NCBI GenBank assembly: GCA_044229475.1 | Contig: JBGASW010000007.1 | Coordinates: forward strand, 62,054-126,053 | Length of the DNA stretch: 64,000 bases | Direction: 5' to 3' | Source: Thermoanaerobaculia bacterium | GTDB taxonomy: Bacteria; Acidobacteriota; Thermoanaerobaculia; UBA5066 | Shown: one piece after another, positions 1 through 64,000 of the stretch | How positions within the stretch are numbered: position 1 is the first letter of the stretch | Layout: every line of letters begins with the position of its first letter | Translations under genes and position numbers: made by a program | Notes under the pieces: generated by a model | Told to the model about the DNA's origin: nothing | The model's input: only the letters and a program-made list of their open reading frames with translations | The model's database searches: none

Positions 1-949
1 GAAGATGGTCTCGCTCAAGGCGGGCCTGCCTCTCAAGGACGTGAGGACTCACTTCACGGACTTCAAGCTCACGAACGACCCGGGCGACACGTGCCCGAAG
101 ACGGGCCACGCGCTCAAGCTCCGGATGGGGAAGGCGGGCCTCTTCATCGCGTGCTCGGGCTACCCCGACTGCGACTTCACCCTGGACATCCCCGAGGTCG
201 AGGAAGACCCGATCGACGCGACCGAACTCGAGGGACAGACCTGCGAGGAGTGCGGCAGCGCGATGAAGCTCCGCACGGGACGCAGCGGCTCCGCGTTCCT
301 CGGCTGCACGGCCTACCCGGTCTGCCGCAACACGGTGCCCGTGAAGGTCGCGGGCGGGAAGGCCGAGGCGAAGCCGGACGTTCCGACCGGCGAAAAGTGC
401 CCGAACTGCGGCTCGGCCCTCGTGACGCGCCACGGCCGTTTCGGCGACTACGTCTCCTGCTCGAACTACCCGGCCTGCCGCTTCAAGCCGCCCAAGCCCG
501 TCACGCTCACGGGCGTCAAGTGCCCGGTGTGCACGACGGGCGACATCCTCGTGCGGCGCGGGCGCTTCGGCCCGTTCTACGGGTGCTCGAATTACCCGTC
601 GTGCGAGAAGAACTTCAAGGCGCGGCCCGTTCCGAAGGCGTGCCCGAACTGCAAGGCGCCGTACCTTCTCGTGCGCGACCGCAAGGCGGGCGCGTTCTAC
701 GTCTGCGAAACCGAGGGCTGCGGCCTCGACGTTCCCGCGAGCGACCTCGACCTCTTCGAGCCCACGACGCGCATCCCCGAGGGCGCGCTCGAGGCCGCGA
801 TCGCCGAGGCGCGCGTGCCCGCGCCCGTCAAGGGTGCGAAGAAGCGGGCGGCGAAGCCGAAGGCGAAAGCCGCGTCGCCGGATGGTCCTCCGCCGAGTAC
901 CGCACGTTCACCGAAGAAGCCCGCCCGTCCTCGCCGAGCGAAAAAGTAG
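1..949 (+). CDS. topA: DNA topoisomerase I, C-terminal part (gene begins upstream of window); repeated Cys4 zinc-ribbon modules and Lys-rich basic tail
   Basis: Repeated CxxC...CxxC zinc-ribbon units (GQTCEECGSAMKLR, GEKCPNCGSAL, GVKCPVCTTG, KACPNCKAP) typical of TopA C-terminal domain; basic KKRAAKPKAK tail; ORF open to window edge. Confidence 0.85.
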   Translation, partial: KMVSLKAGLPLKDVRTHFTDFKLTNDPGDTCPKTGHALKLRMGKAGLFIACSGYPDCDFTLDIPEVEEDPIDATELEGQTCEECGSAMKLRTGRSGSAFLGCTAYPVCRNTVPVKVAGGKAEAKPDVPTGEKCPNCGSALVTRHGRFGDYVSCSNYPACRFKPPKPVTLTGVKCPVCTTGDILVRRGRFGPFYGCSNYPSCEKNFKARPVPKACPNCKAPYLLVRDRKAGAFYVCETEGCGLDVPASDLDLFEPTTRIPEGALEAAIAEARVPAPVKGAKKRAAKPKAKAASPDGPPPSTARSPKKPARPRRAKK

Positions 950-2291
950 CCGTCCCGTCCCCGAGCGGGAAGTAGAAGCGCGTCGGGGAGAGCGGGATGA
1001 GTCCCGCCGTGTAACGTCCTTCGAGCGCGGCCGTGAGGAGTTCCTTCTCCTTCTTGACGGTCAGTTTCTTCCCGTCCGCCGTCGCGTAAACACCCTCGAG
1101 GCGCGCGTAGTCCGCGGGTGCGAGCGTCGCGACCGGACCCGAGACCGGCATGTCCCACGGCTCGCCGAGGACGATCGCCGTCACGTCGCGGACGACGGAC
1201 GAGAGGCGCGCGCGGTCGAGGTTGCAGAGGAAGACCAGCGTGAGGCCCTCGTCCGGGAACTTCACGAGGTCGGAGGTGTAGCCCGGCAGGCCTCCGTTGT
1301 GCCGGAACCGGCGGCGCTTCCAGCCCTCGCCGACGAACCAGCCGTAGCCGTAGTGCTCGAGGCCGGGCGTGAACACCTCGTCGGCCTCCGCCTTCGGCAC
1401 GAGCGCACTTCCGTCCATCGCACGGCTCCACGCGAGAAGGTCGTCGGCGGTCGCGTAGAGGCCGGCGTCGCCGGCGGGCGGCGTGAGCGGGAGGCGCGGC
1501 TGCGCCGCGAGGTGCCCGTCCGTGAGCGGCGCCCCCGCGAGGAGTTTCGCCCACCCGATCTCGGGGTGCGTGTAGCCGACGGCAAGGCCGTCGGGAACGG
1601 CCTTCCCGTCGAACAGCCCCGCGCGTGTCATGCCTGCCGGCTTCAGGAGCGTCTCCGCGACGAACTCGTTGAAGGGCCGGCCCGCCGCGTTTTCGACGAC
1701 CTGCGCGAGGACGAGGTAGCCCGTGTTGCTGTAACGGAACTTCGTGCCGGGCGGAAAGTCGAGCGGCCGCGTCTTCGCGTCCTCCACGAGGCGCCGGCTG
1801 GTGCCCTCCCGCGTCATGACGGAGAGGTATTTCTCGGAACCGAGCTCGAGCGGGCTCTCGTAGTCGGGGATGCCGGACGTGTGACGCATGAGCTGCTGCA
1901 CCGTGACGCGCTTCCAGGCCTCGGGACATCCCGCGAGGTGCGCGCAGATCGAATCCTCGAGCTTCAGAGTTCCGGCGTCGCGCAGCTTGAGCGCCGCCAT
2001 CGCCGTGAACATCTTCGTGATGGAGGCGACCGCATGCCGGGTCTCCGGCGTGTACGGCGTCCGGCGGGCCACGTCGGAGAACCCGTAGCCCTTGCGGAAG
2101 AGGACGCGGTCGCCCTTCGCGACGAGCACGGCGCCGCTGAACCGGCCGAGGGCCGTCCGGGCCGAGAGGTACCGGTCGAGGGACTCCGCGACGGAGCCGG
2201 GGGCTTCCGAGCGGGAGGAAAGCGCGAAGGAAAAGGGCAGAACGACGAGGAGCGCGAAGGCCGCGCCGAGACGGGAGCGGATCGGGTTCAT
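828..2291 (-). CDS. Serine hydrolase, class C beta-lactamase/penicillin-binding-protein-like, secreted
   Basis: N-terminal signal peptide; SxxK motif (SITK) followed by YSN; overall beta-lactamase-fold pattern. Confidence 0.75.
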   Translation of the reverse strand: MNPIRSRLGAAFALLVVLPFSFALSSRSEAPGSVAESLDRYLSARTALGRFSGAVLVAKGDRVLFRKGYGFSDVARRTPYTPETRHAVASITKMFTAMAALKLRDAGTLKLEDSICAHLAGCPEAWKRVTVQQLMRHTSGIPDYESPLELGSEKYLSVMTREGTSRRLVEDAKTRPLDFPPGTKFRYSNTGYLVLAQVVENAAGRPFNEFVAETLLKPAGMTRAGLFDGKAVPDGLAVGYTHPEIGWAKLLAGAPLTDGHLAAQPRLPLTPPAGDAGLYATADDLLAWSRAMDGSALVPKAEADEVFTPGLEHYGYGWFVGEGWKRRRFRHNGGLPGYTSDLVKFPDEGLTLVFLCNLDRARLSSVVRDVTAIVLGEPWDMPVSGPVATLAPADYARLEGVYATADGKKLTVKKEKELLTAALEGRYTAGLIPLSPTRFYFPLGDGTATFSLGEDGRASSVNVRYSAEDHPATRLSPSASPPASSHP

Positions 2292-2345
2292 CGTGACCGG
2301 GAGACGTTCCTCGCGGTCACGAGGTTACGGGGCCCGGGTCGGGCC

Positions 2346-2882
2346 TCAATTCGCGACGCCGTCGGAGACGAGTCGATCGGCGAGGCTCGCCGCCATCTTC
2401 GGGGTCCCCTTGACGAGAGGGGCGGCGTCGCGGTTCGTGACGACGCCCTTCCAGATCTCCCGGTCGTCGCCGAGGGATGTGAGGCTCGCGACGAGCCGCA
2501 TTCCGACCTGCAGGGAGTTGGTGACCGGGAAATTGCTGTTGTTGCCGAGCGAGGGGTACGTCTTGCTCGTCATGTCGGCGGGCCAGACGACGAGGAGCCC
2601 GTCGAAGCCGTCCCGGCGCGCGGCCTCGCGCAGGGCGCCCAGCGTGACGCCGGGCGCGAGGGGCACGTGCTCGTACGATGTCCGCGCGTGCAGGGACGCG
2701 AGGCGCGCCACGAGCGCGTCCTCGGCGGGGCGCCGCACGGCGTCCGGGAGGGCCACGACGACGAGCGTGCGCGAGAACGCGGGAGCGGGCGTCGAGTGGA
2801 CCTGGCTCTCGATCGAAACGGTGGAGCAGGCGAGGAGGGCGAGAGAGGACAACGAGAGGAGGATCGCGCGCGGGTCGTTCAT
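2346..2882 (-). CDS. Hypothetical lipoprotein
   Basis: Signal peptide with lipobox LLACS; no recognisable catalytic motifs. Confidence 0.5.
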   Translation of the reverse strand: MNDPRAILLSLSSLALLACSTVSIESQVHSTPAPAFSRTLVVVALPDAVRRPAEDALVARLASLHARTSYEHVPLAPGVTLGALREAARRDGFDGLLVVWPADMTSKTYPSLGNNSNFPVTNSLQVGMRLVASLTSLGDDREIWKGVVTNRDAAPLVKGTPKMAASLADRLVSDGVAN

Positions 2883-2962
2883 CAGCGCCTTCTTTTTCCG
2901 GGTCGTCTCAGAATAGAGACTACTCCCGCAGGGGCAGCATTTCCTGTGCCGCGGAGGCGGGT

Positions 2963-3892
2963 TCAGACGTCGAGCTCTCCCCTCATCACCAGGACCGCTC
3001 CGCCCTCGACGCGCACGCCGGTTGGCCGGCCGCCGTCGACGAGGACCGTCACGTCCAGCTCGGACGGGCGGCCCATCTCGACGCCCTGGTCGATGAGGAA
3101 ACGGCCGCGCCCGCCCGCGACGCCGCCCGGCACCGCGCCGTGGAGCGCGAGGTAGACGCCCACGGGCCCGGCCGCCGAGCCCGTCGCGGGGTCCTCCGGC
3201 ACGCCCGCGCCCGGCGCGAACATGCGGGCCCTGAGGCGCGTTCCGCCGGGCGCCGCGTCGAACGCGAAGAAGAGGAGACCGAGGACGCCGAGCTCCCGTT
3301 CGACGTGATTGAGCATCCGCGTGTCGGCGAGCGCCGAGGACACCGCTTCGACCGACGCGAGAGGCACCATGAGAAACGTGTTACCGGTCCCGACGGCCTG
3401 GGGAGGGAGTGCCGGGTGGAGCGCGTCGAACGGGACGCCGAGCGCCGCCGCGATCTGGCCCTTCACGTCGTCGCCCGTCACGGGCGCCTTCCACTCGGGC
3501 TTTCCCTGCTCCATCCGCACGCGCGTGACGCGCCCGTCCTTCTTCAGGAGCTCGAGCTTGAGCGGCCCGAACCCGACCTCGATCGTCACCGGGTGAATGC
3601 CGTCCGGCGCGCCGGCGGCGGCCCTCCCGAGCGCCGCCATCACGACGGCCGTCCCGACCGTCGGATGGCCCGCGTACGGGATCTCCTTCACCGGCACGAA
3701 CGTCCGCTGCCAGTAGGCGTGCGCGGCGTCCTTCGCGGGCAGGACGAACGTGGACTCGGAGTAGTTGATCTCCCGCGCGATCGACTGCATCTGCGCCGTC
3801 GTGAGGCCGCGCGCGTCCGGCACGACGAGGAGCGGGTTGCCCGCGAAGGGGCGGTCCGTGAACACGTCGCAGGTGACGAAGGAGACTCTCAT
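2963..3892 (-). CDS. PhzF-family phenazine-biosynthesis-like isomerase
   Basis: 309-aa product with PhzF/DAP-epimerase-fold pattern (MRVSFVTCDVFTDRPFAGNPLLVV ...); start ATG overlaps stop of upstream methyltransferase (ATGA). Confidence 0.8.
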   Translation of the reverse strand: MRVSFVTCDVFTDRPFAGNPLLVVPDARGLTTAQMQSIAREINYSESTFVLPAKDAAHAYWQRTFVPVKEIPYAGHPTVGTAVVMAALGRAAAGAPDGIHPVTIEVGFGPLKLELLKKDGRVTRVRMEQGKPEWKAPVTGDDVKGQIAAALGVPFDALHPALPPQAVGTGNTFLMVPLASVEAVSSALADTRMLNHVERELGVLGLLFFAFDAAPGGTRLRARMFAPGAGVPEDPATGSAAGPVGVYLALHGAVPGGVAGGRGRFLIDQGVEMGRPSELDVTVLVDGGRPTGVRVEGGAVLVMRGELDV

Positions 3893-4605
3893 GGAGACGA
3901 CGTTACCGCCCGGAGGCACGTTCGGAAACGACAGAGGCCGACCATCGGGAGCGCCCGGTCCAGGGCGCCGAGGACGGGGTAGGGGCTCGCGGAGTAGAAG
4001 AGGTCCTCCACGCGGAAGCCCGCCTCTTCGACGAGGCTCACCACGCGCGTGGCGGGGCGCACGGCGATGTGGTCCTCCTGCTGCAGGCCCGGCACGGCGG
4101 CCTTGATCCGCTCGGCCCAGTGGTCCCGGTTCGGCGTGTAGATCGCGAGGGCGCCGCCGGAAACGAGCGACCGGCGCGCGCTCTCGAGGCACGGGACGAG
4201 CACGTCGTCGAGGACGTGCTCGACGAAGTCGGCGAGGAGAACGACGTCGAACGGGCCCCCGGGTGCCGCCGCGAGATCCCGCGCGTCGGCCCTCTCGAAG
4301 CGGACGTTCGAGAGGCCGCGGGCGGCCTGCCCGGCGCGGGCGGCGTCGACTGCGACGCCTGCCGCGTCGATCCCCACGACCTCCGCGACGCACGGGGCGA
4401 GGAAGAACGCCGTGTCGCCGCGCGCGGAGCCGACCTCGAGGACCCGGAGGGACGGAGAGGGGCGGACGATCCGGAGCAGCGCCGCGTCGCGCTCCTCGTA
4501 CTTTCGCCGGTTCCGCAGGAACCAGTGCGGGCGGTACATCCGGCCGTAGTAGGCCGGCCCGTAGACGTCGGCGTTCGGCGCGAACTTCCCGGGTGCATCC
4601 GTCAC
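3889..4605 (-). CDS. Class I SAM-dependent methyltransferase
   Basis: Rossmann-like SAM-binding motif VLEVGSARGDTAFFLA and acidic loop VVGID; 4-nt overlap with downstream PhzF gene. Confidence 0.75.
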   Translation of the reverse strand: MTDAPGKFAPNADVYGPAYYGRMYRPHWFLRNRRKYEERDAALLRIVRPSPSLRVLEVGSARGDTAFFLAPCVAEVVGIDAAGVAVDAARAGQAARGLSNVRFERADARDLAAAPGGPFDVVLLADFVEHVLDDVLVPCLESARRSLVSGGALAIYTPNRDHWAERIKAAVPGLQQEDHIAVRPATRVVSLVEEAGFRVEDLFYSASPYPVLGALDRALPMVGLCRFRTCLRAVTSSP

Positions 4606-4646
4606 GCGATGAGTCTACGCATCTGAAGAGAGAGCCGGCCCCTAGA

Positions 4647-6014
4647 ATGGACTCGATGGCGCGCGTCACGGTGATCGGGGGAGGCTTCGCGGGCGTGGAG
4701 TGCGCGCACCAGCTCCTCCGGCGCGGCCACGCCGTCACGCTCGTCGAGATGCGACCCGTGCGGACGACGGACGCGCACGCGACGGACCGCCTCGCCGAGA
4801 TGGTCTGTTCGAACTCGTTCCGGTCCGACAACCCCGCGAACGCCGTCGGCCTCCTGAAGCGCGAGATGGAGAGCGTCGGGTCCCTGATTCTCGAGGAGGC
4901 GCGCAGGGCCGCGGTCCCGGCCGGCGACGCGCTCGCCGTGGACCGGACGATCTTCGCGGAGGCCGTCACGCGGCGCCTCGCCGGCGAGCCGCTCCTCACG
5001 CTCGTCCGGGGAGAGGCCGAGGCGCTGCCCGACCCCGGCGACGGGTTCGTCGTCGTCGCAACCGGGCCGCTCACCTCGCCCGCGCTCGAGAAGGCGTTGC
5101 TGGGCCTGCTCGGCGAGAAGTACCTCTACTTCTACGATGCCATGGCGCCCATCGTCGAGGCGGCGTCGCTCGACATGGCGAAGCTCTACGCGCTCTCGCG
5201 CTACGGCAAGGGAGGGGGCGACGACTACCTGAACGTCCCGCTCTCCCGCGCCGAGTACGAGGCCTTCGTCGCCGCCCTCCTCGCGGGGGAAAAGGTCCCG
5301 TTCCACGACTTCGAGAAGGCCGTGTACTTCGAAGGATGTCTTCCGGCCGAGGCGATGGCCGAGCGCGGCGTCGAGACTCTGCGCCACGGCCCGATGAAGC
5401 CGTTCGGGCTGCCGGACCCGCGCACGGGCAGGGAGCCGTATGCCGTGGTCCAGCTCCGGCAGGACGACCTCGCGAAGACGCACTTCAACATGGTGGGCTT
5501 CCAGACGAAGCTCAAGGTCGGCGAGCAGCGGCGCGTCTTCCGGATGCTGCCGGGGCTCGAGAACGCGGAGTTCGTCCGGTACGGCATGCTCCACCGCAAC
5601 ACGTACATCAACGGCCCGGCGCACCTCGACCGTTTCTTCCGCTGGCGGAAGGACCCGCGCGTCTTCTTCGCGGGCCAGCTCACCGGCGTCGAGGGCTACC
5701 TCGAGTCCGCCGCGACGGGCCTCATGGTCGGCGCGGCGCTCGCGCAGCTCCTCGAGGGCCGGGAGCCCGCGCCGCTCGCCTTCTCGACGGCGCTCGGCTC
5801 GCTCGCCCGGCATGTCTCGACGCCCCGGGAGGGGGACTTCTCGCCGATGAACGTGACGTTCGGCCTCATCGACGACGCGGACGTCCCGCCGTCGAAGGAT
5901 CGGGCGAAACGCCGCGGGGAGATCGCGCGCCGCGCCCTGGAAGGAGTCGCGCGCTGGAAGACGGAGGCTCTTCCCGTGCCGTCCGTCACGGTCCCCGGCG
6001 CGGGCGCCGCCTAG
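4647..6014 (+). CDS. trmFO: Methylenetetrahydrofolate--tRNA-(uracil54-C5)-methyltransferase TrmFO (Gid)
   Basis: N-terminal FAD-binding VTVIGGGFAGVECA; conserved MVGFQTKL and GYLES motifs of TrmFO; alternative start at 4656. Confidence 0.85.
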   Translation: MDSMARVTVIGGGFAGVECAHQLLRRGHAVTLVEMRPVRTTDAHATDRLAEMVCSNSFRSDNPANAVGLLKREMESVGSLILEEARRAAVPAGDALAVDRTIFAEAVTRRLAGEPLLTLVRGEAEALPDPGDGFVVVATGPLTSPALEKALLGLLGEKYLYFYDAMAPIVEAASLDMAKLYALSRYGKGGGDDYLNVPLSRAEYEAFVAALLAGEKVPFHDFEKAVYFEGCLPAEAMAERGVETLRHGPMKPFGLPDPRTGREPYAVVQLRQDDLAKTHFNMVGFQTKLKVGEQRRVFRMLPGLENAEFVRYGMLHRNTYINGPAHLDRFFRWRKDPRVFFAGQLTGVEGYLESAATGLMVGAALAQLLEGREPAPLAFSTALGSLARHVSTPREGDFSPMNVTFGLIDDADVPPSKDRAKRRGEIARRALEGVARWKTEALPVPSVTVPGAGAA

Positions 6015-6035
6015 AATCGGCGCGGAGGAAGACTC

Positions 6036-6356
6036 GTGAAGAAGAACCTGACCGCAGCCCTGACCGCCGTTCTCTTCGCCGCCGCGCCGGCCGCCGTGGC
6101 CGACGGCCGCTCCGAGAACTTCCAGACGTACTGCTCGGTCTGCCACGGCGACGACGGAAAGGGACAGACCGAGGAAGGAAAGAAGAAGGGCGCCCGCGAC
6201 CTCACGAACGCCAAGTGGCAGGACAAGGTCGACGACGGCCGGCTGATCAAGTCCGTCACGAAGGGGCACGACAAGATGCCCGCCTTCGAGAAGAAGCTCT
6301 CGGCCGACGAGATCAAGGCGCTCGTCGCCGAGGTGCGGACGCTCGCGAAGAAGTAG
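6036..6356 (+). CDS. Class I c-type cytochrome, secreted monoheme
   Basis: Signal peptide, single CSVCHG heme-binding motif, distal Met (KMPAF); GTG start. Confidence 0.7.
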   Translation: MKKNLTAALTAVLFAAAPAAVADGRSENFQTYCSVCHGDDGKGQTEEGKKKGARDLTNAKWQDKVDDGRLIKSVTKGHDKMPAFEKKLSADEIKALVAEVRTLAKK

Positions 6357-7285
6357 TGCGCGGCCGCCTGCCCGGGGAGCTCGCCGCGTTCGACCGCCAT
6401 CTCGCGGACGAGCGCGGCGTCTCGCGGCACACGCGGGCGGCTTACGGGAAGGACCTCGGTCGGTTTGCGGCGTTTCTCTCGACGGTCTTCTGGAACAGGC
6501 CGCTCGAGAAGATCGCGGCCGCCGACGTCGACGCGCTCGCCGTGAGGTCCTACCTCGCGCACCTGCGGGCGGACGGCCTGACGAAGGCCTCGATCGGCCG
6601 CCACCTCTCGGCGCTCCGCACGTTCTTCGCGTTCCTGAAGCGCGAGGGTCACGTCGTGGCGAATCCCGCCAAGGCGATCGCGACGCCCCGGAAGGAGCGG
6701 TCCCTGCCCCGCACGCTCTCGGTCACGGAGGCGGGCGCCGTCGTCGAGGCGAAAGGGCGGGAAGGCGCGCTCGGCGCGCGCGACCGGGCGCTCCTCGAAG
6801 TCCTCTACGCGACGGGTCTGCGCGTCTCGGAGGTCGTCGGGCTGAAACTCGAGGACGTGGACCTCTCCGCGCGGCAGGTGCGGACGGTTGGCAAGGGGAG
6901 GAAGGAGCGGATCGTCCCGTTCGGGCGCGCGGCCTGCGACGCCGTGAAGACGTGGCTCCGCGCCCGGGCCGACATGCGCCCGGCCGCGAAGGACGCGGGG
7001 TTCCTGTTCCTGAACGCACGCGCGGGGCGCCTGACGGACCGCAGCGTGCGGCGCATCCTCGACCGGGCGATGCTGGGGGCCGACGTGACCCGTCACGCCT
7101 CGCCGCACGCGCTCCGGCACTCCTTCGCGACGCACCTCCTCGCGGCGGGCGCCGACCTGCGGTCGATCCAGGAGCTCCTCGGCCACGCGTCGCTCTCGAC
7201 GACGCAGCGGTACACCCATCTCGACGCCGAACGCCTCCTCGAGGTCTACCGCAAGAGCCACCCGAAGGCGGAGGACCGGGAGTGA
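6356..7285 (+). CDS. xerC: Tyrosine site-specific recombinase XerC/XerD family
   Basis: Catalytic signature R...HxLRHSFAT...LGH...Y (RHSFATHLL, LLGHASLSTTQRYTH); GTG start sharing last base of cytochrome c stop; position upstream of hslVU as in Bacillus codV. Confidence 0.85.
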   Translation: MRGRLPGELAAFDRHLADERGVSRHTRAAYGKDLGRFAAFLSTVFWNRPLEKIAAADVDALAVRSYLAHLRADGLTKASIGRHLSALRTFFAFLKREGHVVANPAKAIATPRKERSLPRTLSVTEAGAVVEAKGREGALGARDRALLEVLYATGLRVSEVVGLKLEDVDLSARQVRTVGKGRKERIVPFGRAACDAVKTWLRARADMRPAAKDAGFLFLNARAGRLTDRSVRRILDRAMLGADVTRHASPHALRHSFATHLLAAGADLRSIQELLGHASLSTTQRYTHLDAERLLEVYRKSHPKAEDRE

Positions 7286-7311
7286 GAGAGCCCCGGCGCT
7301 AGACTCCGCGC

Positions 7312-7854
7312 GTGGCCCCTCCCGTCTTCCACCACACGACGATCCTCTGCGTCAGGCGCGGATCCTCCGTCGCGCTCGGCGGCGACGGGCAGGTCACGAT
7401 GGGGACCACCGTCATGAAGCACGGCGCCTCCAAGGTGCGGCGACTCCTCGACGGCAGGGTCCTCGCGGGCTTCGCCGGGTCCACGGCCGACGCCGTGACG
7501 CTCTTCACGCGCTTCGAGAAGAAGCTCGAGGAGTTCCACGGCCAGCTCGAGCGCGCGGCCGTGGAACTCGCGACGGACTGGCGGACGGAGAAGACGCTCC
7601 GCCAGCTCGAGGCCCTGCTCGTCGTCGCGGACGCGAAGGTCTCGCTCCTGCTCTCGGGGACGGGCGACGTCATCGCCCCCGACGAGGGCGTCCTCGCGGT
7701 GGGGTCGGGCGGACCCTATGCCGCCGCGGCGGCGAAGGCCCTGCTGAGGCACTCCACGCTCGAGGCCGCGGCGATCGTCAGGGAGTCTCTCGCGATCGCG
7801 GCCACGATCGACATCTACACGAACGACACGATCAAGGTCGAGACGCTGCCGTGA
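7312..7854 (+). CDS. hslV: ATP-dependent protease subunit HslV (with unusual 8-residue N-terminal extension before catalytic Thr)
   Basis: [20 protein letters not shown] ... [15 protein letters not shown] matches HslV throughout; only in-frame start is GTG giving MAPPVFHH before TT. Confidence 0.85.
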
Positions 7855-9197
7855 CGCCGCTGACGCTGCGCGACCTGTCGCCGCGCAAGATCGTGGCCGA
7901 ACTGGATCGCCACGTCGTCGGCCAGGCGAAGGCGAAACGATCCGTCGCGATCGCGCTGCGCGACCGCTGGCGCCGCCAGCGCCTCCCGGCCGATCTCGCG
8001 CGCGACACGACGCCGAAGAACATCCTCATGATCGGGCCCACGGGCGTCGGCAAGACGGAGATCGCGCGGCGGCTCGCCCGCCTCGTGGACGCGCCGTTCG
8101 TGAAGGTCGAGGCCTCGAAGTTCACGGAGGTCGGGTACGTCGGGCGGGACGTCGACTCGATCGCCCGCGATCTCGTGGACGCCGCGATCCGGCTCGTCAA
8201 GGAGGAGCGCCGGGCGCGCGTCGCGGACCGCGCGGCGGCGGCGGCGGAGGAGCGGCTCGTCGACCTCCTCGTGGCCGCGCTCGCGACGGACCCCTCCGGC
8301 CGGGCGGTCGCGCAGGAGGGCCGCGACAAGGTGCGCCGTGAGCTCCACGAGGGCAGGCACGAGGCGAAGGAGATCGAGATCGAGGTCGCCGACGACCGAA
8401 CGCCGCAGATCTCCGTCATGGGCCCGCAGGGCATGGAGGAGATGGGGATCGACATCCCCGGCATGATTCCCGGCCTCTTCGGTGGCCCGAAGAAGAAGAA
8501 GGTCCGCCTGCCGGTGTCCGAGGCGCGGCCGCTCCTCCTCGAGCGCGAGGCGGACGCCCTCACGGACGAGGCGACGCTCCCTTCGGAAGCGATCCGCCGC
8601 GCCGAGGAGACGGGCATCGTCTTCCTCGACGAAATCGACAAGATCGCCGGGCGCGAGGGCGCGCGGGGCGGGCCCGACGTGTCGCGCGAGGGCGTCCAGC
8701 GTGACCTCCTCCCGCTCGTCGAAGGGACGACCGTCAAGACGAAGCACGGCATGTTCAAGACGGACCACGTCCTCTTCGTGGCGGCGGGCGCGTTCCACGT
8801 CGCGAAGCCCTCGGACCTGATCCCCGAGCTGCAGGGGCGCTTCCCGATCCGCGTCTCCCTCGACGCGCTCAGCGAGGAGGACTTCCTCCGGATCCTGACC
8901 GAGCCCGAGCACGCGCTGCCGAAGCAGTCCGCCGCGCTCCTCGGCGCGGACGGGATCACGCTCGAGTTCGCGGACGACGGCCTCAGGGAGATCGCCCGCG
9001 CTGCGGCGGAGGTGAACCGCAACCTCGAGAACATCGGCGCGCGCCGCCTCCACACGATCCTCGAAACCGTCCTCGAGGAGATCTCTTTCGCGGGCCCCGA
9101 CGCGGCGGGCGCCCGCGTCGTCGTCGACAAGGCGTACGTCGACCGCGCGCTCGCGAGCCTCGTGCGCGACCGCGACCTCTCGCGCTTCGTGCTGTGA
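7851..9197 (+). CDS. hslU: ATP-dependent protease ATPase subunit HslU
   Basis: Walker [16 protein letters not shown], HslU I-domain, C-terminal GARRL; 4-nt overlap with hslV. Confidence 0.9.
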
Positions 9198-10270
9198 GGC
9201 GCGCCCTCCTCCTCCTCGCGGTCGCGTTCTTCCCCGGCTGCGGGCGCAAGCTGGCGCCCGAGGCGCCGCTGCTCGTGCTGCCGGCCCGCGTCGAGCCCGT
9301 GCGCATCTCGCAGGAGGCGGGCGACGTCGTGCTGCGCTTCCCGTATCCGTCGGTGACGAACTCCGGGTCGACGCTCACGAACCTCACGAAGGTCACCGTC
9401 GCGCGCGAGATCCAGAGCATCCGCGAGGGGCAGCGCATCCCGCCGCCGCCGGCCGACGCCGCCCAGCGCGAGAGCGAGGAGCGGACCTTCCGCGCGCGCG
9501 CCGAGACGGTCGCGGAGCTCTCCGCACGCGACCTCGACGCGGCCACGGTCGGCGCGGACCTCGTTTTCCGCGACCCGCTCGTGCCGCTCTACCGCGAGAA
9601 GCGGCTCGGGCGCGTCCTGCTGCGGTACGCCGTCACGGCGACCCGCGACAAGAAGCGCGTTTCCGAGCTCTCGCCCATCGCGTCGATCGTGCCCCGCGTG
9701 CCGCCGGACCGGCCGCTCCGCGTGATCCCGGCGGTCGAGGAGAACCGCGTCTGCCTCGACTGGTGGCCGCCCCCCGCGATGCTCGACGGCTCGAAACCCG
9801 TCGTCATCGCCGGATACGCGATCTACCGGCGAGACGCCTCCGAGGAGGAGTTCGAGGATCAGCCGATCGGCGTCGCGATCGGCGCCACGACGTACGTCGA
9901 CGCGACGACCCGGCCGGACCGCGCGTACGTCTACACGGTCCGCGCCGCCCCGGTCGCGGACGTCCCGCTCATCCTCGGCCCGGCCGCGGACCCCGTTGCC
10001 GTCTCCACGAAGGACGTCTTTCCGCCGCCGGCACCCGAGGGACTCCTCGTGCTCGCCGAGTCGGGCGGAACGCGGCTCGTGTGGAACCCGTCGCTCGCTC
10101 CGGACCTCGCGTTCTACCGCGTCTACCGGACGGACGGCGGGGCGCCGGCGCGGCTCGCGGACGGACTCAAGGACCCGCTCTTCTTCGACGCGGGGGCCTC
10201 GGGACGAACCTACGGCGTGACCGCCGTCGACAAGTCCGGCAACGAGAGCGCGCCGGGGACGGTGAAATGA
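9194..10270 (+). CDS. Hypothetical lipoprotein with fibronectin-III-like repeats
   Basis: Signal peptide + lipobox FFPGCG; two beta-sandwich-like repeats (WWPPP, LVWNPS); translationally coupled to hslU and dapF. Confidence 0.55.
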   Translation: MRRALLLLAVAFFPGCGRKLAPEAPLLVLPARVEPVRISQEAGDVVLRFPYPSVTNSGSTLTNLTKVTVAREIQSIREGQRIPPPPADAAQRESEERTFRARAETVAELSARDLDAATVGADLVFRDPLVPLYREKRLGRVLLRYAVTATRDKKRVSELSPIASIVPRVPPDRPLRVIPAVEENRVCLDWWPPPAMLDGSKPVVIAGYAIYRRDASEEEFEDQPIGVAIGATTYVDATTRPDRAYVYTVRAAPVADVPLILGPAADPVAVSTKDVFPPPAPEGLLVLAESGGTRLVWNPSLAPDLAFYRVYRTDGGAPARLADGLKDPLFFDAGASGRTYGVTAVDKSGNESAPGTVK

Positions 10271-11124
10271 AGATCTCGCCGCTCGGCGGCCTTCCGATCC
10301 GCTTCACGAAGATGAGCGGCGCGGGAAACGACTTTCTCGTCTGGGGCGAGGCCGTGAGCGTGGGTGCGGCCGAGGTCGCCGCGATCCAGCGCCTCTGCCG
10401 GCGGGGAACCGGCGTCGGGGCCGACGGCGTCCTCTTCGTCTTCCCGGACGGGCCCGGCCGCGTCTCGGCGGACTACCGCAACGCCGACGGCTCGGTGGGC
10501 CGCTTCTGCGGCAACGGCACGCGCTGCGCCGCGCGCTTCGCGGTCCTGAAGGGGCTCGCGCCGGAGAACCTGATCGTGAGGACCGGATGGGGCGACGTTC
10601 CCTCCCGCGTCGACGGCACGCGCGTGACGCTCCGGCTGCCCGAGCCCGTCGCGGTGGGCCGCGCGGTGTCCTCGCTCGACGCGTCCGGGGCGCTGGAGCG
10701 CGAGGCGTACGCCCTCACGGTCGGCGTTCCGAACGTGGTCGCCTTCGTCGCCGGGGGGATGGACGTCGCGGCGCTCGATTTCGCGCGCATCGGTCCGGCC
10801 CTGAGATACCACCCGGAACTGCGCGAGGGCGCGAATGCGGATGTCGCGCAGGTGCTCGGGCCGTCGCGGCTCCGCGTGCGGACCTGGGAGCGCGGGGTCG
10901 AGGCCGAGACGCTCGCGTGCGGCTCGGGCAACGTCGCGACGGCGGTCACGGCCGCGGCGCTCGGGCGCGTCACGCCGCCCGTGTCCCTCGAAACGCGCTC
11001 CGGGCAGGTCCTGCGCGTGGACTTCCGATTCGAGGGCGAGGTCGCGCGAGACGTCACCCTCGCGGGCGACGCCCGCGTCGTCTACGAGGGGACGCTGGAC
11101 CCGGGGGAATGGGAGGACGCATGA
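10267..11124 (+). CDS. dapF: Diaminopimelate epimerase
   Basis: FTKMSGAGNDFLV motif and two catalytic Cys (GNGTRC, CGSGN). Confidence 0.85.
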   Translation: MKISPLGGLPIRFTKMSGAGNDFLVWGEAVSVGAAEVAAIQRLCRRGTGVGADGVLFVFPDGPGRVSADYRNADGSVGRFCGNGTRCAARFAVLKGLAPENLIVRTGWGDVPSRVDGTRVTLRLPEPVAVGRAVSSLDASGALEREAYALTVGVPNVVAFVAGGMDVAALDFARIGPALRYHPELREGANADVAQVLGPSRLRVRTWERGVEAETLACGSGNVATAVTAAALGRVTPPVSLETRSGQVLRVDFRFEGEVARDVTLAGDARVVYEGTLDPGEWEDA

Positions 11125-11891
11125 GGTTCGTGAGGCTCGTGAACGGCGGCGCGCCCGCGTGGGCGCTGGCCCAGGAGGAGACGCTCGTCCCGCTCGCGGG
11201 AGCGCCGTGGGAGACGGGCGGCGTGCCGAAACCGTCCGGAGACGCGGTCCCGCGCCGCGGGGCGCGCCTCCTGCCCGCCGCCTCGCCGACGAAGATCCTC
11301 TGCATCGGGCGGAACTACCGCGCCCACGCGGCGGAGCTCGGCCACGAGGTTCCGAAGGAGCCGCTCGTCTTCTTCAAGCCGCCGTCGTCCCTCCTTCCGC
11401 ACGGCGGGACGGTCCGCCTTCCGCGGGAGAGCGCGCGCGTCGACTACGAGGGTGAGCTCGCGCTCGTGATCGGCCGGCGGGCCCGCCGCGTTGCGAAGGA
11501 GGACTGGCGGGACGTCGTCTTCGGCGTCACGTGCGCCCTCGACGTGACGGCCCGCGACCTCCAGAAGACGGACGGCCAGTGGTGGCGCGCGAAGGGCTTC
11601 GACACGTTCTGTCCGCTCGGTCCCGCCGTCGAAACGGACGTCGACCCGTCGACGCTCACCCTCCAGACCTTCGTCGACGGCGCGCCCCGGCAGAACGGGA
11701 ACACCGCGGACTTCATCTTCGACGTCGGGACGCTGATCGCGTGGACGTCGGCCGCGATGACGCTCGAGCCGGGGGACGTGATCCTCACGGGCACCCCCGA
11801 GGGCGTCGGGCCGCTCGCGGCCGGACAGACGGTCGAGGTGCGGATCTCCGGCGTCGGAACTCTCTCGGTTTCCGTGGCCGCCGAGGACTAG
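11121..11891 (+). CDS. Fumarylacetoacetate hydrolase (FAH) family protein
   Basis: FAH-fold pattern (ILCIGRNYRAHAAE ... VDYEGELALVIG ... GDVILTGTPEGVG). Confidence 0.8.
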   Translation: MRFVRLVNGGAPAWALAQEETLVPLAGAPWETGGVPKPSGDAVPRRGARLLPAASPTKILCIGRNYRAHAAELGHEVPKEPLVFFKPPSSLLPHGGTVRLPRESARVDYEGELALVIGRRARRVAKEDWRDVVFGVTCALDVTARDLQKTDGQWWRAKGFDTFCPLGPAVETDVDPSTLTLQTFVDGAPRQNGNTADFIFDVGTLIAWTSAAMTLEPGDVILTGTPEGVGPLAAGQTVEVRISGVGTLSVSVAAED

Positions 11892-13324
11892 CGGGTCCGG
11901 AGCGCGTCCAGCAGCTTCCGCGGGAACCCACCGAAGGCGCCGGACGACATCGAAACGACGACGTCGCCTGCGCGGAGTTCCGCGAGCAGCGCCGAGAGAA
12001 GAGCCTCAGGCGTCGGCGCCGTGAGCGCGGGCTTTCCGGCGGCGCGGAGCCGCGCCACGAGGGCGGAGGCGTCGAGAACGCCGGGCCCGCCCGGCTGCGC
12101 GAGCCGGGCGGCGTGGAACGGAGCCGCGAGGGCGACGGCGTCCGCCGCGCCGAGAGCCGCCGCGTACGGATCGAAGAAGTCCGCCCGGCCCGCCGTCATC
12201 GAGCGCGGCTCGAACGCGGCCCAGACGCGGCGTCCCGGGAAGCGGTTCTTCGCGCCGGCGACGGTGGTCGCGACCGCGGTCGGATGGTGGGCGAAGTCGT
12301 CGACGACCGTCACGCCCGCCTCGGTCCCGACCACCTCGAGGCGGCGCTTGACGCCGCGGAAGGACGCGAGTCCGCCCGCGAGCTGCGCCGGATGGAGGCC
12401 GAAGCCGAGAGCGGCGCCGAAGGCGGCGAGCGCGTTCGAGACGTTGTGCCGGCCGGAGAGCGGCGAGAGGACGGAATACGGCTCCTGGCCGGAACGGTGC
12501 ACCGTGAAGCGGGTGCCGCCCTCGCTCTCGGCGACTTGCGTCGCGAGGAGGTCCACGTCGGGCGCGCCGGCGGGCCTGGGCGCGACGCCGTAGAGGCGGA
12601 CGCGGGTCCGCGCCGCCGCGAGCACCTCGCGCACGTTCGGGTCGTCGCCGTTCGCGACGATCGCGCCGTCCTCGGGGACGAGCGCGACGCCGGCGCGAAA
12701 AGCGGCCTTCACGGCGGCGAGGTCCGCGTAGAGATCCGCGTGGTCGAATTCGACCGACGTGAGGACGAACGTCCGCGGCGCGTAGTGGAGGAACTTCGGT
12801 CCCTTGTCGGCGTAGGAGGTCGAATACTCGTCGCCCTCGACCACGAACGGCGCGCCGCCCCCGAGCGCCGCGGGACCCGGGAAGTTCGCGGGTTCGCCGC
12901 CCACGAGATAGCCGGGGTCGCGGCCCGCAGCGGCGAGGAGCCAGGCCGCGAGGGCGGTCGTGGTCGTCTTGCCGTGCGTTCCCGCGACCACGACGGGGTG
13001 CCGGCCGACGAGGATCTCGTCGTGGAGCGTTTCGGGCATCGAACGGACGTTGAGCCCCCGGCGCAGGGCCTCGAGGATCTCGGGGTTGTCCCGGCGGGCG
13101 AGGTTGCCCGCGACGACCTCGGACACGTCGGCGCCGACGTTCTCCGCGCGGAAGGCGGGCAGGACGGTGATCCCGAGAGCCGCGAGGCGATCGGACATCG
13201 GCGGATAGACGGGGCCGTCGGAGCCGGTCACGCGTTCGCCCCGGGCGAGGAGGAGGGAGGCCAGCGGCGTCATTGCGGTCCCCCCGACGGCGACCAGGTG
13301 AAACGTACGAGGGGCTGCGGACAC
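11888..13324 (-). CDS. mpl: UDP-N-acetylmuramate:L-alanyl-gamma-D-glutamyl-meso-DAP ligase (murein peptide ligase)
   Basis: Colinear with Mpl/MurC family: VTGSD, AGTHGKTTTTA, GDEYSTSYADKGPKFLHYAPRT, EFDHADLY. Confidence 0.8.
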   Translation of the reverse strand: MSAAPRTFHLVAVGGTAMTPLASLLLARGERVTGSDGPVYPPMSDRLAALGITVLPAFRAENVGADVSEVVAGNLARRDNPEILEALRRGLNVRSMPETLHDEILVGRHPVVVAGTHGKTTTTALAAWLLAAAGRDPGYLVGGEPANFPGPAALGGGAPFVVEGDEYSTSYADKGPKFLHYAPRTFVLTSVEFDHADLYADLAAVKAAFRAGVALVPEDGAIVANGDDPNVREVLAAARTRVRLYGVAPRPAGAPDVDLLATQVAESEGGTRFTVHRSGQEPYSVLSPLSGRHNVSNALAAFGAALGFGLHPAQLAGGLASFRGVKRRLEVVGTEAGVTVVDDFAHHPTAVATTVAGAKNRFPGRRVWAAFEPRSMTAGRADFFDPYAAALGAADAVALAAPFHAARLAQPGGPGVLDASALVARLRAAGKPALTAPTPEALLSALLAELRAGDVVVSMSSGAFGGFPRKLLDALRTR

Positions 13325-13501
13325 CGGGCGCGGAGTTTGCTAGACGGGTCGGGCGCCGTCAAACGACGCCTCGCTGGCGTGTCCCGCCGGGAGGCCGAGA
13401 AGAGGCCCGGCGCACCCCACGTATACTCGTCAAGGCTCGAATCCAGAGTGTTTCAAGGGTCCCGGCGCGGCCGGGCCCGCTCCCGAAGGAGGCTCCCGGA
13501 C

Positions 13502-14557
13502 ATGACTCCCCCCCGCCATTCCCGACTCGCCGGCGCGATCGCGGCCGCCGCGCTCCTCGCGCTCGGCCTGCCGTCGCCCCTCGCCGCCCAGGCGAAGGCC
13601 GCGAAGGCCGCGGAGGCCGCCGGCCCGAAGCTCGTGATCGTCGAGGACAAGAAGGACGTCGGACAGGTCGCAAAGGGCGAACCGATCAAGCACGTGTTCG
13701 TCCTCAAGAACACGGGCACGGCCGACCTGCACATCACGGACGTGAAGCCGTCCTGCGGCTGCACGGTGCCGGAGTTCGACAAGGTCATCAAGCCGGGCGC
13801 CGAGGGGAGGGTCACCCTCACGGTCGACACGAAGGGCTTCTCGGGCCCGATCTCCAAGACGGCGCTCCTCATCACGGACGACCCGGCCGTGCCGCAGAAG
13901 ACGCTGTTCCTCTCGGCCGTCGTGAAGCCGTTCGTCGACGCCCTGCCGTACGCCTTCTTCCGGATCACGGCTCTTTCCGGCGAGGCCGCGTCCGCGGAGG
14001 TCATCCTCGTGTCGGACGAAGCCGACTTCAAGCCCACGAAGGCGGAAGCCCCGAACTCGTTCCTGCGCGTCGCGCTCACGCCCGTGCCCGAGAAGGAGCT
14101 CGTGAAGGACCGCGGTCCGAATCAGTGGAAAGTCACGGTCACGACGGCGCCGGACGCACCCGAAGGCCTCCTCGGCGGCGCCGTGAGGGTCATGACGGGC
14201 GCAAAGAAGCAGCCCGAGATCGAGCTCCAGGTGACCGGCTTCATCAAGCCGGCCGTGTCCGTGACGCCGCTCTCGATCAACTTCGGCAACTTCGACCCGA
14301 AGGGCGATCCCCAGAAGCGCAACGTCATGCTCGTGAACAACAACGCGGCCGTCGAGAACTTCTCGGTCACGAAGGCCGAGACGAACGTCCCGGGCATCTC
14401 GGCCGAGGTCGTTCCCGTCGACAAGTCGCGCGTCCAGGTCGTCCTCACGGTCGACCAGAAGATCAAGAAAGGCGTCTTCGAAGGCGACCTCACGATCAAG
14501 ACGACCGACAAGTCGCGCGCCGAGGTCAAGGTCCCGATCAAGGGCGTCATCCTCTGA
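13502..14557 (+). CDS. Secreted DUF1573-domain protein
   Basis: Signal peptide; KNTGTADLHITDVKPSCGCTVPEF motif characteristic of DUF1573; good SD (GAAGGAGG). Confidence 0.65.
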   Translation: MTPPRHSRLAGAIAAAALLALGLPSPLAAQAKAAKAAEAAGPKLVIVEDKKDVGQVAKGEPIKHVFVLKNTGTADLHITDVKPSCGCTVPEFDKVIKPGAEGRVTLTVDTKGFSGPISKTALLITDDPAVPQKTLFLSAVVKPFVDALPYAFFRITALSGEAASAEVILVSDEADFKPTKAEAPNSFLRVALTPVPEKELVKDRGPNQWKVTVTTAPDAPEGLLGGAVRVMTGAKKQPEIELQVTGFIKPAVSVTPLSINFGNFDPKGDPQKRNVMLVNNNAAVENFSVTKAETNVPGISAEVVPVDKSRVQVVLTVDQKIKKGVFEGDLTIKTTDKSRAEVKVPIKGVIL

Positions 14558-14629
14558 GGTAATCGGGAAACCCGTCACGCGGGTTTCCCGCAACCTTCCG
14601 CTCGGCCGCTGCGCGGCCTGCGCCTGCTC

Positions 14630-15304
14630 CTACTTTCGTTTCCGCGGCGTCGAGGACGGCTGCGGCGACGTCGGAACGTCGTGGAGCGGCGGATACGGGA
14701 GCGTCGCCGCGTGCTCGGCGATCGCCTTGAACATGCGGAGGGCCGAGAGGCGGCGGGCGCGGCGGGCCGGCATGTACGTGGGCGACAGGAGCGCCGAGAA
14801 CGGCGAATCCGCGTCGTAGTGCGAAACCCACGTCAGGTCCGTCGTGCCGTCGGGCCGGGCGTCGACGAAGAAGGACAGCGTGAGGCTCTCGACCTTCGCG
14901 TCGAGAAGGTCCGCGGCATCGGACTTCAGCAGGAAGGACAGGACTTCCCCGGGCTGGAGGGCGATCACGGCCAGGTCGATCCGCCGCGGCCCGTCGGCCG
15001 TCGTCGCGTCGATCGAAAGGACGTCGCCCTTGGACGCCGTGAGCCCCTTGCCGTAGCGCGCGCGGCGCGGCACCACGTTGGGAACCCCCGAGAGGAGCCA
15101 CGTGCTCACGGTCTCGGTGCCGACGAGGAGGCGCCAGACGACGGACTTCGGCGCGTCGATGGAAACGCACTCGGCTCCCTGGAAGGTCGCGATCGGGGTG
15201 TCCGTGAAAGTCCGGAGCCGCGTGCTGAGCGGGTCGGGCTGCTGCGCCGCCGCGGGGACCGCCGCGAGGGCGAGAACGCCGAGGACCCGGAGGGGGCGAT
15301 TCAT
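14630..15304 (-). CDS. Hypothetical secreted protein
   Basis: Signal peptide MNRPLRVLGVLALAAVPAAAQQ; coding-like codon bias; alternative start 15316. Confidence 0.45.
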   Translation of the reverse strand: MNRPLRVLGVLALAAVPAAAQQPDPLSTRLRTFTDTPIATFQGAECVSIDAPKSVVWRLLVGTETVSTWLLSGVPNVVPRRARYGKGLTASKGDVLSIDATTADGPRRIDLAVIALQPGEVLSFLLKSDAADLLDAKVESLTLSFFVDARPDGTTDLTWVSHYDADSPFSALLSPTYMPARRARRLSALRMFKAIAEHAATLPYPPLHDVPTSPQPSSTPRKRK

Positions 15305-15346
15305 CGCGTTCAGCATAACGGGAAACGCGGACTCTACAATTCTCCG

Positions 15347-15754
15347 ATGGCCTTCCGGGCGCTCGCCGCTCTTTTCCTCCTCGCGACCGTTCCGGCCGCC
15401 GGGGACGCGCCCACGCCGTTCCGCTGGGAGGGACTCGTCCGGCGTAACCCGGGAATCGTGATCTTCAGGAGCCGGTGGAATCCCGGCGTCCTCGAGCTGA
15501 AGGACGACCTCCTGCGCTGGACGGACCGCACGGACCCCGGGAAGAACCTCGTCCTGCCCGTGCGGCGCCTGACGCAACACACGCTCGTGTGCCGCGGCGG
15601 TCCGGCGGCGGCGTGCACGGAGTGGCGCGTCGCGACGAAGATCGAGACGTACGTGTTCCGGGAGGCGCCGCCCGAGGGCGGCGCCTCGCTCCGGCGCGCG
15701 TTCGACGCGCTGCGCGGCGCGTACGCGGACGTTCCGTCGTCCGAGGAGCGTTGA
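15347..15754 (+). CDS. Hypothetical small secreted protein
   Basis: Signal peptide MAFRALAALFLLATVPAAG; two Cys pairs. Confidence 0.4.
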   Translation: MAFRALAALFLLATVPAAGDAPTPFRWEGLVRRNPGIVIFRSRWNPGVLELKDDLLRWTDRTDPGKNLVLPVRRLTQHTLVCRGGPAAACTEWRVATKIETYVFREAPPEGGASLRRAFDALRGAYADVPSSEER

Positions 15755-15758
15755 GAGG

Positions 15759-16280
15759 CTATTTCTTCGGCCGCGAGGCGGGTGGGAGGATCTCGAGCCA
15801 GTCGAAGCCCGCCGCGAGCGTGCGCTCGTCGGTCGCGCCCGGAATCCGGTCCTTCGGGGACTCGGCGTACGTGAACGCGAAGGTCAGCTCGTTGGCGCCG
15901 CGCTTCCATGCGTCCTTCGACGTTGGAATCGTGTAGACCCTCGGCTCGCCGCCCAGGGTCACGCTCTGGATCTTCCGGCCGTTCACGGAAAACGTGAGGG
16001 TCTGCCCGGGGCCGCCCGGGAAGCCGAACGGCCAGCACCGGAAGCGCACGAGACGGTCGCCGTCGGCGCGGCTCTGGACGACGACGCGCGCCTCCTTGCC
16101 GTGGGCCCAGACGAACGTGTCGCCGGAGTCCGTCTTCTCGAAGCCGTCCCAGCCGGGGCCGAGGGCCCCGGCCGTCGTCTCGGGGTCGAAGTTCAGGGAA
16201 CGCGTCTCGTCGACGCGGCGGCAGGATGCGGTCAGGGCGAGCGCGGCGAGCGCCGCGGCGGCGAGGACGGGCTTCTTCAC
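15759..16280 (-). CDS. Hypothetical lipoprotein
   Basis: GTG start; signal + lipobox LTASC; last gene of a three-gene secreted-protein operon. Confidence 0.45.
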   Translation of the reverse strand: MKKPVLAAAALAALALTASCRRVDETRSLNFDPETTAGALGPGWDGFEKTDSGDTFVWAHGKEARVVVQSRADGDRLVRFRCWPFGFPGGPGQTLTFSVNGRKIQSVTLGGEPRVYTIPTSKDAWKRGANELTFAFTYAESPKDRIPGATDERTLAAGFDWLEILPPASRPKK

Positions 16281-16289
16281 CGGGCGAGT

Positions 16290-16646
16290 CTAGCGCCGGA
16301 CTTCGACACCGGCGGCCACGAACACGGCGCGCCCCTCGCGAACCTGGGCCTTGCCCTCGGCCGCGAGCGTTCCGCCCGCGAGGCCTTCGGGCAGCGTCCA
16401 CGAGCCGTCGGAGACGATCGGAAGGACGGCCTCACCCTCCTTCAGGACGGGCCGGCCGGCGGTCCCTTCGTTCTTCCCCTCGACGCGCACGGCCTTCACG
16501 GCGTACTTCTCCGGAGCCGCGACGACGGCCGCGACGTGCACCGCCGTCAGGCCGCGCAGCGGCTTGCCGTAGAGGTCCGCCGCGCGTGCGGGAGCGGACA
16601 GGGCGAGAGTCGCGGCGGCGAGGACCGCGGCGTGGGCGGCTCTCAC
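16290..16646 (-). CDS. Hypothetical small secreted protein
   Basis: GTG start overlapping stop of upstream gene (GTGA); signal peptide AAATLALSAPARA. Confidence 0.35.
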   Translation of the reverse strand: MRAAHAAVLAAATLALSAPARAADLYGKPLRGLTAVHVAAVVAAPEKYAVKAVRVEGKNEGTAGRPVLKEGEAVLPIVSDGSWTLPEGLAGGTLAAEGKAQVREGRAVFVAAGVEVRR

Positions 16647-17845
16647 GGGAGCTTGAAGACCTTCGCGCCCTGGTAGGCGTACGCCGCGGTCGCCCCGCCG
16701 CACGGGGCGCCGGCCGAGCCGGCGGCGCGCGTGTACGTGATCGTGCCCTGGATGGACCCGTCGTATCGGGAGAGGATCGTGCCGCTGAACGTGCTGTTGG
16801 GGTCCGCTCCCGAGAACGAGATCGTCCCGTCCGTGGGGTTCCTTACGAAGCTCGTGTTCTGGAGCGAGGGCCCGAACGACGGGCCGAACGCCTGGAAGCT
16901 GAACCCGACCGGCCCCCCCGCACAGTTTTCGACGACCATCGTCGTGTAGACGAAGTCGCCGTTGCCGTCGACGATGTCGAGGCGGCCGCCGGCGCCGTAG
17001 GCGTCGTTGAGCGCGATGCCGAAGGCGCCGTTGTTCGCGATCGCGACCTTCACGGGCGGCGAGTAGCTGATGGACGCGATCGCGTTGTCGATCACGGAAG
17101 CGCCCGTCGCGACGGGGCCGCCGCTCTTGACCTTGACGGTCGCGGTGAGGTTCGTGTCGTCGGCGGTGTAACCGAAAGACGCCGCGATGCCGTTGATCTG
17201 CGTCTGGGCGTATTTCGCGAGCGTGACGTCGCGCGTTCCGAGGACCGTGCCGTCGCCCTTGAGGAGCGTGACGGTGACGACGGTCGAGCCGGTGCCGCTG
17301 GCCGAGAGGAGGAAGAGGTTCGTCCGGTAGCCGCTGGACCCGCTGCTGGAGGACGAGACGTACGGTACGTAGGCGGTCTCGCCGAGCGCGACGAGCTGCT
17401 CCGTGTTCTGGGCGGGAATCGCGAAGCCGTTCGTGCCCGGGACGCCCGTCGAGCTCCTCGCGTTGACGACGAGCGTCTGCGAGAGGACCCACACGGGCTG
17501 CTTCGTCGAGCCGGTGGACTCGACGCGGATGCCGCCGGCCCCGACCGTGCCGAACTTCGTGGACAGAACGTCGTCGATCGCGAGCGTCGCGTTCGCCGGC
17601 ACCGTGACGGCGACCTTTCCCGCGCCGCTGTTGTCGCCGGATCCGTCGCTCGCGGGGAGGAGGTACAGGTCGACCGTCGCGGCGGCCGCGTTCGGGTTCA
17701 CGATCCGGAGGCCCGTGACGTAGTCGTTTCCGCCGCCGGAGGCGTGCGCGGACGTCACCACCCACTGCGTCGTGGCCGGCGTGTCTGCCCGGAGGGCGGC
17801 GGGGATCAGAAGGGCGAGGACGGCGAAACGAAGGGTCAGGCGCAT
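16643..17845 (-). CDS. Hypothetical secreted Gly/Ser/Thr-rich beta-rich protein (400 aa)
   Basis: Signal peptide MRLTLRFAVLALLIPAALRA; strong third-position GC bias; no recognisable catalytic motif. Confidence 0.5.
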   Translation of the reverse strand: MRLTLRFAVLALLIPAALRADTPATTQWVVTSAHASGGGNDYVTGLRIVNPNAAAATVDLYLLPASDGSGDNSGAGKVAVTVPANATLAIDDVLSTKFGTVGAGGIRVESTGSTKQPVWVLSQTLVVNARSSTGVPGTNGFAIPAQNTEQLVALGETAYVPYVSSSSSGSSGYRTNLFLLSASGTGSTVVTVTLLKGDGTVLGTRDVTLAKYAQTQINGIAASFGYTADDTNLTATVKVKSGGPVATGASVIDNAIASISYSPPVKVAIANNGAFGIALNDAYGAGGRLDIVDGNGDFVYTTMVVENCAGGPVGFSFQAFGPSFGPSLQNTSFVRNPTDGTISFSGADPNSTFSGTILSRYDGSIQGTITYTRAAGSAGAPCGGATAAYAYQGAKVFKLP

Positions 17846-17948
17846 GCGGTCGGCTTCCTCTCGGAGAGATTTTGACCCGGATTGGACGCGGAGCGGCCGC
17901 CAAAGTTGCGACCCCGTCTCCCGGAGTGTCGCCGGTGTCTCCGGTCTT

Positions 17949-18782
17949 TCAAAACAGGGCGCCAGGGGCGCCCGCGATCCGCCGGAAGTCGCCGCGCCGG
18001 CGGAGCGCGAGAAAGGGGATCGCCTCCTCGGCCGCGAGCCCCATGCGCCGCGCCGCTTCGAGCAGCGCGGCCGCCTCGGCGGGGAGCCGCACGACGAGGC
18101 GGGACGCTCCGGAAGCTCCCGCACGGGCCGCGAGGGCGACGAGAAGCTGTGCGGCGGCTTCGGGACTCCGGCCCGCGGCCGGACCGATCCACGCGCGCGT
18201 CCCGGAGCGGCGGAGGGCTCCGACGGCCTCGGGCCGCCCGCGCCGGCGCAGCGCGAGCACCTGTCCCTGCGCGACGGCGCGCTCCCATTCGGGCACGCGG
18301 GCGAAACCGCGCGTTTCGCGGTCGAGGTCGGCCACCCACCCCGAGAGCGCGGCGCCGAACCCCACGGGCTCGAGCGCGCCCACTCCGGCCGCGGTCCCGG
18401 GCGGCGCTCCGCCGAACGTGAGGACGAGCGTGCGGAGCGAGAGGCCGGCCCTGAGGAGGAACGCGACGCCCTCCGCTCCGGAAGGCGCGAGCGCCTCGAG
18501 GGCGCGCGCGCGCCGCGCGGCGCCATAGGCGCGCACGGCCTCGAGGAGCGCGCGGCCCACGCCGCCTCCCCGCGCCGCGGGGTCGACCTCGAGGCGCGCG
18601 AGAAGGAGCGCGTCCTCGCGCACAGCGGCCGCGGCCCGCCCGAAGATCCGCCCGTCGTCGTCGGCGGCCACGAGAGCGCCGTCGGGGTCCGTCGCGAGGA
18701 GCGCGGCGTCCGCCGCGGTTTTCGGCCACTCGCCCGGGCGCGGGGGCCGGACCCGGAACGGAAGGTCTTCTTTCGCGCTCAC
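17949..18782 (-). CDS. GNAT-family N-acetyltransferase (two degenerate GNAT repeats)
   Basis: Acetyl-CoA binding-like RGGGVGRALL motif; GTG start; divergent from TetR gene. Confidence 0.6.
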   Translation of the reverse strand: MSAKEDLPFRVRPPRPGEWPKTAADAALLATDPDGALVAADDDGRIFGRAAAAVREDALLLARLEVDPAARGGGVGRALLEAVRAYGAARRARALEALAPSGAEGVAFLLRAGLSLRTLVLTFGGAPPGTAAGVGALEPVGFGAALSGWVADLDRETRGFARVPEWERAVAQGQVLALRRRGRPEAVGALRRSGTRAWIGPAAGRSPEAAAQLLVALAARAGASGASRLVVRLPAEAAALLEAARRMGLAAEEAIPFLALRRRGDFRRIAGAPGALF

Positions 18783-18810
18783 CCTTGACTGACGCTAACA
18801 CGGGTCCTAT

Positions 18811-18827
18811 ACTTAACATTGTTAAGT
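18811..18827. promoter_or_regulatory. Perfect 17-bp palindrome ACTTAACATTGTTAAGT, candidate TetR operator
   Basis: 8-1-8 perfect inverted repeat in AT-richer divergent intergenic region, ~20 nt upstream of TetR start codon. Confidence 0.45.
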
Positions 18828-18846
18828 AAATGAGGGAGATTCAGGC

Positions 18847-19467
18847 ATGGGCATCGTCCAGCGGCGGGAGCGGGAAAAACTGGAGGTCAGGACCAAGATC
18901 CTCGACGCAGCGCGCGAGCTCTTCGCCCGCGAGGGATACGACGCCGTCACGATGCGCCGCATCGCCGACGCGATCGAATACTCGCCGACGGCCATCTACC
19001 TGCATTTCAAGGACAAGGAGACGCTCATCCGCGACCTCTGCGAGGAGGACTTCGCCTCGCTCGCGAAGGCGTTCCAGAGGATCGCGCGGGAGCCGGACCC
19101 CCTCGAGCGCATCCGCAAGGCCGGGATGGCGTACGTGGACTTCGGCAGCGACAGGCCGAACCACTACCGGCTCATGTTCATGACGCCGCGGGCGCACGAG
19201 GAGATGCGGAACCTCGAGAAGGGAAATCCCGAAGAGGACGCGTACGCGTTTCTCGAGCGCGCCGTCGCCGAGGCGATCGCGAAGGGCCTTCTGAGACCCG
19301 AGCTGAAGGACCCCCACCTCGTCGCGCAGGCGGCCTGGGCCGGCGTCCACGGCGTGATCTCCCTCCACCTCGCCAAGAAGGACGATCCGTGGGTCGAGTG
19401 GAGGCCCCTGAAGAAGACCGCGGCGCTCGTCGTCGATTCGATGATCGAAGGCTTCCGGAAAGGCTGA
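18847..19467 (+). CDS. TetR/AcrR-family transcriptional regulator
   Basis: N-terminal HTH (TMRRIADAIEYSPTAIYLHFKDKETL). Confidence 0.85.
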   Translation: MGIVQRREREKLEVRTKILDAARELFAREGYDAVTMRRIADAIEYSPTAIYLHFKDKETLIRDLCEEDFASLAKAFQRIAREPDPLERIRKAGMAYVDFGSDRPNHYRLMFMTPRAHEEMRNLEKGNPEEDAYAFLERAVAEAIAKGLLRPELKDPHLVAQAAWAGVHGVISLHLAKKDDPWVEWRPLKKTAALVVDSMIEGFRKG

Positions 19468-19470
19468 GCC

Positions 19471-20598
19471 GTGGTCTCCCTCGCGCGGAAGAACCTCCTC
19501 CATGACAGGCTGCGCTTCGTGATCACGATCTCGGGCGTCGCGTTCGCGGTCACGCTCGTCTTCGTCCAGGTCGGCCTCTTCCTGGGCCTCCTCGACAACG
19601 CGTCCGTCACGATCGAGAAGATGTCGGCGGACCTCTGGGTCACGTCGAAGAACACGCCGAACGTGGACTTCGCCCACACGTTCCCGGAGACGGCGGTCCA
19701 GCGCGTGCGCTCGGTGCCGGGCGTCGCGCGGGCGGACAACCTGATCGTCTGGTTCATGCAGATGTCGCTCCCCTCGGGAGCGCAGGAGGGGACTCTCGTT
19801 TACGCGCTCGAGGACTTCACGGCCTGGAACATTCCGTGGAACGTCGCCGAGGGCGACCTCTCGGATCTCAAGCGCGGCAATTACTTCTTTCTCGATTCGT
19901 CGGCGCTCCGCCGTTTCGGGCCGTTTGCGGTCGGCGAGTACCGGGAGGTTCTCGACCGGCGCCTCAAGATCATCGGGCGGACGGAGAACGCACGCTCGTT
20001 CACGACGACGCCGATCTCGTTCATGGACCTCCGCCTCGCGCAGGAGCTCTCGTACCAGACGATGCACGACAAGACGACGTACGTCGTCGTGAAACTTGCG
20101 CCGGGGGCGGATCTCGAGTCCGTGCGCGCCGAAATCCGGCGCCGGCTCCCGTTCAACGACGTTTTCACAAGGGCGGAGTGGGCGAAGCGCTCGCGCGCCT
20201 ACTGGGTCGCGAACACGGGCATCGGCCTGAACATGTACCTGACGGTCTTCCTCGGCGTCCTCGTGGGCATCGTCGTCGTCGCGCAGACGCTCTACACGGC
20301 GACGATGGAACACATCAAGGAGTTCGGGACCGTCAAGGCGATCGGCGGCGGGAACCGCGACATCTACGCCATCCTCGCCGAACAGGCCGCGATCTCGGCC
20401 GTCGTCGGCTTCGTCTGCGGGCTCTTGCCCGCCTTCGCGCTCAAGCCGCTTCTCGCGAAAGCCGACCTCAAGATCATCGTGACGCCCGAGTTCGCGGTGA
20501 TCGTGTTCGTCGGGACGCTCGCGATGTGCCTGCTCTCGGCGATGGTCTCGTTCCGGAAAGTCGCCGCGATCGATCCGGCGCTCGTCTTCCGCGGTTAG
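19471..20598 (+). CDS. ABC transporter permease, FtsX/MacB/DevC-like
   Basis: N-terminal TM, large periplasmic domain, C-terminal 3-TM FtsX-like region; GTG start. Confidence 0.8.
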   Translation: MVSLARKNLLHDRLRFVITISGVAFAVTLVFVQVGLFLGLLDNASVTIEKMSADLWVTSKNTPNVDFAHTFPETAVQRVRSVPGVARADNLIVWFMQMSLPSGAQEGTLVYALEDFTAWNIPWNVAEGDLSDLKRGNYFFLDSSALRRFGPFAVGEYREVLDRRLKIIGRTENARSFTTTPISFMDLRLAQELSYQTMHDKTTYVVVKLAPGADLESVRAEIRRRLPFNDVFTRAEWAKRSRAYWVANTGIGLNMYLTVFLGVLVGIVVVAQTLYTATMEHIKEFGTVKAIGGGNRDIYAILAEQAAISAVVGFVCGLLPAFALKPLLAKADLKIIVTPEFAVIVFVGTLAMCLLSAMVSFRKVAAIDPALVFRG

Positions 20599-20606
20599 GA
20601 GTCCTC

Positions 20607-21281
20607 ATGTCCGTTCTCGTGTCCGAAAACGTCGTCAAGCGCTTCACCGAAGGCAGGGAGTCCGTCGAGGTCCTGAAGGGCGTCTCGCTCTCCGTGGGGC
20701 GCGGAGAGGTCGTGTCGCTGGAGGGTCCGTCCGGCTCGGGGAAGACGACGTTCCTCTCGATTCTCGGGTGCATCCTGACGCCGACCGAAGGCCGCGTCGC
20801 GATCGACGGAGAGGCCGTGGACCCGAAGCGGCCCGCGCGCCTCCCGGAGATCCGGAAGAAGTCGATCGGTTTCGTCTTCCAGCAGTTCAACCTCTTCCCG
20901 GCGCTCACCGCTCTCGAAAACGTGGAGTACGCGCTCAACGTGAAGGGCCTGAAGGGCGGCGAGGCCGCGCGCGAGGCGCACCGCGTCCTCGACGCCGTCG
21001 GCCTCTCGGACCGGAAGCGCTTCCTCCCGCGCGACCTCTCGGGCGGCCAGAAACAGCGCGTCGCGATCGCGCGCGCCCTCGCGGGCTCGCCGTCGGTCCT
21101 CCTCGCCGACGAGCCGACCGCGAACCTCGACTCGCACGTGGGGCTCCAGATCCTCGAGCTCTTCCGCGATCTCGCGAAGAAGGAGAACAAGGCCCTCGTC
21201 GTCGTGACGCACGACCCGAAGGTCCGTTCGATCGCCGACCGCGTCGTCACGATCCGCGACGGCGTGCTCGCCGCCGCCTGA
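20607..21281 (+). CDS. ABC transporter ATP-binding protein (MacB/LolD-like)
   Basis: Walker A GPSGSGKTT, signature LSGGQKQRVAIARAL, Walker B LLLADEPT. Confidence 0.9.
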   Translation: MSVLVSENVVKRFTEGRESVEVLKGVSLSVGRGEVVSLEGPSGSGKTTFLSILGCILTPTEGRVAIDGEAVDPKRPARLPEIRKKSIGFVFQQFNLFPALTALENVEYALNVKGLKGGEAAREAHRVLDAVGLSDRKRFLPRDLSGGQKQRVAIARALAGSPSVLLADEPTANLDSHVGLQILELFRDLAKKENKALVVVTHDPKVRSIADRVVTIRDGVLAAA

Positions 21282-21306
21282 CCCACCGGGGACAAAGGAC
21301 CACGAC

Positions 21307-22251
21307 ATGTCGAACCAGGAGAAAGATCTCCACGTCGTCTTCGGGACCGGCCCGCTGGGCCGCGCGGTCGCCGCGGCTCTCGTCGCCAGGGGACGGGCGG
21401 TCCGCGCCGTCGGCCGCTCGGCGCGAGCCGACGTTCCGGCAGGGACCGCGTACGTCTCTGCCGATGCTTCCGAACCGGCCGCGGCGCGCGCCGTCACCCT
21501 CGGGGCTGCCGCCGTCTACCAGTGCGCCCAGCCCGCCTACCACCGCTGGCCGGAGGAGTTTCCCCGGCTGCAGTCCTCCATTCTCGAAGCGGCCGCGGCC
21601 GCCGGGGCTCGCCTCGTCCTCGCCGACAACCTGTACGCCTTGGGCGACGCGGGGCGGCCGCTGACGGAGGATCTGCCCGCCGCGGCGACGACGCGCAAGG
21701 GGAGGACACGGGGGGCGATGGCCGAGGCTGCGCTCGCGGCCCACCGCGCCGGCCGGGTCCGGGTCGCCATCGGACGCGCTTCCGACTTCTACGGGCCCGG
21801 CGTCAGGCTGTCGGCCCTCGGCGAGCGCGTCTTCGCGCCGCTGCTCGCGGGCAAGAAGGCGGGAGTTCTCGGCAACCCCGACCTGCCGCACACCTACACG
21901 TACATCGACGACTTCGCCCGAGCCCTCGTGACTCTCGGGGAGCGCGACGAGGCGTCCGGTGGGATCTGGAACGTGCCGAGCGCGCCGACACTGACGACGC
22001 GCGAGATCGTCGCGATCGCGGCGGAAGAGGCGGGGGTCGAGCCGCGCCTCGCGGCGGCCGGACGGGCACTCCTCTCACTCGCCGGTCTCTTCAATCCGGG
22101 CGCGCGGGAGATGCTGGAAATGTTCTACGAGTTCGAGAAGCCGTTCGTCGTGGATCACTCGAAATTCGGCCGTGCCTTTGGCGGCGCGGCGACACCGCAC
22201 CGCGACGCGCTCCAGGCCACTCTGGCCTGGTACCGCGCGCGCAAAGCCTGA
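21307..22251 (+). CDS. NAD-dependent epimerase/dehydratase family protein
   Basis: N-terminal Rossmann VVFGTGPLG; SDR-extended-like. Confidence 0.75.
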   Translation: MSNQEKDLHVVFGTGPLGRAVAAALVARGRAVRAVGRSARADVPAGTAYVSADASEPAAARAVTLGAAAVYQCAQPAYHRWPEEFPRLQSSILEAAAAAGARLVLADNLYALGDAGRPLTEDLPAAATTRKGRTRGAMAEAALAAHRAGRVRVAIGRASDFYGPGVRLSALGERVFAPLLAGKKAGVLGNPDLPHTYTYIDDFARALVTLGERDEASGGIWNVPSAPTLTTREIVAIAAEEAGVEPRLAAAGRALLSLAGLFNPGAREMLEMFYEFEKPFVVDHSKFGRAFGGAATPHRDALQATLAWYRARKA

Positions 22252-22271
22252 ATTCCGCCGGAGGACTGCCG

Positions 22272-23177
22272 ATGAAACGCCCGCCGCTCGCCCTTTCGAT
22301 CGCCGTCGCCGCCTCGGGAACGGCGGTTCTGCTCCTCTGCCGGTCCGCCGCGCAGGGGGGCGGCGCCGCGACGCCCGCCCCGAAGCCGCTCGCCGTCGCG
22401 TCCGCCCCCGCCGCGCGCGTTGCCGCCGAGGGGCGAGTCGTCGCGTACCCGGGCGCCGAGGTCGTCGTCGGGACCGACTTCGCCGGCACGGTCCGGCGCC
22501 TGCTCGTGAAGGAGCGGGACGCCGTCCGGAAGGGCGACCTCCTCGCGGAGATCGGCGCCGACGAACAGAAGGCCGCCCTCGCCGAGGCCGAGGCGAGGAT
22601 CGCGGAGGCTGCCGCGGACGTGAAGCTCTTCGAGTTCGAGCTCGCCCGCGCCGAACAACTCCTCGCGTCGAAGGTAGGCGCCCGACAGGCCGTCGACAAA
22701 GCCTCCCGCGACCTCGAGGCGGCACGCGCGCGCCGCGCGACGGCCGGTGCTGAGGCCGAGCGGCTGAAGGCGACGATCGCCAAGTCCCGGATCCTCGCGC
22801 CGATCTCCGGCGCCGTGATCACCCGCCACGTCGAGGCGGGCGAGACGATCGACCGCGGAGCACGCATCGCGACGGTCGCGGACCTCTCGCGCCTGCGCGT
22901 GGAGGCGGAGGTCGACGAAGCCGACGCCGCGCGCGTTTCGGTCGGAGCTCGTGTGGCGATTCGCGCCGAGGGGGAGTCTGGCGCGGGGCTGGAAGGCCGC
23001 GTCGAAGAGATCCCGGACGCCGTCACGGGCCGCCGGACGAAGCCTCTCGATCCGGGAAAGCCCTCGGATACGCGCGTCCTCCTCGTGAAGATCGCTTTTG
23101 CCGACGCGAGCCGGGGAACGGCCCTCAAGCTGGGCCGTCGGGTCGAGGTGGAGATCCAGGGCGGCTCGCCCCGCTGA
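22272..23177 (+). CDS. Efflux transporter periplasmic adaptor (HlyD/membrane fusion protein family)
   Basis: Signal/anchor, coiled-coil (AALAEAEARIAEAAADVKLFEFELARAEQL), beta-barrel domain pattern. Confidence 0.8.
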   Translation: MKRPPLALSIAVAASGTAVLLLCRSAAQGGGAATPAPKPLAVASAPAARVAAEGRVVAYPGAEVVVGTDFAGTVRRLLVKERDAVRKGDLLAEIGADEQKAALAEAEARIAEAAADVKLFEFELARAEQLLASKVGARQAVDKASRDLEAARARRATAGAEAERLKATIAKSRILAPISGAVITRHVEAGETIDRGARIATVADLSRLRVEAEVDEADAARVSVGARVAIRAEGESGAGLEGRVEEIPDAVTGRRTKPLDPGKPSDTRVLLVKIAFADASRGTALKLGRRVEVEIQGGSPR

Positions 23178-23232
23178 CCAATCACCCGGTTTGTTTAGAA
23201 TCCAAATTCACCACGGGGACGGATTGATCGGG

Positions 23233-23829
23233 ATGAAGAAGCGCACCGTGGGCCGTCCACGCGACGGCGATCCCGCCAAGACGCGCCGCGAGATCCTCGA
23301 AGCGGCCGAGGAAAGTTTTGCAGCGTCTGGATTTGTCGGCGCGACGACCCGGCAGGTGGCCGCGCGCGCCGGCGTCAACGTGGCGACCCTCCACTATCAC
23401 TTCGGGAACAAGGAGCGTCTCTATCGCGCCGTCCTCGAGGCCGCGGTTGCCGGCGATGTTCCCGACGGTCCGACGGCGGGCTCGCCCGCGGAGCGCCTGA
23501 CCGGCGTCGTCGAAGCGCTCTGGAGCTTCGGCCTGAAGCGCTCCGCGCTGTCCCGCCTCAGCCTCCTCCACCGCCTGGCCGGACCCGCGCGCACCGCGGG
23601 ACGCGCGCCCGAACCGGACGACCCGCGCGAGACGCTCCTCGCGAAGACGATCGCGGACGTCGCCGAGAAGGGGTCTCTCCCGCCCGAGGAGGCTGCGCGT
23701 CTCGTACTCGTCCTGATGGATGGCGCGCTCGTGGCGGTGCGCAACGGGCACGGCCCGGACGCCGCCGTTCCCGAGGCCCCCCGTCGCGCCGTCGTCGCGG
23801 CGGCGCTCCGCATCACCGGGCTGGCCTAG
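23233..23829 (+). CDS. TetR-family transcriptional regulator
   Basis: HTH TTRQVAARAGVNVATLHYHFGNKERL. Confidence 0.75.
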   Translation: MKKRTVGRPRDGDPAKTRREILEAAEESFAASGFVGATTRQVAARAGVNVATLHYHFGNKERLYRAVLEAAVAGDVPDGPTAGSPAERLTGVVEALWSFGLKRSALSRLSLLHRLAGPARTAGRAPEPDDPRETLLAKTIADVAEKGSLPPEEAARLVLVLMDGALVAVRNGHGPDAAVPEAPRRAVVAAALRITGLA

Positions 23830-25151
23830 GGACTTCGGCGCACGCCGCACGCGAGGACGATCGCGTTGACGCCGGTTCCCGCGAGGACCGGGTCCACGCC
23901 GGCGACGTGAAGGAAACGCTCGAGCATCGCCGCGGCCCCGCCGAGGAGCATGGCGGAACCGGCGAAGCGCCGGTCGACGCGGACGCCGGGGACGAACGCC
24001 GCGAGCGTCGGGAGGATGAGGCCCGACGCGAAGAGCGTGTAGCCGAGCCGGAACGTCTCGACGAGGTCCTGGAGGACGAGCGCGACGGCGAGCCCGGCCG
24101 CGCCGTAGACGACGACGGCGGCCCGCGCGAAGCGCACGCCGGCGCCGGGGACAAGGTCGTGCGCCGTCGCCGCGGCGGCCGAGAGGAGTACCGAGTCCGC
24201 CGAGGACTGCATCGTGGCGACGAGCGCGACGAGGAGGAGCGGAGCGAGCGCGGGGCCCGCGAGCGCGAAGACCGTGCGCGGGAAGAGCTGGGCCGGCGGG
24301 CCCGGGACGGCGAGCGAGACGCCTGCGAGAGCGATCGCGCACGTCGAGAGGCCGAACGCGAGCTTGGCGACGGCCGCGCCATACGCGGCGCGCCGCGCCG
24401 CGGAGGCGTCGCGCGCGGAGAGGAGCTTGGACCATACGTCGCTGCCGACCGCGTGCGGCAGCCCGACGAGAACGAGGAACGCGAGGACGTCGGCCCACGA
24501 GAACGCAGGCCCGGTGGGGAATGCGAGAAGCCGTCCGGGCGGCGGCGTCCGGAGGAGCGCGGCGAACGCGAGCGGAAGCGCGACGAAGAGGAGGCCGCAG
24601 ACCATGAGCGCGAACTGGAGGAGGTCCGTCCCGACGACGGCGCGCTGGCCCCCGAGCGCCGTGTAGGCGACGAAGAGCGCGGCCGTCAGGATGAGGACGC
24701 GCCGCGGATCCCAGGGCGTCGTCGCGACGATCACGGTCTGCGTCGCCTGCGCGAGGAGCGCGAACCAGACGATCTCGGCCGAGACGACGAGGCACGCCGC
24801 GATGCGCCTCACGCCGCCTCCGTACGTCCTCCCGATGACCTCCGCGATCGTCGTCGCGCCGGTCGCCCGGAGGCGCGGGGCGAGAAACGCGCCGAGCGCG
24901 AGGAGGCCGAGCGCGCCCGCGAGGTCGAGCCAGAGCGCGGGGAGACCCTTCGACGCCACGAGCGCGGCGAGGACGAGCGTCGTCGAGCCGCCGATCACCG
25001 TCGAGGAGAGCGCGACGCCCGCCCGGAGCCCGCCGAGCCCGCGGTCCGCGACGAGGAACGCGTCCGTGGAGCGCGAGGCCTTCCGGGCCGAGACGACGCC
25101 GACGAGCAGGACCGCGGCGCCGTAGACGACGAGCGCGAGCGCGAGATTCAC
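23826..25151 (-). CDS. Sodium:solute symporter (SSS) family transporter
   Basis: ~13 TM helices; SSS-family pattern; GTG start; 4-nt overlap with upstream amidohydrolase gene. Confidence 0.75.
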   Translation of the reverse strand: MNLALALVVYGAAVLLVGVVSARKASRSTDAFLVADRGLGGLRAGVALSSTVIGGSTTLVLAALVASKGLPALWLDLAGALGLLALGAFLAPRLRATGATTIAEVIGRTYGGGVRRIAACLVVSAEIVWFALLAQATQTVIVATTPWDPRRVLILTAALFVAYTALGGQRAVVGTDLLQFALMVCGLLFVALPLAFAALLRTPPPGRLLAFPTGPAFSWADVLAFLVLVGLPHAVGSDVWSKLLSARDASAARRAAYGAAVAKLAFGLSTCAIALAGVSLAVPGPPAQLFPRTVFALAGPALAPLLLVALVATMQSSADSVLLSAAAATAHDLVPGAGVRFARAAVVVYGAAGLAVALVLQDLVETFRLGYTLFASGLILPTLAAFVPGVRVDRRFAGSAMLLGGAAAMLERFLHVAGVDPVLAGTGVNAIVLACGVRRSP

Positions 25152-26323
25152 GCGGGCGGGGCCGTGAGGACGTCGCGGGCGTACGCGGCGAGGAGGCGGG
25201 CCGCGTGCGGGAGGGCGCGTTCGTCGAAGTCGAAATCCGGCGCATGGTGCGGCCCGCGGGGGCCGTCCGTGCGCGCGGCGCCGACGAACGCGAAGGCGCC
25301 GGGGACGCGCTGGAGGAACTCGGAGAAGTCCTCCCCGCCCATCGTCCGGCACTCGGCCGAGGCGCGGCCCGCGCCGAGGACGGCGTCCGCGGCGCGGCGT
25401 GCGCGCGCGGCTTCGGCGGGGTGGTTCACGACGGCCCCGCTCCGCCGCTCGTAGACGGTCTTCGCCGCGCAGCCCGCAGCCGAGGCGGCGTGGGCGGCGA
25501 TCTCCGGGACGAGCACCGCGAGGCGCTCGCTCGCGTCGCGATCGAACGAGCGGCAGGTGCCCGTCAGCGTCACGGATTCCGGGAGGACGTTGAACGCGGA
25601 GCCGCCGTGCACGGACGTGACGGACACGACGGCGGGCTGGAGGGGCGACAGACGCCGCGCGACGACGGTCTGGAGCGCCGTGACGACGAGCGCCGCCGCG
25701 ACGACGGCGTCGCGCGTCTCGTGCGGCGAGGCCGCATGCCCGCCGGGGCTCGTGACGTCGATCCGGAACTCGTCGACGGCGGCCATCATCGCCCCGGAGG
25801 CGACGCCCGCCGCGCCGAGCGGGAGCGACGTCCAGAGGTGGACGCCGAAGACGGCGTCGGGGCGCGGGTCGTCGAGGACGCCGTCGGCGATCATCGCGGC
25901 CGCGCCGCCCGCGCCCTCCTCCGCCGGCTGGAACGCGAAGACGACGCGGCCGCCCGCGGGCGGGTCGAGGAGCAGAAGGTCGGCCGCCGCGTCGAGAGCG
26001 GCGACGTGCCCGTCGTGCCCGCAGGCGTGCATCCGGCCGTTCGCCGACGCGAACGGCAGCCCGGTCTTCTCGGCGACCGGGAGCGCGTCGAGGTCGGCGC
26101 GAAGAAGGACCGTCCGGCCCGGCCGGCCGGTGTCGAGGACCGCCGCGACGCCGGTCTTCCCGAGGCCGGTTCGCACCGCGAGTCCGCGCGCGCGCATGCG
26201 GGCCTCGACGAGGCGCGCGGTCTCGACTTCCTCGAACGCGGTCTCCGGGCGGGCGTGGAGCTGGCGCCGGAACGTGACGGCGGAGGCGTCCGCGGCGGCC
26301 GCGTCCTTCGCGAGCGGATTCAC
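25148..26323 (-). CDS. M20-family amidohydrolase (N-acyl-L-amino acid amidohydrolase / hippurate hydrolase-like)
   Basis: M20D pattern (HACGHDGH, metal-binding HxD, E), GTG start. Confidence 0.8.
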   Translation of the reverse strand: MNPLAKDAAAADASAVTFRRQLHARPETAFEEVETARLVEARMRARGLAVRTGLGKTGVAAVLDTGRPGRTVLLRADLDALPVAEKTGLPFASANGRMHACGHDGHVAALDAAADLLLLDPPAGGRVVFAFQPAEEGAGGAAAMIADGVLDDPRPDAVFGVHLWTSLPLGAAGVASGAMMAAVDEFRIDVTSPGGHAASPHETRDAVVAAALVVTALQTVVARRLSPLQPAVVSVTSVHGGSAFNVLPESVTLTGTCRSFDRDASERLAVLVPEIAAHAASAAGCAAKTVYERRSGAVVNHPAEAARARRAADAVLGAGRASAECRTMGGEDFSEFLQRVPGAFAFVGAARTDGPRGPHHAPDFDFDERALPHAARLLAAYARDVLTAPPA

Positions 26324-26362
26324 GCCGGGATCATAGGCCGGGGACCGCGCTATCCTCGGGCC

Positions 26363-26704
26363 GTGACCGAGCCCCTCCGGAAGACGTTCACGTTCGACGA
26401 GGCCCGTGCGCTTCTCCCGGCCGTGCGCGAGAAGACGCGGCGCGCCCTCGAGGCGCTGGACGGCCTCGCGGCCGTCGCCGACGACGACGCCGAGTCGTCC
26501 CGGCGGCGGACGGAGCGCGCCGTCGAGGGGATCCTGAACGCGTGGCGCGAGGAGCTCGAGGCCCTCGGGATCGAGGTGAAGGGTCCGTGGCTCGTGGACT
26601 TCGACTCGGGCGCCGGCTATTACTGCTGGAAGTGGCCCGAGGAGTCCCTCGAGTTCTTCCACGGGTACGAAGAGGGCTTCGCCGGCCGCGTGCCCCTGCA
26701 GTAG
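26363..26704 (+). CDS. Hypothetical protein (DUF2203-like)
   Basis: 113-aa product, GTG start, coding codon bias; conserved-hypothetical pattern. Confidence 0.5.
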   Translation: MTEPLRKTFTFDEARALLPAVREKTRRALEALDGLAAVADDDAESSRRRTERAVEGILNAWREELEALGIEVKGPWLVDFDSGAGYYCWKWPEESLEFFHGYEEGFAGRVPLQ

Positions 26705-26708
26705 CGGG

Positions 26709-27263
26709 TCAGGCGATCCCGAGGATCCGCTTTCCCTCGGGCGTCATCATCTCCGCGCTCCAGGGCGGGTCCCACACGAGCTGGACTTCGGCTTCCTTCA
26801 CGCCCGGCACCCGCGCGACGCGGGACTGCGCGTCCGACGCGATCGCCGGACCCATCCCGCAGCCCGGAGCCGTGAGCGTCATCTTCACCTCGACCCGCGT
26901 GCCGCCCTTTTCCGCGGGGAGGACGCGCAGGTCGTAAACGAGGCCGAGATCCACGATGTTCACGGGAATCTCGGGGTCGTACACGGTCCGGAGCTGCTCC
27001 CACACCGCGTCCTCGCTGACCGGGCCCGCCGCGGCGGCCGGGGAGTCTTCGGAACCGGCCGAGAGGCCGAGGGCGTCGCCGTCCGCTCCCGAAATCCGGA
27101 ACAGGCCGCCGAGAGCGGGCGCCTGCACGGTGAGCGTTCCGCCGAGCGACTGCGTGAGGAAGACGTCGGTTCCGGCCTTGAGCGTGATGGGCTCGCCCGA
27201 CGGGATCCGGATGGCGGGGCAGTCGCGCGAGAGCTGGTGCGCCGTGGGAACCTGGGGCGTCAT
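26709..27263 (-). CDS. DUF59 (MIP18/PaaD-like) Fe-S cluster assembly domain protein
   Basis: C-terminal DUF59 motif (LRTVYDPEIPVNIVDLGLVY, TAPGCGMG). Confidence 0.6.
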   Translation of the reverse strand: MTPQVPTAHQLSRDCPAIRIPSGEPITLKAGTDVFLTQSLGGTLTVQAPALGGLFRISGADGDALGLSAGSEDSPAAAAGPVSEDAVWEQLRTVYDPEIPVNIVDLGLVYDLRVLPAEKGGTRVEVKMTLTAPGCGMGPAIASDAQSRVARVPGVKEAEVQLVWDPPWSAEMMTPEGKRILGIA

Positions 27264-28459
27264 CGGGGGGACTCCTCTGCGCGCGAGGGCGCGGCGGCAT
27301 TCTCTCTCAGGAGACCGGCGGCGGAAAGGACGAGGGCGCCGCCCTGTAGCGCGGCGGCGGCCCAGTGCGGCGCGTCCGGCCCCACGCGCAGGTACAGGTT
27401 CTCGCCCGCGAACGGGCCGAAGACCCGCCCGAGGGAGGCCATGGACTGGTACGCCCCGAGGACCTCGCCCTGCTCGGTCGCCGCCGTGCGCCTCGAAACG
27501 AGGGACGACAGCGTCGGCGTCGTGATCCCGATGCCGAGCGCGATCACGGCGATGGCCGCGAGGAGCCGCGGCGGGGTCGTCCCGAGCCGGAGAAGGAGGA
27601 AACCCGCGATCAGGAAGACGCAGCCCGCCATCACGAGGCGGGCCTCGCCGACCCGCGGCGCGAGGCGCCGCACGAGGCCGCCCTGGACGACGACCGAGCA
27701 GACGCCGACGAAGACGAAGAACCAGGCGACCGTCGACGGCCCCGCCCCGAGCCGGAGCGAGAGGAACTGCGCGAACGTGGACTCGAAGTTCGCGAAGGCC
27801 GTCGTCGTGACGAAGGAAAGGAGCATGAGCGCGCCGATCTCGGGCCGGCGGAACGCCGCGAGGAGCGGGCCCGCCGAGAAGAGCGGGCCGGAGGGCGCGA
27901 CCTTCCCCGCGGGGCGCGTCTCGGGCAGCTTGAAGAAGGCCCACACGCACGCGACGAGAGAGAGGCCAGCGGCGAACAGCCCCGGCGCCGCCTCTCCGAG
28001 GTGCACGGCGAAGCCGCCGATCGCGGGCCCGAAGATGAAGCCGAGGCCGAACGCGATCCCGACCATCGCCATGCCGCGCGCGCGCTCCGTGGGCGCCGTC
28101 GAATCTGCGATGACGGCCTGCGCGGTCCCGATGTTTCCGCCCGTCGCGCCGGGGAGGAGGCGCGCGACGAAGAGCATCGGAAGCGAGCGCGCGAACGCGA
28201 AGAGGACGTAGCCGACCACCGTGCCCGCGAGCGAGAAGATGATGACGGGCCGCCGCCCGTAACGGTCCGAGAGTCGGCCGAGGAGGGGGCCGAACAGGAA
28301 CTGCATCGCGGAATAGCTCGACATGAGGAGGCCGAAGACGAGCGGCGACGGGTGGTACTTCTCGGCGTAGAGCGGCAGAAGCGGGATCACGATCCCGAAG
28401 CCGAGAAGGTCGATGAAGACCGTCAGGAAGACGATCTTCAGGATCGAGGGGTTCTTCAC
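27260..28459 (-). CDS. MFS transporter (Tet/TCR-like 12-TM)
   Basis: 12 predicted TM helices; MFS motif A-like GRLSDRYGRRP. Confidence 0.8.
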   Translation of the reverse strand: MKNPSILKIVFLTVFIDLLGFGIVIPLLPLYAEKYHPSPLVFGLLMSSYSAMQFLFGPLLGRLSDRYGRRPVIIFSLAGTVVGYVLFAFARSLPMLFVARLLPGATGGNIGTAQAVIADSTAPTERARGMAMVGIAFGLGFIFGPAIGGFAVHLGEAAPGLFAAGLSLVACVWAFFKLPETRPAGKVAPSGPLFSAGPLLAAFRRPEIGALMLLSFVTTTAFANFESTFAQFLSLRLGAGPSTVAWFFVFVGVCSVVVQGGLVRRLAPRVGEARLVMAGCVFLIAGFLLLRLGTTPPRLLAAIAVIALGIGITTPTLSSLVSRRTAATEQGEVLGAYQSMASLGRVFGPFAGENLYLRVGPDAPHWAAAALQGGALVLSAAGLLRENAAAPSRAEESPR

Positions 28460-28535
28460 AAGCCTGCGCAGGACGCGAAGCGTCCGAGCGGAAGGGTGAG
28501 GGAAACCCGCATGACGGGTTTCCCGTTCACGATCG

Positions 28536-28907
28536 TCAGCTGAAGGATTTTCCGCAGCCGCAGCCGGACGTCGCGTTCGGATTCTCGACCGCGAAGCCCG
28601 CCCCGCGCATGTCCTCGACGAAGTCCACGGTGGAGCCGTGGAGCTTGAGCGCGCTCGCCGGGTCCACGACGACCTCGATGTCCTTCACGGCGAGGACGTG
28701 GTCCGTCGGCCGCTTGTCGTCGAACGTGAAGCCGTACTGGAAGCCGGAGCAGCCGCCGCCCTGGATGAAGACGCGCAGGGGCTTGTTTGCGGCCTCGGGC
28801 ATCTTGGCGGCGAACTCTTTCACCTTCGCGACGGCGCGATCCGTCACGCTGAGGAGGAAGACGGACGGGGAAGCAACCTGCGTGGCGGTCTCGGGAGCGC
28901 TGGACAT
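28536..28907 (-). CDS. Iron-sulfur cluster insertion protein, HesB/IscA/ErpA family
   Basis: Conserved Cys in ...GGGCSGFQYG... and C-terminal GCGCGKSF motif. Confidence 0.8.
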   Translation of the reverse strand: MSSAPETATQVASPSVFLLSVTDRAVAKVKEFAAKMPEAANKPLRVFIQGGGCSGFQYGFTFDDKRPTDHVLAVKDIEVVVDPASALKLHGSTVDFVEDMRGAGFAVENPNATSGCGCGKSFS

Positions 28908-29241
28908 GAAAGAAACCTCCGACGGCGCGCGCGCCGCCTGTGGAATATGGCCGCGAACGCCCGTGGAAGTCAAACGAGTCAGAGGGTTTGCGTATTCCCC
29001 ACAGGCGGTTGAAAACCCCACCATCTAGTGGCTCCCCGAAAGAAAAACACTATCCCTTGCGTTTTCCCCTTGAAAAGCGATCTCAGCGGCACTACCTTGT
29101 CCGACAGACCTGACAACGAACCGGCGATCGCGAACAGTCGTCTTTCCCGGTCAGACGAAGGGCCCGAGGTGCCGCCGGGTGGCGGCAAAAACAGGACAAA
29201 CCACTCACGTGATCCGAAGTGAGAGGGAGGCTTTCCCGGCA

Positions 29242-32172
29242 ATGAGCAACATGAATGCGCGCGAGACGAAGGCCGGAACGAGGACGGAGAAGGCGAACGG
29301 CGCGGCCCCCCGATCGGGCGCCCGCGGGCTCACGTTCCGACGCGTCTACACGGACGGCGTGACGCACCCCTACGACGCGATCGAGTGGGAGCTGCGCACG
29401 GCCGCGATCACGAACGAGAAGGGCGAGGTGTTCTTCGAGCAGAAGGACGTCGAGGTCCCGAAGGCGTGGTCGATGACGGCGACGAACATCGTCGCCCAGA
29501 AGTACTTCTCCGGGAAGCCGGGGACGCCGCAGCGCGAGCGGTCGGTCCGCCAGCTCATCGGCCGGGTCGTCGAGACGATCACGGGCTTCGGCGCGAAGGG
29601 CGGCTACTTCCGCACCGCCGCCGACCGCGACGCGTTCTCGGACGAGCTCACGCACATCCTCGTGAACCAGGCGGCGAGCTTCAACTCGCCCGTGTGGTTC
29701 AACGTCGGCGTCGAGCCGAAGCCGCAGGCCTCCGCGTGCTTCATCAACTCGGTCGGCGATTCGATGTCCTCGATCCTGGACCTCGCCAAGACCGAGGGCA
29801 TGCTCTTCAAGTTCGGCTCGGGCACGGGCTCGAACCTCTCCAGCCTGCGCTCGTCGACCGAGTCGCTCTCGTCGGGCGGCATTGCCTCCGGCCCGGTCTC
29901 CTTCATGAAGGGCTTCGACAGCTTTGCGGGCGCGATCAAGTCGGGCGGCAAGACGCGCCGGGCGGCGAAGATGGTCATCCTCAACGTCGACCACCCCGAC
30001 ATCGAGGAGTTCATCCTCTGCAAGGAGAAGGAAGAGAAGAAGGCCTGGGACCTCATCGACGCCGGATGGGACGGCTCGTTCAACGGCGAGGTCTACAGCA
30101 ACATCGCCTTCCAGAACGCGAATCACTCCGTGCGCGTCACGGACGAGTTCATGAAGGCCGTCGAGTCCGGCGGCACGCACACGACGAAGGCCGTCACGAC
30201 CGGCGAGCCCATGGGGACGTTCGACGCGAAAGAGCTCCTCGTGAAGATGGCCGAGTCGGCCTGGGTCTGCGGCGACCCCGGCATGCAGTACGACACGCTC
30301 ATCAACAAGTGGAATCCGTGCAAGGCGACGCACCGGATCAACGCGTCGAACCCGTGTTCGGAGTACATGTTCATCGACGACTCGGCCTGCAACCTCGCGT
30401 CGCTGAACCTCATGAAGTTCGCGCGGGAGGACGGCGGGTTCGAGATCGAGAAGTTCCAGCACGCCGTGGACGTCGTCTTCGCGGCCCAGGAGATGCTCGT
30501 CTCGGAGGCCTCGTATCCGACGCCGGCGATCGAGAAGAACTCGCACGACTTCCGGCCGATCGGTCTCGGCTACGCGAACCTCGGCGCGCTCCTCATGTAC
30601 AACGGCCTCCCGTACGACAGCGACGAGGGCCGCCACTACGCCGCCGCGGTCACGAGCCTCATGCACGGGCAGGCCTACCTCACGTCCTCGAAGATCGCCT
30701 CGGAGATGGGGCCCTTCGCGGGCTATCCGCCGAACCGCGATGCGTTTCTCGAGGTCATCTCGATGCACCGCGACGCGGCGTACGAGGTCGCGAGGCCGGG
30801 CGTCCCGAAGGACCTCTGGGAGGCCCAGCGCGCCGTGTGGGACCTCACCCTCGAGTCCGGGCGGCAGCACGGGTACCGCAACGCGCAGGCGACCGTCCTC
30901 GCGCCCACGGGCACGATCGGTTTCATGATGGATTGCGACACGACGGGAGTGGAGCCGGACCTCGCGCTCGTGAAATACAAGAAACTCGTCGGCGGGGGCA
31001 CGATCAAGATCGTCAACCAGACGGTCCCCCACGCGCTCACGCGCCTCGGCTACTCGGACGCCGAGATGCACGCGATCGTCCGCCACATCGACGAGAAGGG
31101 CACGATCGAGGGGGCGCCGGGCCTGAAGAGCGAGCACCTCCCCGTCTTCGACTGCGCGTTCAAGGCCCTCGGCGGCACGCGCTCGATCGCCCCGATGGGC
31201 CACGTGAGGATGATGTCGGCGGTCCAGCCGTTCCTCTCGGGCGCCATCAGCAAGACCGTGAACATGCCGAACGACGCGACCGTCGAGGAGATCGCGGACG
31301 TCTACATGCAGGGCTGGAAGCTCGGCCTCAAGGCGATCGCGATCTACCGCGACGGCTGCAAGAGGACGCAGCCGCTCAACACGTCGGCGTCCAAGAACGA
31401 CGACGGGGTGAAGGGCACGCGCGACGCGCGCGGCAACACGATCGCCGCCGCCGCGCCCGTTGCGATCGCCCCCGCCCTGCGCCGGCACAAGCTGCCGGAC
31501 GAGCGCCGCGCGATCACGCACAAGTTCTCCGTCGCGGGCCACGAGGGCTACGTGACGGTCGGCCTCTACGAGGACGGGATGCCCGGCGAGATCTTCCTCA
31601 CGATGGCGAAGGAAGGCTCGACGATCTCCGGCCTCATGGACGCGTTCGCGACCGCGATCTCCCTGACGCTCCAGTACGGCGTGCCTCTCGAGGCGCTCGT
31701 GGAGAAGTTCAGCCACATGCGCTTCGAACCCGCGGGCTACACGAAGAACCCCGAGATCCCGATCGCGAAGAGCCTCGTCGACTACATATTCCGCTGGCTC
31801 GCGTCGAAGTTCCTGACCGCGGACCTCAAGGAGAAGGTCGGGATCATCTCGCGCGAGGAGCCCGGCCCGGCGACGTCGGCGTCCGGCTACAAGGCGACGG
31901 CGTCGGTCACGACGCTCGCGCCCGTCGCCGAGGCGGCGATGGCGCCGATCACGGCGGCGTTCCAGGCGATCGCCGGCATCCGGTCGGAGACGCCGGCCGA
32001 GGCCGCGGAGCCGCGCGCGATCGGTTTCGCGGTGCCCCTGGCCCCGGCCTCGAAACTGACGTTCGAGAACAGCGCGGACGCCCCGAGCTGCCACGAGTGC
32101 GGGAGCCTGATGGTGCGCGGCGGCGCCTGCTACAAGTGCCTGAACTGCGGAGCGACGAGCGGCTGTAGCTGA
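29242..32172 (+). CDS. nrdJ: Adenosylcobalamin-dependent (class II) ribonucleoside-diphosphate reductase
   Basis: 976 aa; class II RNR pattern; active-site Cys (ACNLASLNL region), C-terminal redox Cys pair (CYKCLNCG); strong SD GAGAGGGAGG. Confidence 0.9.
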   Translation: MSNMNARETKAGTRTEKANGAAPRSGARGLTFRRVYTDGVTHPYDAIEWELRTAAITNEKGEVFFEQKDVEVPKAWSMTATNIVAQKYFSGKPGTPQRERSVRQLIGRVVETITGFGAKGGYFRTAADRDAFSDELTHILVNQAASFNSPVWFNVGVEPKPQASACFINSVGDSMSSILDLAKTEGMLFKFGSGTGSNLSSLRSSTESLSSGGIASGPVSFMKGFDSFAGAIKSGGKTRRAAKMVILNVDHPDIEEFILCKEKEEKKAWDLIDAGWDGSFNGEVYSNIAFQNANHSVRVTDEFMKAVESGGTHTTKAVTTGEPMGTFDAKELLVKMAESAWVCGDPGMQYDTLINKWNPCKATHRINASNPCSEYMFIDDSACNLASLNLMKFAREDGGFEIEKFQHAVDVVFAAQEMLVSEASYPTPAIEKNSHDFRPIGLGYANLGALLMYNGLPYDSDEGRHYAAAVTSLMHGQAYLTSSKIASEMGPFAGYPPNRDAFLEVISMHRDAAYEVARPGVPKDLWEAQRAVWDLTLESGRQHGYRNAQATVLAPTGTIGFMMDCDTTGVEPDLALVKYKKLVGGGTIKIVNQTVPHALTRLGYSDAEMHAIVRHIDEKGTIEGAPGLKSEHLPVFDCAFKALGGTRSIAPMGHVRMMSAVQPFLSGAISKTVNMPNDATVEEIADVYMQGWKLGLKAIAIYRDGCKRTQPLNTSASKNDDGVKGTRDARGNTIAAAAPVAIAPALRRHKLPDERRAITHKFSVAGHEGYVTVGLYEDGMPGEIFLTMAKEGSTISGLMDAFATAISLTLQYGVPLEALVEKFSHMRFEPAGYTKNPEIPIAKSLVDYIFRWLASKFLTADLKEKVGIISREEPGPATSASGYKATASVTTLAPVAEAAMAPITAAFQAIAGIRSETPAEAAEPRAIGFAVPLAPASKLTFENSADAPSCHECGSLMVRGGACYKCLNCGATSGCS

Positions 32173-32173
32173 G

Positions 32174-33952
32174 GTGAGACGGGCGTTCAGCGCCTTCGTC
32201 GCGGTCGAGACGTTCGTCTTCCTCGCGCGCGAGGACCGCTGGGCGGTGCTCTTCTTCTTCACGAGGGAGACGTGGCTCCTCGTCACGCTGCTCTGGCTCA
32301 AGAACGTCGCGCTCGCGCTCCTGGCCGGCGTGCTCTTCGCGGCGCTCGTCCGCGCGACGGAGCGCCTCGAGCGCGCGACGGACCTCCGTGCGATGCGGGC
32401 GACGCGCGGCGTCGTCGCGATCGCGCTCCTCGCCGCCGGGATCGGCATCGCCTCGCGCTTCGCCTTTCCGGAGTGGATCCCGCCGGGGCTCTGGTTCGAC
32501 CCGCCTTTCGAGGCCCGCGCGCTCCTCGAGCGTCCCGACGGCCTGCCGTGGATCGGCGGCGCGCCGCTCCACGCCGACCCCGCCGCGGCGGGCAACCGCG
32601 AGCTCGTCTCGTTCGTGTACCTCCACTTCTACGACCTCGTGTTCCGCGTCTTCGGGCGCGGCGAAGCGGGTTTCGGCGCCCTGTCCGCGGTCCCGGGAGT
32701 CCTCGCGATCCCGGCGGCCGCGTGGCTCGCGTGGGAGGTCTCGGGCGGCCTCGCCGCGTCCCTCGCGACCGTGGCCGTCGCGCTCGGTCTCTGGCCGCTC
32801 GTCTTCTCGCGCTGGGGCTACACGGCCGCCGCGCTCATCCCGCTCGCGCTCGTCGCGGGCGCCGCGACGCTCGCGGCGCTCCGGACGCGGCGGGTCGCGT
32901 TCGCCCTCCTCGCGGGCGCAGCGCTCGGCCTCTCGCTCCATACGCATTCCTCGTCGTGGGCCGTGGCGGCGGGACTCGGCGTCTTCTCGCTTTCGCTCCT
33001 CCGCGCGAGGGAGAACCGCGCGCTCGTTCTCGCGGCGTGGCTCACGGCAGGCGTCGCGTTCCTGCCGTTCGGGATCGGATACCTGCAGAACCCCGCGAAC
33101 CTCGGGGGACGCATCCGCGACGTGCCCGCCGGCTCGCGCGTGTCGGGCGCGTACGGCGCTCCCGTGACCGGCCCGCTCCGCGTGCCCGCGACGCTGCTCA
33201 CGAACGCGCTCGACTACGCGGGCGTCCTCGTCTGGACGCCGGACCCGAACGCGCGCGACGGGCTGCCGGAGCGGCCGGCCCTGCACCCGCTCCTCGGGAT
33301 CGCCGCGCTGGCCGGTTTCGCGCGCGCGGCCTCCCGCCGGACGCGCGCCGACCTCGCGCTCCTCGCGCTCGCGGGCGGGAGCCTCGCCGCCGGCGTCCTC
33401 TCGAATCCGGGCGGGGCGCCGAACACGATCCGGACGTGCGTGTTCGTTCCGGCCGCGCTCGTGGCGGCGGCGGGCGTCCTCGCGACGTGGTCCGCGGCGC
33501 TCGCGCGGCGGCTCGCCGTGCGTCCCGCGGCGGCGGCCGGCGCCGTCGCCGCGGCGGTCCTCGTCTTCGAGACGCGGCCGTTCCTCGCGACCTGGCCGGA
33601 ACACCCCGCCGTCCTCGCGCACTTCTGCGTCACGGAGACGTCCGCCGCGCGCCTCGTGCGGACGCTCGCGCCCGGACGGCTCGTCCTCGAGCCCTCGGCG
33701 CTGCGCTTCGCGTTCGTCTTCGACGCGCTGCACGGGCCGACGGGCGCGCGTGTTCCCATGGCCACCGCCGAGCGCCGGAGTGCGGCCGATCTCGTCGCGG
33801 CACCTCCCGCGCGGGCGTTCACGTTCGTCACGCGGCGCGACGCGCTCGAACCCCTTGCCCGCGCCGGCTTCCGCGTCGGTCGGGGCGTCGCACCGAACAC
33901 GTTCGACCCGCAGCTCGTCGTCGCGCGCGTCGTGCCGCCCGCGCCCCGTTAG
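32174..33952 (+). CDS. Polytopic integral membrane protein, GT-C fold/ArnT-PMT (GT39)-like (hypothetical)
   Basis: 592 aa, >10 TM helices; GTG start 1 nt after nrdJ stop. Confidence 0.5.
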   Translation: MRRAFSAFVAVETFVFLAREDRWAVLFFFTRETWLLVTLLWLKNVALALLAGVLFAALVRATERLERATDLRAMRATRGVVAIALLAAGIGIASRFAFPEWIPPGLWFDPPFEARALLERPDGLPWIGGAPLHADPAAAGNRELVSFVYLHFYDLVFRVFGRGEAGFGALSAVPGVLAIPAAAWLAWEVSGGLAASLATVAVALGLWPLVFSRWGYTAAALIPLALVAGAATLAALRTRRVAFALLAGAALGLSLHTHSSSWAVAAGLGVFSLSLLRARENRALVLAAWLTAGVAFLPFGIGYLQNPANLGGRIRDVPAGSRVSGAYGAPVTGPLRVPATLLTNALDYAGVLVWTPDPNARDGLPERPALHPLLGIAALAGFARAASRRTRADLALLALAGGSLAAGVLSNPGGAPNTIRTCVFVPAALVAAAGVLATWSAALARRLAVRPAAAAGAVAAAVLVFETRPFLATWPEHPAVLAHFCVTETSAARLVRTLAPGRLVLEPSALRFAFVFDALHGPTGARVPMATAERRSAADLVAAPPARAFTFVTRRDALEPLARAGFRVGRGVAPNTFDPQLVVARVVPPAPR

Positions 33953-33962
33953 GGCGCTTCGG

Positions 33963-35579
33963 TCAGCGGCGGATCTCGTTCCAGAGGCGCCGGATGTTCC
34001 CCGGCTCGGGCGGCGGCGCGCCGGGGGCCGGGGGTGGAAGGCGGACTTCGAGGAACAGGCCGCCGCTTCCCGTGGCGCCGAGCGTCGCGGCGGCGGCGCG
34101 GAACGCGTCGGCGCGCTCGACGAGCGCGACACCGGGCGAGAAGCGCCGGATCGCGTCCGCCACCGCCCCTGCGGCAGGCTCGGCGCCCTCCACGGGAGGC
34201 GCGCCCTCGACGAGCCAGACCCGTTCGATGTGGCGGTAGTTGTAGAACTTGACGACGTCGCGGCCCTTGCGCGTCACGACGAGGACGCGCAGGGTCGGGT
34301 CGCGGTCGAGGAGGTCGCGCGCGCGCGCGCCCATTGCGTTCGCCGGAGCAAGGTACTCGCTCTGGGCGTCCGCGGACGGCCCGAAGAGCGTCGCGTACTC
34401 GGCGAACCCGAGGGCGCCGGGCGCGAGAAGCGCGGCCGCGAGGGCGAGACGCGCGCGCGGCCACCTCCGCCACGCCCGGCCGACCGCGAGGGCGGCGAGG
34501 AGGACGATCGCGGGCTGCAGCATGAGGAGCCGCGTGAGGCTCGGTCCCGAGACGCCGAGGAGGAGCGTCCCCGCCCCGAGCACCCAGAGAAGATAGGAAA
34601 GCCCGGCGGGCCGAGGCCCGCGCGCCGCGAGGACGAGGCCGCACGCGAACGCGACCGCCGTGACGGGGTCGACGGGGTGCACGCCGGCGCTCGTGACGGA
34701 GACGGCCGTCGCGTCGAAATTGTGGCCGGGCCCGAGCCACACCGTGTAGAAGCGCGGAAGGTGGAAAGGCAGGAGCGCCGTCCAGAAGACGTTCACGACC
34801 TTCCACGTCCAGCCGCCGCGGTACACGTAGTAGCCGCGGAAGAGGAACTCGCCGGGCTCCCGCAGGAAGAAGAGGACGTTCGGAATCGACGCGACGGCGA
34901 TCCCGGCGAGCGCCGGGCCGAGCGCCGCGCGCCACGCGCGTTCCGCCCGCGGCTTCTTCAGCTCGCCCGCGGCCGCCCAGAGCAGCCAGGCCGGGGCGAG
35001 GACGCGGCACGAGCTGTAGGCGTAGACGGACAGGCCGAGGACGAAGCCCGCCGCGAACCGGACCCGCCACGTCGCTCCGGCCGCTGCTCCCGCGTGAACC
35101 AGGAGGACGGCGAGCAGGAAGAAGAGAGGGGCGGAGATCGCGCGCAGGCCGACCTGCCCGTAGTGGAAGAGCCAGACGGAACCCGCCGACAGGAGAAACG
35201 GGATCGCGGGGGGCGTGTCCGGGTCGAGCCGGCGCGCCGCGAGGACGGTGAGAAAGACGACCGTGGCCGAGGCAAGGACGGACGGAAAGACGACGGAGCC
35301 CCAGCGCGGACCGAAGAGCTCGACGGACCCGCCCATCACGTAGAGCCAGAGCGTCTCCGCGGAAGGCCCGATCGCGAACGAGAGGACGTCGAAGCGCCGC
35401 CGCACGACGAGGTGCACGCCGCGCAGCGCTTCGACGGCGGGTCCGCCCTCGAGGCCGGACGGGATGCGGCCGAACGACAGCGCGTGGACGGCGAGGAGAG
35501 CCGGAAGCCCCAGGGCGAGCGTCCACGCGAACGCGGGGAAGGAGCGGCCCGTCCCGGCGGCCGCGCCGCGCGTCGTCAT
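33963..35579 (-). CDS. Polytopic integral membrane protein, ArnT/PMT (GT39)-like glycosyltransferase family (hypothetical)
   Basis: 538 aa, many TM helices, large periplasmic C-terminal domain; convergent with preceding paralog-like gene. Confidence 0.5.
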   Translation of the reverse strand: MTTRGAAAGTGRSFPAFAWTLALGLPALLAVHALSFGRIPSGLEGGPAVEALRGVHLVVRRRFDVLSFAIGPSAETLWLYVMGGSVELFGPRWGSVVFPSVLASATVVFLTVLAARRLDPDTPPAIPFLLSAGSVWLFHYGQVGLRAISAPLFFLLAVLLVHAGAAAGATWRVRFAAGFVLGLSVYAYSSCRVLAPAWLLWAAAGELKKPRAERAWRAALGPALAGIAVASIPNVLFFLREPGEFLFRGYYVYRGGWTWKVVNVFWTALLPFHLPRFYTVWLGPGHNFDATAVSVTSAGVHPVDPVTAVAFACGLVLAARGPRPAGLSYLLWVLGAGTLLLGVSGPSLTRLLMLQPAIVLLAALAVGRAWRRWPRARLALAAALLAPGALGFAEYATLFGPSADAQSEYLAPANAMGARARDLLDRDPTLRVLVVTRKGRDVVKFYNYRHIERVWLVEGAPPVEGAEPAAGAVADAIRRFSPGVALVERADAFRAAAATLGATGSGGLFLEVRLPPPAPGAPPPEPGNIRRLWNEIRR

Positions 35580-35631
35580 CGCGGCATTCTAGAAGCGGAG
35601 CGGGCCCCGCGGCCCGCTCCGCCGGTATGCC

Positions 35632-36207
35632 TCAGCGGATCGGGACGAGCGTGGGCGTGGGCGCGGGCGGCGCGGCGCGGCCGGGCGCGGGCTTCGCGGG
35701 TTTGAGGCAGGCCTCGGGGGCGCCGACGTTGATGACCTTCATGCCGTTCCAGGTCGCGGGCCCCGGCCCGTCGTTGTTCGCGAAATTGGATTCGGCGATC
35801 TTGTGGTCGCGGTTCACCGTCGCGTGGAAGGGGTGCGGGGCTCCCGCCTTGATGTGGGCGGGATCGGCGTCGTAGTACGTGATCGGAACCGACACCTGCC
35901 GGGTTTCGCCGGGCGCGAGCGGCGGGTCGATCGCGACGCCGGTGCCGAACGAGTCGGGATTCGGCAGGTGCATGTCCGCCACGACGACGACCGGTCGGTT
36001 GGGGCCGCTCCAGCTGGCGGTCCCCTGGTTCTTCACGCCGACCGAGAACGTGAAGAGGGTCTGACCCTTCACGCACGAGGTCCCCCACGAAGCCAGTCCG
36101 AAGCTCGTGATCACGAGATCGGGCATCGGGGCGGGCGTGGTGTTCTGTGCGGCCGCGGAACCCGCGGCCATGGCGAATACGGCGGCGAAAACGAGAGCTC
36201 TTTTCAC
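35632..36207 (-). CDS. Hypothetical secreted protein (CARDB/Ig-like)
   Basis: GTG start with AGGAGG SD; signal peptide VKRALVFAAVFAMAAGSAAAQ. Confidence 0.5.
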   Translation of the reverse strand: MKRALVFAAVFAMAAGSAAAQNTTPAPMPDLVITSFGLASWGTSCVKGQTLFTFSVGVKNQGTASWSGPNRPVVVVADMHLPNPDSFGTGVAIDPPLAPGETRQVSVPITYYDADPAHIKAGAPHPFHATVNRDHKIAESNFANNDGPGPATWNGMKVINVGAPEACLKPAKPAPGRAAPPAPTPTLVPIR

Positions 36208-36389
36208 GAGACCTCCTGATGCCGCCGAATGTAAGGCCTGGCGGGCCCGGCGCAAGGCCCGGCCGTGGCTCCCGGACGCCAGAACCGGGTTTCGGGGCGT
36301 CACGGCGCCCCGAAACGGCCCTCCGGCGCGGCCGAATGGTTCAAATGAGGGATGGACGGCCCTCGGCCGCCCCCCGACATTGACCTTGG

Positions 36390-38027
36390 ATGACTCTGTC
36401 CCGGATTCCCTTCCACCGCCGGCTCGGCTTCAAGATCACGGCCACTGCGGCGGCGGCGATCCTCGTGCCCGTCGCGATCGTGGCGGCCGTCACGATCCGC
36501 GCCCAGCACGACGAGCTCGTGGCGCGCGCGCAGGGCAGCGCCGCGATCCTCTCGGAGACCGTCCGGAGCGCGACGCACGACTTCATGCTGAAGGACCAGC
36601 GCGAGGACGCGTACCGGATCGTCGAGATCGTCGGGCACGAGAGCCTCCGCGAGGGCAGCTCGATCGAGAGCGTCCGGATCTTCAACAAGCAGGGCGCCAC
36701 CGTGTACTCGACCGACCGCGCCGAGATCGGGCGGATCGCGGACAAGAGCGCCGGGGCCTGCGCGCCGTGCCACGGCGGGGCGGGCGCGCCGATCGCGAAC
36801 CCCGACCCCGCGACGCGCAGCCGGATCTCGGCGGTCGGCGACCGGCGCGTCCTCTCGTTCGTGACGCCGATCTACAACGAGGCCGCGTGCGCGGCGGCCG
36901 GCTGCCACGCGGCGCCGAAGGAGCAGCGCGTTCTCGGGCTCCTCGACGTCGCGCTCTCGCTGCGCGACGTGGACGACCGGCGCGCCGCCGCGACGTGGCG
37001 GATCGTCGGGCTGTCGCTTCTCGCGCTCGTCGCCCTGACGGCGCTCGTCTCGGCGATCGTCCGCGTCCTCGTGTTCCGTCCGGTCTCGGACATGCTCGCG
37101 GCGACGAAAGACCTCGCGCACGGCGGCACGCCGGCGCCCCTCCCGATCCGGTCGGACGACGAGCTCGGGATGCTCGGCCGCTCGTTCAACGAGATGAGCG
37201 ACTCGCTGCGCAAGGCCCGCGCGGAGCTCGAGCGTGCCGCGGACGGCCTCGAGCGCCAGGTGGAGGAGCGGACGGCCGCGCTCCAGCGGGCGCAGGAGGC
37301 GCTCGTGCAGTCCGAGAAGCTCGTCTCGCTCGGGACGCTCTCCGCGTCGATCGCCCACGAGATCAACAACCCGCTCGCGGGCATCCTGACGTTCGCGCGC
37401 CTCATGACGCGCACGCTCGAGTCGGGCGAGGTCGACGACGCGGCGCGCGCGGCCTGCCTGAAGAACCTCGGGCTGATTCAGCGCGAGACCGAGCGCTGCA
37501 CGCGAATCGTGCGGAGCCTCCTCGATTTCGCGCGGGCGCGCCCGATCGAGCTCCACGCGGTCGACGCCGTCGCCGCTCTCGACGAGGCCGTGTCGCTCAC
37601 GCAGCACAAGCTCCAGCTCGAGCAGGTCGCCGTGACGAAGGATCTCGACGGCGCGGCGGTCGTCCAGGGCGACTTCGGCCAGCTGCGGCAGGTCTTCGTG
37701 AACCTCATCCTGAACGCCTGCGACGCGATGCCGGGCGGCGGGACGCTCACCGTGACCGCGCGGAAGGTGGACGACGGGCGCACCGTGGAGATCGCCCTCT
37801 CGGACACGGGCGCGGGCATCGCGCCCGAGCACCTCTCGCGGATCTTCGACCCGTTCTTCACGACGAAGCAGATGGGCACGGGCCTCGGCCTCTCCGTCGC
37901 GTACGGCGTCGTCGAGAAGCACGGCGGCTCGATGAAGGCGGTCAGCCGCGTCGGCGCGGGGACGACGATGACGATCCGGCTCCCGCTCGCCGGGGAGACG
38001 GCGGCGCCGGCGGGCGCCGCCGCGTGA
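36390..38027 (+). CDS. Sensor histidine kinase with periplasmic c-type heme-binding sensor domain
   Basis: TM-periplasmic domain-TM-HAMP-HisKA (SIAHEINNPL)-HATPase_c (GTGLGLS); periplasmic domain has CAPCH (CxxCH) and CAAAGCH (Cx4CH) motifs. Confidence 0.8.
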   Translation: MTLSRIPFHRRLGFKITATAAAAILVPVAIVAAVTIRAQHDELVARAQGSAAILSETVRSATHDFMLKDQREDAYRIVEIVGHESLREGSSIESVRIFNKQGATVYSTDRAEIGRIADKSAGACAPCHGGAGAPIANPDPATRSRISAVGDRRVLSFVTPIYNEAACAAAGCHAAPKEQRVLGLLDVALSLRDVDDRRAAATWRIVGLSLLALVALTALVSAIVRVLVFRPVSDMLAATKDLAHGGTPAPLPIRSDDELGMLGRSFNEMSDSLRKARAELERAADGLERQVEERTAALQRAQEALVQSEKLVSLGTLSASIAHEINNPLAGILTFARLMTRTLESGEVDDAARAACLKNLGLIQRETERCTRIVRSLLDFARARPIELHAVDAVAALDEAVSLTQHKLQLEQVAVTKDLDGAAVVQGDFGQLRQVFVNLILNACDAMPGGGTLTVTARKVDDGRTVEIALSDTGAGIAPEHLSRIFDPFFTTKQMGTGLGLSVAYGVVEKHGGSMKAVSRVGAGTTMTIRLPLAGETAAPAGAAA

Positions 38028-38605
38028 GCGAGGTCCTCCTCCTGTGGATCGGAGTTCGGGACCCGGCCGCGGATCTCCTCGAAGGCGTTCGCCGGAGCGT
38101 GGCGCGCGAGTTCGAGATCGACGCCCGCGTGAGCGTCTCGGCCGAGCGCCCCGAGGACGCGTTCGACGCGCGCCGGGGTCAGCACTCGTCCACGCGGATC
38201 CTCGCGTGGCTGCAGGAGCGCCGGGAGGGGGCGCACCGGGTCCTCGGCGTGACGGACGCCGACCTCTTCATCCCGATCCTGACCTTCGTCTTCGGCGAGG
38301 CGCAGCTCGGCGGCCGCGCCGCGGTCGTCTCGACGGCCCGCCTCGGCGACACCCCGCTGATCCCCGGCGAGCCGGCGCGCATCGCCCTGCGCCTCCAGAA
38401 GGAGGCCGTGCACGAGCTCGGGCACACGTTCGGCCTCCTGCACTGCGCCGACGCGCGCTGCGCCATGGCGCGTTCGCCGAGCCTGAGACACGTCGACGAG
38501 AAATCCCCCGTCCTTTGCCGCGCCTGCCGCGCCCGCACCCGCGAACTCTCGGAGAACGGAGACGTCCATGAGCAAGAAGAACACGCGAATCCTGATCGTC
38601 GATGA
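38024..38605 (+). CDS. Archaemetzincin-like zinc metalloprotease (peptidase M54 family)
   Basis: HELGHTFGLLHC zinc motif plus CX4C...CX2C zinc-ribbon; GTG start overlapping HK stop (GTGA); 3' end overlaps RR start by ~38 nt. Confidence 0.65.
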   Translation: MSEVLLLWIGVRDPAADLLEGVRRSVAREFEIDARVSVSAERPEDAFDARRGQHSSTRILAWLQERREGAHRVLGVTDADLFIPILTFVFGEAQLGGRAAVVSTARLGDTPLIPGEPARIALRLQKEAVHELGHTFGLLHCADARCAMARSPSLRHVDEKSPVLCRACRARTRELSENGDVHEQEEHANPDRR

Positions 38606-39959
38606 CGAGGAGATCGTCCGGGAGTCCCTCTCGGGCTGGCTCGGCAAGGACGGCTACACGATCGGGACCGCGCCCGACGGGCTGACGGCCCTGAAGCTCA
38701 TGGAGGAGCACCCGTGGACGATCCTCCTCGTGGATCTCAAGATGCCCGGCATCGACGGGCTCGAGGTCCTGAGGCGCGTCAAGGAGCGCTGGAGCGACAC
38801 GGCCGTCCTCATCATGACGGCCTACGCCACCGTCGACACGGCCGTCAACGCGATGAAGGCCGGCGCGTTCGACTACGTCGTCAAGCCGTTCGACCCCGAG
38901 GAGGTGAGCCTCGTCGTCGAGAAGATCGTCGCGCAGCAGGCGCTCGTGCGCGAGAACGTGATCCTCCGGAAGGCCCTGAAGAAGGAGTACCGGTTCCACG
39001 ACCTCGTCACGAAGAGCCCGGCGCTTCTCGCGACGCTCGAGCTCGCGAAGACGGCCGCGCGCAGCCCGTCCACGGTCCTCGTCCTCGGGGAGAGCGGAAC
39101 CGGCAAGGAGCTCCTCGCCCGCGCGATCCACGCCGAGAGCCCGCGCAGCGGCAAGCCGTTCGTCGCGATGTCCTGCGCGGCCCTGACGGAGACGCTCCTC
39201 GAGTCCGAGCTCTTCGGGTACGAGAAGGGCGCGTTCACGGGCGCGAACGGCCGGCGGGAAGGGAAGTTCGAAGCGGCGAGCGGCGGCACGCTTTTCCTCG
39301 ACGAGATCGGCGACATCAGCCCGAAACTCCAGCTCGACCTCCTGCGCGTCCTCGAGGAGCGCCGGGTCACGCGGGTGGGCGGCACGGATTCGCTGCCCGT
39401 CGACGTCCGGATCATCGCCGCGACGAACCGGGACCTCCGGCGGGCGGTCGAGGAGGGCCGATTCCGGCAGGATCTCTTCTACCGCCTGAACGTCATCACG
39501 ATCACGCTCCTCCCGCTGCGCGAGAGGAAGGAGGACATTCCCCTGCTCGTCGACCGGCTTCTCGAACAGCTCTCGTCGGAGCTCAAGCGCCCCGCGGAGC
39601 GCGTCTCGCCCGAGGCGATGGCGATCCTCCTCGCCCACTCGTGGCCCGGGAACGTCCGCGAGCTGCGCAACGTCCTCGAGCGCGCGATCGTGGTCTCCGA
39701 GGGCCCCGTCCTCGAGGCCCGGCACCTCGGTCTCGTCCTCCAGGACGGCGCCGCGGCGCCCGTTCCCGAGCACCCGGCCTCGCTCGAGGAGATCGAGCGC
39801 CAGTACATCGGAAGCGTCCTCAAGCAGAGCGGCGGCAACGTGACGCAGGCCGCCCGCATCCTCGACATCGACCGCGTGACTCTCTACGCCAAAATTCGGA
39901 AGTACGGGCTGAAACGCGCGGAAGACGGGGAGTTCGAACCCGCAACGCCCGCCCGCTGA
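38568..39959 (+). CDS. Sigma-54-dependent Fis-family response regulator (NtrC-like)
   Basis: REC domain (ILIVDDE ... DLKMPG), AAA+ sigma-54 activator domain (GESGTGKE, GAFTGA, ESELFGYEKGAFTG), C-terminal Fis HTH. Confidence 0.9.
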   Translation: MSKKNTRILIVDDEEIVRESLSGWLGKDGYTIGTAPDGLTALKLMEEHPWTILLVDLKMPGIDGLEVLRRVKERWSDTAVLIMTAYATVDTAVNAMKAGAFDYVVKPFDPEEVSLVVEKIVAQQALVRENVILRKALKKEYRFHDLVTKSPALLATLELAKTAARSPSTVLVLGESGTGKELLARAIHAESPRSGKPFVAMSCAALTETLLESELFGYEKGAFTGANGRREGKFEAASGGTLFLDEIGDISPKLQLDLLRVLEERRVTRVGGTDSLPVDVRIIAATNRDLRRAVEEGRFRQDLFYRLNVITITLLPLRERKEDIPLLVDRLLEQLSSELKRPAERVSPEAMAILLAHSWPGNVRELRNVLERAIVVSEGPVLEARHLGLVLQDGAAAPVPEHPASLEEIERQYIGSVLKQSGGNVTQAARILDIDRVTLYAKIRKYGLKRAEDGEFEPATPAR

Positions 39960-39983
39960 GAATCACAACCCTCCGTTGAGAAA

Positions 39984-40020
39984 ACGAACGCGCGGGCCTC
40001 CCGCGCGTTCTTTCGTTCTT
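39984..40020 (+). terminator. Rho-independent terminator after the sigma-54 regulator gene
   Basis: Perfect hairpin GAACGCGCGGG-CCTC-CCGCGCGTTC followed by TTTCGTTCTT. Confidence 0.6.
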
Positions 40021-40079
40021 CAAGGGCAAGACGCTGCGCCCGTGCGTGTTGCAGGCGCGACGAGCCGCCGCGCGAAGCG

Positions 40080-40095
40080 TGGCCCGGTCCGTGCA
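40080..40095 (+). promoter_or_regulatory. Candidate sigma-54 (-24/-12) promoter TGGCCC-N5-GTGCA
   Basis: GG and GC dinucleotides at correct 12-nt spacing, ~15 nt upstream of first operon ORF; downstream of an NtrC-type activator gene. Confidence 0.35.
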
Positions 40096-40109
40096 ATCCC
40101 TCCGTCGCC

Positions 40110-40361
40110 ATGATGAACGACACCACGACCGCCTGCCCCTGGCTGAAGCAAGTCGTGATGCTCTATTGCGACGCCTGCCCGACGAAAAAGATGGTCCCGC
40201 GCGACCAGCTCGTGTCCATGGGTCCGTGCCTCGCCGGCTCCTTCTCGGAGTGCGCGATGTACCGCGAGATGGTCCAGAGGCTCGAGGCCGGCGCCGCCCG
40301 CAACGACGATGAAACGGAAGCGAGCCTCGCGGCCGCTTCCGGGAGGGAGGTCCCGTCATGA
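40110..40361 (+). CDS. Hypothetical Cys-rich small protein (83 aa)
   Basis: 5 Cys (C-x10-C-x2-C-x16-C-x7-C), coding codon bias, stop overlaps next start (ATGA). Confidence 0.4.
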   Translation: MMNDTTTACPWLKQVVMLYCDACPTKKMVPRDQLVSMGPCLAGSFSECAMYREMVQRLEAGAARNDDETEASLAAASGREVPS

Positions 40362-40441
40362 TCGCCACCGTTCCGCTCGCCGTTCTCGCCCTCCTGACGC
40401 TCCTCGCGATGGCCCGCCAGAGCCGGGTCCACGCCGCGTGA
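40358..40441 (+). CDS. Putative 27-aa hydrophobic membrane peptide (MIATVPLAVLALLTLLAMARQSRVHAA)
   Basis: Strong SD GGGAGGGAGG 7 nt upstream; single TM; followed by SD+start of Fe-S subunit gene. Confidence 0.3.
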   Translation: MIATVPLAVLALLTLLAMARQSRVHAA

Positions 40442-40457
40442 GAAGGAGAAAGACGCG

Positions 40458-41366
40458 ATGAACCTGAACCGCCGCAACCTTCTCAAGATCGCCGGCGCCG
40501 CCGGTGCGGGAGCCGCCCTCACCGGCGGTGCCCTCGCGTCGGCCACGACGCGAGGGGCCGCGAAGGACGCCGTCGGCGTTCTCGTCGACACGACGCGCTG
40601 CGTCGGCTGCCGCGGCTGCGAGGCCGCGTGCTCCGAAGCGAACGCGCTCGCCGCTCCCGACATGCCGGGCGACGACGCCGTGTTCGCCGCGCGCCGCCGG
40701 ACGGGACCCACGAGCTTCACGGTCGTGAACAAGTCGACCGCGAAGAGCCCCGCGGGCGAGGACCGCTACGCGAAGACGCAGTGCATGCACTGCGTGACGC
40801 CCGCCTGCGCGTCGGGCTGCGTCGTGAAGGCGCTCGAGAAGACGGCCTCGGGGCCGGTCGTGTACCACGAGGACCGCTGCCTCGGGTGCCGCTACTGCAT
40901 GATCGCGTGCCCCTTCAGCGTGCCGAAGTACGAGTACACGAAGGCGGCGCCCCTCGTGAAGAAGTGCACGTTCTGCGCGGCGCGCCAGGAGAAGGGCCTT
41001 CCGCCGGCCTGCACGGACGCGTGCCCCTCGGGCGCGCTCACGTTCGGCAAGCGGGCCGACCTCCTCGAAGAGGCCAAGACCCGCATCTACCAGAACCCGA
41101 CGAAGTACGTCCACGAGATCTACGGGGAGGACGAGGCCGGCGGCACGAGCTGGCTCTACATCTCCGACGTCTCCTCGGCGAGCCTCTCGCTCCCGCAGGA
41201 CATCGTGAAGAAGTCCTACCCCGAGATGGCCGACGGCGCGCTCTCGGCCGTCCCGTTCGTCGTGACCCTGTGGCCGCCGCTCCTCATGGGTCTCTACACC
41301 TTCAGCAAGCGGGTGGGCGACGTCGCCGGCCGCGAGAGCGCGCACAAGGGAGACGGCCATGAGTGA
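40458..41366 (+). CDS. Tat-exported 4x[4Fe-4S] ferredoxin-type subunit with C-terminal membrane anchor (HybA/PsrB/NrfC-like)
   Basis: Twin-arginine signal NRRNLLK; four Cys clusters (CVGCRGCEAAC, CMHCVTPACASGC, CLGCRYCMIACP, CTFC...CTDACP); C-terminal TM helix. Confidence 0.85.
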   Translation: MNLNRRNLLKIAGAAGAGAALTGGALASATTRGAAKDAVGVLVDTTRCVGCRGCEAACSEANALAAPDMPGDDAVFAARRRTGPTSFTVVNKSTAKSPAGEDRYAKTQCMHCVTPACASGCVVKALEKTASGPVVYHEDRCLGCRYCMIACPFSVPKYEYTKAAPLVKKCTFCAARQEKGLPPACTDACPSGALTFGKRADLLEEAKTRIYQNPTKYVHEIYGEDEAGGTSWLYISDVSSASLSLPQDIVKKSYPEMADGALSAVPFVVTLWPPLLMGLYTFSKRVGDVAGRESAHKGDGHE

Positions 41367-42582
41367 GACCTTCGACCGTGTGGCGGCTTCGGCCTTCCTC
41401 CGCGAAAAAGTCTTTCTCGGCATGGAGCCGAAGACGTACGCGAAGAGCCTCTTCACGAAGACGAACGCGATCTTCGCGGCGATCCTCGCCGTCGGCCTGC
41501 CCACGATGGCCTACAGGTTCTGGCACGGCATGGGCGCGGTGAGCAACCTCTCGCAGACGAACCCCTGGGGCATCTGGGTGGCGTTCGATATCGTGTGCGG
41601 CGTCGCGCTCGCCGCCGGCGGCTACACCGTGGCCGCGGCGGTCTACCTGTTCGGACAGAAGCAGTTCGCCCCGGTCCTCCGCCCCGCGATCCTCACGGGC
41701 TTCCTCGGCTACGCCTTCGTCCTCGTCGGCCTGCTCGTCGATCTCGGGCAGCCGTGGCGGCTCCCGTACCAGTTCTTCCTCACGCCCGGCACGACCGCCG
41801 TCATGTACGAGGTCGGCTGGTGCGTCTTCCTGTACCTGATGGTCCTCGCGCTCGAGTTCCTTCCGGCGGCGCTCGAGTGGCTCGGGATGACGAAAGTTCG
41901 CCGATTCATGAGCGCGATCTCGATCGGGATCATCGTCCTCGGCGTCACGCTCTCGACGCTCCACCAGTCCTCGCTCGGCGCCTTCTTCCTCATGTCGCCC
42001 GGCAAGCTCCACCCCCTGTGGTACTCGCCGTTCCTCCCGATCTTCTTCTTCGTGTCCTCGATCGCAGCGGGCATCGGGATGGTGATCTTCGAGAGCTCGG
42101 TCTCGCACCGGGCCTTCCAGGACCGGCTCGACCCCGAGGCGCACGTCGACATGGACGCGCTGCAGCTCGGGCTCGCCAAGGGCGGCGCGGTCGTCCTCTT
42201 CGCGTACTTCTTCATCCGCCTGCAGGGCCTCGTCGCGTCCGGCCGGTTCGACCTCCTCCTGACCGGGTGGGGCGCCTGGTTCGCGCTCGAGATGGTCGGC
42301 TTCGTCCTCCTGCCGTCGCTCCTCTTCGCCTTCGCCGTGAGGACCCAGAATGCGAAGCTCGCGCGCGCCGCCGGCGTCATGACGGTGCTCGGCGTCGTCC
42401 TCAACCGCTTCAACGTGTCTCTGATCGCGTTCAACTGGAACGTGCCGGACCGGTACGTTCCCGCGCTCGGAGAGATCGTCATCTCGATCACGATCGTCAC
42501 GCTCGGCGTCCTCGTGTTCCGCTGGATCGTCAACCGCATGCCCGTGCTCCGCGAGCATCCGGACTGGCGCGGCGCCCACTGA
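41359..42582 (+). CDS. NrfD/PsrC/HybB-family polytopic quinone-interacting membrane subunit
   Basis: 407 aa, ~10 TM helices, NrfD-family pattern; 8-nt overlap with Fe-S subunit gene. Confidence 0.85.
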   Translation: MSETFDRVAASAFLREKVFLGMEPKTYAKSLFTKTNAIFAAILAVGLPTMAYRFWHGMGAVSNLSQTNPWGIWVAFDIVCGVALAAGGYTVAAAVYLFGQKQFAPVLRPAILTGFLGYAFVLVGLLVDLGQPWRLPYQFFLTPGTTAVMYEVGWCVFLYLMVLALEFLPAALEWLGMTKVRRFMSAISIGIIVLGVTLSTLHQSSLGAFFLMSPGKLHPLWYSPFLPIFFFVSSIAAGIGMVIFESSVSHRAFQDRLDPEAHVDMDALQLGLAKGGAVVLFAYFFIRLQGLVASGRFDLLLTGWGAWFALEMVGFVLLPSLLFAFAVRTQNAKLARAAGVMTVLGVVLNRFNVSLIAFNWNVPDRYVPALGEIVISITIVTLGVLVFRWIVNRMPVLREHPDWRGAH

Positions 42583-42599
42583 AAGAGCGGAGAAGAAAC

Positions 42600-43265
42600 A
42601 TGAACGAAAGCAGCCTCCTCAGCCCGCACGCCACGAAGGCCCTCGAGTACCTGCTCGCGGTCTCGTACCTCCTGCTCTTCATCCCCTTCTGGCGCTTCGT
42701 GAACGGCGCGACGATCGCGCAATCCTTCGCGCTCGGATGGTTTCAGGTCCCCGAGAACGTCCACCTGCACCGCGGGCACTCGTGGGCCAAGACGTTCGGC
42801 GGCGCCGTCGCGGTCGGCCTGGACGACTTCGCCCACAAGCTGATCGGCCCGCTGGACGAGGTGCGGTTCCCCGCGGTCGGCACGCCGCTCCGGCAGGGCC
42901 AGAAGGCCTTCACGGTCGTCGCGGACGGCAAGCCCTTCGACGTCGTCTCGCCCGTGGACGGCAACGTCGTCGCGGTCAACGAGGTCGTGCACGCGCACCC
43001 GGCCGACGCCGTCCGCGATCCGTACGGAACGGGCTGGCTCCTGAAGGTCGAGCCGCGCTGGCTGACCGCGAACCTCAAGAACCTCGTCTCCGGCGACTCC
43101 GCCCGCCGCTTCCTGGATGCGGCCGCCCAGGCGCTCTCGGGCCGCATGAGCCCGGAGCTCGGCGTCGTCCTCCAGGACGGCGGCGCCCCGGTCCACGGCA
43201 TCGCCCGCGAAATCGACCCCGAGCACTGGGACGAGGTCGTGCGCCACCACCTGAAGGGCGAGTGA
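42600..43265 (+). CDS. Membrane-anchored glycine-cleavage-H (GcvH)-fold protein, lipoyl-Lys position conserved
   Basis: N-terminal TM helix then region colinear with GcvH (HRGHSWAK ... AVGLDDFAHKLIGPLDEV ... VVADGKPFDVVSPVDGNVVAVNE ... DPYGTGWLLKV). Confidence 0.65.
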   Translation: MNESSLLSPHATKALEYLLAVSYLLLFIPFWRFVNGATIAQSFALGWFQVPENVHLHRGHSWAKTFGGAVAVGLDDFAHKLIGPLDEVRFPAVGTPLRQGQKAFTVVADGKPFDVVSPVDGNVVAVNEVVHAHPADAVRDPYGTGWLLKVEPRWLTANLKNLVSGDSARRFLDAAAQALSGRMSPELGVVLQDGGAPVHGIAREIDPEHWDEVVRHHLKGE

Positions 43266-43275
43266 GGAGGACGCG

Positions 43276-43626
43276 ATGAAAGCCCGCATCCATTTCCTCG
43301 CGGCGACCCTCCTTCTCGCCCTTCTCTCGGCGACCCTCCTCGCGGGCGCGCTGCCGAACCTCCCGAAGGAGAAGGCGCTCCCGCAGGGCGACGGCAGCCC
43401 CGGCGTCGTCACCTTCCGCCACGACTCCCACGTCGACGCCTCGCGCCCCGACTGCACGACGTGTCACCCGACGCTCTTCCCCATCGTCAAACGCACCGCC
43501 TCTTCGGCCGCCCCCGCCGCGATCCGCCACGCCGACATGGAAAAAGGCAAGAGCTGCGGCTCCTGCCACGACGGCAAGAGCGCCCACGGCCTCGACGACT
43601 GCGGGACGTGCCACAAGGCCAAGTGA
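43276..43626 (+). CDS. Triheme c-type cytochrome, cytochrome c7/c3-like
   Basis: Signal peptide; three CxxCH (CTTCH, CGSCH, CGTCH); VTFRHDSH motif as in Geobacter PpcA. Confidence 0.8.
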   Translation: MKARIHFLAATLLLALLSATLLAGALPNLPKEKALPQGDGSPGVVTFRHDSHVDASRPDCTTCHPTLFPIVKRTASSAAPAAIRHADMEKGKSCGSCHDGKSAHGLDDCGTCHKAK

Positions 43627-43634
43627 GGTGACCC

Positions 43635-44333
43635 ATGACGCCTCTTGAGTTCCTCCAGCTCGCCGGCATCTTCCTCGCGGGTCTCGTCGTCCGCGCCCTC
43701 GCCTTCACGCTCGTCCTCGCGGTCTGCGCGCTCCCGATCCTCGCGGCCTGGGCGCTCTGGCGCGCCTGGCAGAAGCTGCGGGACCGCAGCATCGGCCTCG
43801 TGGACGTGGGCGGGCTCGAGCTCGCCGAGGCGCACCACTACGCCCCCGGCCACACGTGGCTCCAGCGGCGGGCGCGCGGCTCGGTCCGCGTCGGGCTCGA
43901 CGAGATCGCGGGCCGGCTCCTGCACGGGCCCACGAGCGTCACGCTCCCGAGGCCGGGCACCGTCCTGGCCGCCGGCCTCCCCGCCGCCACCGTGAGCTGC
44001 CACGGGCGCGCCGCCGCGATTCCGGCGCCCATCTCGGGCACGGTCGTCGCGACCAACCCGGCCGTCGTCCGCGACCCCTCGCTCCTCGAGGAGTCGCGCT
44101 ACCGGGACGGCTGGCTCTTCGCGATGAAGCCCGCGACGGCCGCGTTCCTGACGCTCCCGACCGGCGAGACCGCGCGCTCCTGGTTCAAGGACGAGACGGC
44201 GCGCTTCTCGCGCGCGCTCGAGACCGAGCTCGGCCTCCTCGCCGCGGACGGCGGCGAGCTCGTGGTCGAGGCGCCCGCGCTTCTCTCGGAGGAGAAGTGG
44301 CAGCGCCTCGTCTCGGAGTTCCTGAAGGGCTGA
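43635..44333 (+). CDS. Membrane-anchored GcvH-fold protein lacking the lipoyl lysine (Cys-His at equivalent site)
   Basis: Two N-terminal TM helices then GcvH-like region (YAPGHTWLQ ... VGLDEIAGRLLHGP ... SGTVVATNPAVVRDPSLL ... DGWLFAMKP); K replaced (VSCHGRAA). Confidence 0.6.
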   Translation: MTPLEFLQLAGIFLAGLVVRALAFTLVLAVCALPILAAWALWRAWQKLRDRSIGLVDVGGLELAEAHHYAPGHTWLQRRARGSVRVGLDEIAGRLLHGPTSVTLPRPGTVLAAGLPAATVSCHGRAAAIPAPISGTVVATNPAVVRDPSLLEESRYRDGWLFAMKPATAAFLTLPTGETARSWFKDETARFSRALETELGLLAADGGELVVEAPALLSEEKWQRLVSEFLKG

Positions 44334-44336
44334 CGC

Positions 44337-44792
44337 TCAGCGCTTGCCGAAGAGGCTGTCGAAGGCCGACCGCGCGCCGTCGGGCGTGTCGGCGGCCTTC
44401 GTGCCCGTGAGGTCCATGCTCACGACGGGCGCGTAGAACGTGCAGTCGTTCGCCCGCGACTTCGCCGGGATCGCGACCGGGACCGGCTGGCGGCACTGCG
44501 CGGGAGCTGCCCCGTCGAAGTGGCGGCACTGGCTGCATGCGTGGAGCGCGGCCCCGCACTTCCGGCAGACCGAGGCTTTCGTCACCTCGGCGTCGTTCTT
44601 CTCGCCGCAGGCCTTGCAGCGAAAGACTTCGTCGCGGTGGCGGTCCGCGCCGCGCCCGCGGGGCGCGCCTTCCAGCCGGGCGGGGCGGTCGGAGGAGAAC
44701 CCGCCGCCCCCGCCGGTGCCGCCAGAGCCACCCGTGCGCGCGCCGTCCTGATAGCCCTTCGAGCGGTACTTGCGATCACCCATCCGCATCAT
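44337..44792 (-). CDS. Hypothetical zinc-ribbon protein
   Basis: Gly-rich basic N-terminus, then CKACG...CRKCG...CSQCRHFD Cys pairs. Confidence 0.4.
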   Translation of the reverse strand: MMRMGDRKYRSKGYQDGARTGGSGGTGGGGGFSSDRPARLEGAPRGRGADRHRDEVFRCKACGEKNDAEVTKASVCRKCGAALHACSQCRHFDGAAPAQCRQPVPVAIPAKSRANDCTFYAPVVSMDLTGTKAADTPDGARSAFDSLFGKR

Positions 44793-44839
44793 TCTACGGT
44801 CCGGCGCGCGGGCCGTAGAATCCTCCGCCGAGGGACTCC

Positions 44840-45202
44840 ATGAGACTCCTCCTTCGCATCCTCATCAACGCGGCGGCCCTGTGGGTCGCGGCGTCGGTCG
44901 TGGACGGCATCCACGCCGGCGGGGCGGGCTCCATCCTCGCGGTCGCGGTCGTCTTCGGCGTCGTGAACGCGCTCGTGCGCCCGATCCTCAAGCTCCTGAG
45001 CTGCCCGATCATCTTCCTGACGCTCGGGCTCTTCACCCTCGTCCTCAACGCGCTCATGCTCATGCTCACGGCGTGGGCCTCCAGGCAGCTCGGGATCGAC
45101 TTCACGGTCGCCGGCTTCTGGCCCTCCGCCTTCCTGGGCGCGCTCATCGTCTCCATCGTCTCGACGGTCCTGTCCTGGTTCATCCCGGACAAGGCCGCGT
45201 GA
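44840..45202 (+). CDS. Small 4-TM membrane protein (phage-holin-4/DUF360-like)
   Basis: 120 aa, four TM helices, pattern of the YqgE/holin-IV family. Confidence 0.55.
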   Translation: MRLLLRILINAAALWVAASVVDGIHAGGAGSILAVAVVFGVVNALVRPILKLLSCPIIFLTLGLFTLVLNALMLMLTAWASRQLGIDFTVAGFWPSAFLGALIVSIVSTVLSWFIPDKAA

Positions 45203-45231
45203 TCCAACACCCGAAAAGGAGCTCTTTCCCC

Positions 45232-46083
45232 ATGCGCGTTCCGGTCACCCTGATGGCTCTCGTTCTCCTCGCCGGCTGCGGCAAGCAGCAGCCCGCGCTC
45301 GACGTGAAGACCGCGGCGCCCGCAAAGGCTCCCGCGGCGTCCGCGTCCGCCCCCGCGTCCGGCGTCATGCCCGCCGCGCCCGAAGCGGCGCTCGTCACCG
45401 TCTCCGGCACCGTCCTCGAGACGATGGACGCGGCCGAGTACACCTACATGCGCCTGAAGACCGCGACCGGCGAGACTTGGGCCGCGATCAACAAGACGAA
45501 GGTCGCGAAGGGCGACGCCGTCACGGTCACGAACGCGATGGTCATGGACGGCTTCCAGAGCAAGACGCTCAATCGCACGTTCGACCACATCCTCTTCGGC
45601 GTGCTCGCGACGCCCGGCGCCCCTGCGGCCGCGGCTCCCGCCGCACCCGCCGCGCCGATGGCGTCCGGCCACCAGCCGGCGGTCGCCCCCGCGCCCGCGA
45701 CGCAGGAGCAGATGGCCGCCCAGCACGGGCAGGCCGCGGGCGGCCCCGCGGACGCGCCGGACGTGAAGGTCCCGAAGGCCGAAGGGCAGAACGCGAAGAC
45801 GGTCGCGGAGCTCTGGGCGCAGCGCGCCTCGCTCAAGGGCAAGGAAGTGGCCGTGAAGGCCAAGATCGTGAAGGTCACGAACAGCGTCATGGGGAAGAAC
45901 TGGCTCCACGTGCGCGACGGCTCGGGCTCGAAGGCCGCGAAGGACAACGACCTCACGGTCACGACCGACGTGGTCGCGAAGGTGGGCGACGTCGTGACCG
46001 TGACCGGCACGGTCTCCGTCGACAAGGACTTCGGGGCCGGGTACGCGTACCCCGTCATCATCGAAAACGCGAAGCTGAAGTAG
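45232..46083 (+). CDS. Hypothetical lipoprotein with two tandem beta-domains
   Basis: Signal + lipobox LLAGCG; internal duplication (GDAVTVTNAMV / GDVVTVTGTVSV); SD AAAAGGAG. Confidence 0.5.
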   Translation: MRVPVTLMALVLLAGCGKQQPALDVKTAAPAKAPAASASAPASGVMPAAPEAALVTVSGTVLETMDAAEYTYMRLKTATGETWAAINKTKVAKGDAVTVTNAMVMDGFQSKTLNRTFDHILFGVLATPGAPAAAAPAAPAAPMASGHQPAVAPAPATQEQMAAQHGQAAGGPADAPDVKVPKAEGQNAKTVAELWAQRASLKGKEVAVKAKIVKVTNSVMGKNWLHVRDGSGSKAAKDNDLTVTTDVVAKVGDVVTVTGTVSVDKDFGAGYAYPVIIENAKLK

Positions 46084-46093
46084 TACTCTTCCG

Positions 46094-46183
46094 ATGCCGA
46101 TGCACGCGACCTTCGCCGCCGCCTTCGTCCCCACAGCCGGGTATTTCTATACGCCGGACAGGAGGGGCGCGGCCGACTGAGTC
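46094..46183 (+). CDS. Putative attenuator leader peptide MPMHATFAAAFVPTAGYFYTPDRRGAAD (Phe/Tyr-rich)
   Basis: 29-codon ORF with 3 Phe + 2 Tyr codons (GYFY cluster) immediately upstream of an intrinsic terminator and of an aromatic-amino-acid biosynthesis gene. Confidence 0.4.
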
Positions 46184-46209
46184 GCGTATCGACCCCGGGT
46201 GATTCCCGA

Positions 46210-46250
46210 GGCCCCCCTCCGAAGCGACGGAGGGGGGCCTTTTCATTTTG
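46210..46250 (+). terminator. Intrinsic terminator/attenuator hairpin GGCCCCCCTCCG-AAGCGA-CGGAGGGGGGCC + TTTTCATTTTG
   Basis: 12-bp perfect GC stem with U-tract, 20 nt upstream of the PDT-DAHPS-CM start; alternative pairing of leader segment AGGAGGGGCGCGGCC with left arm possible. Confidence 0.55.
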
Positions 46251-46269
46251 ACTTCGCGAGGAGGCTCCC

Positions 46270-48159
46270 ATGGACGGATCGACCCCCGAAGGCTCCACCC
46301 CAAACGTCCCGACGCCGCGCGCGGGCTACCAGGGCGAGCCCGGCTCGTTCTCGGCGCGCGCGGCCGCGCGCGCAGGCCGGCCCGTCGCGCATGCGACGTT
46401 CGACCGGGTCCTCAAGGCGCTGCTCGGAGGAGAAGTCGACGTCGCCGTGCTCCCCGCGGCCACGCACGGCGCGGGCCCGGTCGTCGAGCCTCTCGAGGCG
46501 CTCGCGCGCGTCCTCGAGGGCGGCGGCGTCGCGCTCGAGGTCCGCGGCGAGATCGCGATCCCGGTCCGCCTCGTCCTCGCGGCGCCGCCGGGCGTCGCCG
46601 AGGAGGACGTCCGGGAGATCCACTCCCAGCCGCCCGTCCTCCGGCAGTGCGCGCGCCTCCTCGCGCGGCGCGACGCCGTGCCCGTCGAGACGCACGACAC
46701 GGCGTTCGCGGCCCGGCGCGTCGCCGAGCTCGGCGGGCCGCGCGCGGCCGTGTGCTCGGAGGAGGCCGCGCTCGAAGCGGGCCTCGTGGTCCTCGAAGAG
46801 GACGTGTCGGACATGAAGCCGAACGCGACGCGCTTCTGGACGGTCGCGCTCCGCTCGGAGGCCGAGCCCACGGTGCGCGCGCTCTTCTTCTCCGGCGCGC
46901 GCCTCGCCGCGGCCCTGCACGACTCGGGGGCCGAGATCCTCATGCTCGCGGGCCGGCCCGGCGCGGCCGTGGGCGGCTTCGCGACCGTCCCGGCTTCCGC
47001 GCTCGCGAAGGCGGCGGGCCTCGCGCCGAAGGCGGGCGAGACGCTCGTGTGGCTCGGGCCCGCGCCCGATCACGTCCCGCCGCCGCGCCTCCGGGAAGCG
47101 CCGCGCGCGACCGAGGTGAAAGGGCCGACCGTCGTCGCGGCCGGCGTCTTCGCCGTCGGCGGCGGGCTCCGCGCAGTGATCGCGGGCCCGTGCGCCGTCG
47201 AGTCGCCCGAGCAGGTGATGCGCCTCGCCCGGGCGGTCGCGCGCGCCGGGGCGACGGCGCTCCGGGGCGGCGTCTTCAAGCCACGCACGTCTCCGGCCGC
47301 GTTCCAGGGACACGGCCTCGAGGCGCTGCGCTGGCTGCGCGACGCGGGCGACGCCGTCGACCTGCCGATCGTCACGGAAGTCATGGCGCCGGCGCAGGTC
47401 GAACCCGTCGCCCGGCTCGCGGACGTCCTCCAGATCGGTGCGCGCAACTGCCAGAACTACGACCTCCTGAAGGAAGCCGGCGCCGCGGGGCGGCCCGTGA
47501 TGCTCAAGCGCGGCTTCGGGACGACGGTGGAGGAGTGGCTCTCGGCGGCCGAGTACATCCTCGCGGCGGGGTGCAGGGACGTCCTCCTCTGCGAGCGCGG
47601 GATCCGGACGTTCGAGCGCGCGACGCGCGGCACGCTGGACCTCGGGGGCCTCCTCGCGGCGCGTTCGCTCACGCACCTGCCGCTCCTCGCGGACCCGTCG
47701 CATGCGGCGGGGAGGAAGGAGCTCGTGCCGGGCCTCGCGCGCGCGGCGTGGGGCGCGGGTGTGGACGGCCTCATGATCGAGGTCCACGACGCGCCCGAGT
47801 CGGCTCTCTGCGACGGGCCGCAGGCGCTCCTGCCCGACGACCTCGAGATGCTCCTCGACGAGTTCGGCCTCCTTCCAGGGCGGACGGGCTCGGTCGAGCG
47901 CGTGAGGCGCGCCATCGACTCCGTGGACGCCTCGATCGCCGCGCTCGCGGCGCGCCGCCTCGAGCTCTGCCGCCGCGTCGCGGAGGTGAAGAAGGCGACC
48001 GGGCGGCCGATCCGCGACGAGGCGCGCGAGGCCACCGTGCGCGCGCGCTTCGCGGAGAGCCTCGGAAAGGACGCGACGAAGGCGGCGGGCCTCGCGGACG
48101 CGCTCATCGCGCTCGGCCTCGAGGCCGAGGGCTGGGAGGGCGACGCTACTCGCCGATGA
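46270..48159 (+). CDS. Tri-domain fusion: prephenate dehydratase (catalytic domain) - DAHP synthase (type I-beta) - chorismate mutase (AroQ)
   Basis: N-term colinear with PheA PDT domain ([11 protein letters not shown] ... TRFWTV); middle colinear with Thermotoga-type DAHPS ([11 protein letters not shown] ... KPRTSP ... QIGARNCQN ... LKRGF ... [10 protein letters not shown] ... DPSH); C-term AroQ CM helix ([26 protein letters not shown]). Confidence 0.75.
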
Positions 48160-48565
48160 TCTTGATCAGGACGCGCTTCGGGCGGCAGCCGTCCCACTCG
48201 CCGTAGAAGATCCGCTCCCAGGTGCCGAAGTCGAGGCGGCCGTTCGTGATCGCGACGACCGCCTCACGCCCCATGAGCTGCCGCTTGACGTGCGCGTCCG
48301 CGTTGTCCTCGCCCGTGTCGTTGTGCCGCCATTGCCTCACGGGATCGTGCGGGACGAGCGTCTCGAAGAAGCGCTCGTAGTCCGCGTGCAATCCGCTCTC
48401 GTCGTCGTTCACGAAGACCGACGCCGTGATGTGCATCGGGTTCACGAGGCAGAGTCCCTCCTTCACGCCGCTCTCCTTCACGGCGGCCTCGACCTCGGGC
48501 GTGATGTTCACGAACCCGATCCGGGCCGGGACGTTCAACGTGAGGACCTTGCGATGGGACTTCAC
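48146..48565 (-). CDS. YjbQ/UPF0047-family protein (secondary thiamine-phosphate synthase-like)
   Basis: 139 aa; GTG start; pattern [14 protein letters not shown] ... [10 protein letters not shown]; overlaps kinase gene stop. Confidence 0.7.
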
Positions 48566-50715
48566 GGGCTCTGTTCGCCTCTCTCCGGCGCGGACGCGTC
48601 GAGCTCGCGCAGGGCCGTCTCGGCGTTCCTCGCGGCGTCGCCTCCCGCGGGCGCGAAGCGCAGGATCTCCTCGTAGAGGCGGTGCGCGTCGCGCACGCGG
48701 CCGGAAGCACGGTAGAGCCCCGCGAGGCCCACGCGCGACGGGAGCGCCTCGGCGGAGGCGGGCGCGGAACGGAGGATCTCCTCGTAGAGCGTCTGCGCGC
48801 GGAGCGCATCCTGGCGCCTCTCGGCGGCCTGGGCGAGGCGCAGGGTCGCCGTCCGCGCGGCCTCGGCGTCGGTGCCGGAGCGAGCCTGCTCGTAGGCATG
48901 CAGGGCGTCCTCGTCCCGCCGCACGCTCTCGAGGTACTCGCCGCGCGTCAGGAGCGCCTCTCCCCGCAGGGAGGGAATCGCGGCGAGAAGATCGAGAGCC
49001 TTGAGGACGCGGCCGTCGTCGCCGGCCTTGCGGGCGAGCTCCGTCATCGTCCGGTAGAGCGCGGCGCGCGTCTCGGCGCGCGGGGTTCTCGCCGCGGCCT
49101 CCGCGTAGAGGTCGAAGGCCTTGGCCGGGCCGCTCTCCTTCTCGGCCGCCGAGCCGCGTTCGAGGATTCGCGCGAGCGTCTCGTCCGCGGCGGACGGGAC
49201 GCCCGGGCCGGGCGCGGCTCCGGGAGACGGAGCGGACGCCGGGGCCGCGCCTGCGCCGGGAAGCCGCGGCGCGCGGCGGGCCCACCACGCCCCGAAAAGA
49301 GCGACCGCGAGAGCCGCCGCGGCGAGAAGAGCGGCGGAGGCGCGCGGACCCGTCCGCGCGGGCGGCGCGGCGGGAACCGTGCGCGGGCTGGCGGGAACCG
49401 ACGCCGGCAGCGCTCGCGCGGACCCCGCGTCCGACGAGAGCAGCGAGGCGATCTGCCCCTGCGTGTACGGGTCGGGCGGCGCGAGCGCCTGGAGCTTGCG
49501 GAAGAACCGCATGAGGTTGACGAAGTCGTGCTCGAGGCGGTAGAGCTTCGCGAGCTGCAGAAGGAGCGCGAGATTGTCGGGCTCCTTCTTGAGCGCCTCC
49601 TCGAGGGAGCGGATCTTCGCGTTGTCGAGCGGCTTCTCGCGCTGCCCGGCGCGGATCGCGGCGGTCCGGAAGAGCTCCTGCGCCTTCGGGTCGTGCGGGA
49701 GGCACGCCACCGTTCGGTAGGCGGCCCAGAGGGCCTCCTCGGGCCGCGCCGAGGAATCCTTCAGGAGCGTCTCGGCCGCTGCCGCGGACTCCGCGGCGAG
49801 GCGCCGGTTGCGCGCGGCGACGAAGGCGCCCGGGTCGTCGAGAAAGGAGCGGAAGAGAACGGCGGGGCGCTCGACGTTTTCCTTCTCGAAGACCGCCCGC
49901 AGGGCCCGCGAGGCCGTCGCCGCGTCGGGGAAGCGGGCCGAGCGGTCCTTGGCGTGGAGCTTCCGGAGGAACGTGTCGACGCCGGGCGGGATCGTCGGGT
50001 CGAGCAGCGAGGGAAGCTCGGGCTCGGTCTCCGCGACGCGGCGGAGCGTCACGGCGATCGAATCGGCCGTGAACGGGTTGAACCCGCAGAGGAGCTCGTA
50101 GAGCACGGTGCCCATCGAAAAGAGGTCGGTGCGTGCGTCCAGCTCGTCGCCGCGCGCCTGCTCGGGCGACATGTGCGCCGGCGTCCCGACGACGGTCCCG
50201 GTCATCGTGAGGCGCGTGAGGTGTTCGGCGTGGCTGATGCCGAAATCGCCGATCTTCACGGAGCCGTCTTTCGTCCACATGATGTTCTGCGGCTTGATGT
50301 CGCGGTGGACGACGCCCTTCGCGTGCGCGGCCGCGAGGCCGTTCAGGGCCTCGTCGACGGCGTAGAGCGCGACCTCCCACGGGAAGCGCCCCGACTCCTG
50401 GCGCAGGGCGTAGAGCTCGCCTCCGTCGACGTACTCCATGACGATGTACGCGTTCGACGGCGTCGGGCTGCAGTCGACGAGCTCGACGATGTTCGGGTGC
50501 TTGAGCCCGATCTGGATCCGGATCTCGTGGAAGAAACGGTCGAGGAAGTCGGGGTCCGTGAGCAGGTGCGGGAGGATCTTCTTGATCGCGACCTTGCGGC
50601 CGGTCTTCGCGTCGACGGCGAGGAAGATCTCCGCCATCCCGCCGAGTGCGAGCCGGCGGACGATCGTGTAGTGGTCGATCCTCTCCGGAACCGGAGGGCC
50701 GCCGCCGTCGGGCAT
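48562..50715 (-). CDS. Serine/threonine protein kinase with TM segment and C-terminal TPR repeats
   Basis: Hanks kinase motifs ([25 protein letters not shown]), central TM helix, TPR-like C-terminus. Confidence 0.85.
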
Positions 50716-50741
50716 CGTGCGGGAATCTTACGCGGGCCCGC

Positions 50742-51653
50742 TCAGGGAGGCGGGCCGGCCTCCATCGGCAGGTCCTCGCGCGCGGACCATTCCCAGAGCG
50801 AACCGTCGTAGTTCGCGGCGACGACTCCGAGGCGGGCCTCGAGGAGAAACGCGAGGAGCGCCGAGCGAACGCCGCCCGTGCAGTAGGTGACCACGGGCCG
50901 ATCCTCGGGCAGGGGTCCGGCGGCCGCGGCGAGCGCTTCGGCAGAGGCGTACCGCCCGTCCGGCGCCCGGAGCGCGGCGAGCGGAACGAGGCGCGCACCC
51001 GGCAGACGGCCGCCGCGCGCCTGGCCCGTGAGCGTCTTTCCCGTGAACTCCTCGGGCGTGCGCGCGTCGAGGAGGACGGCCCCCGAGCCGAGCAGGTCGC
51101 GCAACGCGTCCGCACCGATTCGGCGCCCGGGCTGCGGCGACGGCTCGAAGTCGCCGGGACGCTCCACTGCGCCGTCCGGGGGGCCGCGCTCGACGCGTGC
51201 GCCCGCGAGCTTCTCCCACGCCGGGAAACCTCCGTCGAGAAGCGCGACGTCGCGCGCGCCGAGGGCGAGCAGCATCCAGCCGATCCGCCCCTCTTCGCCC
51301 CAGCCGTCCGCGCCTCCGACGACGACGACGGGCCGCGACGCGGTGAGGCCGAGGGCGCGCAGCTTCGGGGCGAGTTTCGAGTCGTCCGCGAGGAGCCCCC
51401 AGCGCGACGAACCGCGAAGCAGGTAGGCGAATCCGCCCGGCCTGACGGCGCTGAAGTCCCTCCAGTCCGCGTTCCGGCTGCCCGGGACGCGGCCGGCCTC
51501 GAACGCGCGACGGTCGCGCGCGTCGAGGACGACGGGCGCCGAGCGTCCGTCGAGCGCGGCGAGGAGCGCCGCGGCGTCGACGAGCCGGGCGCGGCCCGGG
51601 GCGGCCGCGAGAACGGGCGTCGCCAGCGCGAGAAGGAGAGCGGCGGCGCGCAC
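50742..51653 (-). CDS. Secreted tandem-rhodanese sulfurtransferase (thiosulfate/3-mercaptopyruvate sulfurtransferase-like)
   Basis: Signal peptide; two rhodanese repeats; active-site CTGGVRS. Confidence 0.75.
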
Positions 51654-51656
51654 GCG

Positions 51657-52337
51657 TCAATTCTCGCGCAGCCGGGCGCGCAAGCCGTCGAGGAGGCGGA
51701 CCGGGCCCTTCGCGCGGCCGGCGCCGCGCATCCACGCGGGCAGGCTTTCGCCGAAGACGTCGCTTTCCGTGTACACGAGCGTCGCGCCGCCCGGCGCGGG
51801 CCCCGGCGACACCGCGAAGCACCCGCTCACGGGAGCCACGCGGACGCGGCCGGAAGCCGGCGGCGCGAGGCGCATCGAGGCGTCCTCCCAGAACACGACG
51901 GCCCCGTCGCGGTCGCGGGCGACGGCGGGTGCGAGGGCGTACTCGCGCTCCTTCAGCGGCCAGGGGGCCGCGAACACCGCCGCGTAGGCCGGAGGGTTGC
52001 CGGAGAGAAGCTCGAAGGAACGCAGGCGCCTGATCCACGTAGGCCAGCGTGCGACGTCTTCGAGGATCGCGGTGACCCGGTCCGCCGGGGCGTCGAGAGG
52101 GGCGCGCGCGCGCAGGACCACGGGGCCGCCCGGCAGGCGCGCGAGGCCGACGGTCACGCCATGCTCCTCGTTCAGCGGCGAGAAGAGCGCGTCCGGGAGA
52201 CGGCAGGGGTGCGCCGGAGGGAGCTCCCGCTTCGGCGGCGTCGAGGCCCGCGGACCGTCCGCGGCCACGGAGGCGGGGAGAGAAGCCGCGAGAAGAACGG
52301 CAAGAAGAAAAGACACTGCGCCCCCGCGCGGGATCAC
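51657..52337 (-). CDS. Secreted SRPBCC (START/Bet v1/CoxG-like) superfamily protein
   Basis: GTG start overlapping radical SAM stop (GTGA); signal peptide; fold-level pattern only. Confidence 0.5.
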
Positions 52338-53638
52338 GAGGCGCGCGCCGCGGGGAGGGACGGCAGCGCGAGCGCGCCCGTCTTCGGGTCCCAGACCCCG
52401 GCGCCGCCCGCGGACGGGAGGGCGAGCGGCTTCAGGATGTAGTCGTCGCGCCGCGCGTTGTGCGCGCACATCGAGACGGGGCCGTCGTCCGTCATAACCA
52501 TGAACGAGCAGTGTGCGAGGCGCTCCTCGTCGAGCGCGTCCGCGTCCATGAAGTTCTGGATGAAGAACGTGATCTTGCCGGTCTTCCTCCGCGCGAGAAG
52601 CTCGCGCCTCACCCGCCAGAGGCGCGAGAGGACGAACGCGCCCCCGCGCAGGACCCACCAGGGCCTGCGGGCGAGCGCGAGGAGGACCTGCCGCGCCGTG
52701 CCCGGGACGTCGCGGCGGTCGAACGGCACATGCTTCATTTCCTCGAGGAAGCTCTCGTAGAGGGTCTGGTCGGCGAGGACGTCCACGGCGCGGCCGCCGA
52801 ACGTCGCGAGCATCGTGGCCTCGTGGCAGTCCGGGTGCCCGAGGAGCGCGGCATTCCACGCGAGGCCCCCTTCCCCGACCGCCGCGGTGACGCGCTCGCG
52901 GATCGCCCGCATCGTGACCTCGGGTGCGCGCGCGCGCCACTCGCCGCGGCCCGTCGCCGCCTGCACCTGGAACGAGGCCATCCCGACGACGTCGGAGTGG
53001 GCGAGGAAGAAGCGGACGAGCCCCGGGATCTCGTCGAGGTTCCCGCCGTGGACGGACGTGTTGAAGATCACGGCGATGCCGAGGCCGCGGGCGCGTTCGA
53101 TGTACTCGCGGCGGATCGCGTGGAGCGACTCCTCGGTGGGAAAGCGCCTGCGCCGCTGCGTCGTGTCCACGTGGAACGCGACGTCGTAGAGGCCGGCCGC
53201 CGCGAGCTCCTCGAGGAGGTCCCGCGTGGCCTTGATGCCGTTCGTGAACAGCGAGGGGCGGAGGTCGCGCTCGGCGACGCGCCTCACGATCGCGACGAGC
53301 TCCGCGCGGTCGCGCAGCGTCGGGTCCCCGCCCGTGACCTGCACGCTCACGCCCGCCCCGTATTGCGCGCGGATGCGGTCGATGCGCTCGAAGAGGATCT
53401 CGAGCGGCGTGTCTTTCACGGATTCGGAGGATTCCGAGAGATAGCAGAGCGTACAGTCGAGGTTGCAGCGCTGCGTGATCTCGAGGGCGACGCACCCGAC
53501 CGTCGAGCGCCGCCCGAGCACCTGGTTCGGGAGGCGGAAACGCGGGTCGAGCCTCTCCCACGCCTCGGCAAGCGCGCGCTCGCGGAGGGCGGCGTCGGGA
53601 AAAACGGGCAGACGGCTCACCGGATGGAATATTCGCAA
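52334..53638 (-). CDS. Radical SAM domain protein
   Basis: CNLDCTLCY (CxxxCxxC) cluster motif, GGDPTL SAM-binding motif. Confidence 0.75.
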   Translation of the reverse strand: MRIFHPVSRLPVFPDAALRERALAEAWERLDPRFRLPNQVLGRRSTVGCVALEITQRCNLDCTLCYLSESSESVKDTPLEILFERIDRIRAQYGAGVSVQVTGGDPTLRDRAELVAIVRRVAERDLRPSLFTNGIKATRDLLEELAAAGLYDVAFHVDTTQRRRRFPTEESLHAIRREYIERARGLGIAVIFNTSVHGGNLDEIPGLVRFFLAHSDVVGMASFQVQAATGRGEWRARAPEVTMRAIRERVTAAVGEGGLAWNAALLGHPDCHEATMLATFGGRAVDVLADQTLYESFLEEMKHVPFDRRDVPGTARQVLLALARRPWWVLRGGAFVLSRLWRVRRELLARRKTGKITFFIQNFMDADALDEERLAHCSFMVMTDDGPVSMCAHNARRDDYILKPLALPSAGGAGVWDPKTGALALPSLPAARAS

Positions 53639-53700
53639 GGGGATGGAAGATATTCCCTCGGACGGGAGTACGAGCGACGGGTAAGGGGGGATTTCTTCGA

Positions 53701-54537
53701 ATGAGAAAGAGCGGGCATCGGGGCGCCGCAGGCATGCTGCCGGCTTTCCTCCGGCTGACGTCAGCTTTCGTGATCTTGAGCGGCCTTGCGCTCGATGCTT
53801 CGCCCGCGCCAGCGCCCGATGCCCCGTTCTCCTATGCAGACTGGAATCTCGTGCTTTCGGCCTTCGTCGACGACCGTGGCACGGTCGACTACGCGGCGCT
53901 GGCCCGCGCCCCTCAGGCCCTCGACCGGTTTCTCGCGGCGGTGGAGCGGACGAGCCCGGACGTGGAGCCGGCGCTCTTTCCGACCCGGAACGACCAGCTT
54001 GCCTATTACCTCAACGCCTACAACGCGTGGGTCTTTCGCGGGGTCCTCGCCCGCGGGCCGGAGAGAGAAAGCGTCTGGAAGGGGGGGCTCGTCTCCGGCT
54101 ACTCGTTCTTCGTCGGGATGGACATCGTCCTCGGAGGCGTGAAGACGAACCTCAAGAAGCTCGAGGACAAGACGGTGCGCGCCCGCTTCGAGGACCCGCG
54201 CATCCACGCCGCGCTGAACTGCGCGAGCCGGGGGTGCCCGCGCCTGCCGCGAAAGGCCTTCGAGCCCGCCACGCTCGACGCCGAGTTGGATGCCGCGATG
54301 AGGGAGTTCGTCTCCGAGGAACGGAACGTCTCGGTCGACACGGCCGCTCGCCGCCTGACGCTCTCGAAGATCTTCGACTGGTTCGAGGGCGACTTCCTCG
54401 CCTTCGAGAGGAAGCAGGGCAACGCGAGCCCGAAACTCGCCGACTACGTGAACCGGTACCGCGCCGCGGACGCGACGGTGCCCCGGGACTTCCGGGTCCG
54501 GTTCGCGGAATACGACAAGGGGCTCAACGGGCGCTGA
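53701..54537 (+). CDS. DUF547-domain protein (secreted?)
   Basis: Pattern YLNAYNAWVF ... HAALNCASRGCP characteristic of DUF547; alternative start 53734. Confidence 0.55.
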   Translation: MRKSGHRGAAGMLPAFLRLTSAFVILSGLALDASPAPAPDAPFSYADWNLVLSAFVDDRGTVDYAALARAPQALDRFLAAVERTSPDVEPALFPTRNDQLAYYLNAYNAWVFRGVLARGPERESVWKGGLVSGYSFFVGMDIVLGGVKTNLKKLEDKTVRARFEDPRIHAALNCASRGCPRLPRKAFEPATLDAELDAAMREFVSEERNVSVDTAARRLTLSKIFDWFEGDFLAFERKQGNASPKLADYVNRYRAADATVPRDFRVRFAEYDKGLNGR

Positions 54538-54565
54538 AGGGTCGCAGCCCGTACACTCCGCGGCC

Positions 54566-55387
54566 GTGCCGCCGCGAGCGCTTTCCTCTCCTGTCCTCGC
54601 CGTCCTCGACGTCGGCTTCTTCCGCCACCCGGACCTGACCTCGCGTCGCGTCCTCGCGTGCGTCGACGCGACGGGCCGGCGCGTCGTCCCGTTTCACTAC
54701 GGGGCGCCGGGCACCGGGGCCGAGCACGGCACGCGGACGATGCTCCTCGCGGCGGGCAGCGGCCGCGCGAGCGGGCTCGTCTCGGCCGCCCCGCGTTCGA
54801 AGGTCGTCCTCGTGAAAGTCGGCGAGGGAGGCCGGGTGCCGCGCGCCGCGATCGTGCGCGCGTTTCGCTGGCTCCTCGCGCACGGAGGACGATGGGGCAT
54901 CCGCGTCGTCCTCTGTCCCTTCGGCGACGATCCCGAGATCCGGGGCGAGAAGAGCGAGGTGCCGGCGCTCGTCGCGGCTCTCGCCGCCCGCGGCCTCGTC
55001 GTCGTCGCCGCCGCGGGCTGGGATCCGGCGAACGAAGTCATCTCGCCGGCGCGCTCGCCGCACGCGATCGCGGTCGGCGGCTGGGACCTCGCGGACAACC
55101 GTCCCGCGCGCGGGCCGCGGGTCGGCCTCGTCGAGGGCGTGCTGAAGCCGGATCTCCTCGCGCCGGCGGTCCCGCTCGAGGTGCCGTGCCTGCAGGGCAG
55201 CCGGACACACGAGCGGGCCGGGGGAACGTCGTTCGCGGCCTCCCTCGTGGCGGGGGCCGCGCTCCGCATTCTCGGAAAGGAGCCGGACCTCGGGAAAGAC
55301 GGTGTCCTCGCGCGTCTCGCGGCCCTCGGGCGCCCCGTCCCCGGACACCCCCCGTTCCTGCCCCTCCGGGTGTTCCGGCGGACCTGA
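54566..55387 (+). CDS. Subtilisin-like (S8) serine peptidase-like protein, short
   Basis: HGT and GTSFAA motifs (His and Ser of catalytic triad); N-terminal part/Asp region atypical. Confidence 0.5.
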   Translation: MPPRALSSPVLAVLDVGFFRHPDLTSRRVLACVDATGRRVVPFHYGAPGTGAEHGTRTMLLAAGSGRASGLVSAAPRSKVVLVKVGEGGRVPRAAIVRAFRWLLAHGGRWGIRVVLCPFGDDPEIRGEKSEVPALVAALAARGLVVVAAAGWDPANEVISPARSPHAIAVGGWDLADNRPARGPRVGLVEGVLKPDLLAPAVPLEVPCLQGSRTHERAGGTSFAASLVAGAALRILGKEPDLGKDGVLARLAALGRPVPGHPPFLPLRVFRRT

Positions 55388-55486
55388 CCCCCCCGGATTT
55401 CTTGAGGTTTTCGGGGTTCCGCGTCTGGACTCAGATGCAACTGCACCATTCCTTTCCGTTTTCCGGAGGGGCATCGTCCCCTCACC

Positions 55487-55966
55487 ATGAGCGGAAACAC
55501 CGACGAACGCCGCGTCTTCGACGAATTCCTCAAGCGCAAGGGACTCAAGGTCACGCGCGAGAGAACGGCCGTGTTCGACGAGATCTTCTCGACGCACCGG
55601 CACTTCGACGCCGACGACCTCGTGAGCCGCATGCGCGAGCGGGGCACCAAGATCAGCCGGGCGACGATCTACCGCACGCTCGAGCTGCTCTACGGGTGCG
55701 GCCTCGTGGGTCGCGTCCGCCTGAACGAGGAGAAGTACCGCTACGAGCGGCTCCGCAAGGGCGAGCACCACGACCACCTCGTCTGCACGAACTGCGGCAA
55801 GGTCGTGGAGTTCGTCGACGGCGCCATCGAGAAGCGGCAGGACGCGGTCTGCAAGGAGCACGACTTCGTCGCGACGTCGCACTCACACCAGATCTGGGGT
55901 CTCTGCGGCGCCTGCCGGAAGGTCGCCATGAAGGCTCCGGGCCGGGCTCCTTCGACCTCCGCGTAG
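55487..55966 (+). CDS. fur: Ferric uptake regulator family transcriptional regulator
   Basis: Fur pattern: winged helix, HHDHLVCTNCG metal site, second CxxC. Confidence 0.8.
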   Translation: MSGNTDERRVFDEFLKRKGLKVTRERTAVFDEIFSTHRHFDADDLVSRMRERGTKISRATIYRTLELLYGCGLVGRVRLNEEKYRYERLRKGEHHDHLVCTNCGKVVEFVDGAIEKRQDAVCKEHDFVATSHSHQIWGLCGACRKVAMKAPGRAPSTSA

Positions 55967-55976
55967 ACTCGGGCGC

Positions 55977-57398
55977 GTGCCCGTCGCCGTCGTCTGGCTG
56001 CGGCGGAACCTCCGCCTCGACGACAACCGCGTCCTCGACGCGGCCCTCCGGGCCGCGGACGCGGTTGTCCCGGTCTTCGTCCTCGACGACCACTACCTCG
56101 AAGACGACTACTCGCCGCCTCGCCTCGCCTTCCTCGCCGCGTCTCTGAGCGAGCTCGCGGCCGCCCTGCAGGCGAAGGGGGGCCGCCTCGTCGTCCGCAA
56201 CGGTCCGGCGGGCGACGCGCTCGCGGCGCTCTGCCGCGAGACCGGCGCGGACGCGGTCTTCACGCACGCGGACCACGAGCCGCATGGAAAGGCTCTTCAC
56301 GACGAAGCGCGCCACACCCTCGCGGCGCAGGGGACCTCGTTTCATGCCGTCGAGGACCTCCTCCTCCTGCCGCCGGGGCGGCTCGCGACGCAGGAAGGCA
56401 AGCCTTTCACGGTGTACACGCCGTTCTCGCGCCGCTGGCTCGAGGCGGACAAACCTTCCCCCGTTCCCGAGCCCGTCCGCGTTCCGGCGCCGGACGCGGT
56501 TCTCTCCGCCGCGTTCCCGTCCATCCCGCTCGAGAAGCCGCGCGGCTTCCGCGAGACGGGCGCGCCCGCGAACCCCGAGGCCGGCGCGGCTGCGGCGCGC
56601 CGGACGTGGGACGCGTTCCGCGCGTCGGCGCTCTTCCGGTACGCCGCGGAGCGCGACCGGCCGGACCTCGAAGGAACGTCGCGACTCTCTCCGCATCTCC
56701 GCTTCGGGACGATCGGGATCCGCCGCGTCCTCGCCGAGGCGCGCGCCGCGTGGAAGGATGCGCCGGCCGAAGGCCGGAAGGGGATCGAGACGTTCGTGAA
56801 GGAGCTCGCCTGGCGCGAGTTCTACGCCGGGATCCTCCACGCGTTCCCGCGCGTCCTCACGGAGAACTTCCGGAAGGACTTCGACGCGTTCCCTTGGGTT
56901 TCCGGCGAGGAGGAAGCGCGGCGCTTCGCGGCCTGGGCGGAGGGGCGCACGGGGTATCCGATCGTCGACGCGGGGATGCGGCAGCTTCTCGCCGAAGGCT
57001 GGATGCACAACCGCGTGCGCATGATCGTGGCGTCTTTCCTCACGAAGGACCTCCTCATCGACTGGCGGCGGGGCGAGGCGTTTTTCCGCCGTCATCTCGC
57101 CGACGGCGACCCCGCGTCGAACAACGGGGGCTGGCAGTGGGCCGCCGGGTGCGGGACCGACGCGCAGCCGTTCTTCCGGATCTTCAACCCCGTCCTGCAG
57201 GGGACGAAGTTCGATCCCGCCGCCGCGTACGTGACGCGGTGGATCCCCGAGCTCGCACGCGTCGCGGCCAAACCCGCCGAGCTCCACGCGCCGTGGACCC
57301 TGGGAACTCCGCCGGCCGGCTACCCCGCCCGCGTCGTCGACCACGCCGCGGCGCGGGCCGCCGCGCTCGCCGCATTCGCGACGCTGAAGAAAGGCTGA
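55977..57398 (+). CDS. phrB: Deoxyribodipyrimidine photolyase / cryptochrome family FAD protein
   Basis: Photolyase N-terminal alpha/beta domain and FAD-binding domain (TSRLSPHLRFG, GWMHNRVRM, NNGGWQW). Confidence 0.85.
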   Translation: MPVAVVWLRRNLRLDDNRVLDAALRAADAVVPVFVLDDHYLEDDYSPPRLAFLAASLSELAAALQAKGGRLVVRNGPAGDALAALCRETGADAVFTHADHEPHGKALHDEARHTLAAQGTSFHAVEDLLLLPPGRLATQEGKPFTVYTPFSRRWLEADKPSPVPEPVRVPAPDAVLSAAFPSIPLEKPRGFRETGAPANPEAGAAAARRTWDAFRASALFRYAAERDRPDLEGTSRLSPHLRFGTIGIRRVLAEARAAWKDAPAEGRKGIETFVKELAWREFYAGILHAFPRVLTENFRKDFDAFPWVSGEEEARRFAAWAEGRTGYPIVDAGMRQLLAEGWMHNRVRMIVASFLTKDLLIDWRRGEAFFRRHLADGDPASNNGGWQWAAGCGTDAQPFFRIFNPVLQGTKFDPAAAYVTRWIPELARVAAKPAELHAPWTLGTPPAGYPARVVDHAAARAAALAAFATLKKG

Positions 57399-57424
57399 AG
57401 AAAGGCTGAAGAAAGGCTGAAGAA
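57384..57424. repeat. 11-bp tandem repeat CTGAAGAAAGG x3.7 spanning the phrB stop codon
   Basis: Direct observation of three perfect units plus a partial fourth. Confidence 0.6.
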
Positions 57425-57432
57425 CCTCCCGC

Positions 57433-59559
57433 TTACGGAGCCGCGGGTGCGGGGGCCTCGAGGCGCGGCACGGGCGCGTCGAGCGGCAGCCCGTAGAGCG
57501 CGGCGTACGCGCTCTGGAAGTAGAGGACGCGCTTGACGTAGACGCGCGTCTCCGTGATCGGGATCCCTTCGAGGAACTCGTCCATCGGCGCGCCGCCCGC
57601 GGCCCTCTTCCACGACCTCACGCGTCCCGGCCCCGCGTTGTACGCGGCGACGGCGGCGGCCGTGTCTCCCTGGAACTCCGCGAGCAGGTCGCGCAGATAC
57701 GCGGCGCCGAGGTGCACGTTCTCGGCGGGGTCCCGGAGGTCCGGCCGGCCCTTCGAACCGTTCTCGCGCCGGTTCATCGACTTCCCGGTCGCGGGCATGA
57801 CCTGCATGAGGCCGAGCGCACCGGCCTTCGAGCGGATGTCCGCGGTGAAGACGCTCTCCTGCCGGATGACGCCGTAGAGGAGCGAGGCGGGAAGGCCGAC
57901 GCGCTGCGCTTCACGCTCGACGATGCCGGCGTGCGCGAGCGGGTAGTACGCGCGCCTCGCCTCGGCGGGAACCGCACCTTCCTCCGGCGTTCCGAGCTCC
58001 GGGTACTGCCGCTTGAGGAGCCCCGCGGCGCGGCGGTAGTCACCCGTGCCCGCGGCGACCCGCGCCGCGAACACGGGATCGAGCGTTCCCTCGAGCTCGG
58101 CGGCGTCGCCCGCGAGGTCCGGGAAGCCGCAGAGCAGGAGCTCGCGCGACGGGGCGAGCGGGGTCTCGCTCTGCGCGGAGGCGTCGTCGGCGAAGGCGGG
58201 AACGGGGACGGCGAGGCCTATGCCGAGCGCCGACGCCGCCCAGCGCGCGTAGAGATCGGGGGCGGCGCTGGAGACGAGGTTTGCGTAGCGCGCCTGGGCG
58301 CCTGCCGCGTCGCCGAGCCGCTCCTTCGACCGCGCGGCCCAGTACGTCGCGCGCCTCTTGACGCCGACCTCACGCCAGAGCGCGCTCTGCTCCTCGAAGG
58401 CGCGCGCGGCCTCGGCGTACCGTCCCGCCGTGTAGAGGTCGAACGCGTCGCGGAACGCCTCGGAGGCGCCGGCATCGTTCACGGGATCGATCTCGAGGAG
58501 GCGCAGCAGGAGCGTGCGCGCGTCGTCGTTCCGGCCCGCGCGGCGGGCGAGGCGCACGCCGTTCTCGAGAAGGCGGCGTCGGCCGTCGTCCGCGAGCGGC
58601 TGCGCGAGAAGCGTCGAGAGGCCGGCGAGGAGGCGCTCCGCCTCGGCCCGCTGGGCGGGCGTGAGCGCGGGCGGCGCCTTCGCCGGCGCCGGTTTCTTCC
58701 CCCGCGCGCGGCGCGCGGTGCGCGGCACGGGCGCGAGACCGCGCGCGTCGGCGAGCCAGGAGAGGACGGCGCGAAGCCGCGCCTCCGCTTCGTCGAGGCC
58801 GTCGGGCGGCGGAAGGGCGAGGAGGCGCCGCGCGTCCTTCGGACTGCCCGCGAGAAGCCACGCCTCGGCGGCCGCGGTCCGGACGGAAGCGGGTGGAGCG
58901 GGGCCGAGCGACTTCAGGAGCGCCGCGGCCTGCTTCGGGTCGCGCCCGGCGACGGCGCGCGCGCGCGCGGCGCGAACGGCGGACGGAGCGGTCTTCATCG
59001 CCGCGTCGAACGCGGCGCGGTCGGTTTCGTCGAACAGGTCCGCGGCGCGCTCCGGAGCGTCCGGCCACGCGCCGCCGGCGGCCGCGAGCACGCGGCGGCT
59101 CTCCTCGCGGGAGGGAGCGACGCGGGACAGCGCCAGCGCGCGCGCGATCCCTGCGCGCGCGTGGCGCGGGTCGGGCTCCGTCCGCGCGGCCAGCGCCTCG
59201 CGGACGGCGCGCTTGTCGGCCGGGGTCACCGCGAGTCGCGCGGCCTCTCCGAGCGCTTCGCGGGCGAGGACCTCGTCCTGCCCGGACGCGTACGCGAGGA
59301 GCGCGGAGGCCGTGGTCTTCCTCGCAGGAATACCCGACGAGAGGCTCACCCAGGGCGCGAGGCCCGGAAGGCCCAGCGGCGTTCCGTCGAGGCCGGACAC
59401 GAGCGCGGGCGTCGACGCATCGCCGCGCGAAAGAGCCGCCGCGGCGGCCGCGAATCGGCGCCGCAGGGCCGGGCGGTCTTGCGCTCCCCCAGCCGCCGCG
59501 TCCGGCGAAAGCCCGGGAGCGGCGAATGCCGCGAGGAGCGCGAGGACGGCGGGGTTCAG
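57433..59559 (-). CDS. Soluble lytic murein transglycosylase (Slt70-like; superhelical N-domain + SLT domain)
   Basis: C-terminal SLT motifs (ESVFTADIRSKAGALGLMQVMPATG, AYNAGPGRV); no in-frame ATG/GTG/TTG precedes the signal-peptide-like segment, start assigned to CTG (LNPAVLALLAAFAAPG) with low confidence. Confidence 0.7.
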   Translation of the reverse strand: MNPAVLALLAAFAAPGLSPDAAAGGAQDRPALRRRFAAAAAALSRGDASTPALVSGLDGTPLGLPGLAPWVSLSSGIPARKTTASALLAYASGQDEVLAREALGEAARLAVTPADKRAVREALAARTEPDPRHARAGIARALALSRVAPSREESRRVLAAAGGAWPDAPERAADLFDETDRAAFDAAMKTAPSAVRAARARAVAGRDPKQAAALLKSLGPAPPASVRTAAAEAWLLAGSPKDARRLLALPPPDGLDEAEARLRAVLSWLADARGLAPVPRTARRARGKKPAPAKAPPALTPAQRAEAERLLAGLSTLLAQPLADDGRRRLLENGVRLARRAGRNDDARTLLLRLLEIDPVNDAGASEAFRDAFDLYTAGRYAEAARAFEEQSALWREVGVKRRATYWAARSKERLGDAAGAQARYANLVSSAAPDLYARWAASALGIGLAVPVPAFADDASAQSETPLAPSRELLLCGFPDLAGDAAELEGTLDPVFAARVAAGTGDYRRAAGLLKRQYPELGTPEEGAVPAEARRAYYPLAHAGIVEREAQRVGLPASLLYGVIRQESVFTADIRSKAGALGLMQVMPATGKSMNRRENGSKGRPDLRDPAENVHLGAAYLRDLLAEFQGDTAAAVAAYNAGPGRVRSWKRAAGGAPMDEFLEGIPITETRVYVKRVLYFQSAYAALYGLPLDAPVPRLEAPAPAAP

Positions 59560-59569
59560 AGAGTCCCGC

Positions 59570-61258
59570 TCAGCCCATCGGCCCGAGCGACTCGGCGCGC
59601 CCGTCCGCGAGGATGCGGACGAGCTCGTCCCGGAAGAAGTCGTGCTCGCGGCGGATGTGCTCCGGCGTGCGCTCGTCGTAGACCTGCCGGCTCCGCTCGA
59701 TGTCGTCCTTGAGGCGTTCGTAGAGGTCGGACGAGGCGCGGCCCTCGTCGACCTTCTTCTCGTTGTAGAGCTTGATCTCCGAGATGAGGAGGCGCGCGAG
59801 CCGGCGCGCGTCGTCGAGGGAGCGCTGCGGCCCTTCCGTCTGGCCCGCGCGGCCGCGCGGCACGAAGCCGGAGATCGGGCGGACGCCGCCGGCATCCTTG
59901 GGAGGCAGCACGGCCGACGAGCCCGTGCGCGGGCCGGGCTTCTGGACCGTCACGTCCGCGCCGCCGGGAGCGGGCGCCTGGGGCGCGGGGCGCATGGCCG
60001 CGCTCGACGCGCGAAGCGCCTCGAACGCGCCGGTGAAATCGCCGGTGGAGGCGCCGGAGAGAGGCGACGGGATGCCGGCCGGAGGAGGCGGCGCGGTGAC
60101 GCTGGGCGGCGGCGTCAGCGACGGGTACGAGATCGAGCTCGAGGCCGGACCGGACGTGGCCACCGTCGACCCCGCCGGCGCCGGCATCGGCGGAGGCGCG
60201 GACGGCGTGGTCATCGACGGGATCTGGCTCGTGAGGCCGGGGTCCGAGAACGTGTGCTTCAGGCTCGGAACGGGGCGCTTGCCCGACTCCTCGATGGCGC
60301 GCAGGGCCTCGCGCGCGTCGGTCGGCCGCGGCCGGGCCGGAGAGGGCGGCGGTGCCGGCGCCGCGATCGTCGCGGCGGGGGGCGCCATCGAGAGCGCGTC
60401 GAGATCGGGCGCGGGCATCTGCACCGTGGCTGCGGGCGATGCGGCGGGCGCGACCTCGAAGCGCGCGATCTTCTCGCCCGTGGGCGTGAGCGTCGGAGAC
60501 GGGATCTTCTTGCGGGCCGCGAGGAGGTCCACGGCGAGGCCCGTGACGAACGTGAGGACCTCGACGGCCGCCTCGTTCAGTCGGCCCTCCTCACCGGGCA
60601 GCTCGTCGGCGCAGACGAGGCCGGCCAGGCGGTCGCGGATGACCATCGGGACGAGGAGCGTCCGCGCGGGGGCGGGGCCGGAGAGCGCTCGGCGAAGCGG
60701 CGAGCCCTCGTCGGGCGGCTCGGCGAGCATCGAGCGCTGCCCTTTCAGGACGGCCGCGACGAACGGGTCGTCCTCGGCTCCGAGGTCCACGGCGCGGACG
60801 GTCTCGTCGCGGCCGCCCGTCGCGTCGTAACCGGCCGATTTCCAGCCCGTGAGGCGGTCGTTGCGCAGGACGAGGAGCGCGACGCGGGAGGCGTGCGCCT
60901 GCGCCTGCGAAAGGAACCGGGACAGGACGTCCACCTGCGTGCGCGCGGACTCCACGGCAGCGAGAGACCCGCGGACGACGGTCCAGTCGGCCTGCGCGGG
61001 CGCCGCGGGGGCGGCGGCGCGCGCCGCGGCGGCCGGCGCCGGAGCGGGAGGTGCGGCGTCCTCGAGCATGAGGGCGACGACGTCCTCGGGAAACAGGGGC
61101 TTGGCCTGCGCCGGGATCTTGTCGGAAAGGGCCGCGAGCAGGGACTCGATGTCCCGGCGGGCGTCCACGAGCGACGACTTCCACGTCGCGAGGTGATCCT
61201 CGAGGTGCGTGGAAAGCGATTCGATCAACCGGCGTGTCGCGGCGGGATCCACCGACAT
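59570..61258 (-). CDS. Hypothetical protein: N-terminal GAF-like domain, long Pro/Ala/Ser-rich linker, conserved C-terminal helical domain
   Basis: 562 aa; coding codon bias; C-terminal LARLLISEIKLYNEKKVDEGR ... segment looks conserved-domain-like. Confidence 0.5.
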   Translation of the reverse strand: MSVDPAATRRLIESLSTHLEDHLATWKSSLVDARRDIESLLAALSDKIPAQAKPLFPEDVVALMLEDAAPPAPAPAAAARAAAPAAPAQADWTVVRGSLAAVESARTQVDVLSRFLSQAQAHASRVALLVLRNDRLTGWKSAGYDATGGRDETVRAVDLGAEDDPFVAAVLKGQRSMLAEPPDEGSPLRRALSGPAPARTLLVPMVIRDRLAGLVCADELPGEEGRLNEAAVEVLTFVTGLAVDLLAARKKIPSPTLTPTGEKIARFEVAPAASPAATVQMPAPDLDALSMAPPAATIAAPAPPPSPARPRPTDAREALRAIEESGKRPVPSLKHTFSDPGLTSQIPSMTTPSAPPPMPAPAGSTVATSGPASSSISYPSLTPPPSVTAPPPPAGIPSPLSGASTGDFTGAFEALRASSAAMRPAPQAPAPGGADVTVQKPGPRTGSSAVLPPKDAGGVRPISGFVPRGRAGQTEGPQRSLDDARRLARLLISEIKLYNEKKVDEGRASSDLYERLKDDIERSRQVYDERTPEHIRREHDFFRDELVRILADGRAESLGPMG

Positions 61259-61353
61259 ACGTCTCCTGACGGCGCCAATCCGGGGCCCGTGTGGCGTCGT
61301 GTCCCGGCATTATATTCAGACAACACGACTTGTGCCTGCCCCCGGCTCCCTGT

Positions 61354-61382
61354 TTGACGGGAGCGCCCCGGCCCCTTAGCAT
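61354..61382 (+). promoter_or_regulatory. Candidate sigma-70 promoter TTGACG-N17-TAGCAT for rpsU-mutS2
   Basis: -35/-10-like hexamers with 17-nt spacer ~70 nt upstream of rpsU start. Confidence 0.35.
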
Positions 61383-61450
61383 GTGGGGTTTGCCCGCGTC
61401 CGGAGACCGCCGTCCGGACCAGTCGGGGCGCGGAAGGAGGGATTCCAAAA

Positions 61451-61657
61451 GTGCCGCTGATCCACGTCAAAGAGGACGAGTCGTTCGAGAACGCCCTGCG
61501 CCGTTTCAAGCGCAAGTGCGAAAAGTCCGGCATCCTCTCGGAACTCAAGAAGCGTCAGCACTACGAGAAGCCCTCGGCCAAGCGGAAACGCAAGGCCATC
61601 GCCGCCCGCAAGAAGATGCTCCGCAAACTCGCCGAAGAGCGCCGTACCGGGATGTAG
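61451..61657 (+). CDS. rpsU: 30S ribosomal protein S21
   Basis: [48 protein letters not shown] matches S21; GTG start with SD GGAAGGAGGG. Confidence 0.9.
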
Positions 61658-61668
61658 ATTCCCGGTTG

Positions 61669-64000
61669 GTGTCACCCCTTCCGGCTCACTCCGAACTCGA
61701 CTGGCCCGGCGTGCTGCGGCTCGCCGGGCGTTTTTGTTCCTCGGAGCGGGGCCGGATGCGCCTGCTCGCGTCCGAGCCGTCGGCCGATCCCTTCGAGGTC
61801 GCCCGGCGCCTCGGGGTGACGCGCGACCTCCTCGCGCGCCGCGCGTGGAGGCCCGCGATCGCCCTCGCGGGAATCGACGAAGGCGCGCCGCTCGTCGCGC
61901 GCCTCGGCCCCGCGAACCGCGCCCTCGACCCCGAAGACCTCCTCGACCTCTTCCTCCTCGTCGAACGCGCCGAGGGCGCCCGCGCCGCGGTGCCCGTCGA
62001 GGGTGCGGAGCTCCCCGCGCTCACGGAGCTCCTCCGCCCGCTCGCGGACTTCGAGGACCTCCTCTCCGAGCGCGACCCGACGTTCGAGCCCGACGGCCGG
62101 ATCAAGGACACGGCTTCGGCGCGGCTCTACGCGCTGCGTGCGGCGATCCAGCGCCTGCGCCGCGACCTCGTGAGGAAGCTCGACGAGCTCGCGCGCGTCC
62201 AGGGCGACGCCCTCTCCGGCGGCTACGTGACGGAGAAGGGCGGGCGCTACTGCCTCCCCGTGCGCTCGGACCGTCGCGAGGCCGTGCAGGGTCTCGTGCA
62301 CGAGAAGTCGGGCTCGGGGCAGACGCTGTTCGTCGAGCCGCTCGCGGTCGTCGAGGACAACAACGCGCTCGCCGAGGCCCTCGAAGAGGAGCGCGAGGAA
62401 GTCCACCGCATCCTCGTCGCGCTCACGGCGCGGTTCTCACAGCGCCGCCCCGAGCTCACCCTCGCCGTGGAGATCCTGACGGAGCTCGACGCCGCGCAGG
62501 CGCGCGCGGAGTTTTCGTCGGCCTCGGGCGGCGTGTTCCCCGAGTTCGGGGACCGCCTCGTCCTGAAGGGCGCCCGCCACCCGCTCCTCGACAGGCGGCT
62601 CGCCGAGCTGCGCGCCGAGGTGTTCGGCGAGGACGAGGGGCGCCACGCGGACGCGGTGCCCCTGGACCTCGAGCTGCCGGAGGGCGCACGGACGCTCCTC
62701 CTGTCGGGGCCCAATGCGGGCGGCAAGAGCGTCGCGATGAAGACGGCCGGGCTCTTCTCGCTCCTCGCCCAGTCGGGCTTCGCGATTCCGGCGGGCGCCG
62801 GCTCGGCGCTTCCGGTCTTCGACCGCGTGCTCGTCGTCGCCGGAGACGCCCAGGACCTGCTCGGCGACCTCTCGTCCTTCGCCGCCGCCATGACGCGCAC
62901 CGCGCGCGTCCTCGCCGAGGCGACGCCGAGGAGTCTCGTCCTCCTCGACGAGCTCGGGAGCGGCACCGACCCCGACGAGGGCGCCGCGATCGCGATCGCG
63001 GTTCTCGCCGAGGACCTCGCGCGCGGCGGATTCACGATCGCCACGACGCACCTCTCCGCCGTCAAGGAATGGGCGCAGGACCGCCCGGGCGTCCTCTCGG
63101 CCGCGATGGAGTTCGACGAAAAGGCGGGCCGTCCGACGTTTCACGTCCGGCCCGGCACGTTCGGCCGCTCGCGCGCGCTCGCCGTCGCCGAGCGCGCCGG
63201 TCTGCCGGCGCGCGTCCTCAAGGCGGCGAAGGCGCGGCTCGGAAACGCGTGGGAAGCCGCCGACGCGGCTCTCACGCGGCTCGAGGCGGAGACCCGCCGC
63301 GCCCGGGAGGCGGCCGACGCCGCGAAGGCGGCGGCGCTCAAGGCGGAAGCGCGGCTTGCCGAGCTCGACCGGGATCGCACCGCGCTCACCCTCGAGCGCG
63401 CAAAGGTCAAGGAGAAGGCGAAAGAGCAGATCGAGCGGGCGCTCCTGACGCTGCGCGAGAAGACGCGCCAGGAGCTCGAGCGGATGCGCGAGGACCTCAA
63501 AGCGGGACGGAGCGTCTCGAAGGGCGCGCTCATGACGGTGACGCAGAGCGCGCGCGAGGCGGCGCTCGGCCTCTTCGGCGAAGACGAGCCCGAAACACCG
63601 GCCGGGCCGGTCGCTCCGGGAATGGACGTCCGGGTCGCGCCGTTCGGAGCGGTGGGAAGGCTGCTCGCGCTCGGGGCGCGAGGCGAGGCCGAGGTCGAGG
63701 TCAAGGGCAAACGGATGCGCGTCGACGTGAGGTCGCTCTCTCCTGCGTCCACGGCCGCAATCGGTCGGCCGAACCCCGCAGGCGCAGGCCGCGCCGCTTC
63801 CGGGGTCCCCTTTTCTAAGAACTCTTCTTCGGCTTCCTCTTCTTCCGACCTCTCAGGCGCCTCCCCCGCCGTCGTCGCGACGGCCGAGCTCGTCCTCGTC
63901 GGCCAGCGCGTCGACGCGGCTCTCCCGCTCGTCGAGCGCGCGATCAACGACGCGCTGCTGTCGGGCAAGGGCGCCTTGCGCCTCGTCCACGGCCACGGCA
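61669..64000 (+). CDS. mutS2: Endonuclease MutS2 (5' part; continues beyond window; not in ORF track because no stop in window)
   Basis: Manual translation of frame 1: Walker A LLSGPNAGGKSVAMKTAGL, VLLDELGSGTDPDEGAA, ATTH; coiled-coil; Smr start LRLVHGHG at window end; start GTG/TTG ~12 nt after rpsU stop. Confidence 0.8.
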   Translation, partial: MSPLPAHSELDWPGVLRLAGRFCSSERGRMRLLASEPSADPFEVARRLGVTRDLLARRAWRPAIALAGIDEGAPLVARLGPANRALDPEDLLDLFLLVERAEGARAAVPVEGAELPALTELLRPLADFEDLLSERDPTFEPDGRIKDTASARLYALRAAIQRLRRDLVRKLDELARVQGDALSGGYVTEKGGRYCLPVRSDRREAVQGLVHEKSGSGQTLFVEPLAVVEDNNALAEALEEEREEVHRILVALTARFSQRRPELTLAVEILTELDAAQARAEFSSASGGVFPEFGDRLVLKGARHPLLDRRLAELRAEVFGEDEGRHADAVPLDLELPEGARTLLLSGPNAGGKSVAMKTAGLFSLLAQSGFAIPAGAGSALPVFDRVLVVAGDAQDLLGDLSSFAAAMTRTARVLAEATPRSLVLLDELGSGTDPDEGAAIAIAVLAEDLARGGFTIATTHLSAVKEWAQDRPGVLSAAMEFDEKAGRPTFHVRPGTFGRSRALAVAERAGLPARVLKAAKARLGNAWEAADAALTRLEAETRRAREAADAAKAAALKAEARLAELDRDRTALTLERAKVKEKAKEQIERALLTLREKTRQELERMREDLKAGRSVSKGALMTVTQSAREAALGLFGEDEPETPAGPVAPGMDVRVAPFGAVGRLLALGARGEAEVEVKGKRMRVDVRSLSPASTAAIGRPNPAGAGRAASGVPFSKNSSSASSSSDLSGASPAVVATAELVLVGQRVDAALPLVERAINDALLSGKGALRLVHGHG

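Follow-up and report, generated by a model that had tools for sequence, protein, structure and literature searches.

Two small open reading frames (ORFs) of 83 and 27 codons in the window (the whole 64-kb stretch of DNA analysed, from a genome of the Thermoanaerobaculia, Acidobacteriota) are genuine genes and stand at the head of a sigma-54-activated operon as its first and second cistrons. Our preferred reading, to which we assign a probability of about 0.6, is that the product of the first gene (Cys83) is a partner of GcvH-like proteins encoded in the same operon and that the product of the second (pep27) is a micro-subunit. The operon runs in the order Cys83, pep27, HmcB-like, HmcC-like, GcvH-like 1, cytochrome c7 and GcvH-like 2 (Table 1), and the same gene order was found across metagenome-assembled genomes (MAGs) of Thermoanaerobaculia, Holophagales and Vicinamibacteria.

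The original prediction had described an 83-codon ORF with the pattern C-x10-C-x2-C-x16-C-x7-C and coding codon bias, which overlaps a 27-codon ORF for a single transmembrane (TM) segment, preceded by GGGAGGGAGG and followed at once by the Shine–Dalgarno (SD) sequence and start of an Fe–S subunit gene. All of these features were confirmed. GC content at the three codon positions of the Cys83 ORF is 0.58/0.51/0.88, the coding pattern of the neighbouring genes. The Cys83 stop codon (TGA, 40359-40361) shares bases with the pep27 start codon (ATG, 40358-40360) as ATGA, and 7 nt separate the end of the GGAGG in the pep27 SD from this ATG. The pep27 stop codon (40439-40441) is followed by AAGGAG (40443-40448) and then, only 16 nt after the stop, by the HmcB-like ATG at 40458. 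In agreement with the translational coupling that had been proposed, the ATGA overlap is combined with a strong SD, and the operon encodes a membrane complex of respiratory type. Both genes had also been expected to escape annotation; this is true of pep27, which is unannotated, but Cys83 was already recorded as a hypothetical protein (PLB01_15335 / HQQ78726.1).

Table 1. Features of the operon and of the adjoining regulatory genes in the window
Feature	Position	Strand	Evidence
Sensor histidine kinase (HAMP-HisKA-HATPase) of the adjoining two-component system	36390..38027	+	Pfam
Archaemetzincin-like Peptidase_M54 gene	38024..38605	+	Translation (HELGHTFGLLH motif), same-position genes in relatives
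Sigma-54-dependent response regulator (REC, Sigma54_activat, HTH_8)	38568..39959	+	Pfam E=1e-70
Intrinsic-terminator-like hairpin and T tract, ending the regulator transcript	39986..40020	+	11-bp stem, 9 GC pairs
Predicted sigma-54 (-24/-12) promoter, TGGCCCGGTCCGTGCA	40080..40095	+	TGGCNCN6TGCW match
Cys83, 83-aa four/five-Cys protein, first gene of the operon	40110..40361	+	Translation, homologues, profile matches
SD of pep27, GGGAGGGAGG	40341..40350	+	Inside the conserved Cys83 C-terminal codons S-G-R-E-V
pep27, 27-aa single-TM micro-protein, ATGA-overlapped start	40358..40441	+	Translation, conservation, dN/dS
Tat-exported HmcB/HybA-like 4Fe-4S subunit	40458..41366	+	Fer4_11, TAT_signal; NF045715 HmcB
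HmcC/HybB-like NrfD-family integral membrane subunit	41359..42582	+	PF03916; NF045714 HmcC
GcvH-like protein 1	42600..43265	+	N-terminal TM helix, H-protein fold, C-terminal helical extension with DGG motif
Periplasmic triheme cytochrome c7-type protein	43276..43626	+	PF14522, TIGR04257
GcvH-like protein 2	43635..44333	+	N-terminal hydrophobic hairpin, H-protein fold, ADGGE tail

Cys83 belongs to an undescribed four-cysteine family

The cysteines of Cys83 (MMNDTTTACPWLKQVVMLYCDACPTKKMVPRDQLVSMGPCLAGSFSECAMYREMVQRLEAGAARNDDETEASLAAASGREVPS) lie at positions 9, 20, 23, 40 and 48. Conservation in relatives, as anticipated in the original prediction, was found: 58 close homologues share 58-100% identity with Cys83 at E values of 2e-19 to 3e-49, which places the ORF above chance, and a profile search returned 167 clusters at the 50% identity level and 415 at the 90% level. 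Six residues (C9, P10, C20, K27, C40 and C48) are invariant in an alignment (A2) of 70 diverse family sequences. The window protein has all six and in addition C23, which is specific to its lineage, the four cysteines C9, C20, C40 and C48 being the only ones invariant throughout the family. The resulting signature, C-P-x9-C-x6-K-x12-C-x7-C, defines a Cys4 domain of ∼50 residues without a signal peptide. Cys83 consists of this mini-domain and a disordered tail, and is a member of an undescribed family. Scans of Cys83 against Pfam-A and NCBIfam gave no match above family threshold, scans of the 70 family members gave nothing recurrent even at E<=1, and a profile search of PDB sequences returned one chance match only (E=1.5). 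The predicted structure of Cys83 is of middling confidence (pLDDT 68.6).

Neither a signal peptide nor a TM segment was detected in Cys83 or in its fusions with GcvH-like proteins (see below), which places Cys83 in the cytoplasm. Judging solely by the four invariant cysteines, this cytoplasmic protein probably binds a metal centre, either an Fe–S cluster or Zn. The spacing of these cysteines matches no standard Fe–S or zinc-knuckle motif. A ferredoxin-type 4Fe-4S domain was rejected, as Cys83 has neither a CxxCxxCxxxCP motif nor a Fer4 match, and so was a zinc ribbon or treble-clef zinc finger, for which two CxxC or CxxH knuckles and a recognisable fold would be expected. The C-P dipeptide is the sole feature of Cys83 reminiscent of ferredoxins.

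Gene fusions link the Cys domain to the GcvH-like proteins of the operon

Downstream of the two small genes, the Fe–S and integral membrane subunits found their best NCBIfam matches in NF045715 (353 bits, under the equivalog cut-off of 420) and NF045714 (519 bits, under the cut-off of 550), respectively; the window subunits are HmcB-like and HmcC-like, not HmcB and HmcC equivalogs. The HmcB-like subunit probably has a C-terminal anchor, formed by a stretch recognised by eye (AVPFVVTLWPPLLMGLYTF), in which a hydropathy scan flagged no TM segment. The gene for GcvH-like protein 1 comes directly after hmcC, as expected of HmcD, and the N-terminal helix of its product has a weak match to the HmcD model NF045712 (15.7 bits, E=0.011; cut-off 34 bits). 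Its homologue in locus L047 scored 19.1 bits (E=9e-4) with the same model, and a weak match to PF28260 (DVU_0533) was recorded. The 180-aa frame at 42737-43279 in the ORF list was rejected as a wrong frame of this gene. The cytochrome c7 gene is absent from some related operons.

Both GcvH-like proteins score under the TIGR00527 cut-off, and in both a Gly aligns with the lipoyl Lys (E. coli ...ESVKAAS...). A role as functional lipoyl carriers was rejected on the ground of this replacement. These operon genes are named 'glycine cleavage system protein H' in the database, which is probably a misnomer.

Gene fusions connect these proteins with Cys83. Among the representative clusters listed, about one third have a GcvH-like protein with one or two Cys domains fused to its N-terminus. 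GCV_H was found in 30 of 40 long family members and the DGG tail in 36 of 47 long representatives. The fusions (e.g. the soluble P0096, P0098, P0108, P0125 and P0133) contain neither a signal peptide nor a TM segment. A model of a Cys-GcvH fusion (pLDDT 88.6, pTM 0.77) contains a central domain that aligns with 1onl at a TM score of 0.92. Gene neighbourhoods are consistent with the fusions: in locus L031 the Cys gene is ATGA-coupled straight to a GcvH2-like gene, and locus L035 has the order Cys-pep-GcvH1-GcvH2 without HmcBC. Since the Cys domain is fused to them in other lineages, the informative partners of Cys83 are the operon GcvH-like proteins and not the Fe–S subunit, which is missing beside the family members of L031, L035, L052 and L053. 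From gene fusion and gene neighbourhood, we infer that Cys83 may dock on the GcvH-like domains.

Two arrangements are of a different kind. In locus L053, a sigma-54 regulator and a hybrid kinase flank the Cys gene, HdrBC-like genes are close by and no GcvH-like gene occurs within 7 kb of it. One fusion (P0124) carries a receiver domain (REC-Cys-GcvH). A regulatory role would account for these two equally well or better.

A predicted sigma-54 promoter and a two-component cassette precede Cys83

The only TGGCNCN6TGCW match in the 64-kb window is located just upstream of Cys83. This predicted promoter has TGGC at -24, TGC at -12 and the GG-N10-GC spacing, and a gene for an enhancer-binding protein adjoins it. 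Of 47 sequences, 44 have TGGC-N8-TGC at the corresponding site, as do the loci L051, L052, L054 and L055. Transcription is predicted to begin near 40106, which would leave a leader of only ∼4 nt before the Cys83 ORF. In the distant locus L054, sigma-54 promoters stand ahead of both a GcvH-HmcB-HmcC-GcvH operon and a separate Cys gene.

The adjoining regulatory genes are conserved as well. In most of the 44 genome loci, the gene directly 5′ of the Cys gene encodes a 66-98% identical copy of the regulator, and a sensor histidine kinase gene is likewise found 5′ of the Cys gene in the majority of related loci. The Peptidase_M54 gene sits between kinase and regulator, with a 38-nt overlap with the regulator start, and has equivalents at the same position in L002, L051, L052 and L054. 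An Arg/Pro-rich ORF at 38044-38571 was rejected as a wrong frame of the M54 gene.

This arrangement raises the question of whether Cys83 is mainly a regulator or sensor of the sigma-54 two-component cassette and not a structural subunit. It would then be a Cys4 protein that senses redox state or metals and acts back on the enhancer-binding regulator or the kinase, perhaps also a substrate or partner of the conserved M54 metalloprotease. In nearly every locus, a Cys gene or Cys-GcvH fusion is directly 3′ of the sigma-54 response regulator, even where HmcBC is elsewhere or absent (L052, L053 and L054); the flanking of the L053 gene by regulator and hybrid kinase, the REC-Cys-GcvH fusion and the recurrence of the M54 gene in the cassette are in agreement. 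However, adjacency to the regulator is equally expected of the first gene of the regulated operon, and the sigma-54 promoter precedes Cys83. Moreover, the tight ATGA coupling to pep27 and HmcB, or straight to HmcB in L051, suggests stoichiometric co-production with structural subunits, and Cys83 has no similarity to known anti-activators. We therefore regard a mainly regulatory Cys83 as rather unlikely, and favour its partnership with the GcvH-like proteins.

pep27 is a conserved, predicted membrane micro-protein

pep27 (MIATVPLAVLALLTLLAMARQSRVHAA) has a hydrophobic stretch at residues 1-20, with a mean Kyte–Doolittle value of 2.46, and then a basic tail. Of 44 acidobacterial species-level loci, 42 have a TM micro-ORF at this position, in line with the conservation that had been foreseen for this ORF too, and in 40 of these 42 it overlaps the Cys gene through ATGA and begins with MI(A/L/M). 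As had also been suggested, the ratio of substitution rates was informative: dN/dS was 0.25-0.46 between short, related sequences, with changes mostly at third positions. The start, SD and frame of pep27 are thus conserved, a single TM helix is predicted, and the sequence shows signs of purifying selection. The GGAGG-type SD is kept across related loci even where the tail residues of Cys83 differ. Scans of pep27 against Pfam and NCBIfam matched nothing, and HmcD was rejected as an identity, with no match to NF045712 even at E<=10. The exact pep27 sequence is absent from 15 billion predicted proteins, among which the flanking genes are found on >100 contigs. At 27 codons, pep27 is missed by those gene callers that apply a floor of 30 codons.

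pep27 is missing from locus L045, from an Anaeromyxobacter locus (L051) and from further loci among the distant ones, indicating that it is dispensable for the core system; in L045 and L051 the Cys gene is coupled straight to hmcB. Uncalled pep27-like ORFs were sought in L047, L049, L051, L052, L053 and L055, and none was found; L054 is the one distant locus with such a peptide.

The direct coupling in these two loci, together with the overlapping stop and start codons, the strong SD and the short distance to hmcB, could mean that the peptide itself has no function and that the micro-ORF is a translational relay from Cys83 to hmcB, or unfolds the mRNA; DNA of 72% GC also readily yields Ala/Leu-rich ORFs. 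We consider this improbable, because the amino acids of pep27 (MIATVPLA...) are conserved and not the frame alone, with third-position changes dominating, and because the design of TM helix and basic tail is kept in the diverged peptides of L028, L029 and L043. Furthermore, hmcB has its own SD, and the GcvH-HmcB-HmcC-GcvH operon of L054 opens with a 29-aa TM peptide without an upstream Cys gene to relay from. We predict that pep27 is probably a single-pass membrane micro-subunit of the HmcBC-like complex.

Comparison with known systems

The operon resembles the quinone-interacting Hmc/Nhc-type membrane complexes of Desulfovibrio in its Tat-exported HybA/HmcB-type Fe–S subunit, NrfD-type HmcC and periplasmic multihaem cytochrome, and in the small hydrophobic helices encoded beside hmcC, that of GcvH-like protein 1 being weakly HmcD-like. 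In contrast to Hmc, it lacks HmcA, HmcE (haem b) and HmcF (CCG) and adds two GcvH-like proteins, Cys83 and pep27, the last unmatched to HmcD. To our knowledge, none of these added proteins belongs to the subunit set of an Hmc complex. The partners of Cys83 share the H-protein fold and a Pfam GCV_H match with the glycine-cleavage H protein and the lipoate-binding LbpA proteins, but differ in having Gly for the lipoyl Lys, in their membrane anchors (or fused Cys domains in other lineages) and in a helical C-terminal DGG extension.

CydX and CcoQ are single-helix micro-subunits of respiratory complexes. Like these and HmcD, pep27 has ∼30 residues, one TM helix and a basic tail predicted to be cytoplasmic, and is encoded inside an operon; unlike them, it has no sequence similarity to any of the three and its membership of a complex is predicted. 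In Geobacter sulfurreducens, the sigma-54 regulator BccR controls cbcBA, an operon for an inner-membrane quinone-linked cytochrome complex in which GSU0597 and GSU3489, both small hypothetical ORFs, come first (bioRxiv 10.1101/2021.04.15.440034). The likeness, a sigma-54-dependent operon for a quinone-linked membrane complex led by two small ORFs, is an analogy only, and the cbcBA membrane subunit is a dihaem cytochrome b, not NrfD/HmcBC.

The original prediction had viewed Cys83 as a metal-binding, chaperone-like protein, and a small cytoplasmic protein encoded immediately 5′ of a Tat-signal 4Fe-4S gene does recall a proofreading or assembly chaperone of NapD size and position, but this is very improbable: Cys83 matches neither NapD, TorD/DmsD, HybE nor any other family in the Pfam/NCBIfam scans, has four invariant cysteines, occurs without a nearby HmcB gene or Tat substrate (L031, L035, L052 and L053), and its domain is fused repeatedly to GcvH-like and not to Tat-related domains.

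Discussion

If Cys83 is the partner of the GcvH-like proteins, the system might work as follows. Transcription from the sigma-54 start would yield an almost leaderless mRNA from which Cys83 is translated. Ribosomes finishing Cys83 would re-initiate at the overlapped pep27 start, aided by the strong SD, and the S-G-R-E-V-P-S tail of Cys83 would be conserved because its last codons double as this SD. The four invariant cysteines would hold the metal centre, and the Cys83 domain would dock on cytoplasmic GcvH-like domains tethered to the NrfD-type subunit through HmcD-like TM helices, a pairing that is found in other lineages within a single polypeptide. pep27 would sit in the same complex with its N-terminus out and its basic tail in the cytoplasm. 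The complex would most likely connect the menaquinone pool, at HmcC, with the haem and Fe–S carriers of the periplasm (HmcB and c7). Since there is no haem-b subunit for transmembrane electron transfer, the GcvH-like proteins and Cys83 would lie outside the electron wire, as an accessory or regulatory module in the cytoplasm.

In literature on GcvH with NrfD, cytochrome c7, sigma-54, archaemetzincin and HmcD, we found no description of such a system, only the Geobacter cbcBA analogy. The recurrent gene set, previously undescribed, encodes a mini-domain with four Cys, H-protein-like subunits incapable of lipoylation and, in Acidobacteriota, a membrane peptide of 27-40 residues, and is controlled by a conserved sigma-54 cassette. 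It comes from soil and sediment Acidobacteriota and one Anaeromyxobacter MAG, with other related contigs being metagenomic. Its practical impact is moderate and the functional role is so far a prediction. For annotation, pep27 is a new gene, and the operon genes named 'glycine cleavage system protein H' can be corrected, as they have no lipoyl lysine. The domain signature and the gene fusions make the partnership of Cys83 and GcvH-like proteins testable.

Many anaerobic respiratory complexes, among them Hmc, Nhc, Qrc, Dsr, Psr and alternative complex III, share an HmcBC/NrfD-type core, and the partners on its cytoplasmic face largely set their function. We tentatively suggest, at well under an even chance, that Cys4 and non-lipoylated GcvH-like/DGG proteins may form an unrecognised cytoplasmic module attached to NrfD-type quinone modules or, in some lineages, to receiver domains and Hdr-like genes, and that this may be a redox-sensing or energy-coupling device under a dedicated kinase/M54-protease/sigma-54 cassette. 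Such a module would define a respiratory or signalling complex of a new class that extends over several anaerobe phyla, and pep27 would be its micro-subunit in Acidobacteriota.

Two small genes open a putative sigma-54 operon

The sigma-54 response regulator gene is followed by a putative operon that opens with genes for an 83-aa Cys-rich protein (Cys83) and a 27-aa micro-protein with a single transmembrane (TM) segment (pep27). Translation of the first ORF gave 83 residues with Cys at positions 9, 20, 23, 40 and 48 (C-x10-C-x2-C-x16-C-x7-C), and its codon-position GC of 0.58/0.51/0.88 is the coding signature of the adjoining genes (overall GC of the window, 72%). Its stop codon (TGA, 40359–40361) overlaps the ATG of pep27 (40358–40360), which encodes MIATVPLAVLALLTLLAMARQSRVHAA; hydropathy indicated one hydrophobic helix (residues 1–20) and then a basic tail. 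The pep27 Shine–Dalgarno (SD) sequence is GGGAGGGAGG (40341–40350), with its GGAGG ending 7 nt 5′ of the ATG. Beyond the pep27 stop (40439–40441) lie AAGGAG (40443–40448) and, at 40458, the ATG start codon of a gene for a Tat-signal 4Fe-4S protein. These re-derived features agree throughout with the original prediction, in which both ORFs, the Cys spacing, the overlap and the SD had been described.

Features of the regulator cassette and the downstream operon
Feature	Position	Strand
Histidine kinase	36390–38027	+
Archaemetzincin-like M54 peptidase (HELGHTFGLLH)	38024–38605	+
Sigma-54 response regulator	38568–39959	+
Strong terminator hairpin	39986–40010 (with T tract to 40020)	+
Sigma-54 promoter TGGCCCGGTCCGTGCA	40080–40095	+
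Cys83	40110–40361	+
pep27	40358–40441	+
HmcB/HybA-like Fe-S subunit	40458–41366	+
HmcC/HybB-like NrfD subunit	41359–42582	+
GcvH-like 1	42600–43265	+
Triheme cytochrome c7	43276–43626	+
GcvH-like 2	43635–44333	+

The sigma-54 promoter pattern has a single match in the 64-kb window (chance expectation, 0.39), with its 3′ end 15 nt upstream of the Cys83 ATG, and was present at the equivalent position in 44/47 sequences. Taking GC at 40093–40094 as the −13/−12 doublet and applying established sigma-54 geometry, transcription is predicted to start near 40106. This would leave a leader of ∼4 nt and no SD for the Cys83 ATG, so that translation of the first cistron would be near-leaderless. The 30-nt promoter spacing is preserved in most Thermoanaerobaculia loci, and leaders are longer at the distant loci L051, L052, L054 and L055.

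The hairpin 3′ of the regulator gene (11-bp stem, nine GC pairs, T tract) keeps the regulator transcript apart from the sigma-54 operon; read as the reverse complement, it also scores as a minus-strand terminator. The M54 gene is wedged between kinase and regulator, overlaps the start of the latter by 38 nt and has a product with a Cys-rich C-terminus. This kinase–M54–regulator cassette recurs across phyla (L002, L051, L052, L054 and L055). We are not aware of any protease with a described function in a kinase/sigma-54 regulator cassette, nor did a search of the literature reveal one. Two ORFs on the same strand, 42737–43279 and 38044–38571, were rejected as wrong-frame artefacts of high-GC DNA within the GcvH-like 1 and M54 genes.

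Both genes, their coupling and the promoter are conserved

Conservation extends to both small genes, their overlap and SD, and the promoter motif. Cys83 has 58 homologues at 58–100% identity, and an exhaustive profile search returned 167 clusters at 50% identity. A second search gave 415 clusters at 90% identity; among the best 120 of these, every named match was hypothetical. Since Cys83 is identical to NCBI HQQ78726.1 ('hypothetical protein PLB01_15335 [Thermoanaerobaculia bacterium]'), the claim that routine annotation had missed both genes was wrong for this one.

The Cys4 domain is an undescribed family. Neither Cys83 nor any of 70 family members matched Pfam or NCBIfam, and a profile search of PDB sequences gave no match to Cys83. 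In an alignment of these 70 diverse members, only C9, P10, C20, K27, C40 and C48 were invariant; C23 is lineage-specific (22/129 motif-bearing representatives), and the Cys spacing agrees with no standard motif. Cys83 has no signal peptide or TM segment, and its AlphaFold model (pLDDT 68.6; core 74–86) contains a beta-hairpin (15–19/26–30) and a helix (49–68), with pLDDT < 50 for residues 67–83.

For pep27, we surveyed 44 species-level genome loci from Thermoanaerobaculia, Holophagales, Vicinamibacteria and other Acidobacteriota MAGs. A TM micro-ORF lay straight after the Cys gene in 42, L031 and L045 having none. Forty of these, 26–40 aa long, combined the ATGA overlap with the N-terminus MI(A/L/M)..PL(A/S/V); the other two (L028 and L029) had TAATG and a different TM sequence. 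In two equal-length groups of pep27-type micro-ORFs, dN/dS was 0.46 and 0.25, and variable columns were predominantly third positions (positions 1/2/3: 11/7/16 and 8/5/18). Of the checks originally proposed, conservation came out in favour of both genes and Ka/Ks in favour of pep27. The exact 27-aa sequence is missing from 15 billion predicted proteins, and pep27 is therefore truly unannotated, as had been claimed; 28-aa and 30-aa versions from relatives occur in the same collection. Most likely, pep27 was overlooked because of the usual 30-codon floor in gene callers. At L036 (7258–7977), one of the forty, the stop of the micro-ORF has been lost, so that it runs into hmcB, and the frame beyond looks shifted; this is likely an assembly error, because in the neighbouring species (L034) an identical peptide ends at a stop.

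The Cys83 C-terminus S-G-R-E-V-P-S is almost invariant in close homologues, and the ∼20 residues before it are variable and predicted to be disordered. The codons of this tail also encode the pep27 SD and overlapped start. At other loci the tails are KEV, REA or RRES, and the DNA still reads AGGAGG or GGGAG at equal distance to the next ATG. This retention of the SD despite differing tails is independent evidence that the pep27 start is used, and the conserved tail appears to be a dual-coding effect.

Fusions link the Cys domain to GcvH-like proteins

Among the best 150 family representatives, ∼91 were stand-alone (≤130 aa) and ∼47 exceeded 220 aa. The long members carry one or two Cys domains N-terminal to a GcvH-like domain (GCV_H in 30/40 scanned) and a C-terminal helical 'DGG' extension; in other lineages, the Cys and GcvH-like domains are a single polypeptide. 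Both window GcvH-like proteins share this GcvH-like/DGG architecture and begin with TM segments where the fusions have the Cys domain. Judged from sequence, domain fusion is the decisive clue to Cys83 identity, and the GcvH-like pair would be its real partner. A model of one fusion (P0133) was confident (pLDDT 88.6, pTM 0.77), and solved structures, all H-proteins, matched its central domain only (TM ∼0.9). Other architectures were REC–Cys–GcvH (P0124) and Cys, a second Cys-rich module and GcvH (P0114 and P0159). The second module, also found between the Cys and GcvH-like domains of the distant relative P0122, is distinct (C-x-W-M-K-A-G-V-I-A-x-R-x-C-T-x3-D-C-x2-C-x-F-D-Q, occurring twice) and has no Pfam match.

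GenBank names the GcvH-like products (HQQ79027.1 and HQQ79029.1) 'glycine cleavage system protein H'. When HMMER aligned them without gaps to the H-proteins of Thermus and E. coli, both had Gly at the position of the lipoyl Lys. With this Lys lost, the name is probably wrong, and the pair probably represents a mis-annotated, uncharacterised family. The C-terminus of each is a helical extension in which a DGG(E) motif is conserved. Small TM proteins in related operons (L049 8890–9108, 72 aa; L055 3327–3506, 59 aa) end in the same motif, (A/T)DGG(E/K), suggesting that the DGG tail may be separable. The N-terminal helix of GcvH-like 1, encoded straight after hmcC, resembles HmcD weakly (15.7 bits; cut-off 34), as does its L047 homologue (19.1 bits; same cut-off), for which a weak precomputed PF28260 DVU_0533 match is on record; this tentative likeness fits the gene position.

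Operon gene order is preserved over 44 loci, with cytochrome c7 optional; HmcBC is absent from L031 and L035, which keep the Cys gene along with the GcvH-like pair. Outside Acidobacteriota, L047 encodes a Cys–GcvH fusion, GcvH, HmcB, HmcC and TM-GcvH. In L051 (an Anaeromyxobacter MAG) the order is kinase, M54, regulator, Cys83, HmcB, HmcC, GcvH and c7, with an ATGA coupling between the Cys83 and HmcB genes and no micro-ORF. L052 has M54, regulator and a Cys–(Cys-rich module)–GcvH protein alone. At L054, M54, regulator and Cys75 are accompanied by an opposite-strand unit of a 29-aa TM peptide (MILAFAVAAVTVTTFGFLNLLSWASGRHA), GcvH, HmcB, HmcC and GcvH, with a sigma-54 promoter before each unit. 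L055 carries kinase, regulator, the 59-aa TM protein (TDGG), HmcB, HmcC, M54 and REC–Cys–GcvH. L053 has regulator, Cys85, hybrid kinase, REC and HdrC/B-like genes, with no GcvH within 7 kb. Over seven contexts, the Cys domain accompanies a sigma-54 regulator in 6/7, GcvH-like domains in 6/7 and HmcBC in 4/7.

A proposed accessory module of a membrane redox complex

In the reading we propose, Cys83 would be a mini-domain in the cytoplasm whose four Cys bind metal (possibly Fe-S cluster or Zn), and it would dock on the cytoplasmic GcvH-like domains, themselves anchored beside the NrfD-type subunit. pep27 would be a single-pass micro-subunit, N-out with its basic tail inside, and electrons would pass between menaquinone at HmcC and periplasmic c7 and HmcB. 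The operon has neither a haem-b nor a CCG subunit; therefore, the cytoplasmic module probably stands outside the electron path, and an accessory or regulatory role is more likely for it.

The main alternative, that Cys83 functionally belongs to the signalling cassette, draws on the L053 context, the fusion to REC and the position of the Cys gene, which is constantly next to the regulator. However, a subunit would account equally well or better for the sigma-54 promoter before the Cys gene and for its ATGA coupling to genes of structural proteins, and we consider this alternative unlikely. The micro-ORF as a pure relay is poorly supported and quite improbable. The genes are real and coupled, as originally predicted, but the chaperone-like role suggested for the Cys protein found no support in Pfam or NCBIfam, and a Tat chaperone is very improbable.

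The closest systems to the proposed complex are the Hmc/Nhc complexes (HmcB, HmcC and HmcD), but the window HmcB/HmcC-like proteins score under the equivalog thresholds, and the operon has replaced the cytoplasmic and haem-b subunits. In Geobacter, the cbcBA operon depends on sigma-54/BccR and its first two ORFs are small and hypothetical (bioRxiv 10.1101/2021.04.15.440034), a likeness in control and opening genes that we treat as analogy only. The literature searched held no description of the Cys domain or of a GcvH-like/HmcBC combination. Together, the comparative evidence is clean, the hypotheses on Cys83 and pep27 roles are testable, and the system represents a variant of a membrane redox complex that carries an undescribed Cys4 domain family.

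Follow-up and report, generated by a model that had tools for sequence, protein, structure and literature searches.

How is a gene for aromatic amino-acid biosynthesis switched on in a Thermoanaerobaculia bacterium, and does the short region in front of it hold an attenuator that reads the supply of phenylalanine and tyrosine? The question was addressed in a 64,000-nucleotide stretch of genomic DNA, referred to here as the window. The gene immediately upstream of the leader region occupies 45220-46083, and the intergenic stretch 46084-46270 houses a leader ORF, a terminator and the Shine-Dalgarno (SD) sequence of the gene that follows. The first-pass annotation had read this layout as a leader-peptide attenuator ahead of a PDT-DAHPS-CM fusion gene, and when the window sequence was re-read every feature was found where it had been placed (Table 1). 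The gene at 46270-48159 indeed bore the domains PDT, DAHP_synth_1 and CM_2, and Pfam and NCBIfam matches described its 629-aa product as a prephenate dehydratase, a DAHP synthase and a chorismate mutase in one chain. The fusion enzyme makes the common aromatic precursor and serves the Phe branch, which suits a Phe/Tyr-coded leader and supports the assignment from the side of the pathway.

Table 1. Coordinates of the leader element and of the gene behind it, numbered from the first letter of the window
Feature	Position	Strand	Basis
TAnnnT box TACTCT, probable -10 element	46084-46089	+	family alignment
Leader ORF as first read, 28 codons and TGA	46094-46180	+	conserved start is 46100
Putative sensing window, Phe and Tyr codons	46112-46150	+	codon enrichment across the family
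Region 1, TCCCCAC, pyrimidine-rich; predicted to pair with region 2 in untranslated RNA (anti-antiterminator)	46128-46134	+	minimum-energy folds
Hairpin P1, CCGGGTAT / TTCT / ATAC(G)CCGG, anchor Tyr codon at the tip, nested in the 1:2 pairing	46137-46157	+	folds
Region 2, GGAGGGG (46161-46167) and GGCC (46171-46174)	46161-46174	+	folds, conservation
Small hairpin CGAC / TGA / GTCG, leader stop codon (46178-46180) in the loop	46174-46184	+	folds
Small hairpin CGGG / TGATT / CCCG, directly 5′ of the terminator	46196-46208	+	folds
Intrinsic terminator: region 3, left arm GGCCCCCCTCCG (46210-46221); loop (46222-46227); region 4, right arm CGGAGGGGGGCC (46228-46239); T-tract TTTTCATTTT (46240-46249)	46208-46249	+	folds, scan
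Putatively regulated gene: SD GAGGAGG (46258-46264), ATG (46270), 629-aa fusion	46258-48159	+	Pfam, NCBIfam matches

The perfect 12-bp GC hairpin and T-tract that had been noted ahead of the fusion gene were found at 46210-46249. The stem consisted of 12 perfect pairs, or 14 when the GA/UU extension was counted (46208-46241), and the hairpin alone had a free energy of -32.0 kcal/mol. A scan of the whole window returned two terminators with a hairpin and a T-tract, one of which was that of the leader, and it ended about 17 nt ahead of the SD of the fusion gene. At the orthologous loci the terminator hairpin was present wherever the leader was (30/30), and it appeared in every minimum-energy fold of the family members. 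At the site of the small hairpin on its 5′ side, other clades had a GGGC that paired with GCCC of the left arm in the antiterminated fold.

The element preceded the fusion gene in the window, at 29 other loci of Acidobacteriota/Thermoanaerobaculia genomes and on at least four metagenome contigs, and among the matches listed the fusion gene lay directly downstream in all 34 instances. The upstream gene varied, with at least three different and unrelated ones, and the element was missing from 14 loci where the same upstream gene directly abutted the fusion gene. With the window left out, a DNA profile of the 29 related loci had a single match in the window, at 46078-46250 (E = 1.3e-33); one restricted to the 21 most distant loci matched the window with E = 1.2e-23. 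A metagenome search for the scaffold of regions 2, 3 and 4 yielded four true members among the 120 matches listed, all of them before the same fusion gene; the other matches among these 120 were unrelated G-rich or C-rich stretches and were discarded.

The leader ORF at 46094-46180 (ATG CCG ATG CAC ... TGA) encoded the product MPMHATFAAAFVPTAGYFYTPDRRGAAD, 28 aa followed by a stop, and it carried the three Phe and two Tyr codons, with the run TAT-TTC-TAT, that had been reported for it. Comparison across the family upheld the frame, the codons and the stop of this ORF and placed its start elsewhere. The conserved start corresponded to the second ATG, at 46100, which gives 26 codons and the peptide MHATFAAAFVPTAGYFYTPDRRGAAD. 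This ATG was located 10 nt after the TAnnnT box, a spacing shared by 23 of the 29 family ORFs, and the first ATG (46094) occurred in the window only, with no counterpart in the relatives. Judged by this comparison, 46100 is likely the start in the window. The ORF and its aromatic codons were kept in 29 of the 30 loci, at a length of 25-31 codons. At the fixed place of the start, ATG was found in 16 and GTG in 13 of these 29 ORFs, and TAG, TAA and TGA all occurred as the stop at a single aligned place. The distance from the start to an invariant Tyr codon, called here the anchor Tyr, was 45, 48, 51, 57 or 60 nt, and that from the anchor Tyr to the stop was 30, 33 or 36 nt, in both cases always a multiple of three. 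The single off-frame copy (L063) came from a contig on which the fusion gene was itself split into at least eight frame-shifted pieces. The openness of the ORF alone carries little weight because frame +2 was equally open in this GC-rich DNA (29/29 leaders). The conserved start, the stop and the frame-neutral lengths, however, are those of a translated frame and support the prediction that the ORF is translated.

The aromatic codons of the leader were unusual in number, in kind and in position. In the window, the Phe codons were TTC at 46112, 46124 and 46145, and the Tyr codons were TAT at 46142 and 46148, the run TAT-TTC-TAT occupying 46142-46150. The last of them (46148-46150) was the anchor, with Tyr at position 0 in 29/29 ORFs, encoded almost always by the rare TAT. 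The five genes adjoining the leader in the window contained 2.8% Phe and 1.3% Tyr codons, and none of their 25 Tyr codons was TAT; on this baseline a stretch of 28 codons should include about 1.1 aromatic ones, and five were observed, two of them TAT. Compared with the adjacent genes, the leaders of the family were enriched most of all in Tyr (8.0-fold) and next in Phe (4.9-fold), in statistics that treat related sequences as independent, and no enrichment of Trp was found in the family leader ORFs. With the same treatment of relatives, TAT made up 40/45 of the leader Tyr codons versus 13/133 in the adjacent genes, TTT made up 21/76 of the leader Phe codons versus 18/364, and 72% of the TTY triplets in the leaders were in frame. 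Aromatic codons filled 105 of 319 positions (33%) from -10 to 0 relative to the anchor Tyr versus 4 of 270 (1.5%) past it, and they were limited almost entirely to positions -13 to 0. The candidate sensing codons were few, namely one invariant Tyr and zero to four Phe, sometimes with a second Tyr; the leanest members had one Phe and one Tyr (L021) or three Tyr and no Phe (L020). The comparison supports a single Tyr codon as the best-conserved sensing codon, accompanied by a varying set of Phe codons upstream. The fixed TAT in place of TAC could stem from a constraint on the RNA and not from the rarity of the codon.

A leader segment just after the aromatic codons had been proposed to pair with the left arm of the terminator. 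When the RNA of the window was folded as if the right arm of the terminator had yet to be made, with the part up to the Tyr codon masked, region 2 paired with 46210-46220 in an antiterminator of -31.7 kcal/mol, a fold mutually exclusive with the terminator hairpin of -32.0 kcal/mol. The same pairing of region 2 with the left arm was obtained in 30/30 sequences masked to the Tyr codon +10 (mean z = -2.2). At equilibrium, folding of the complete transcript favoured the terminator (-51.1 versus -31.4 kcal/mol), and the model therefore requires kinetic control, like the classical cases. The core of region 2 was identical to that of the right arm of the terminator, and its partner was either region 1 or region 3. 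The GGAGGGG box was kept throughout the family while the reading frame over it differed between clades (Arg-Arg-Gly versus Gly-Gly-Gly), which implied that it was conserved as RNA and not as peptide. Regions 2, 3 and 4 were nearly invariant across the family, so that covariation was uninformative on the key helices.

Region 2 also paired with the upstream region 1 in 30/30 folds of the nascent RNA, where composition-matched shuffles were equally stable (mean z = +0.2). A hairpin whose tip was no more than about 3 nt away from the Tyr codon was predicted in 30/30 sequences (mean z = -1.9). In this hairpin, P1, compensatory changes were found at two of nine pairs, in one clade, and the register slid by 1-3 nt between clades. 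The stop codon was located in or beside a hairpin loop in most members, with weak stability (mean z = -0.9). The distance from the first base of the anchor Tyr codon to the start of region 2 was 11-15 nt, and from the dimensions of the ribosome the leading edge of one stalled at the anchor Tyr is expected about where region 2 begins. RNAalifold on the full MAFFT alignment of 30 sequences recovered the terminator as the sole structure; because the leader part aligned poorly and P1 shifted its register, folds of single sequences and windows anchored on the Tyr codon were used.

The element is most probably a classical, ribosome-mediated transcription attenuator of the single fusion gene, with charged tRNA-Tyr and tRNA-Phe as the signals that it senses. 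The attenuation reading of the first-pass annotation was thus supported, since the alternative folds it predicts, the conservation of the leader and the terminators at orthologous loci were all present. The parts of the element, their conservation, the bias and position of the codons and, in every member, the possible alternative pairings belong to the sequences themselves. We infer in addition that the ORF is translated, that ribosomes stall on it and that the folds compete kinetically, as well as the start point of the transcript. Transcription would begin at the leader ORF or a few nucleotides before it. In a leader without a ribosome, region 1 (46128-46134) and P1 would hold region 2, the 3:4 terminator would form and transcription would stop at the T-tract. 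With Phe and Tyr plentiful, the ribosome would reach the stop codon at 46178 and cover the 3′ part of region 2 with its surroundings, and the terminator would again form. If charged tRNA-Tyr or tRNA-Phe were scarce, the ribosome would stall within the stretch of about ten codons that ends at the rare TAT at 46148, on the tip of P1; it would by then have opened region 1 together with the 5′ arm of P1, with its leading edge just short of region 2. The freed region 2 would pair with region 3 once this was made, the terminator would be blocked and RNA polymerase would enter the gene.

The sequence before the leader ORF contained a conserved block of uncommon form. A TTGAC box was found 7 nt upstream of TAnnnT in 28 of the 30 family members; the window had no TTGAC, and an independent assembly confirmed its absence. 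No SD preceded the leader ORF in any family member, so translation of the leader would start leaderless or nearly so; in the window it could instead be coupled to that of the gene upstream. The leader transcripts of aroR in Corynebacterium glutamicum are likewise said to carry neither a 5′ UTR nor an SD. The spacing of 10 nt from TAnnnT to the start was longer than the 6-7 nt usual for a strictly leaderless start. TTGAC...TAnnnT was rejected as a sigma-70 promoter because its 7-nt spacer is wrong for this factor; in the relatives, neither a -10-like hexamer was present 16-19 nt downstream of TTGAC nor a -35-like one 17 nt upstream of TAnnnT. Promoters with the normal 17-nt spacing do exist in the same DNA. 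Inspected by eye, the TTGAC-N7-TAnnnT block fitted none of the sigma-54, sigma-32, sigma-B-type and TyrR-box patterns.

Other explanations of the same observations were weighed against the attenuator. The helices could be set independently of translation by an RNA switch, in which a ligand, a protein or uncharged tRNA-Tyr acts at P1 with its UAU tip and the ORF is incidental. Such a switch would be served equally by the same alternative helices, and it would agree with an ORF that has no SD and with a UAU that stays fixed at the tip even in an unpaired loop, where TAC would be a normal codon. It is nevertheless improbable, since it leaves unexplained the interchange of ATG and GTG, the three stops at one place and the frame-neutral lengths, and equally the in-frame enrichment of Phe and the abrupt end of the aromatic codons past the anchor Tyr; no T-box or other Rfam match was obtained (window at E <= 10; 18 relatives at the gathering score), and on inspection a conserved UGGN-type bulge was not seen in the antiterminator. 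The invariant rare UAU at the hairpin tip, the lack of an SD and the odd TTGAC-N7-TAnnnT block make it conceivable, though unlikely, that the tyrosine status is read in another way, either by the anticodon of uncharged tRNA-Tyr touching the displayed codon, as a minimal T-box-like sensor that is no member of the known T-box family, or by a peptide- or ligand-assisted arrest at a single codon. It is quite improbable that the nascent peptide has a function of its own or is itself the sensor, a motif like G-[Y/G]-x-Y-[T/S/P]-P arresting the ribosome in a TnaC-like response to free Tyr or Phe and not to tRNA charging. Gly at -3 (23/29), Tyr at 0 (29/29) and Pro at +2 (21/29) would fit this motif, and an F-T pair was common upstream; however, these residues overlap the P1 stem (GCCGG/CCGGC) and region 2, and owing to this coincidence their conservation is explained by constraints on the RNA. 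The peptide over region 2 varied (RRG, GRG, GGG, RER) while the RNA box was constant, and the remaining peptide was poorly conserved.

Control could also act on the DNA, with the AT-rich palindrome GTATTTCTATAC (46141-46152), the TTGAC-N7-TAnnnT block or both as operators for a TyrR-like repressor and with a terminator that is constitutive or unrelated. The palindrome is conspicuous in DNA of about 70% G+C, and the block is conserved in spite of its abnormal promoter spacing. This explanation is very improbable, as the palindrome varied in sequence and register between clades and retained its pairing, and thus acts like an RNA hairpin and not like a protein site; in addition, the ORF, the triplet of regions 2, 3 and 4 and the placement of the codons would be left unexplained, and the window works without TTGAC. 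Finally, the hairpin could simply end the upstream gene, with an ORF that arose by chance in GC-rich DNA and no regulatory link to the fusion gene. The window had no other terminator between the two genes, and the open frame +2 in all 29 leaders agrees with a chance origin. This exceedingly improbable reading was rejected because the comparative data contradict it: the element accompanied the fusion gene whichever of at least three unrelated genes lay upstream and was absent at the 14 loci where the same upstream gene abutted the fusion gene, the start, stop, length and codon content of the ORF were all conserved, and the roughly 17 nt between the end of the terminator and the SD leave no room for a separate promoter.

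Comparison with known systems placed the attenuator close to textbook cases in its mechanism and apart from them in its sequence. Rfam searches of 45800-46500 at E <= 10 gave no matches other than hairpin-only ones of 11-27 bits to unrelated models, and at the gathering score nothing was found in the whole window or in 18 related loci, the leader families (Phe_leader, Trp_leader, His_leader, Leu_leader, Thr_leader and others) included. The T-box covariance model had no match either, even at E <= 10 in 45800-46500, nor in the 18 relatives. A literature search found no description of such an element, of its family or of one in Acidobacteriota, and the closest known counterparts are pheL-pheA of E. 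coli and aroR-aroF of Corynebacterium. The pheL leader has a run of seven Phe in 15 codons. The pheL-pheA system (Rfam Phe_leader), of the class of trpL, hisL, leuL and thrL, shares with the element a short leader ORF coded for the end product, four pairing regions that allow either an antiterminator or a terminator to form but not both, and a terminator just before a gene for chorismate mutase and prephenate dehydratase. In contrast, the element has no similarity to it in sequence or by covariance model, its ORF of 25-31 codons has scattered Phe and one invariant Tyr, with fewer sensing codons than pheL or hisL; there is no SD, region 2 lies within the ORF upstream of the stop, the enzyme adds DAHP synthase, and the phylum is Acidobacteriota instead of Gammaproteobacteria.

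PMC11802643 mentions leaders coded for Phe and Tyr in front of E. coli pheA and C. glutamicum aroF. The aroR-aroF system of C. glutamicum (Neshat et al. 2014, as cited in PMC11802643 and PMC7356990) is described there with a tight mixed cluster, Phe-Tyr-Phe versus Tyr-Phe-Tyr in the window, and it likewise precedes a gene for DAHP synthase in an organism of high GC content. Limitation of Phe alone is reported to act on aroR (PMC11802643), versus the invariant Tyr codon here; C. glutamicum belongs to another phylum, the gene regulated here is a three-domain fusion, and the likeness is functional only. The leaderless polycysteine short ORFs of mycobacteria (bioRxiv 10.1101/834739) are also sensory ORFs without SD at the 5′ end of an mRNA, in which stalling at cognate codons remodels the downstream RNA. 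They free a sequestered ribosome-binding site and thus control translation, whereas the intrinsic terminator with its T-tract argues for control of transcription here, and the amino acid sensed is a different one. T-box leaders such as that of tyrS in Bacillus resemble the element in that a Tyr codon displayed on the tip of a hairpin is followed by an antiterminator and a terminator that compete, but the element had no covariance-model match and no T-box sequence, and its length is only about 150 nt. The conserved features of the ORF point to ribosomes rather than to the binding of tRNA.

According to one survey, nearly all predicted attenuators of Acidobacteriota lack an assigned function (PMC2965389). 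The attenuator described here would bring this phylum into the range of leader-peptide attenuation, which is familiar mainly from Proteobacteria and Actinobacteria; the mechanism in itself is unsurprising to specialists. Its family of at least 34 members can be used for RNA-family libraries and for the annotation of mostly uncultured bacteria of soil and sediment. Essentially one rare codon at the tip of the hairpin in the 1:2 pairing may do the sensing, which offers a compact test of the minimal number of codons. Tyr and Phe are indicated as the signals for a three-domain enzyme that joins the entry step of the aromatic pathway to the Phe branch. In the Thermoanaerobaculia bacterium, a shortage of Phe or Tyr would most likely switch on this gene of aromatic amino-acid synthesis.

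The fusion gene (46270-48159, + strand) encoded a 629-residue protein with prephenate dehydratase, type-I (type-I-beta) DAHP synthase and C-terminal chorismate mutase domains. This layout was common to more than 110 protein clusters (64-100% identity), and the clusters with a named organism came from Acidobacteria/Acidobacteriota or Thermoanaerobaculia. The two-domain fusions DAHPS-CM and CM-PDT are known; the three-domain PDT-DAHPS-CM fusion is not known to have been described. At its 3' end the fusion gene shared about 14 nt with a YjbQ-family gene encoded on the minus strand (48146-48565; equivalent to L187:3377-3796). The fusion gene was therefore monocistronic, with no space for its own terminator. 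The upstream gene (45220-46083, + strand) encoded a protein of about 287 residues, whose N-terminus resembled that of a lipoprotein (…LLAGCGKQ…) and whose linkers were rich in Ala and Pro. It had no match in Pfam or NCBIfam, and despite this it adjoined the fusion gene in many genomes.

The first-pass annotation had proposed an attenuator between these two genes, and the ORF with its Phe and Tyr codons, the GC hairpin, the T-tract and the SD/ATG were all found in the window sequence as it described. The terminator hairpin by itself folded at -32.0 kcal/mol, and the entire intergenic RNA was much more stable than its shuffles (z = -4.9). A scan of the 64 kb revealed one other hairpin-plus-T-tract terminator, at 39986-40010. 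This strong intrinsic terminator, seen on both strands, had a symmetric hairpin (GAACGCGCGGG...CCCGCGCGTTC) and may act bidirectionally because both strands carried T-rich tails. In five neighbouring genes, Phe and Tyr made up 2.8% and 1.3% of the codons and TAT was used for 0/25 Tyr residues; the leader, in which five of 28 codons were aromatic and two of these five were TAT, was therefore well above expectation.

Features of the proposed attenuator and of the 5' block in related loci
Feature	Position	Strand	Remark
Upstream gene stop	TAG 46081-46083	+	sequence
Leader ORF	46094-46180	+	encodes MPMHATFAAAFVPTAGYFYTPDRRGAAD
Phe codons TTC	46112, 46124, 46145	+	in leader ORF
Tyr codons TAT	46142, 46148	+	in leader ORF
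Region 1	46128-46134	+	pyrimidine-rich
Region 2, GGAGGGG	46161-46167	+	core identical to region 4
Terminator hairpin arms	46210-46221 / 46228-46239	+	12-bp perfect GC; 14 pairs if extended to 46208-46241
Region 3, CCCCCCTCC	left arm of terminator	+	recurring box
Region 4, GGAGGGGGG	right arm of terminator	+	recurring box
T-tract TTTTCATTTT	46240-46249	+	directly 3' of hairpin
SD GAGGAGG	46258-46264	+	strong; fusion gene ATG at 46270
CTTGAC(A/G)-N7-TAnnnT block	L001-L045, ~30 nt before leader start (e.g. L004:2811-2829)		conserved; absent at window 46060-46083

Relatives of the fusion protein, searched in one genome per species, gave 66 loci, and those with the three-domain gene were all labelled as Acidobacteriota, Thermoanaerobaculia or Holophagales MAGs. 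The element preceded the fusion gene in 29 of these loci. When the window was left out of the DNA profile, the profile hit it exactly once, at 46078-46250 (E = 1.3e-33); one made from only the 21 most distant members gave E = 1.2e-23. A metagenome search with the region 2-3-4 scaffold added at least four members, each ahead of the fusion gene, and none of the metagenome matches listed carried the scaffold with other codons or before another gene. No Rfam family was matched by the window or by 18 relatives. The genes upstream of the element were of at least three unrelated kinds, so the element belongs to the fusion gene and not to the upstream gene. In 14 loci (L005, L006, L009-L019 and L038), leader and terminator were both missing and the fusion gene lay immediately behind a homologue of the gene that precedes it in the window; together with a terminator-like remnant (GGCGGAGGGGAGCCTTTTCGTTTTCG) retained in L038, these loci indicated that the attenuator was gained or lost within the class. 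The upstream gene in these 14 loci had a conserved C-terminal extension (...TKEPASTRADASRP).

Of the 30 sequences (window plus 29 loci), 29 kept a leader ORF, 25-31 codons long. The sole exception, L063, was off frame by one base on a long-read MAG contig whose fusion gene matched in at least eight frame-shifted tblastn pieces, and these breaks are probably assembly indel errors, not signs of a pseudogene. The 29 ORFs started with ATG (16) or GTG (13); TAG, TAA and TGA shared one aligned stop position; and all length changes preserved the frame, an invariant Tyr codon (the anchor Tyr, 46148-46150 in the window) lying 45, 48, 51, 57 or 60 nt past the start and 30, 33 or 36 nt before the stop. 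Judged by its sequence, the leader ORF behaves like a translated frame. Frame +2 was likewise open in 29/29 leaders, an open frame alone being weak evidence in such GC-rich DNA, and an SD ahead of the leader ORF was found in no family member.

Compared with the adjacent fusion genes, Tyr (8.0-fold) and Phe (4.9-fold) were the two most enriched of all residues in the leaders and Trp was not enriched, although these counts take related sequences as independent and the p-values are therefore too strong. TAT accounted for 40/45 Tyr codons in the leaders vs 13/133 in the genes, TTT for 21/76 vs 18/364 Phe codons, and 72% of the TTY triplets in the leaders were in frame. Sensing codons were few per leader. 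Aromatic codons occupied 105/319 positions in the eleven-codon stretch up to and including the anchor Tyr but 4/270 positions after it, with no aromatic codon among the first few; this pattern was present in every clade. The leaders of most clades outside that of the window conserved, as a nucleotide sequence, a TTTAC pentamer 6-9 codons upstream of the anchor Tyr (for example L026:2780-2790, L008, L022, L037). It consists of TTT, a rare Phe codon, and the beginning of a Thr codon, and may reflect the rare codon, an F-T dipeptide or an RNA contact.

Regions 1 to 4 recurred in one order across the family. Region 2 was kept while its reading frame differed by clade (Arg-Arg-Gly, Gly-Arg-Gly or Gly-Gly-Gly), and is therefore constrained as RNA. 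Full-length folds contained the region 1:2 pairing (a putative anti-antiterminator), with a hairpin (P1) nested in it, and the region 3:4 terminator, which was present in every locus with the leader. In 30/30 sequences P1 had its tip no more than about 3 nt from the anchor Tyr codon (mean z = -1.9). Its stem sequence and register varied between clades, and compensatory changes were found at 2/9 pairs in one eight-sequence subset; the region 1:2 pairing was not better than composition-matched shuffles, and regions 2-4 were too invariant for covariation tests. The proposed mutually exclusive folds were recovered. With the RNA masked through the Tyr codon +10 and region 4 absent, the region 2:3 antiterminator paired in 30/30 (mean z = -2.2; -31.7 kcal/mol in the window), and the window terminator formed when the footprint covered the stop codon. 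At equilibrium the full transcript favoured the terminator fold (-51.1 vs -31.4 kcal/mol), so the proposed mechanism needs a kinetic decision, as in classical systems.

Counted from the first base of the anchor Tyr codon, region 2 started 11-15 nt downstream. With a codon in the A site, the leading edge of the ribosome lies at about +12. Of the codons where a stall would still leave region 2 free, the anchor Tyr is therefore roughly the last. A stall beyond it would cover region 2, which fits the abrupt end of the aromatic codons, and a ribosome that had reached the stop codon, 30 nt further on, would lie over the 3' portion of region 2 and the RNA that follows it.

TTGAC, 7 nt from TAnnnT, was conserved in the family. 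This arrangement occurred 32 times in about 500 kb of loci, 28 of them in the leader element and four in unrelated low-GC loci, and in high-GC loci only in the element; an ordinary TTGAC-N17-TAnnnT peak was also present (13 sites). The 7-nt spacer excluded the block as a sigma-70 promoter. In some loci, purine-rich sequence before TAnnnT and pyrimidine-rich sequence after it could form a small hairpin. The distance from TAnnnT to the leader start was 10 nt in 23/29 (range 7-11 nt), which suggests a very short 5' UTR or none; the usual -10-to-start distance is shorter than 10 nt. In the window the ORF lay where the first-pass annotation had put it, but the 10-nt spacing fitted its second ATG (46100) and not the first (46094). 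The window lacked TTGAC, and an independent assembly agreed (6 mismatches in 4890 nt). Read-through from the upstream gene may account for transcription of its leader, and perhaps for translation as well; TCGAAA-N17-TACTCT was a weak sigma-70-like candidate. SD-less leaderless sensory ORFs with AUG or GUG starts are known in mycobacteria (bioRxiv 10.1101/834739).

Ribosome-mediated attenuation is, from these comparisons and predicted folds, a well-supported and likely reading. The proposed window attenuator shared the logic of E. coli pheL-pheA and trpL, and its nearest functional parallel was C. glutamicum aroR-aroF, where a leader with Phe-Tyr-Phe precedes a DAHP synthase gene and was shown to respond when Phe is limiting (PMC11802643; PMC7356990). 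In Actinobacteria, earlier comparative work had found no RNA elements upstream of genes for Phe or Tyr (PMC1262725), and a published description of the present element was not found in the literature searched. The element is a well-conserved, probable regulator of a known kind in a phylum where no example is known to have been characterised. It is set apart by one rare Tyr codon, invariant and placed at the 1:2 hairpin tip, by its lack of an SD and by its odd 5' block.

Follow-up and report, generated by a model that had tools for sequence, protein, structure and literature searches.

A conserved acidobacterial fusion of prephenate dehydratase, ACT-like, type Iβ DAHP synthase and chorismate mutase domains behind a candidate Phe/Tyr attenuator

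DAHP synthase (DAHPS) is a textbook case of allostery by recruited modules, which can be an ACT domain, an N-terminal chorismate mutase (CM) or a C-terminal CM, and to our knowledge each of the known examples bears one such module. In a stretch of 64,000 nucleotides from a Thermoanaerobaculia bacterium (contig JBGASW010000007.1, positions 62,054 to 126,053), here called the window, an ORF of 629 codons running from ATG to TGA on the forward strand had been read in a preliminary description as a fusion of prephenate dehydratase (PDT), DAHPS and CM behind an attenuator. The locus raises the question of what a single polypeptide with these parts does, and to which signals the protein and its gene answer. 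We find that the layout is PDT, ACT-like module, linker, type Iβ DAHPS and AroQ CM in one polypeptide (Table 1). In this acidobacterial lineage one DAHPS bears both an ACT-like module and a C-terminal CM, plus a whole dehydratase; entry into the shikimate pathway, its first committed step, is therefore covalently tied to the branch-point step and to the one that commits prephenate to Phe. On the evidence below, we consider it somewhat probable that the protein is a multifunctional shikimate-pathway enzyme expressed from behind a Phe/Tyr attenuator.

Table 1. Features of the fusion gene and its leader in the window, and other permutations of the same domains
Feature	Position	Strand	Evidence or remark
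Leader mini-ORF MPMHATFAAAFVPTAGYFYTPDRRGAAD	46094..46180	+	stop TGA 46178-46180
Region 1, Phe-codon stretch	46109..46134	+	MFE: pairs with region 2 in free RNA (anti-antiterminator)
Hairpin P1 (CCGGGUAU-UUCU-AUACgCCGG) around Tyr-Phe-Tyr codons	46137..46157	+	candidate pause hairpin
Region 2 (GACAGGAGGGGCGCGGCCGAC), antiterminator 5' strand	46157..46177	+	complementary to terminator 5' arm; overlaps last seven leader codons, ends before stop
Intrinsic terminator: 14-bp GC-rich stem GAGGCCCCCCTCCG / CGGAGGGGGGCCTT, 6-nt loop, tail TTCATTTTGA	46208..46251	+	
Shine-Dalgarno GAGGAGG	46258..46264	+	5 nt before ATG; AAGGAGG/GAGGAGG-type purine tract at equivalent site in nearly all relatives
Coding sequence of PDT-ACT-DAHPS-CM protein, 629 aa	46270..48159	+	ORF, profiles, homologs, GC3
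PDT domain (residues 17-197)	46318..46860	+	PF00800; TRF at 187-189; P-I-E-N replaced by P62-A-A-T65
Compact ACT-like module (residues about 200-265)	46867..47064	+	AF2 model; Foldseek; dN/dS 0.07-0.21
Pro-rich linker (residues 266-285)	47065..47124	+	P266, P272, R273, P278, T281 invariant; pLDDT low at 268-275
Type Iβ DAHPS barrel (residues 286-535)	47125..47874	+	TIGR01361; C308, H478, E504, D515; KPRTS 337-341; GARN 390-393
AroQ CM domain (residues 540-622)	47887..48135	+	PF01817; three modelled helices 542-577, 584-598, 605-619
CM-PDT-DAHPS permutation	MAG proteins P0128/P0130/P0132		PDT and type Iβ DAHPS in one chain
FXD-DAHPS-PDT-ACT permutation	MAG proteins P0135/P0140/P0164		sequence-detectable ACT or FXD domain kept
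PDT-ACT-DAHPS permutation	MAG protein P0142		sequence-detectable ACT or FXD domain kept

The middle domain is a type Iβ DAHPS of the Thermotoga kind, as originally proposed. Pfam DAHP_synth_1 matches residues 295-527 (E 3.6e-74, above the gathering score), and the protein scores above the cutoffs of the NCBIfam models TIGR01361 (DAHP_synth_Bsub, type Iβ; 346 bits against 267.75) and PRK08673, as well as that of NF006421 (368.7 bits against 335). The barrel is 52-57% identical to the A. pernix and P. furiosus structures at a TMt of 0.9; in Foldseek searches 1vs1 was matched at E 3.7e-31 (TMt 0.90, 57% identity) and KDO8PS at about 1e-18 (28% identity), and the alignment with the ACT-bearing T. 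maritima DAHPS (1rzm) extends over 346 columns, its regulatory domain included. Residues C308, H478, E504 and D515, which are invariant in 53 homologs, align with C31, H201, E227 and D238 of P. furiosus, which we take to be the metal ligands of the enzyme. The segments K337-P-R-T-S341, in which T340 is nearly invariant, and G390-A-R-N393 are likewise invariant among the homologs, and dN/dS across the barrel is 0.06-0.09. Judged by these residues, the domain almost certainly is an active DAHPS, forming DAHP from PEP and erythrose 4-phosphate.

The C-terminal domain proved to be the AroQ CM that had been claimed. Pfam PF01817 (CM_2) matches residues 545-598 (E 1.5e-12, 48 bits against a cutoff of 27), covering only positions 1-54 of the 80 in the profile, and the six E. 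coli active-site residues R11, R28, K39, D48, R51 and E52 align with the invariant residues R546, R563, K574, D583, R586 and E587. The third helix could be aligned by eye only, placing G616 at E. coli S84 and the invariant E620 at Q88, the catalytic glutamine of helix 3, which it appears to replace; a glutamate at the latter position occurs in some active CMs. The dN/dS is 0.03-0.09, and the domain very probably converts chorismate to prephenate.

The domain search bears out the N-terminal PDT with its TRFW signature (residues 187-190): PF00800 matches residues 19-193 of the window protein (E 1.6e-34, 119.7 bits against a cutoff of 25.2) and all 53 homologs, and an hhalign comparison with E. 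coli PheA reaches 97% probability, extending across the PDT as far as β1-α1 of the ACT domain. T187-R188-F189 aligns with the E. coli T278-R-F motif, described as critical to catalysis (PMC13217925), and is found in the homologs as T in 52, R in 48 and F in 53 of the 53. N185, like F189, is invariant, and S119-Q120, Q126 and D143-T144-A145 are invariant or nearly so. The conserved P-(I/V)-E-N-(S/T) motif, which includes E159 and N160 of E. coli, is replaced by P62-A-A-T65. Within the family, V or A stands at the position of E159 and T, N or D at that of N160, such that the glutamate is absent from all 53 homologs and, in the sub-clade of the window protein, the asparagine is gone as well; both are kept in E. 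coli and in most of the other permutations of these domains. Because the Glu-Asn pair has been lost, the predicted dehydratase activity is uncertain and may be weak or absent. Of the earlier statement that the first step and the last two activities of the Phe branch are joined, the part concerning domains in one ORF stands, but catalysis by the PDT is not assured.

The canonical ACT domain had been described as absent or degenerate. The AlphaFold model argues against its absence: residues 204-262 form a compact β-α-β-β-α-β unit (strands 204-208, 222-229, 232-239 and 258-262; helices 210-219 and 242-249) with a pLDDT of about 82-90. This ferredoxin-like ACT fold was reproduced in a model of PDT and ACT only (residues 14-272; pLDDT 90, pTM 0.84), which shows a PBP-like two-subdomain fold followed by the ACT unit. 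In Foldseek searches this model aligns with the PDT-ACT proteins 6vh5, 2qmx and 3mwb over 278-282 columns (TMq 0.68-0.74), placing the ACT-like module within full-length PDT-ACT chains. As modelled, the N-terminal 272 residues are a complete PheA-type PDT-ACT unit that aligns end to end with solved PDT-ACT proteins. The Pfam profiles ACT and DAHP_snth_FXD do not match the window protein at E ≤ 1, the ACT profiles give no meaningful match in any of the 53 homologs (the sole match, to ACT_PSP_2 in one of them, has an E of 0.19), and an ACT HMM built from the family finds no significant match in E. coli PheA; we therefore base the ACT assignment on structure prediction. The ligand motifs of the module are degenerate: the GALV motif aligns with A-R-L-A-A-A-L and the place of ESRP is taken, by eye, by A-G-R-P in the window protein and by L-P-G-x-P in the family consensus, with only the proline conserved. 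Given these motifs and the lack of a profile match, binding of Phe or Tyr by the modelled ACT unit is putative. The AlphaFold model of the full fusion protein has a pTM of 0.55, which we count against a firm inter-domain geometry.

These features of the N-terminal unit are open to a different reading, in which PDT-ACT is a non-catalytic pseudoenzyme that senses prephenate, Phe and/or Tyr and regulates the barrel, leaving a bifunctional DAHPS and CM and a different dehydratase for Phe. The loss of the motif glutamate throughout the family fits such a reading, as do the faster evolution of the PDT and ACT modules (mean pairwise identity among homologs 0.66 and 0.48, against 0.84 for the barrel) and the position of the unit at the N-terminal site of known DAH7PS regulatory domains. 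An enzyme domain that has become mainly a regulatory module is also known, the N-terminal CM of Bacillus/Geobacillus-type DAH7PS (PMC8408635). However, the TRF motif and the other conserved PDT residues listed above are kept beyond any obvious need of ligand binding, the PDT is under strong constraint (dN/dS 0.10-0.15), and P0121, a more remote protein whose domains follow the same order, retains P-I-D-N (its CM, moreover, matches positions 1-79 of the 80 in the CM_2 profile). Nor was a separate pheA seen: family HMMs detect no second copy of PDT, ACT, DAHPS or CM in the window and all fetched flanks, which at ~12-64 kb are a small part of each genome. We regard the pseudoenzyme reading as possible, though on the unlikely side. 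In the multifunctional reading that we prefer, PDT-ACT most likely still turns prephenate into phenylpyruvate, and the ACT module could act as a gate on the dehydratase as well as on the barrel, since it is sited exactly where DAHPS of the Thermotoga type carries its Tyr/Phe-binding regulatory domain.

Comparison with characterized enzymes shows which parts of the architecture are familiar. The window protein has the same three non-DAHPS modules as E. coli PheA (CM-PDT-ACT), that is, an AroQ CM, a PDT with TRF and an ACT, and shares six of its CM active-site residues; in contrast to PheA, however, its CM lies far C-terminal rather than N-terminal, the DAHPS barrel stands between ACT and CM, and the GALV, ESRP and Glu-Asn motifs are degenerate. 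With T. maritima DAH7PS (1rzm, 1vr6) it shares a type Iβ barrel directly preceded by an ACT-like domain, but here that domain is the C-terminal part of a complete PDT-ACT unit, lacks a Pfam DAHP_snth_FXD or ACT match, and a CM follows the barrel. The Bacillus, Geobacillus and Listeria AroA(Q) enzymes (5j6f, 3nvt) also join an AroQ CM covalently to a type Iβ barrel, which is 44-45% identical to that of the window protein, although their CM is N-terminal and PDT is absent. The order of a type Iβ barrel followed by a C-terminal AroQ CM is that of the DAH7PS-CM enzymes of Prevotella nigrescens and Porphyromonas gingivalis, whose two activities are both real, interdependent and inhibited by prephenate (PMC8408635; PMC12202928), the C-terminal CM and the DAH7PS standing in reciprocal allostery (PMC8408635). 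Those enzymes come from Bacteroidota, not Acidobacteriota, and are without an N-terminal PDT-ACT unit; the extended inter-helix loop of their CM (C320-F333) has no obvious counterpart in the window protein, whose modelled loops are about 6 residues long. By analogy with them, the C-terminal CM probably also passes prephenate inhibition to the barrel.

A Phe/Tyr-codon attenuator had been noted upstream of the gene, and the hairpin with its T-run and the mini-ORF are indeed there (Table 1); a leader ORF of 22-28 codons stands at the equivalent place in 29 of 43 loci. The leaders of relatives align with the second ATG of the window leader, at 46100, which gives a peptide of 26 residues. In the window, Phe codons start at 46112, 46124 and 46145 and Tyr codons at 46142 and 46148. 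Over 28 loci, aromatic residues make up 16.2% of the leader peptides and 4.1% of the fusion proteins; F, Y and W codons number 118 in frame and 16 and 59 in the other frames; and all 28 tabulated leaders have, alongside Phe codons, a Tyr codon that precedes the stop by 10-13 codons. The terminator is the only terminator-like site within 45500-48700 and is conserved in 29 loci, with a gap between leader stop and stem of 25-27 nt in most and 25-38 nt overall. Fourteen of the 43 loci are without any attenuator, and the element is therefore dispensable for the gene.

Alternative pairings link the leader to the terminator. The 1:2 duplex has an energy of -23.5 kcal/mol, a pairing that is clear in the window and not universal among relatives, and the 2:3 duplex one of -23.2 kcal/mol; in simulations a ribosome held at F7 or F11 allows the latter to form, whereas one at the stop does not. 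In 26 of 28 loci the antiterminator pairing ranks within the top 0-3% when set against matched control windows from coding sequence. A hairpin at the position of P1 is found in all 28 loci, built from differing sequences, e.g. GGAUGGGU/ACCCGUCC, GCCGAGUA/UAUUCGGC and GGCGGAUA/UAUCCGCC. As this small hairpin shifts register between clades, fixed-column covariation on a MAFFT alignment (A2) was dropped in favour of per-locus folding with controls, in which z-scores are modest (mean -1.6); we therefore grade P1 as likely, not proven. The equilibrium MFE structure of the full leader invariably contains the terminator and has no discriminating power, so truncated transcripts were folded with ribosome masking instead. 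With a ribosome at codons up to the Tyr, the terminator arm then stays sequestered (0.6-0.9 in most loci); in most loci it is released when the ribosome stands within the final ~8 codons or on the stop. Several Holophagales-like loci discriminate poorly, and in many loci the antiterminator forms also without a ribosome. In these stall-folding simulations the element behaves like a classical ribosome-mediated attenuator.

In vivo, attenuation would work as follows. With poorly charged tRNA-Phe or tRNA-Tyr, the ribosome would stall at the Phe/Tyr codons of the 26-28-codon leader, and the GGAGGGG...GGCC tract at the leader 3' end would pair with the C-rich 5' arm of the terminator, allowing RNA polymerase to read through. 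With the leader translated to its stop, the ribosome would cover the tract, the terminator would form, and transcription would end 20-30 nt before the start codon. E. coli pheL has seven Phe in 15, and the three Phe and two Tyr codons among the 26-28 of the window leader are far fewer. In E. coli, a Phe-codon leader peptide (pheL) and a terminator control the expression of pheA (PMC11802643). A closer parallel in gene function is the aroR leader of Corynebacterium glutamicum, with Phe-Tyr-Phe where the window leader has Tyr-Phe-Tyr: according to the passage on this leader in PMC11802643, which cites Neshat et al. 2014, ribosome stalling controls transcription of the DAHPS gene aroF, and in that passage only Phe limitation had an effect. 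The aroR-aroF system belongs to another phylum, shows no detectable sequence relationship and has another downstream gene architecture. Control of the acidobacterial gene looks to be by Phe and Tyr rather than Phe-specific, and the earlier proposal of Phe-specific control of pathway entry was overstated, given the fixed Tyr codon in every leader examined, the degenerate GALV and ESRP motifs of the ACT module and the lost Glu-Asn of the PDT. If the element operates as modelled, control of a DAHPS gene by leader-peptide attenuation, already described in Corynebacterium, would extend to Acidobacteriota, from which we know of no described attenuator.

Could the hairpin simply be the terminator of the preceding gene, with a fortuitous mini-ORF and no amino-acid-responsive attenuation? 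It lies 125 nt past the stop codon of a gene on the same strand, DNA of 72% GC often runs for ~26 codons without a stop, related loci exist without the element, and a permissive Rfam scan of 45900-46400 returned only chance hairpin matches, with no Phe leader, T-box or riboswitch among them. Yet the element accompanies the fusion gene in L001/L003, where the upstream gene is divergent and the terminator therefore cannot be that gene's. A TTGAC-type motif of its own precedes the element in 25 of 28 loci, the aromatic codons are frame-specific and fourfold enriched, and Tyr position, stop-to-terminator spacing and antiterminator complementarity are all conserved. We consider a plain terminator quite improbable, and retain the attenuator. 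No promoter was detected in a sigma-70 scan; the spacing of the conserved TTGAC...TAnnnT motif is non-canonical.

That the protein is instead a dedicated supplier of a Phe-derived specialised metabolite, outside primary metabolism, is very unlikely. The similarity to the natural-product DAHPS BagF/FevY in NCBIfam (288 bits) lies far under the family cutoff of 700, the gene lies among unrelated genes of housekeeping or redox function, no biosynthetic cluster being present, and it is conserved across a class-level lineage, once per fetched locus; the specialised-metabolite reading was rejected on score and gene context.

How widespread is the fusion? The PF00800-PF00793-PF01817 arrangement is present in the best 114 protein clusters, at 64-100% identity, and all four modules occur in a single ORF in about 44 species-level MAGs (GTDB) from Thermoanaerobaculia, Holophagales and other Acidobacteriota; over the clusters and MAGs that share this ORF, identity to the window protein is 64-96%. 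The architecture, called unusual in the preliminary description, is so against the literature, yet it is not rare in sequence data and characterises a whole acidobacterial lineage. Within the searchable literature open without subscription we found no published description of a PDT-DAHPS fusion, and we regard the fusion as a new variant, made of known parts in a conserved combination. The 629-aa ORF is real. GC3 is 0.946 in the called frame, homologs match this frame only, and dN/dS across the fusion family is about 0.03-0.21 in every module. A 652-aa ORF overlaps the gene in another frame (GC3 0.56, no homologs) in a window of 72% GC, where chance long ORFs arise. An assembly or frameshift artefact joining adjacent pheA-like and aroF-CM genes can be dismissed, for although a few relatives look split (P0117/L068, L044, L046, L064), these are frameshifts in otherwise collinear sequence (the contig naming of L068 suggests long-read assembly), while one uninterrupted ORF recurs in about 40 genomes and in over 110 independent clusters, which stem from many samples and assemblers, and the linker has invariant residues and a dN/dS below 0.4.

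Three further permutations of these domains were found in MAG proteins (Table 1), which, where a taxon label is given, belong to Acidobacteriota, Myxococcota or Deltaproteobacteria; they differ from the window fusion in domain order, most retain a canonical P-x-E-N, and all are uncharacterised. P0117, P0030 and P0115, candidate unfused ancestors as 'DAHPS-CM only' proteins, were rejected: L068 is frameshifted with the PDT-ACT region intact just upstream, and these proteins are therefore uninformative on origin. We tentatively hypothesize that one reduced ACT serves as a shared allosteric switch for PDT and DAHPS, with the CM reporting prephenate, and that the repeated fusion of PDT and DAHPS is selectively favoured. 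Phe or Tyr would bind where two ACT modules meet, and this one event would both shut the PDT cleft and gate the active site of the DAHPS. If so, a single polypeptide integrating two or three signals would control both the Phe/Tyr branch and entry to the pathway, and the PDT-DAHPS fusion, invented repeatedly and independently in four domain orders, would point to a coupling of first and last steps that is favoured, not accidental.

Were all its parts active, the protein would be a natural trifunctional enzyme acting over non-consecutive steps, and therefore well suited to testing whether regulation rather than channelling is the purpose of such fusions. For the engineering of aromatic production, the fusion might also offer a compact part. 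The automatic label '3-deoxy-7-phosphoheptulonate synthase' hides two further predicted activities and would distort metabolic reconstructions of these MAGs.

In the gene at 46270-48159, four familiar modules are joined in a combination that is widely conserved yet previously undescribed, and a probable attenuator of the classical type precedes it. In the ORF listing of the window it is an ATG-started frame of 629 aa that occupies exactly these positions on the forward strand, with a Shine-Dalgarno sequence (GAGGAGG) 5 nt 5' of its start. Pfam recognises prephenate dehydratase (PDT), DAHP synthase (DAHPS) and chorismate mutase (CM) domains in it, and NCBIfam assigns the middle domain to the type Iβ DAHPS equivalog domain TIGR01361 (346 bits versus a cutoff of 268). 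Because the DNA of the window has a GC content of about 72%, long spurious ORFs run across the gene in other frames, and two of them wholly overlap it: 652 aa at 46248-48206 (+) and 514 aa at 46243-47787 (-). The third-position GC content (GC3) is 0.946 in the fusion-gene frame versus 0.56 in the 652-aa frame, whose first-position value (GC1) is 0.93, and homologs are known for the fusion-gene frame only. We reject both overlapping ORFs as genes and regard them as high-GC artefacts. The ORF listing, Pfam, NCBIfam and GC3 thus agree with the preliminary description, which had read PDT, DAHPS and CM in one 629-aa ORF, and its domain anatomy was right.

Features of the fusion gene and its upstream region (nucleotide positions are those of the window; residues are those of the fusion protein)
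Feature	Position	Strand	Remarks
Lipoprotein-like gene	~45260-46083	+	MRVPVTLMALVLLAGC..., ending ...DKDFGAGYAYPVIIENAKLK
Stop codon of preceding gene	46081-46083		leader features lie between it and the fusion-gene start codon
Leader mini-ORF	46094-46180	+	MPMHATFAAAFVPTAGYFYTPDRRGAAD
G-rich tract	3' end of leader mini-ORF	+	
Intrinsic terminator, strong	46208-46251	+	sole terminator-like site in 45500-48700
PDT (Pfam)	residues 19-193		E 1.6e-34, over curated threshold
DAHP_synth_1 (Pfam)	residues 295-527		E 3.6e-74, over curated threshold
CM_2 (Pfam)	residues 545-598		E 1.5e-12, over curated threshold

The fusion is not peculiar to this genome. In a collection of 5.8 billion proteins, all of the best 114 clusters (64-100% identity) contain PF00800, PF00793 and PF01817; they are 609-667 aa long, save two shorter entries, one of them named as partial, and come from Thermoanaerobaculia or Acidobacteriota MAGs in which the source annotation reads only '3-deoxy-7-phosphoheptulonate synthase'. 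Scanning one genome per GTDB species yielded 47 loci, which lie in MAGs of Thermoanaerobaculia, Holophagales and unclassified Acidobacteriota, and domain HMMs built from the family place PDT, ACT, DAHPS and CM within one ORF at all intact loci. Four copies (L044, L046, L064 and L068) are frameshifted and were split by gene callers into 'PDT' and 'DAHPS-CM' pieces, which could pass wrongly for unfused ancestors. An apparent two-domain DAHPS-CM protein, P0117, is one of these frameshifted copies and is rejected as a true two-domain form: tblastn puts residues 15-249 in frame 2, immediately 5' of residues 253-620 in frame 3. When the window is compared with close relatives by the Nei-Gojobori method, dN/dS is 0.10-0.15 for PDT, 0.07-0.21 for the ACT-like segment, 0.12-0.36 for the linker, 0.06-0.09 for DAHPS and 0.03-0.09 for CM. 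Purifying selection acts on every segment of the protein, and the fusion ORF is real and conserved rather than an artefact.

Published work on DAHPS decorations covers ACT at the N-terminus in Thermotoga, CM at the N-terminus in Bacillus, Geobacillus and Listeria, and CM at the C-terminus in Prevotella and Porphyromonas. In the enzymes with a C-terminal CM, each activity depends on the other and DAHPS is inhibited by prephenate (PMC8408635; PMC12202928). Full-text literature searches found no description of a PDT-DAHPS fusion. When 1.84 billion cluster representatives were searched exhaustively with HMMER, the tri-domain family fell into a few 50%-identity clusters (P0113, P0121, P0122 and P0157), of which P0121 contains a protein from a 'Myxococcales' MAG (HXN81877.1). 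The same search recovered other permutations: CM-PDT-DAHPS (P0128, P0130, P0132, P0136 and P0150; MAGs of Acidobacteriota, HUG42782.1, and Myxococcota, MEN0068463.1), FXD-DAHPS-PDT-ACT, where FXD is the ferredoxin-like domain of Pfam DAHP_snth_FXD (P0135, P0140 and P0164), and PDT-ACT-DAHPS (P0142; Deltaproteobacteria MAG RMG93397.1). Since merely about 23 residues separate PDT from the barrel in P0132, this protein seems to be without any ACT. Coupling of PDT to DAHPS appears to have arisen more than once, and all of the permutations are uncharacterised.

Within the DAHPS barrel, which is 52-57% identical to solved archaeal structures, C308, H478, E504 and D515 align with C31, H201, E227 and D238 of the P. 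furiosus enzyme, the metal ligands there, in a numbering that matches the structure chain. These four residues are invariant in the family, as are the KPR-S motif at 337-341 (T340 nearly so) and GARN at 390-393, and the domain is almost certainly an active DAHPS. In the CM domain, R11, R28, K39, D48, R51 and E52 of the E. coli enzyme align with the invariant residues R546, R563, K574, D583, R586 and E587; helix 3 lies outside the HMM alignment, and E. coli Q88 was matched by eye to the invariant E620. CM activity is accordingly likely. The TRF motif of the PDT domain, described as critical for catalysis (PMC13217925), is present as T187-R188-F189, and the threonine occurs in 52 of 53 homologs. 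At the P-I-E-N motif, E. coli E159-N160 align with A64-T65; family-wide the glutamate position is V or A and the asparagine position T (22), N (22) or D (8). A distant member with the identical domain order, P0121, has P-I-D-N, and most of the other PDT-DAHPS permutations keep P-x-E-N. Because TRF is kept while the equivalents of E159-N160 are A64-T65, PDT activity is plausible but uncertain, and we incline only slightly towards it.

Sequence profiles detect no ACT domain in the window protein or in 53 homologs, and the preliminary description had considered the domain absent or degenerate. Absence is not borne out by the AlphaFold2 models, in which the fold is present; degeneracy, at the level of sequence, is. 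In the whole-protein model (mean pLDDT 85.4), a β-α-β-β-α-β unit spans residues 204-262 with pLDDT of about 82-90, and Foldseek aligns this model with T. maritima DAHPS over 346 columns, N-terminal regulatory domain included, and with Brucella PDT with bound Phe over 278 of 280 residues. Residues 14-272 were also modelled on their own (pLDDT 90.2, pTM 0.84); the 13 best PDB matches of this model are full-length PDT-ACT-type chains, and the ten best (among them 6vh5, 7am0, 2qmx and 3mwb) align along their entire length (278-282 columns, TMq 0.67-0.74). An hhalign comparison with E. coli PheA (authentic sequence from NC_000913.3) passes through PDT into β1-α1 of ACT, with GALV opposite A-R-L-A-A-A-L; the β4 segment 'VLGCYP' was matched by eye to 'WLGPAP', in which W261, L262, G263 and P266 vary little or not at all. 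On these models, the N-terminal 270 or so residues are predicted to form a complete PDT-ACT unit of the PheA type, whose ACT is shortened and degenerate in sequence, and the ACT-like module would sit where Thermotoga-type DAHPS has its regulatory domain. Whether the module binds a ligand is, in our judgement, an even bet.

The leader and terminator upstream of the gene have the layout of an attenuator. The hairpin is not the terminator of the upstream gene, a reading that we reject because L001 and L003 (protein 93% identical) keep the leader (MNAPNAFAFFTVAGYFYTPARRGAAA) and terminator although a divergent YfhO gene lies upstream there. Of 43 loci, 29 share this layout, at protein identities as low as 64% and with 25-27 nt from leader stop to terminator in most (25-38 overall); no Rfam family matches the element. 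The leader peptides are 16.2% aromatic (73 F, 43 Y and 2 W of 729 residues) versus 4.1% in the fusion proteins, and F/Y/W codons number 118 in frame versus 16 and 59 in the other frames. A Tyr codon lies 10-13 codons ahead of the stop in 28/28 tabulated leaders, and 27 of them contain Phe codons, mostly 5' of the Tyr codon; L008, judged by eye, agrees. That locus has a full attenuator (~5620-5800; leader MTPRATAVSFTFTPFGGYLYPSWEGEPTG, with F, Y and W codons), and its spacer between terminator and chosen start codon is T-rich and, at about 105 nt, unusually long.

We simulated folding of the nascent transcript, ending at the terminator loop, while masking the 30 nt taken up by a ribosome. When the window RNA carries no ribosome, region 1 (the Phe-codon stretch, 46109-46134) pairs with region 2 (46157-46177) and the terminator arm stays free. 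With the ribosome at F7 or F11, region 2 is released and pairs with the terminator 5' arm; with the ribosome at the stop codon, region 2 is masked and the arm is again free. The duplex energies are -23.5 (1:2, anti-antiterminator), -23.2 (2:3, antiterminator) and -33.9 kcal/mol (3:4, terminator). Across 28 loci, the sequestered fraction of the arm is 0.5-0.9 with a ribosome anywhere up to the conserved Tyr codon (in most loci 0.6-0.9), and in most it falls to 0-0.4 with a ribosome on the final ~8 codons or the stop. Discrimination is poor at five Holophagales-like loci, and many loci form the antiterminator even without any ribosome. The duplex of region 2 with the arm (-21 to -30 kcal/mol) ranks in the top 0-3% of controls, 33-nt windows of the same locus's coding sequence, in 26/28 loci. 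A small hairpin around the Tyr codons, made of differing sequences, is found in 28/28 loci and may be a pause site, a role that we infer. From these observations, we think it probable that the element functions as an attenuator. The Phe/Tyr-codon attenuator proposed earlier is supported. The Phe-specific control suggested with it looks overstated, given the Tyr codon in every tabulated leader; control appears to respond to Tyr as well as Phe. We know of no attenuator described in Acidobacteriota. Leader-peptide attenuation has precedents in E. coli pheL-pheA and in C. glutamicum, where the aroR leader (Phe-Tyr-Phe) attenuates the DAHPS gene aroF (PMC11802643).

Ahead of the leader ORF, CTTGAC(A/G)-N6-7-GG(T/A)TA(C/T/A)yCT is conserved in 25/28 attenuator-bearing loci (range L002-L044). 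The TTGAC-type motif lies ~29-34 nt 5' of each leader start and just ~7 nt from a TAnnnT-like element, which is not sigma-70 spacing; since the leader start codon follows the latter by ~10-15 nt, a very short 5' UTR is implied. The motif is missing from the window, where 46084-46093 is ~23 nt shorter than in L004, so the leader abuts the upstream gene, and it probably depends on read-through from that gene.

The element is absent from 14 loci (L006, L007, L010-L020 and L039), in which the fusion gene starts 14-16 nt after the lipoprotein-like gene or overlaps it (GTGA). This gene, to which the L001 annotation assigns no Pfam family, shows conserved synteny with the fusion gene in the window and L004 as well as in the 14 leaderless loci; in the latter the two are translationally coupled. 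It has no obvious link to aromatic metabolism. The fusion gene and a convergent yjbQ-like gene share 14 nt at their 3' ends (48146-48159), and there is therefore no space for a terminator between them. In L001, yjbQ and the adjoining Ser/Thr kinase gene overlap by 4 nt, and in L068 they are annotated as a single 859-aa kinase-YjbQ product. Further upstream, L001 (1861-6199) carries Fer4_11, NrfD, two GCV_H-like and cytochrome c7 genes together with a Phage_holin_4_2 family protein, corresponding by synteny to ~36000-44800 of the window; matching ORFs are seen in the window at 43635-44333 and 44840-45202. The set may be a membrane redox module and is unrelated to the fusion.
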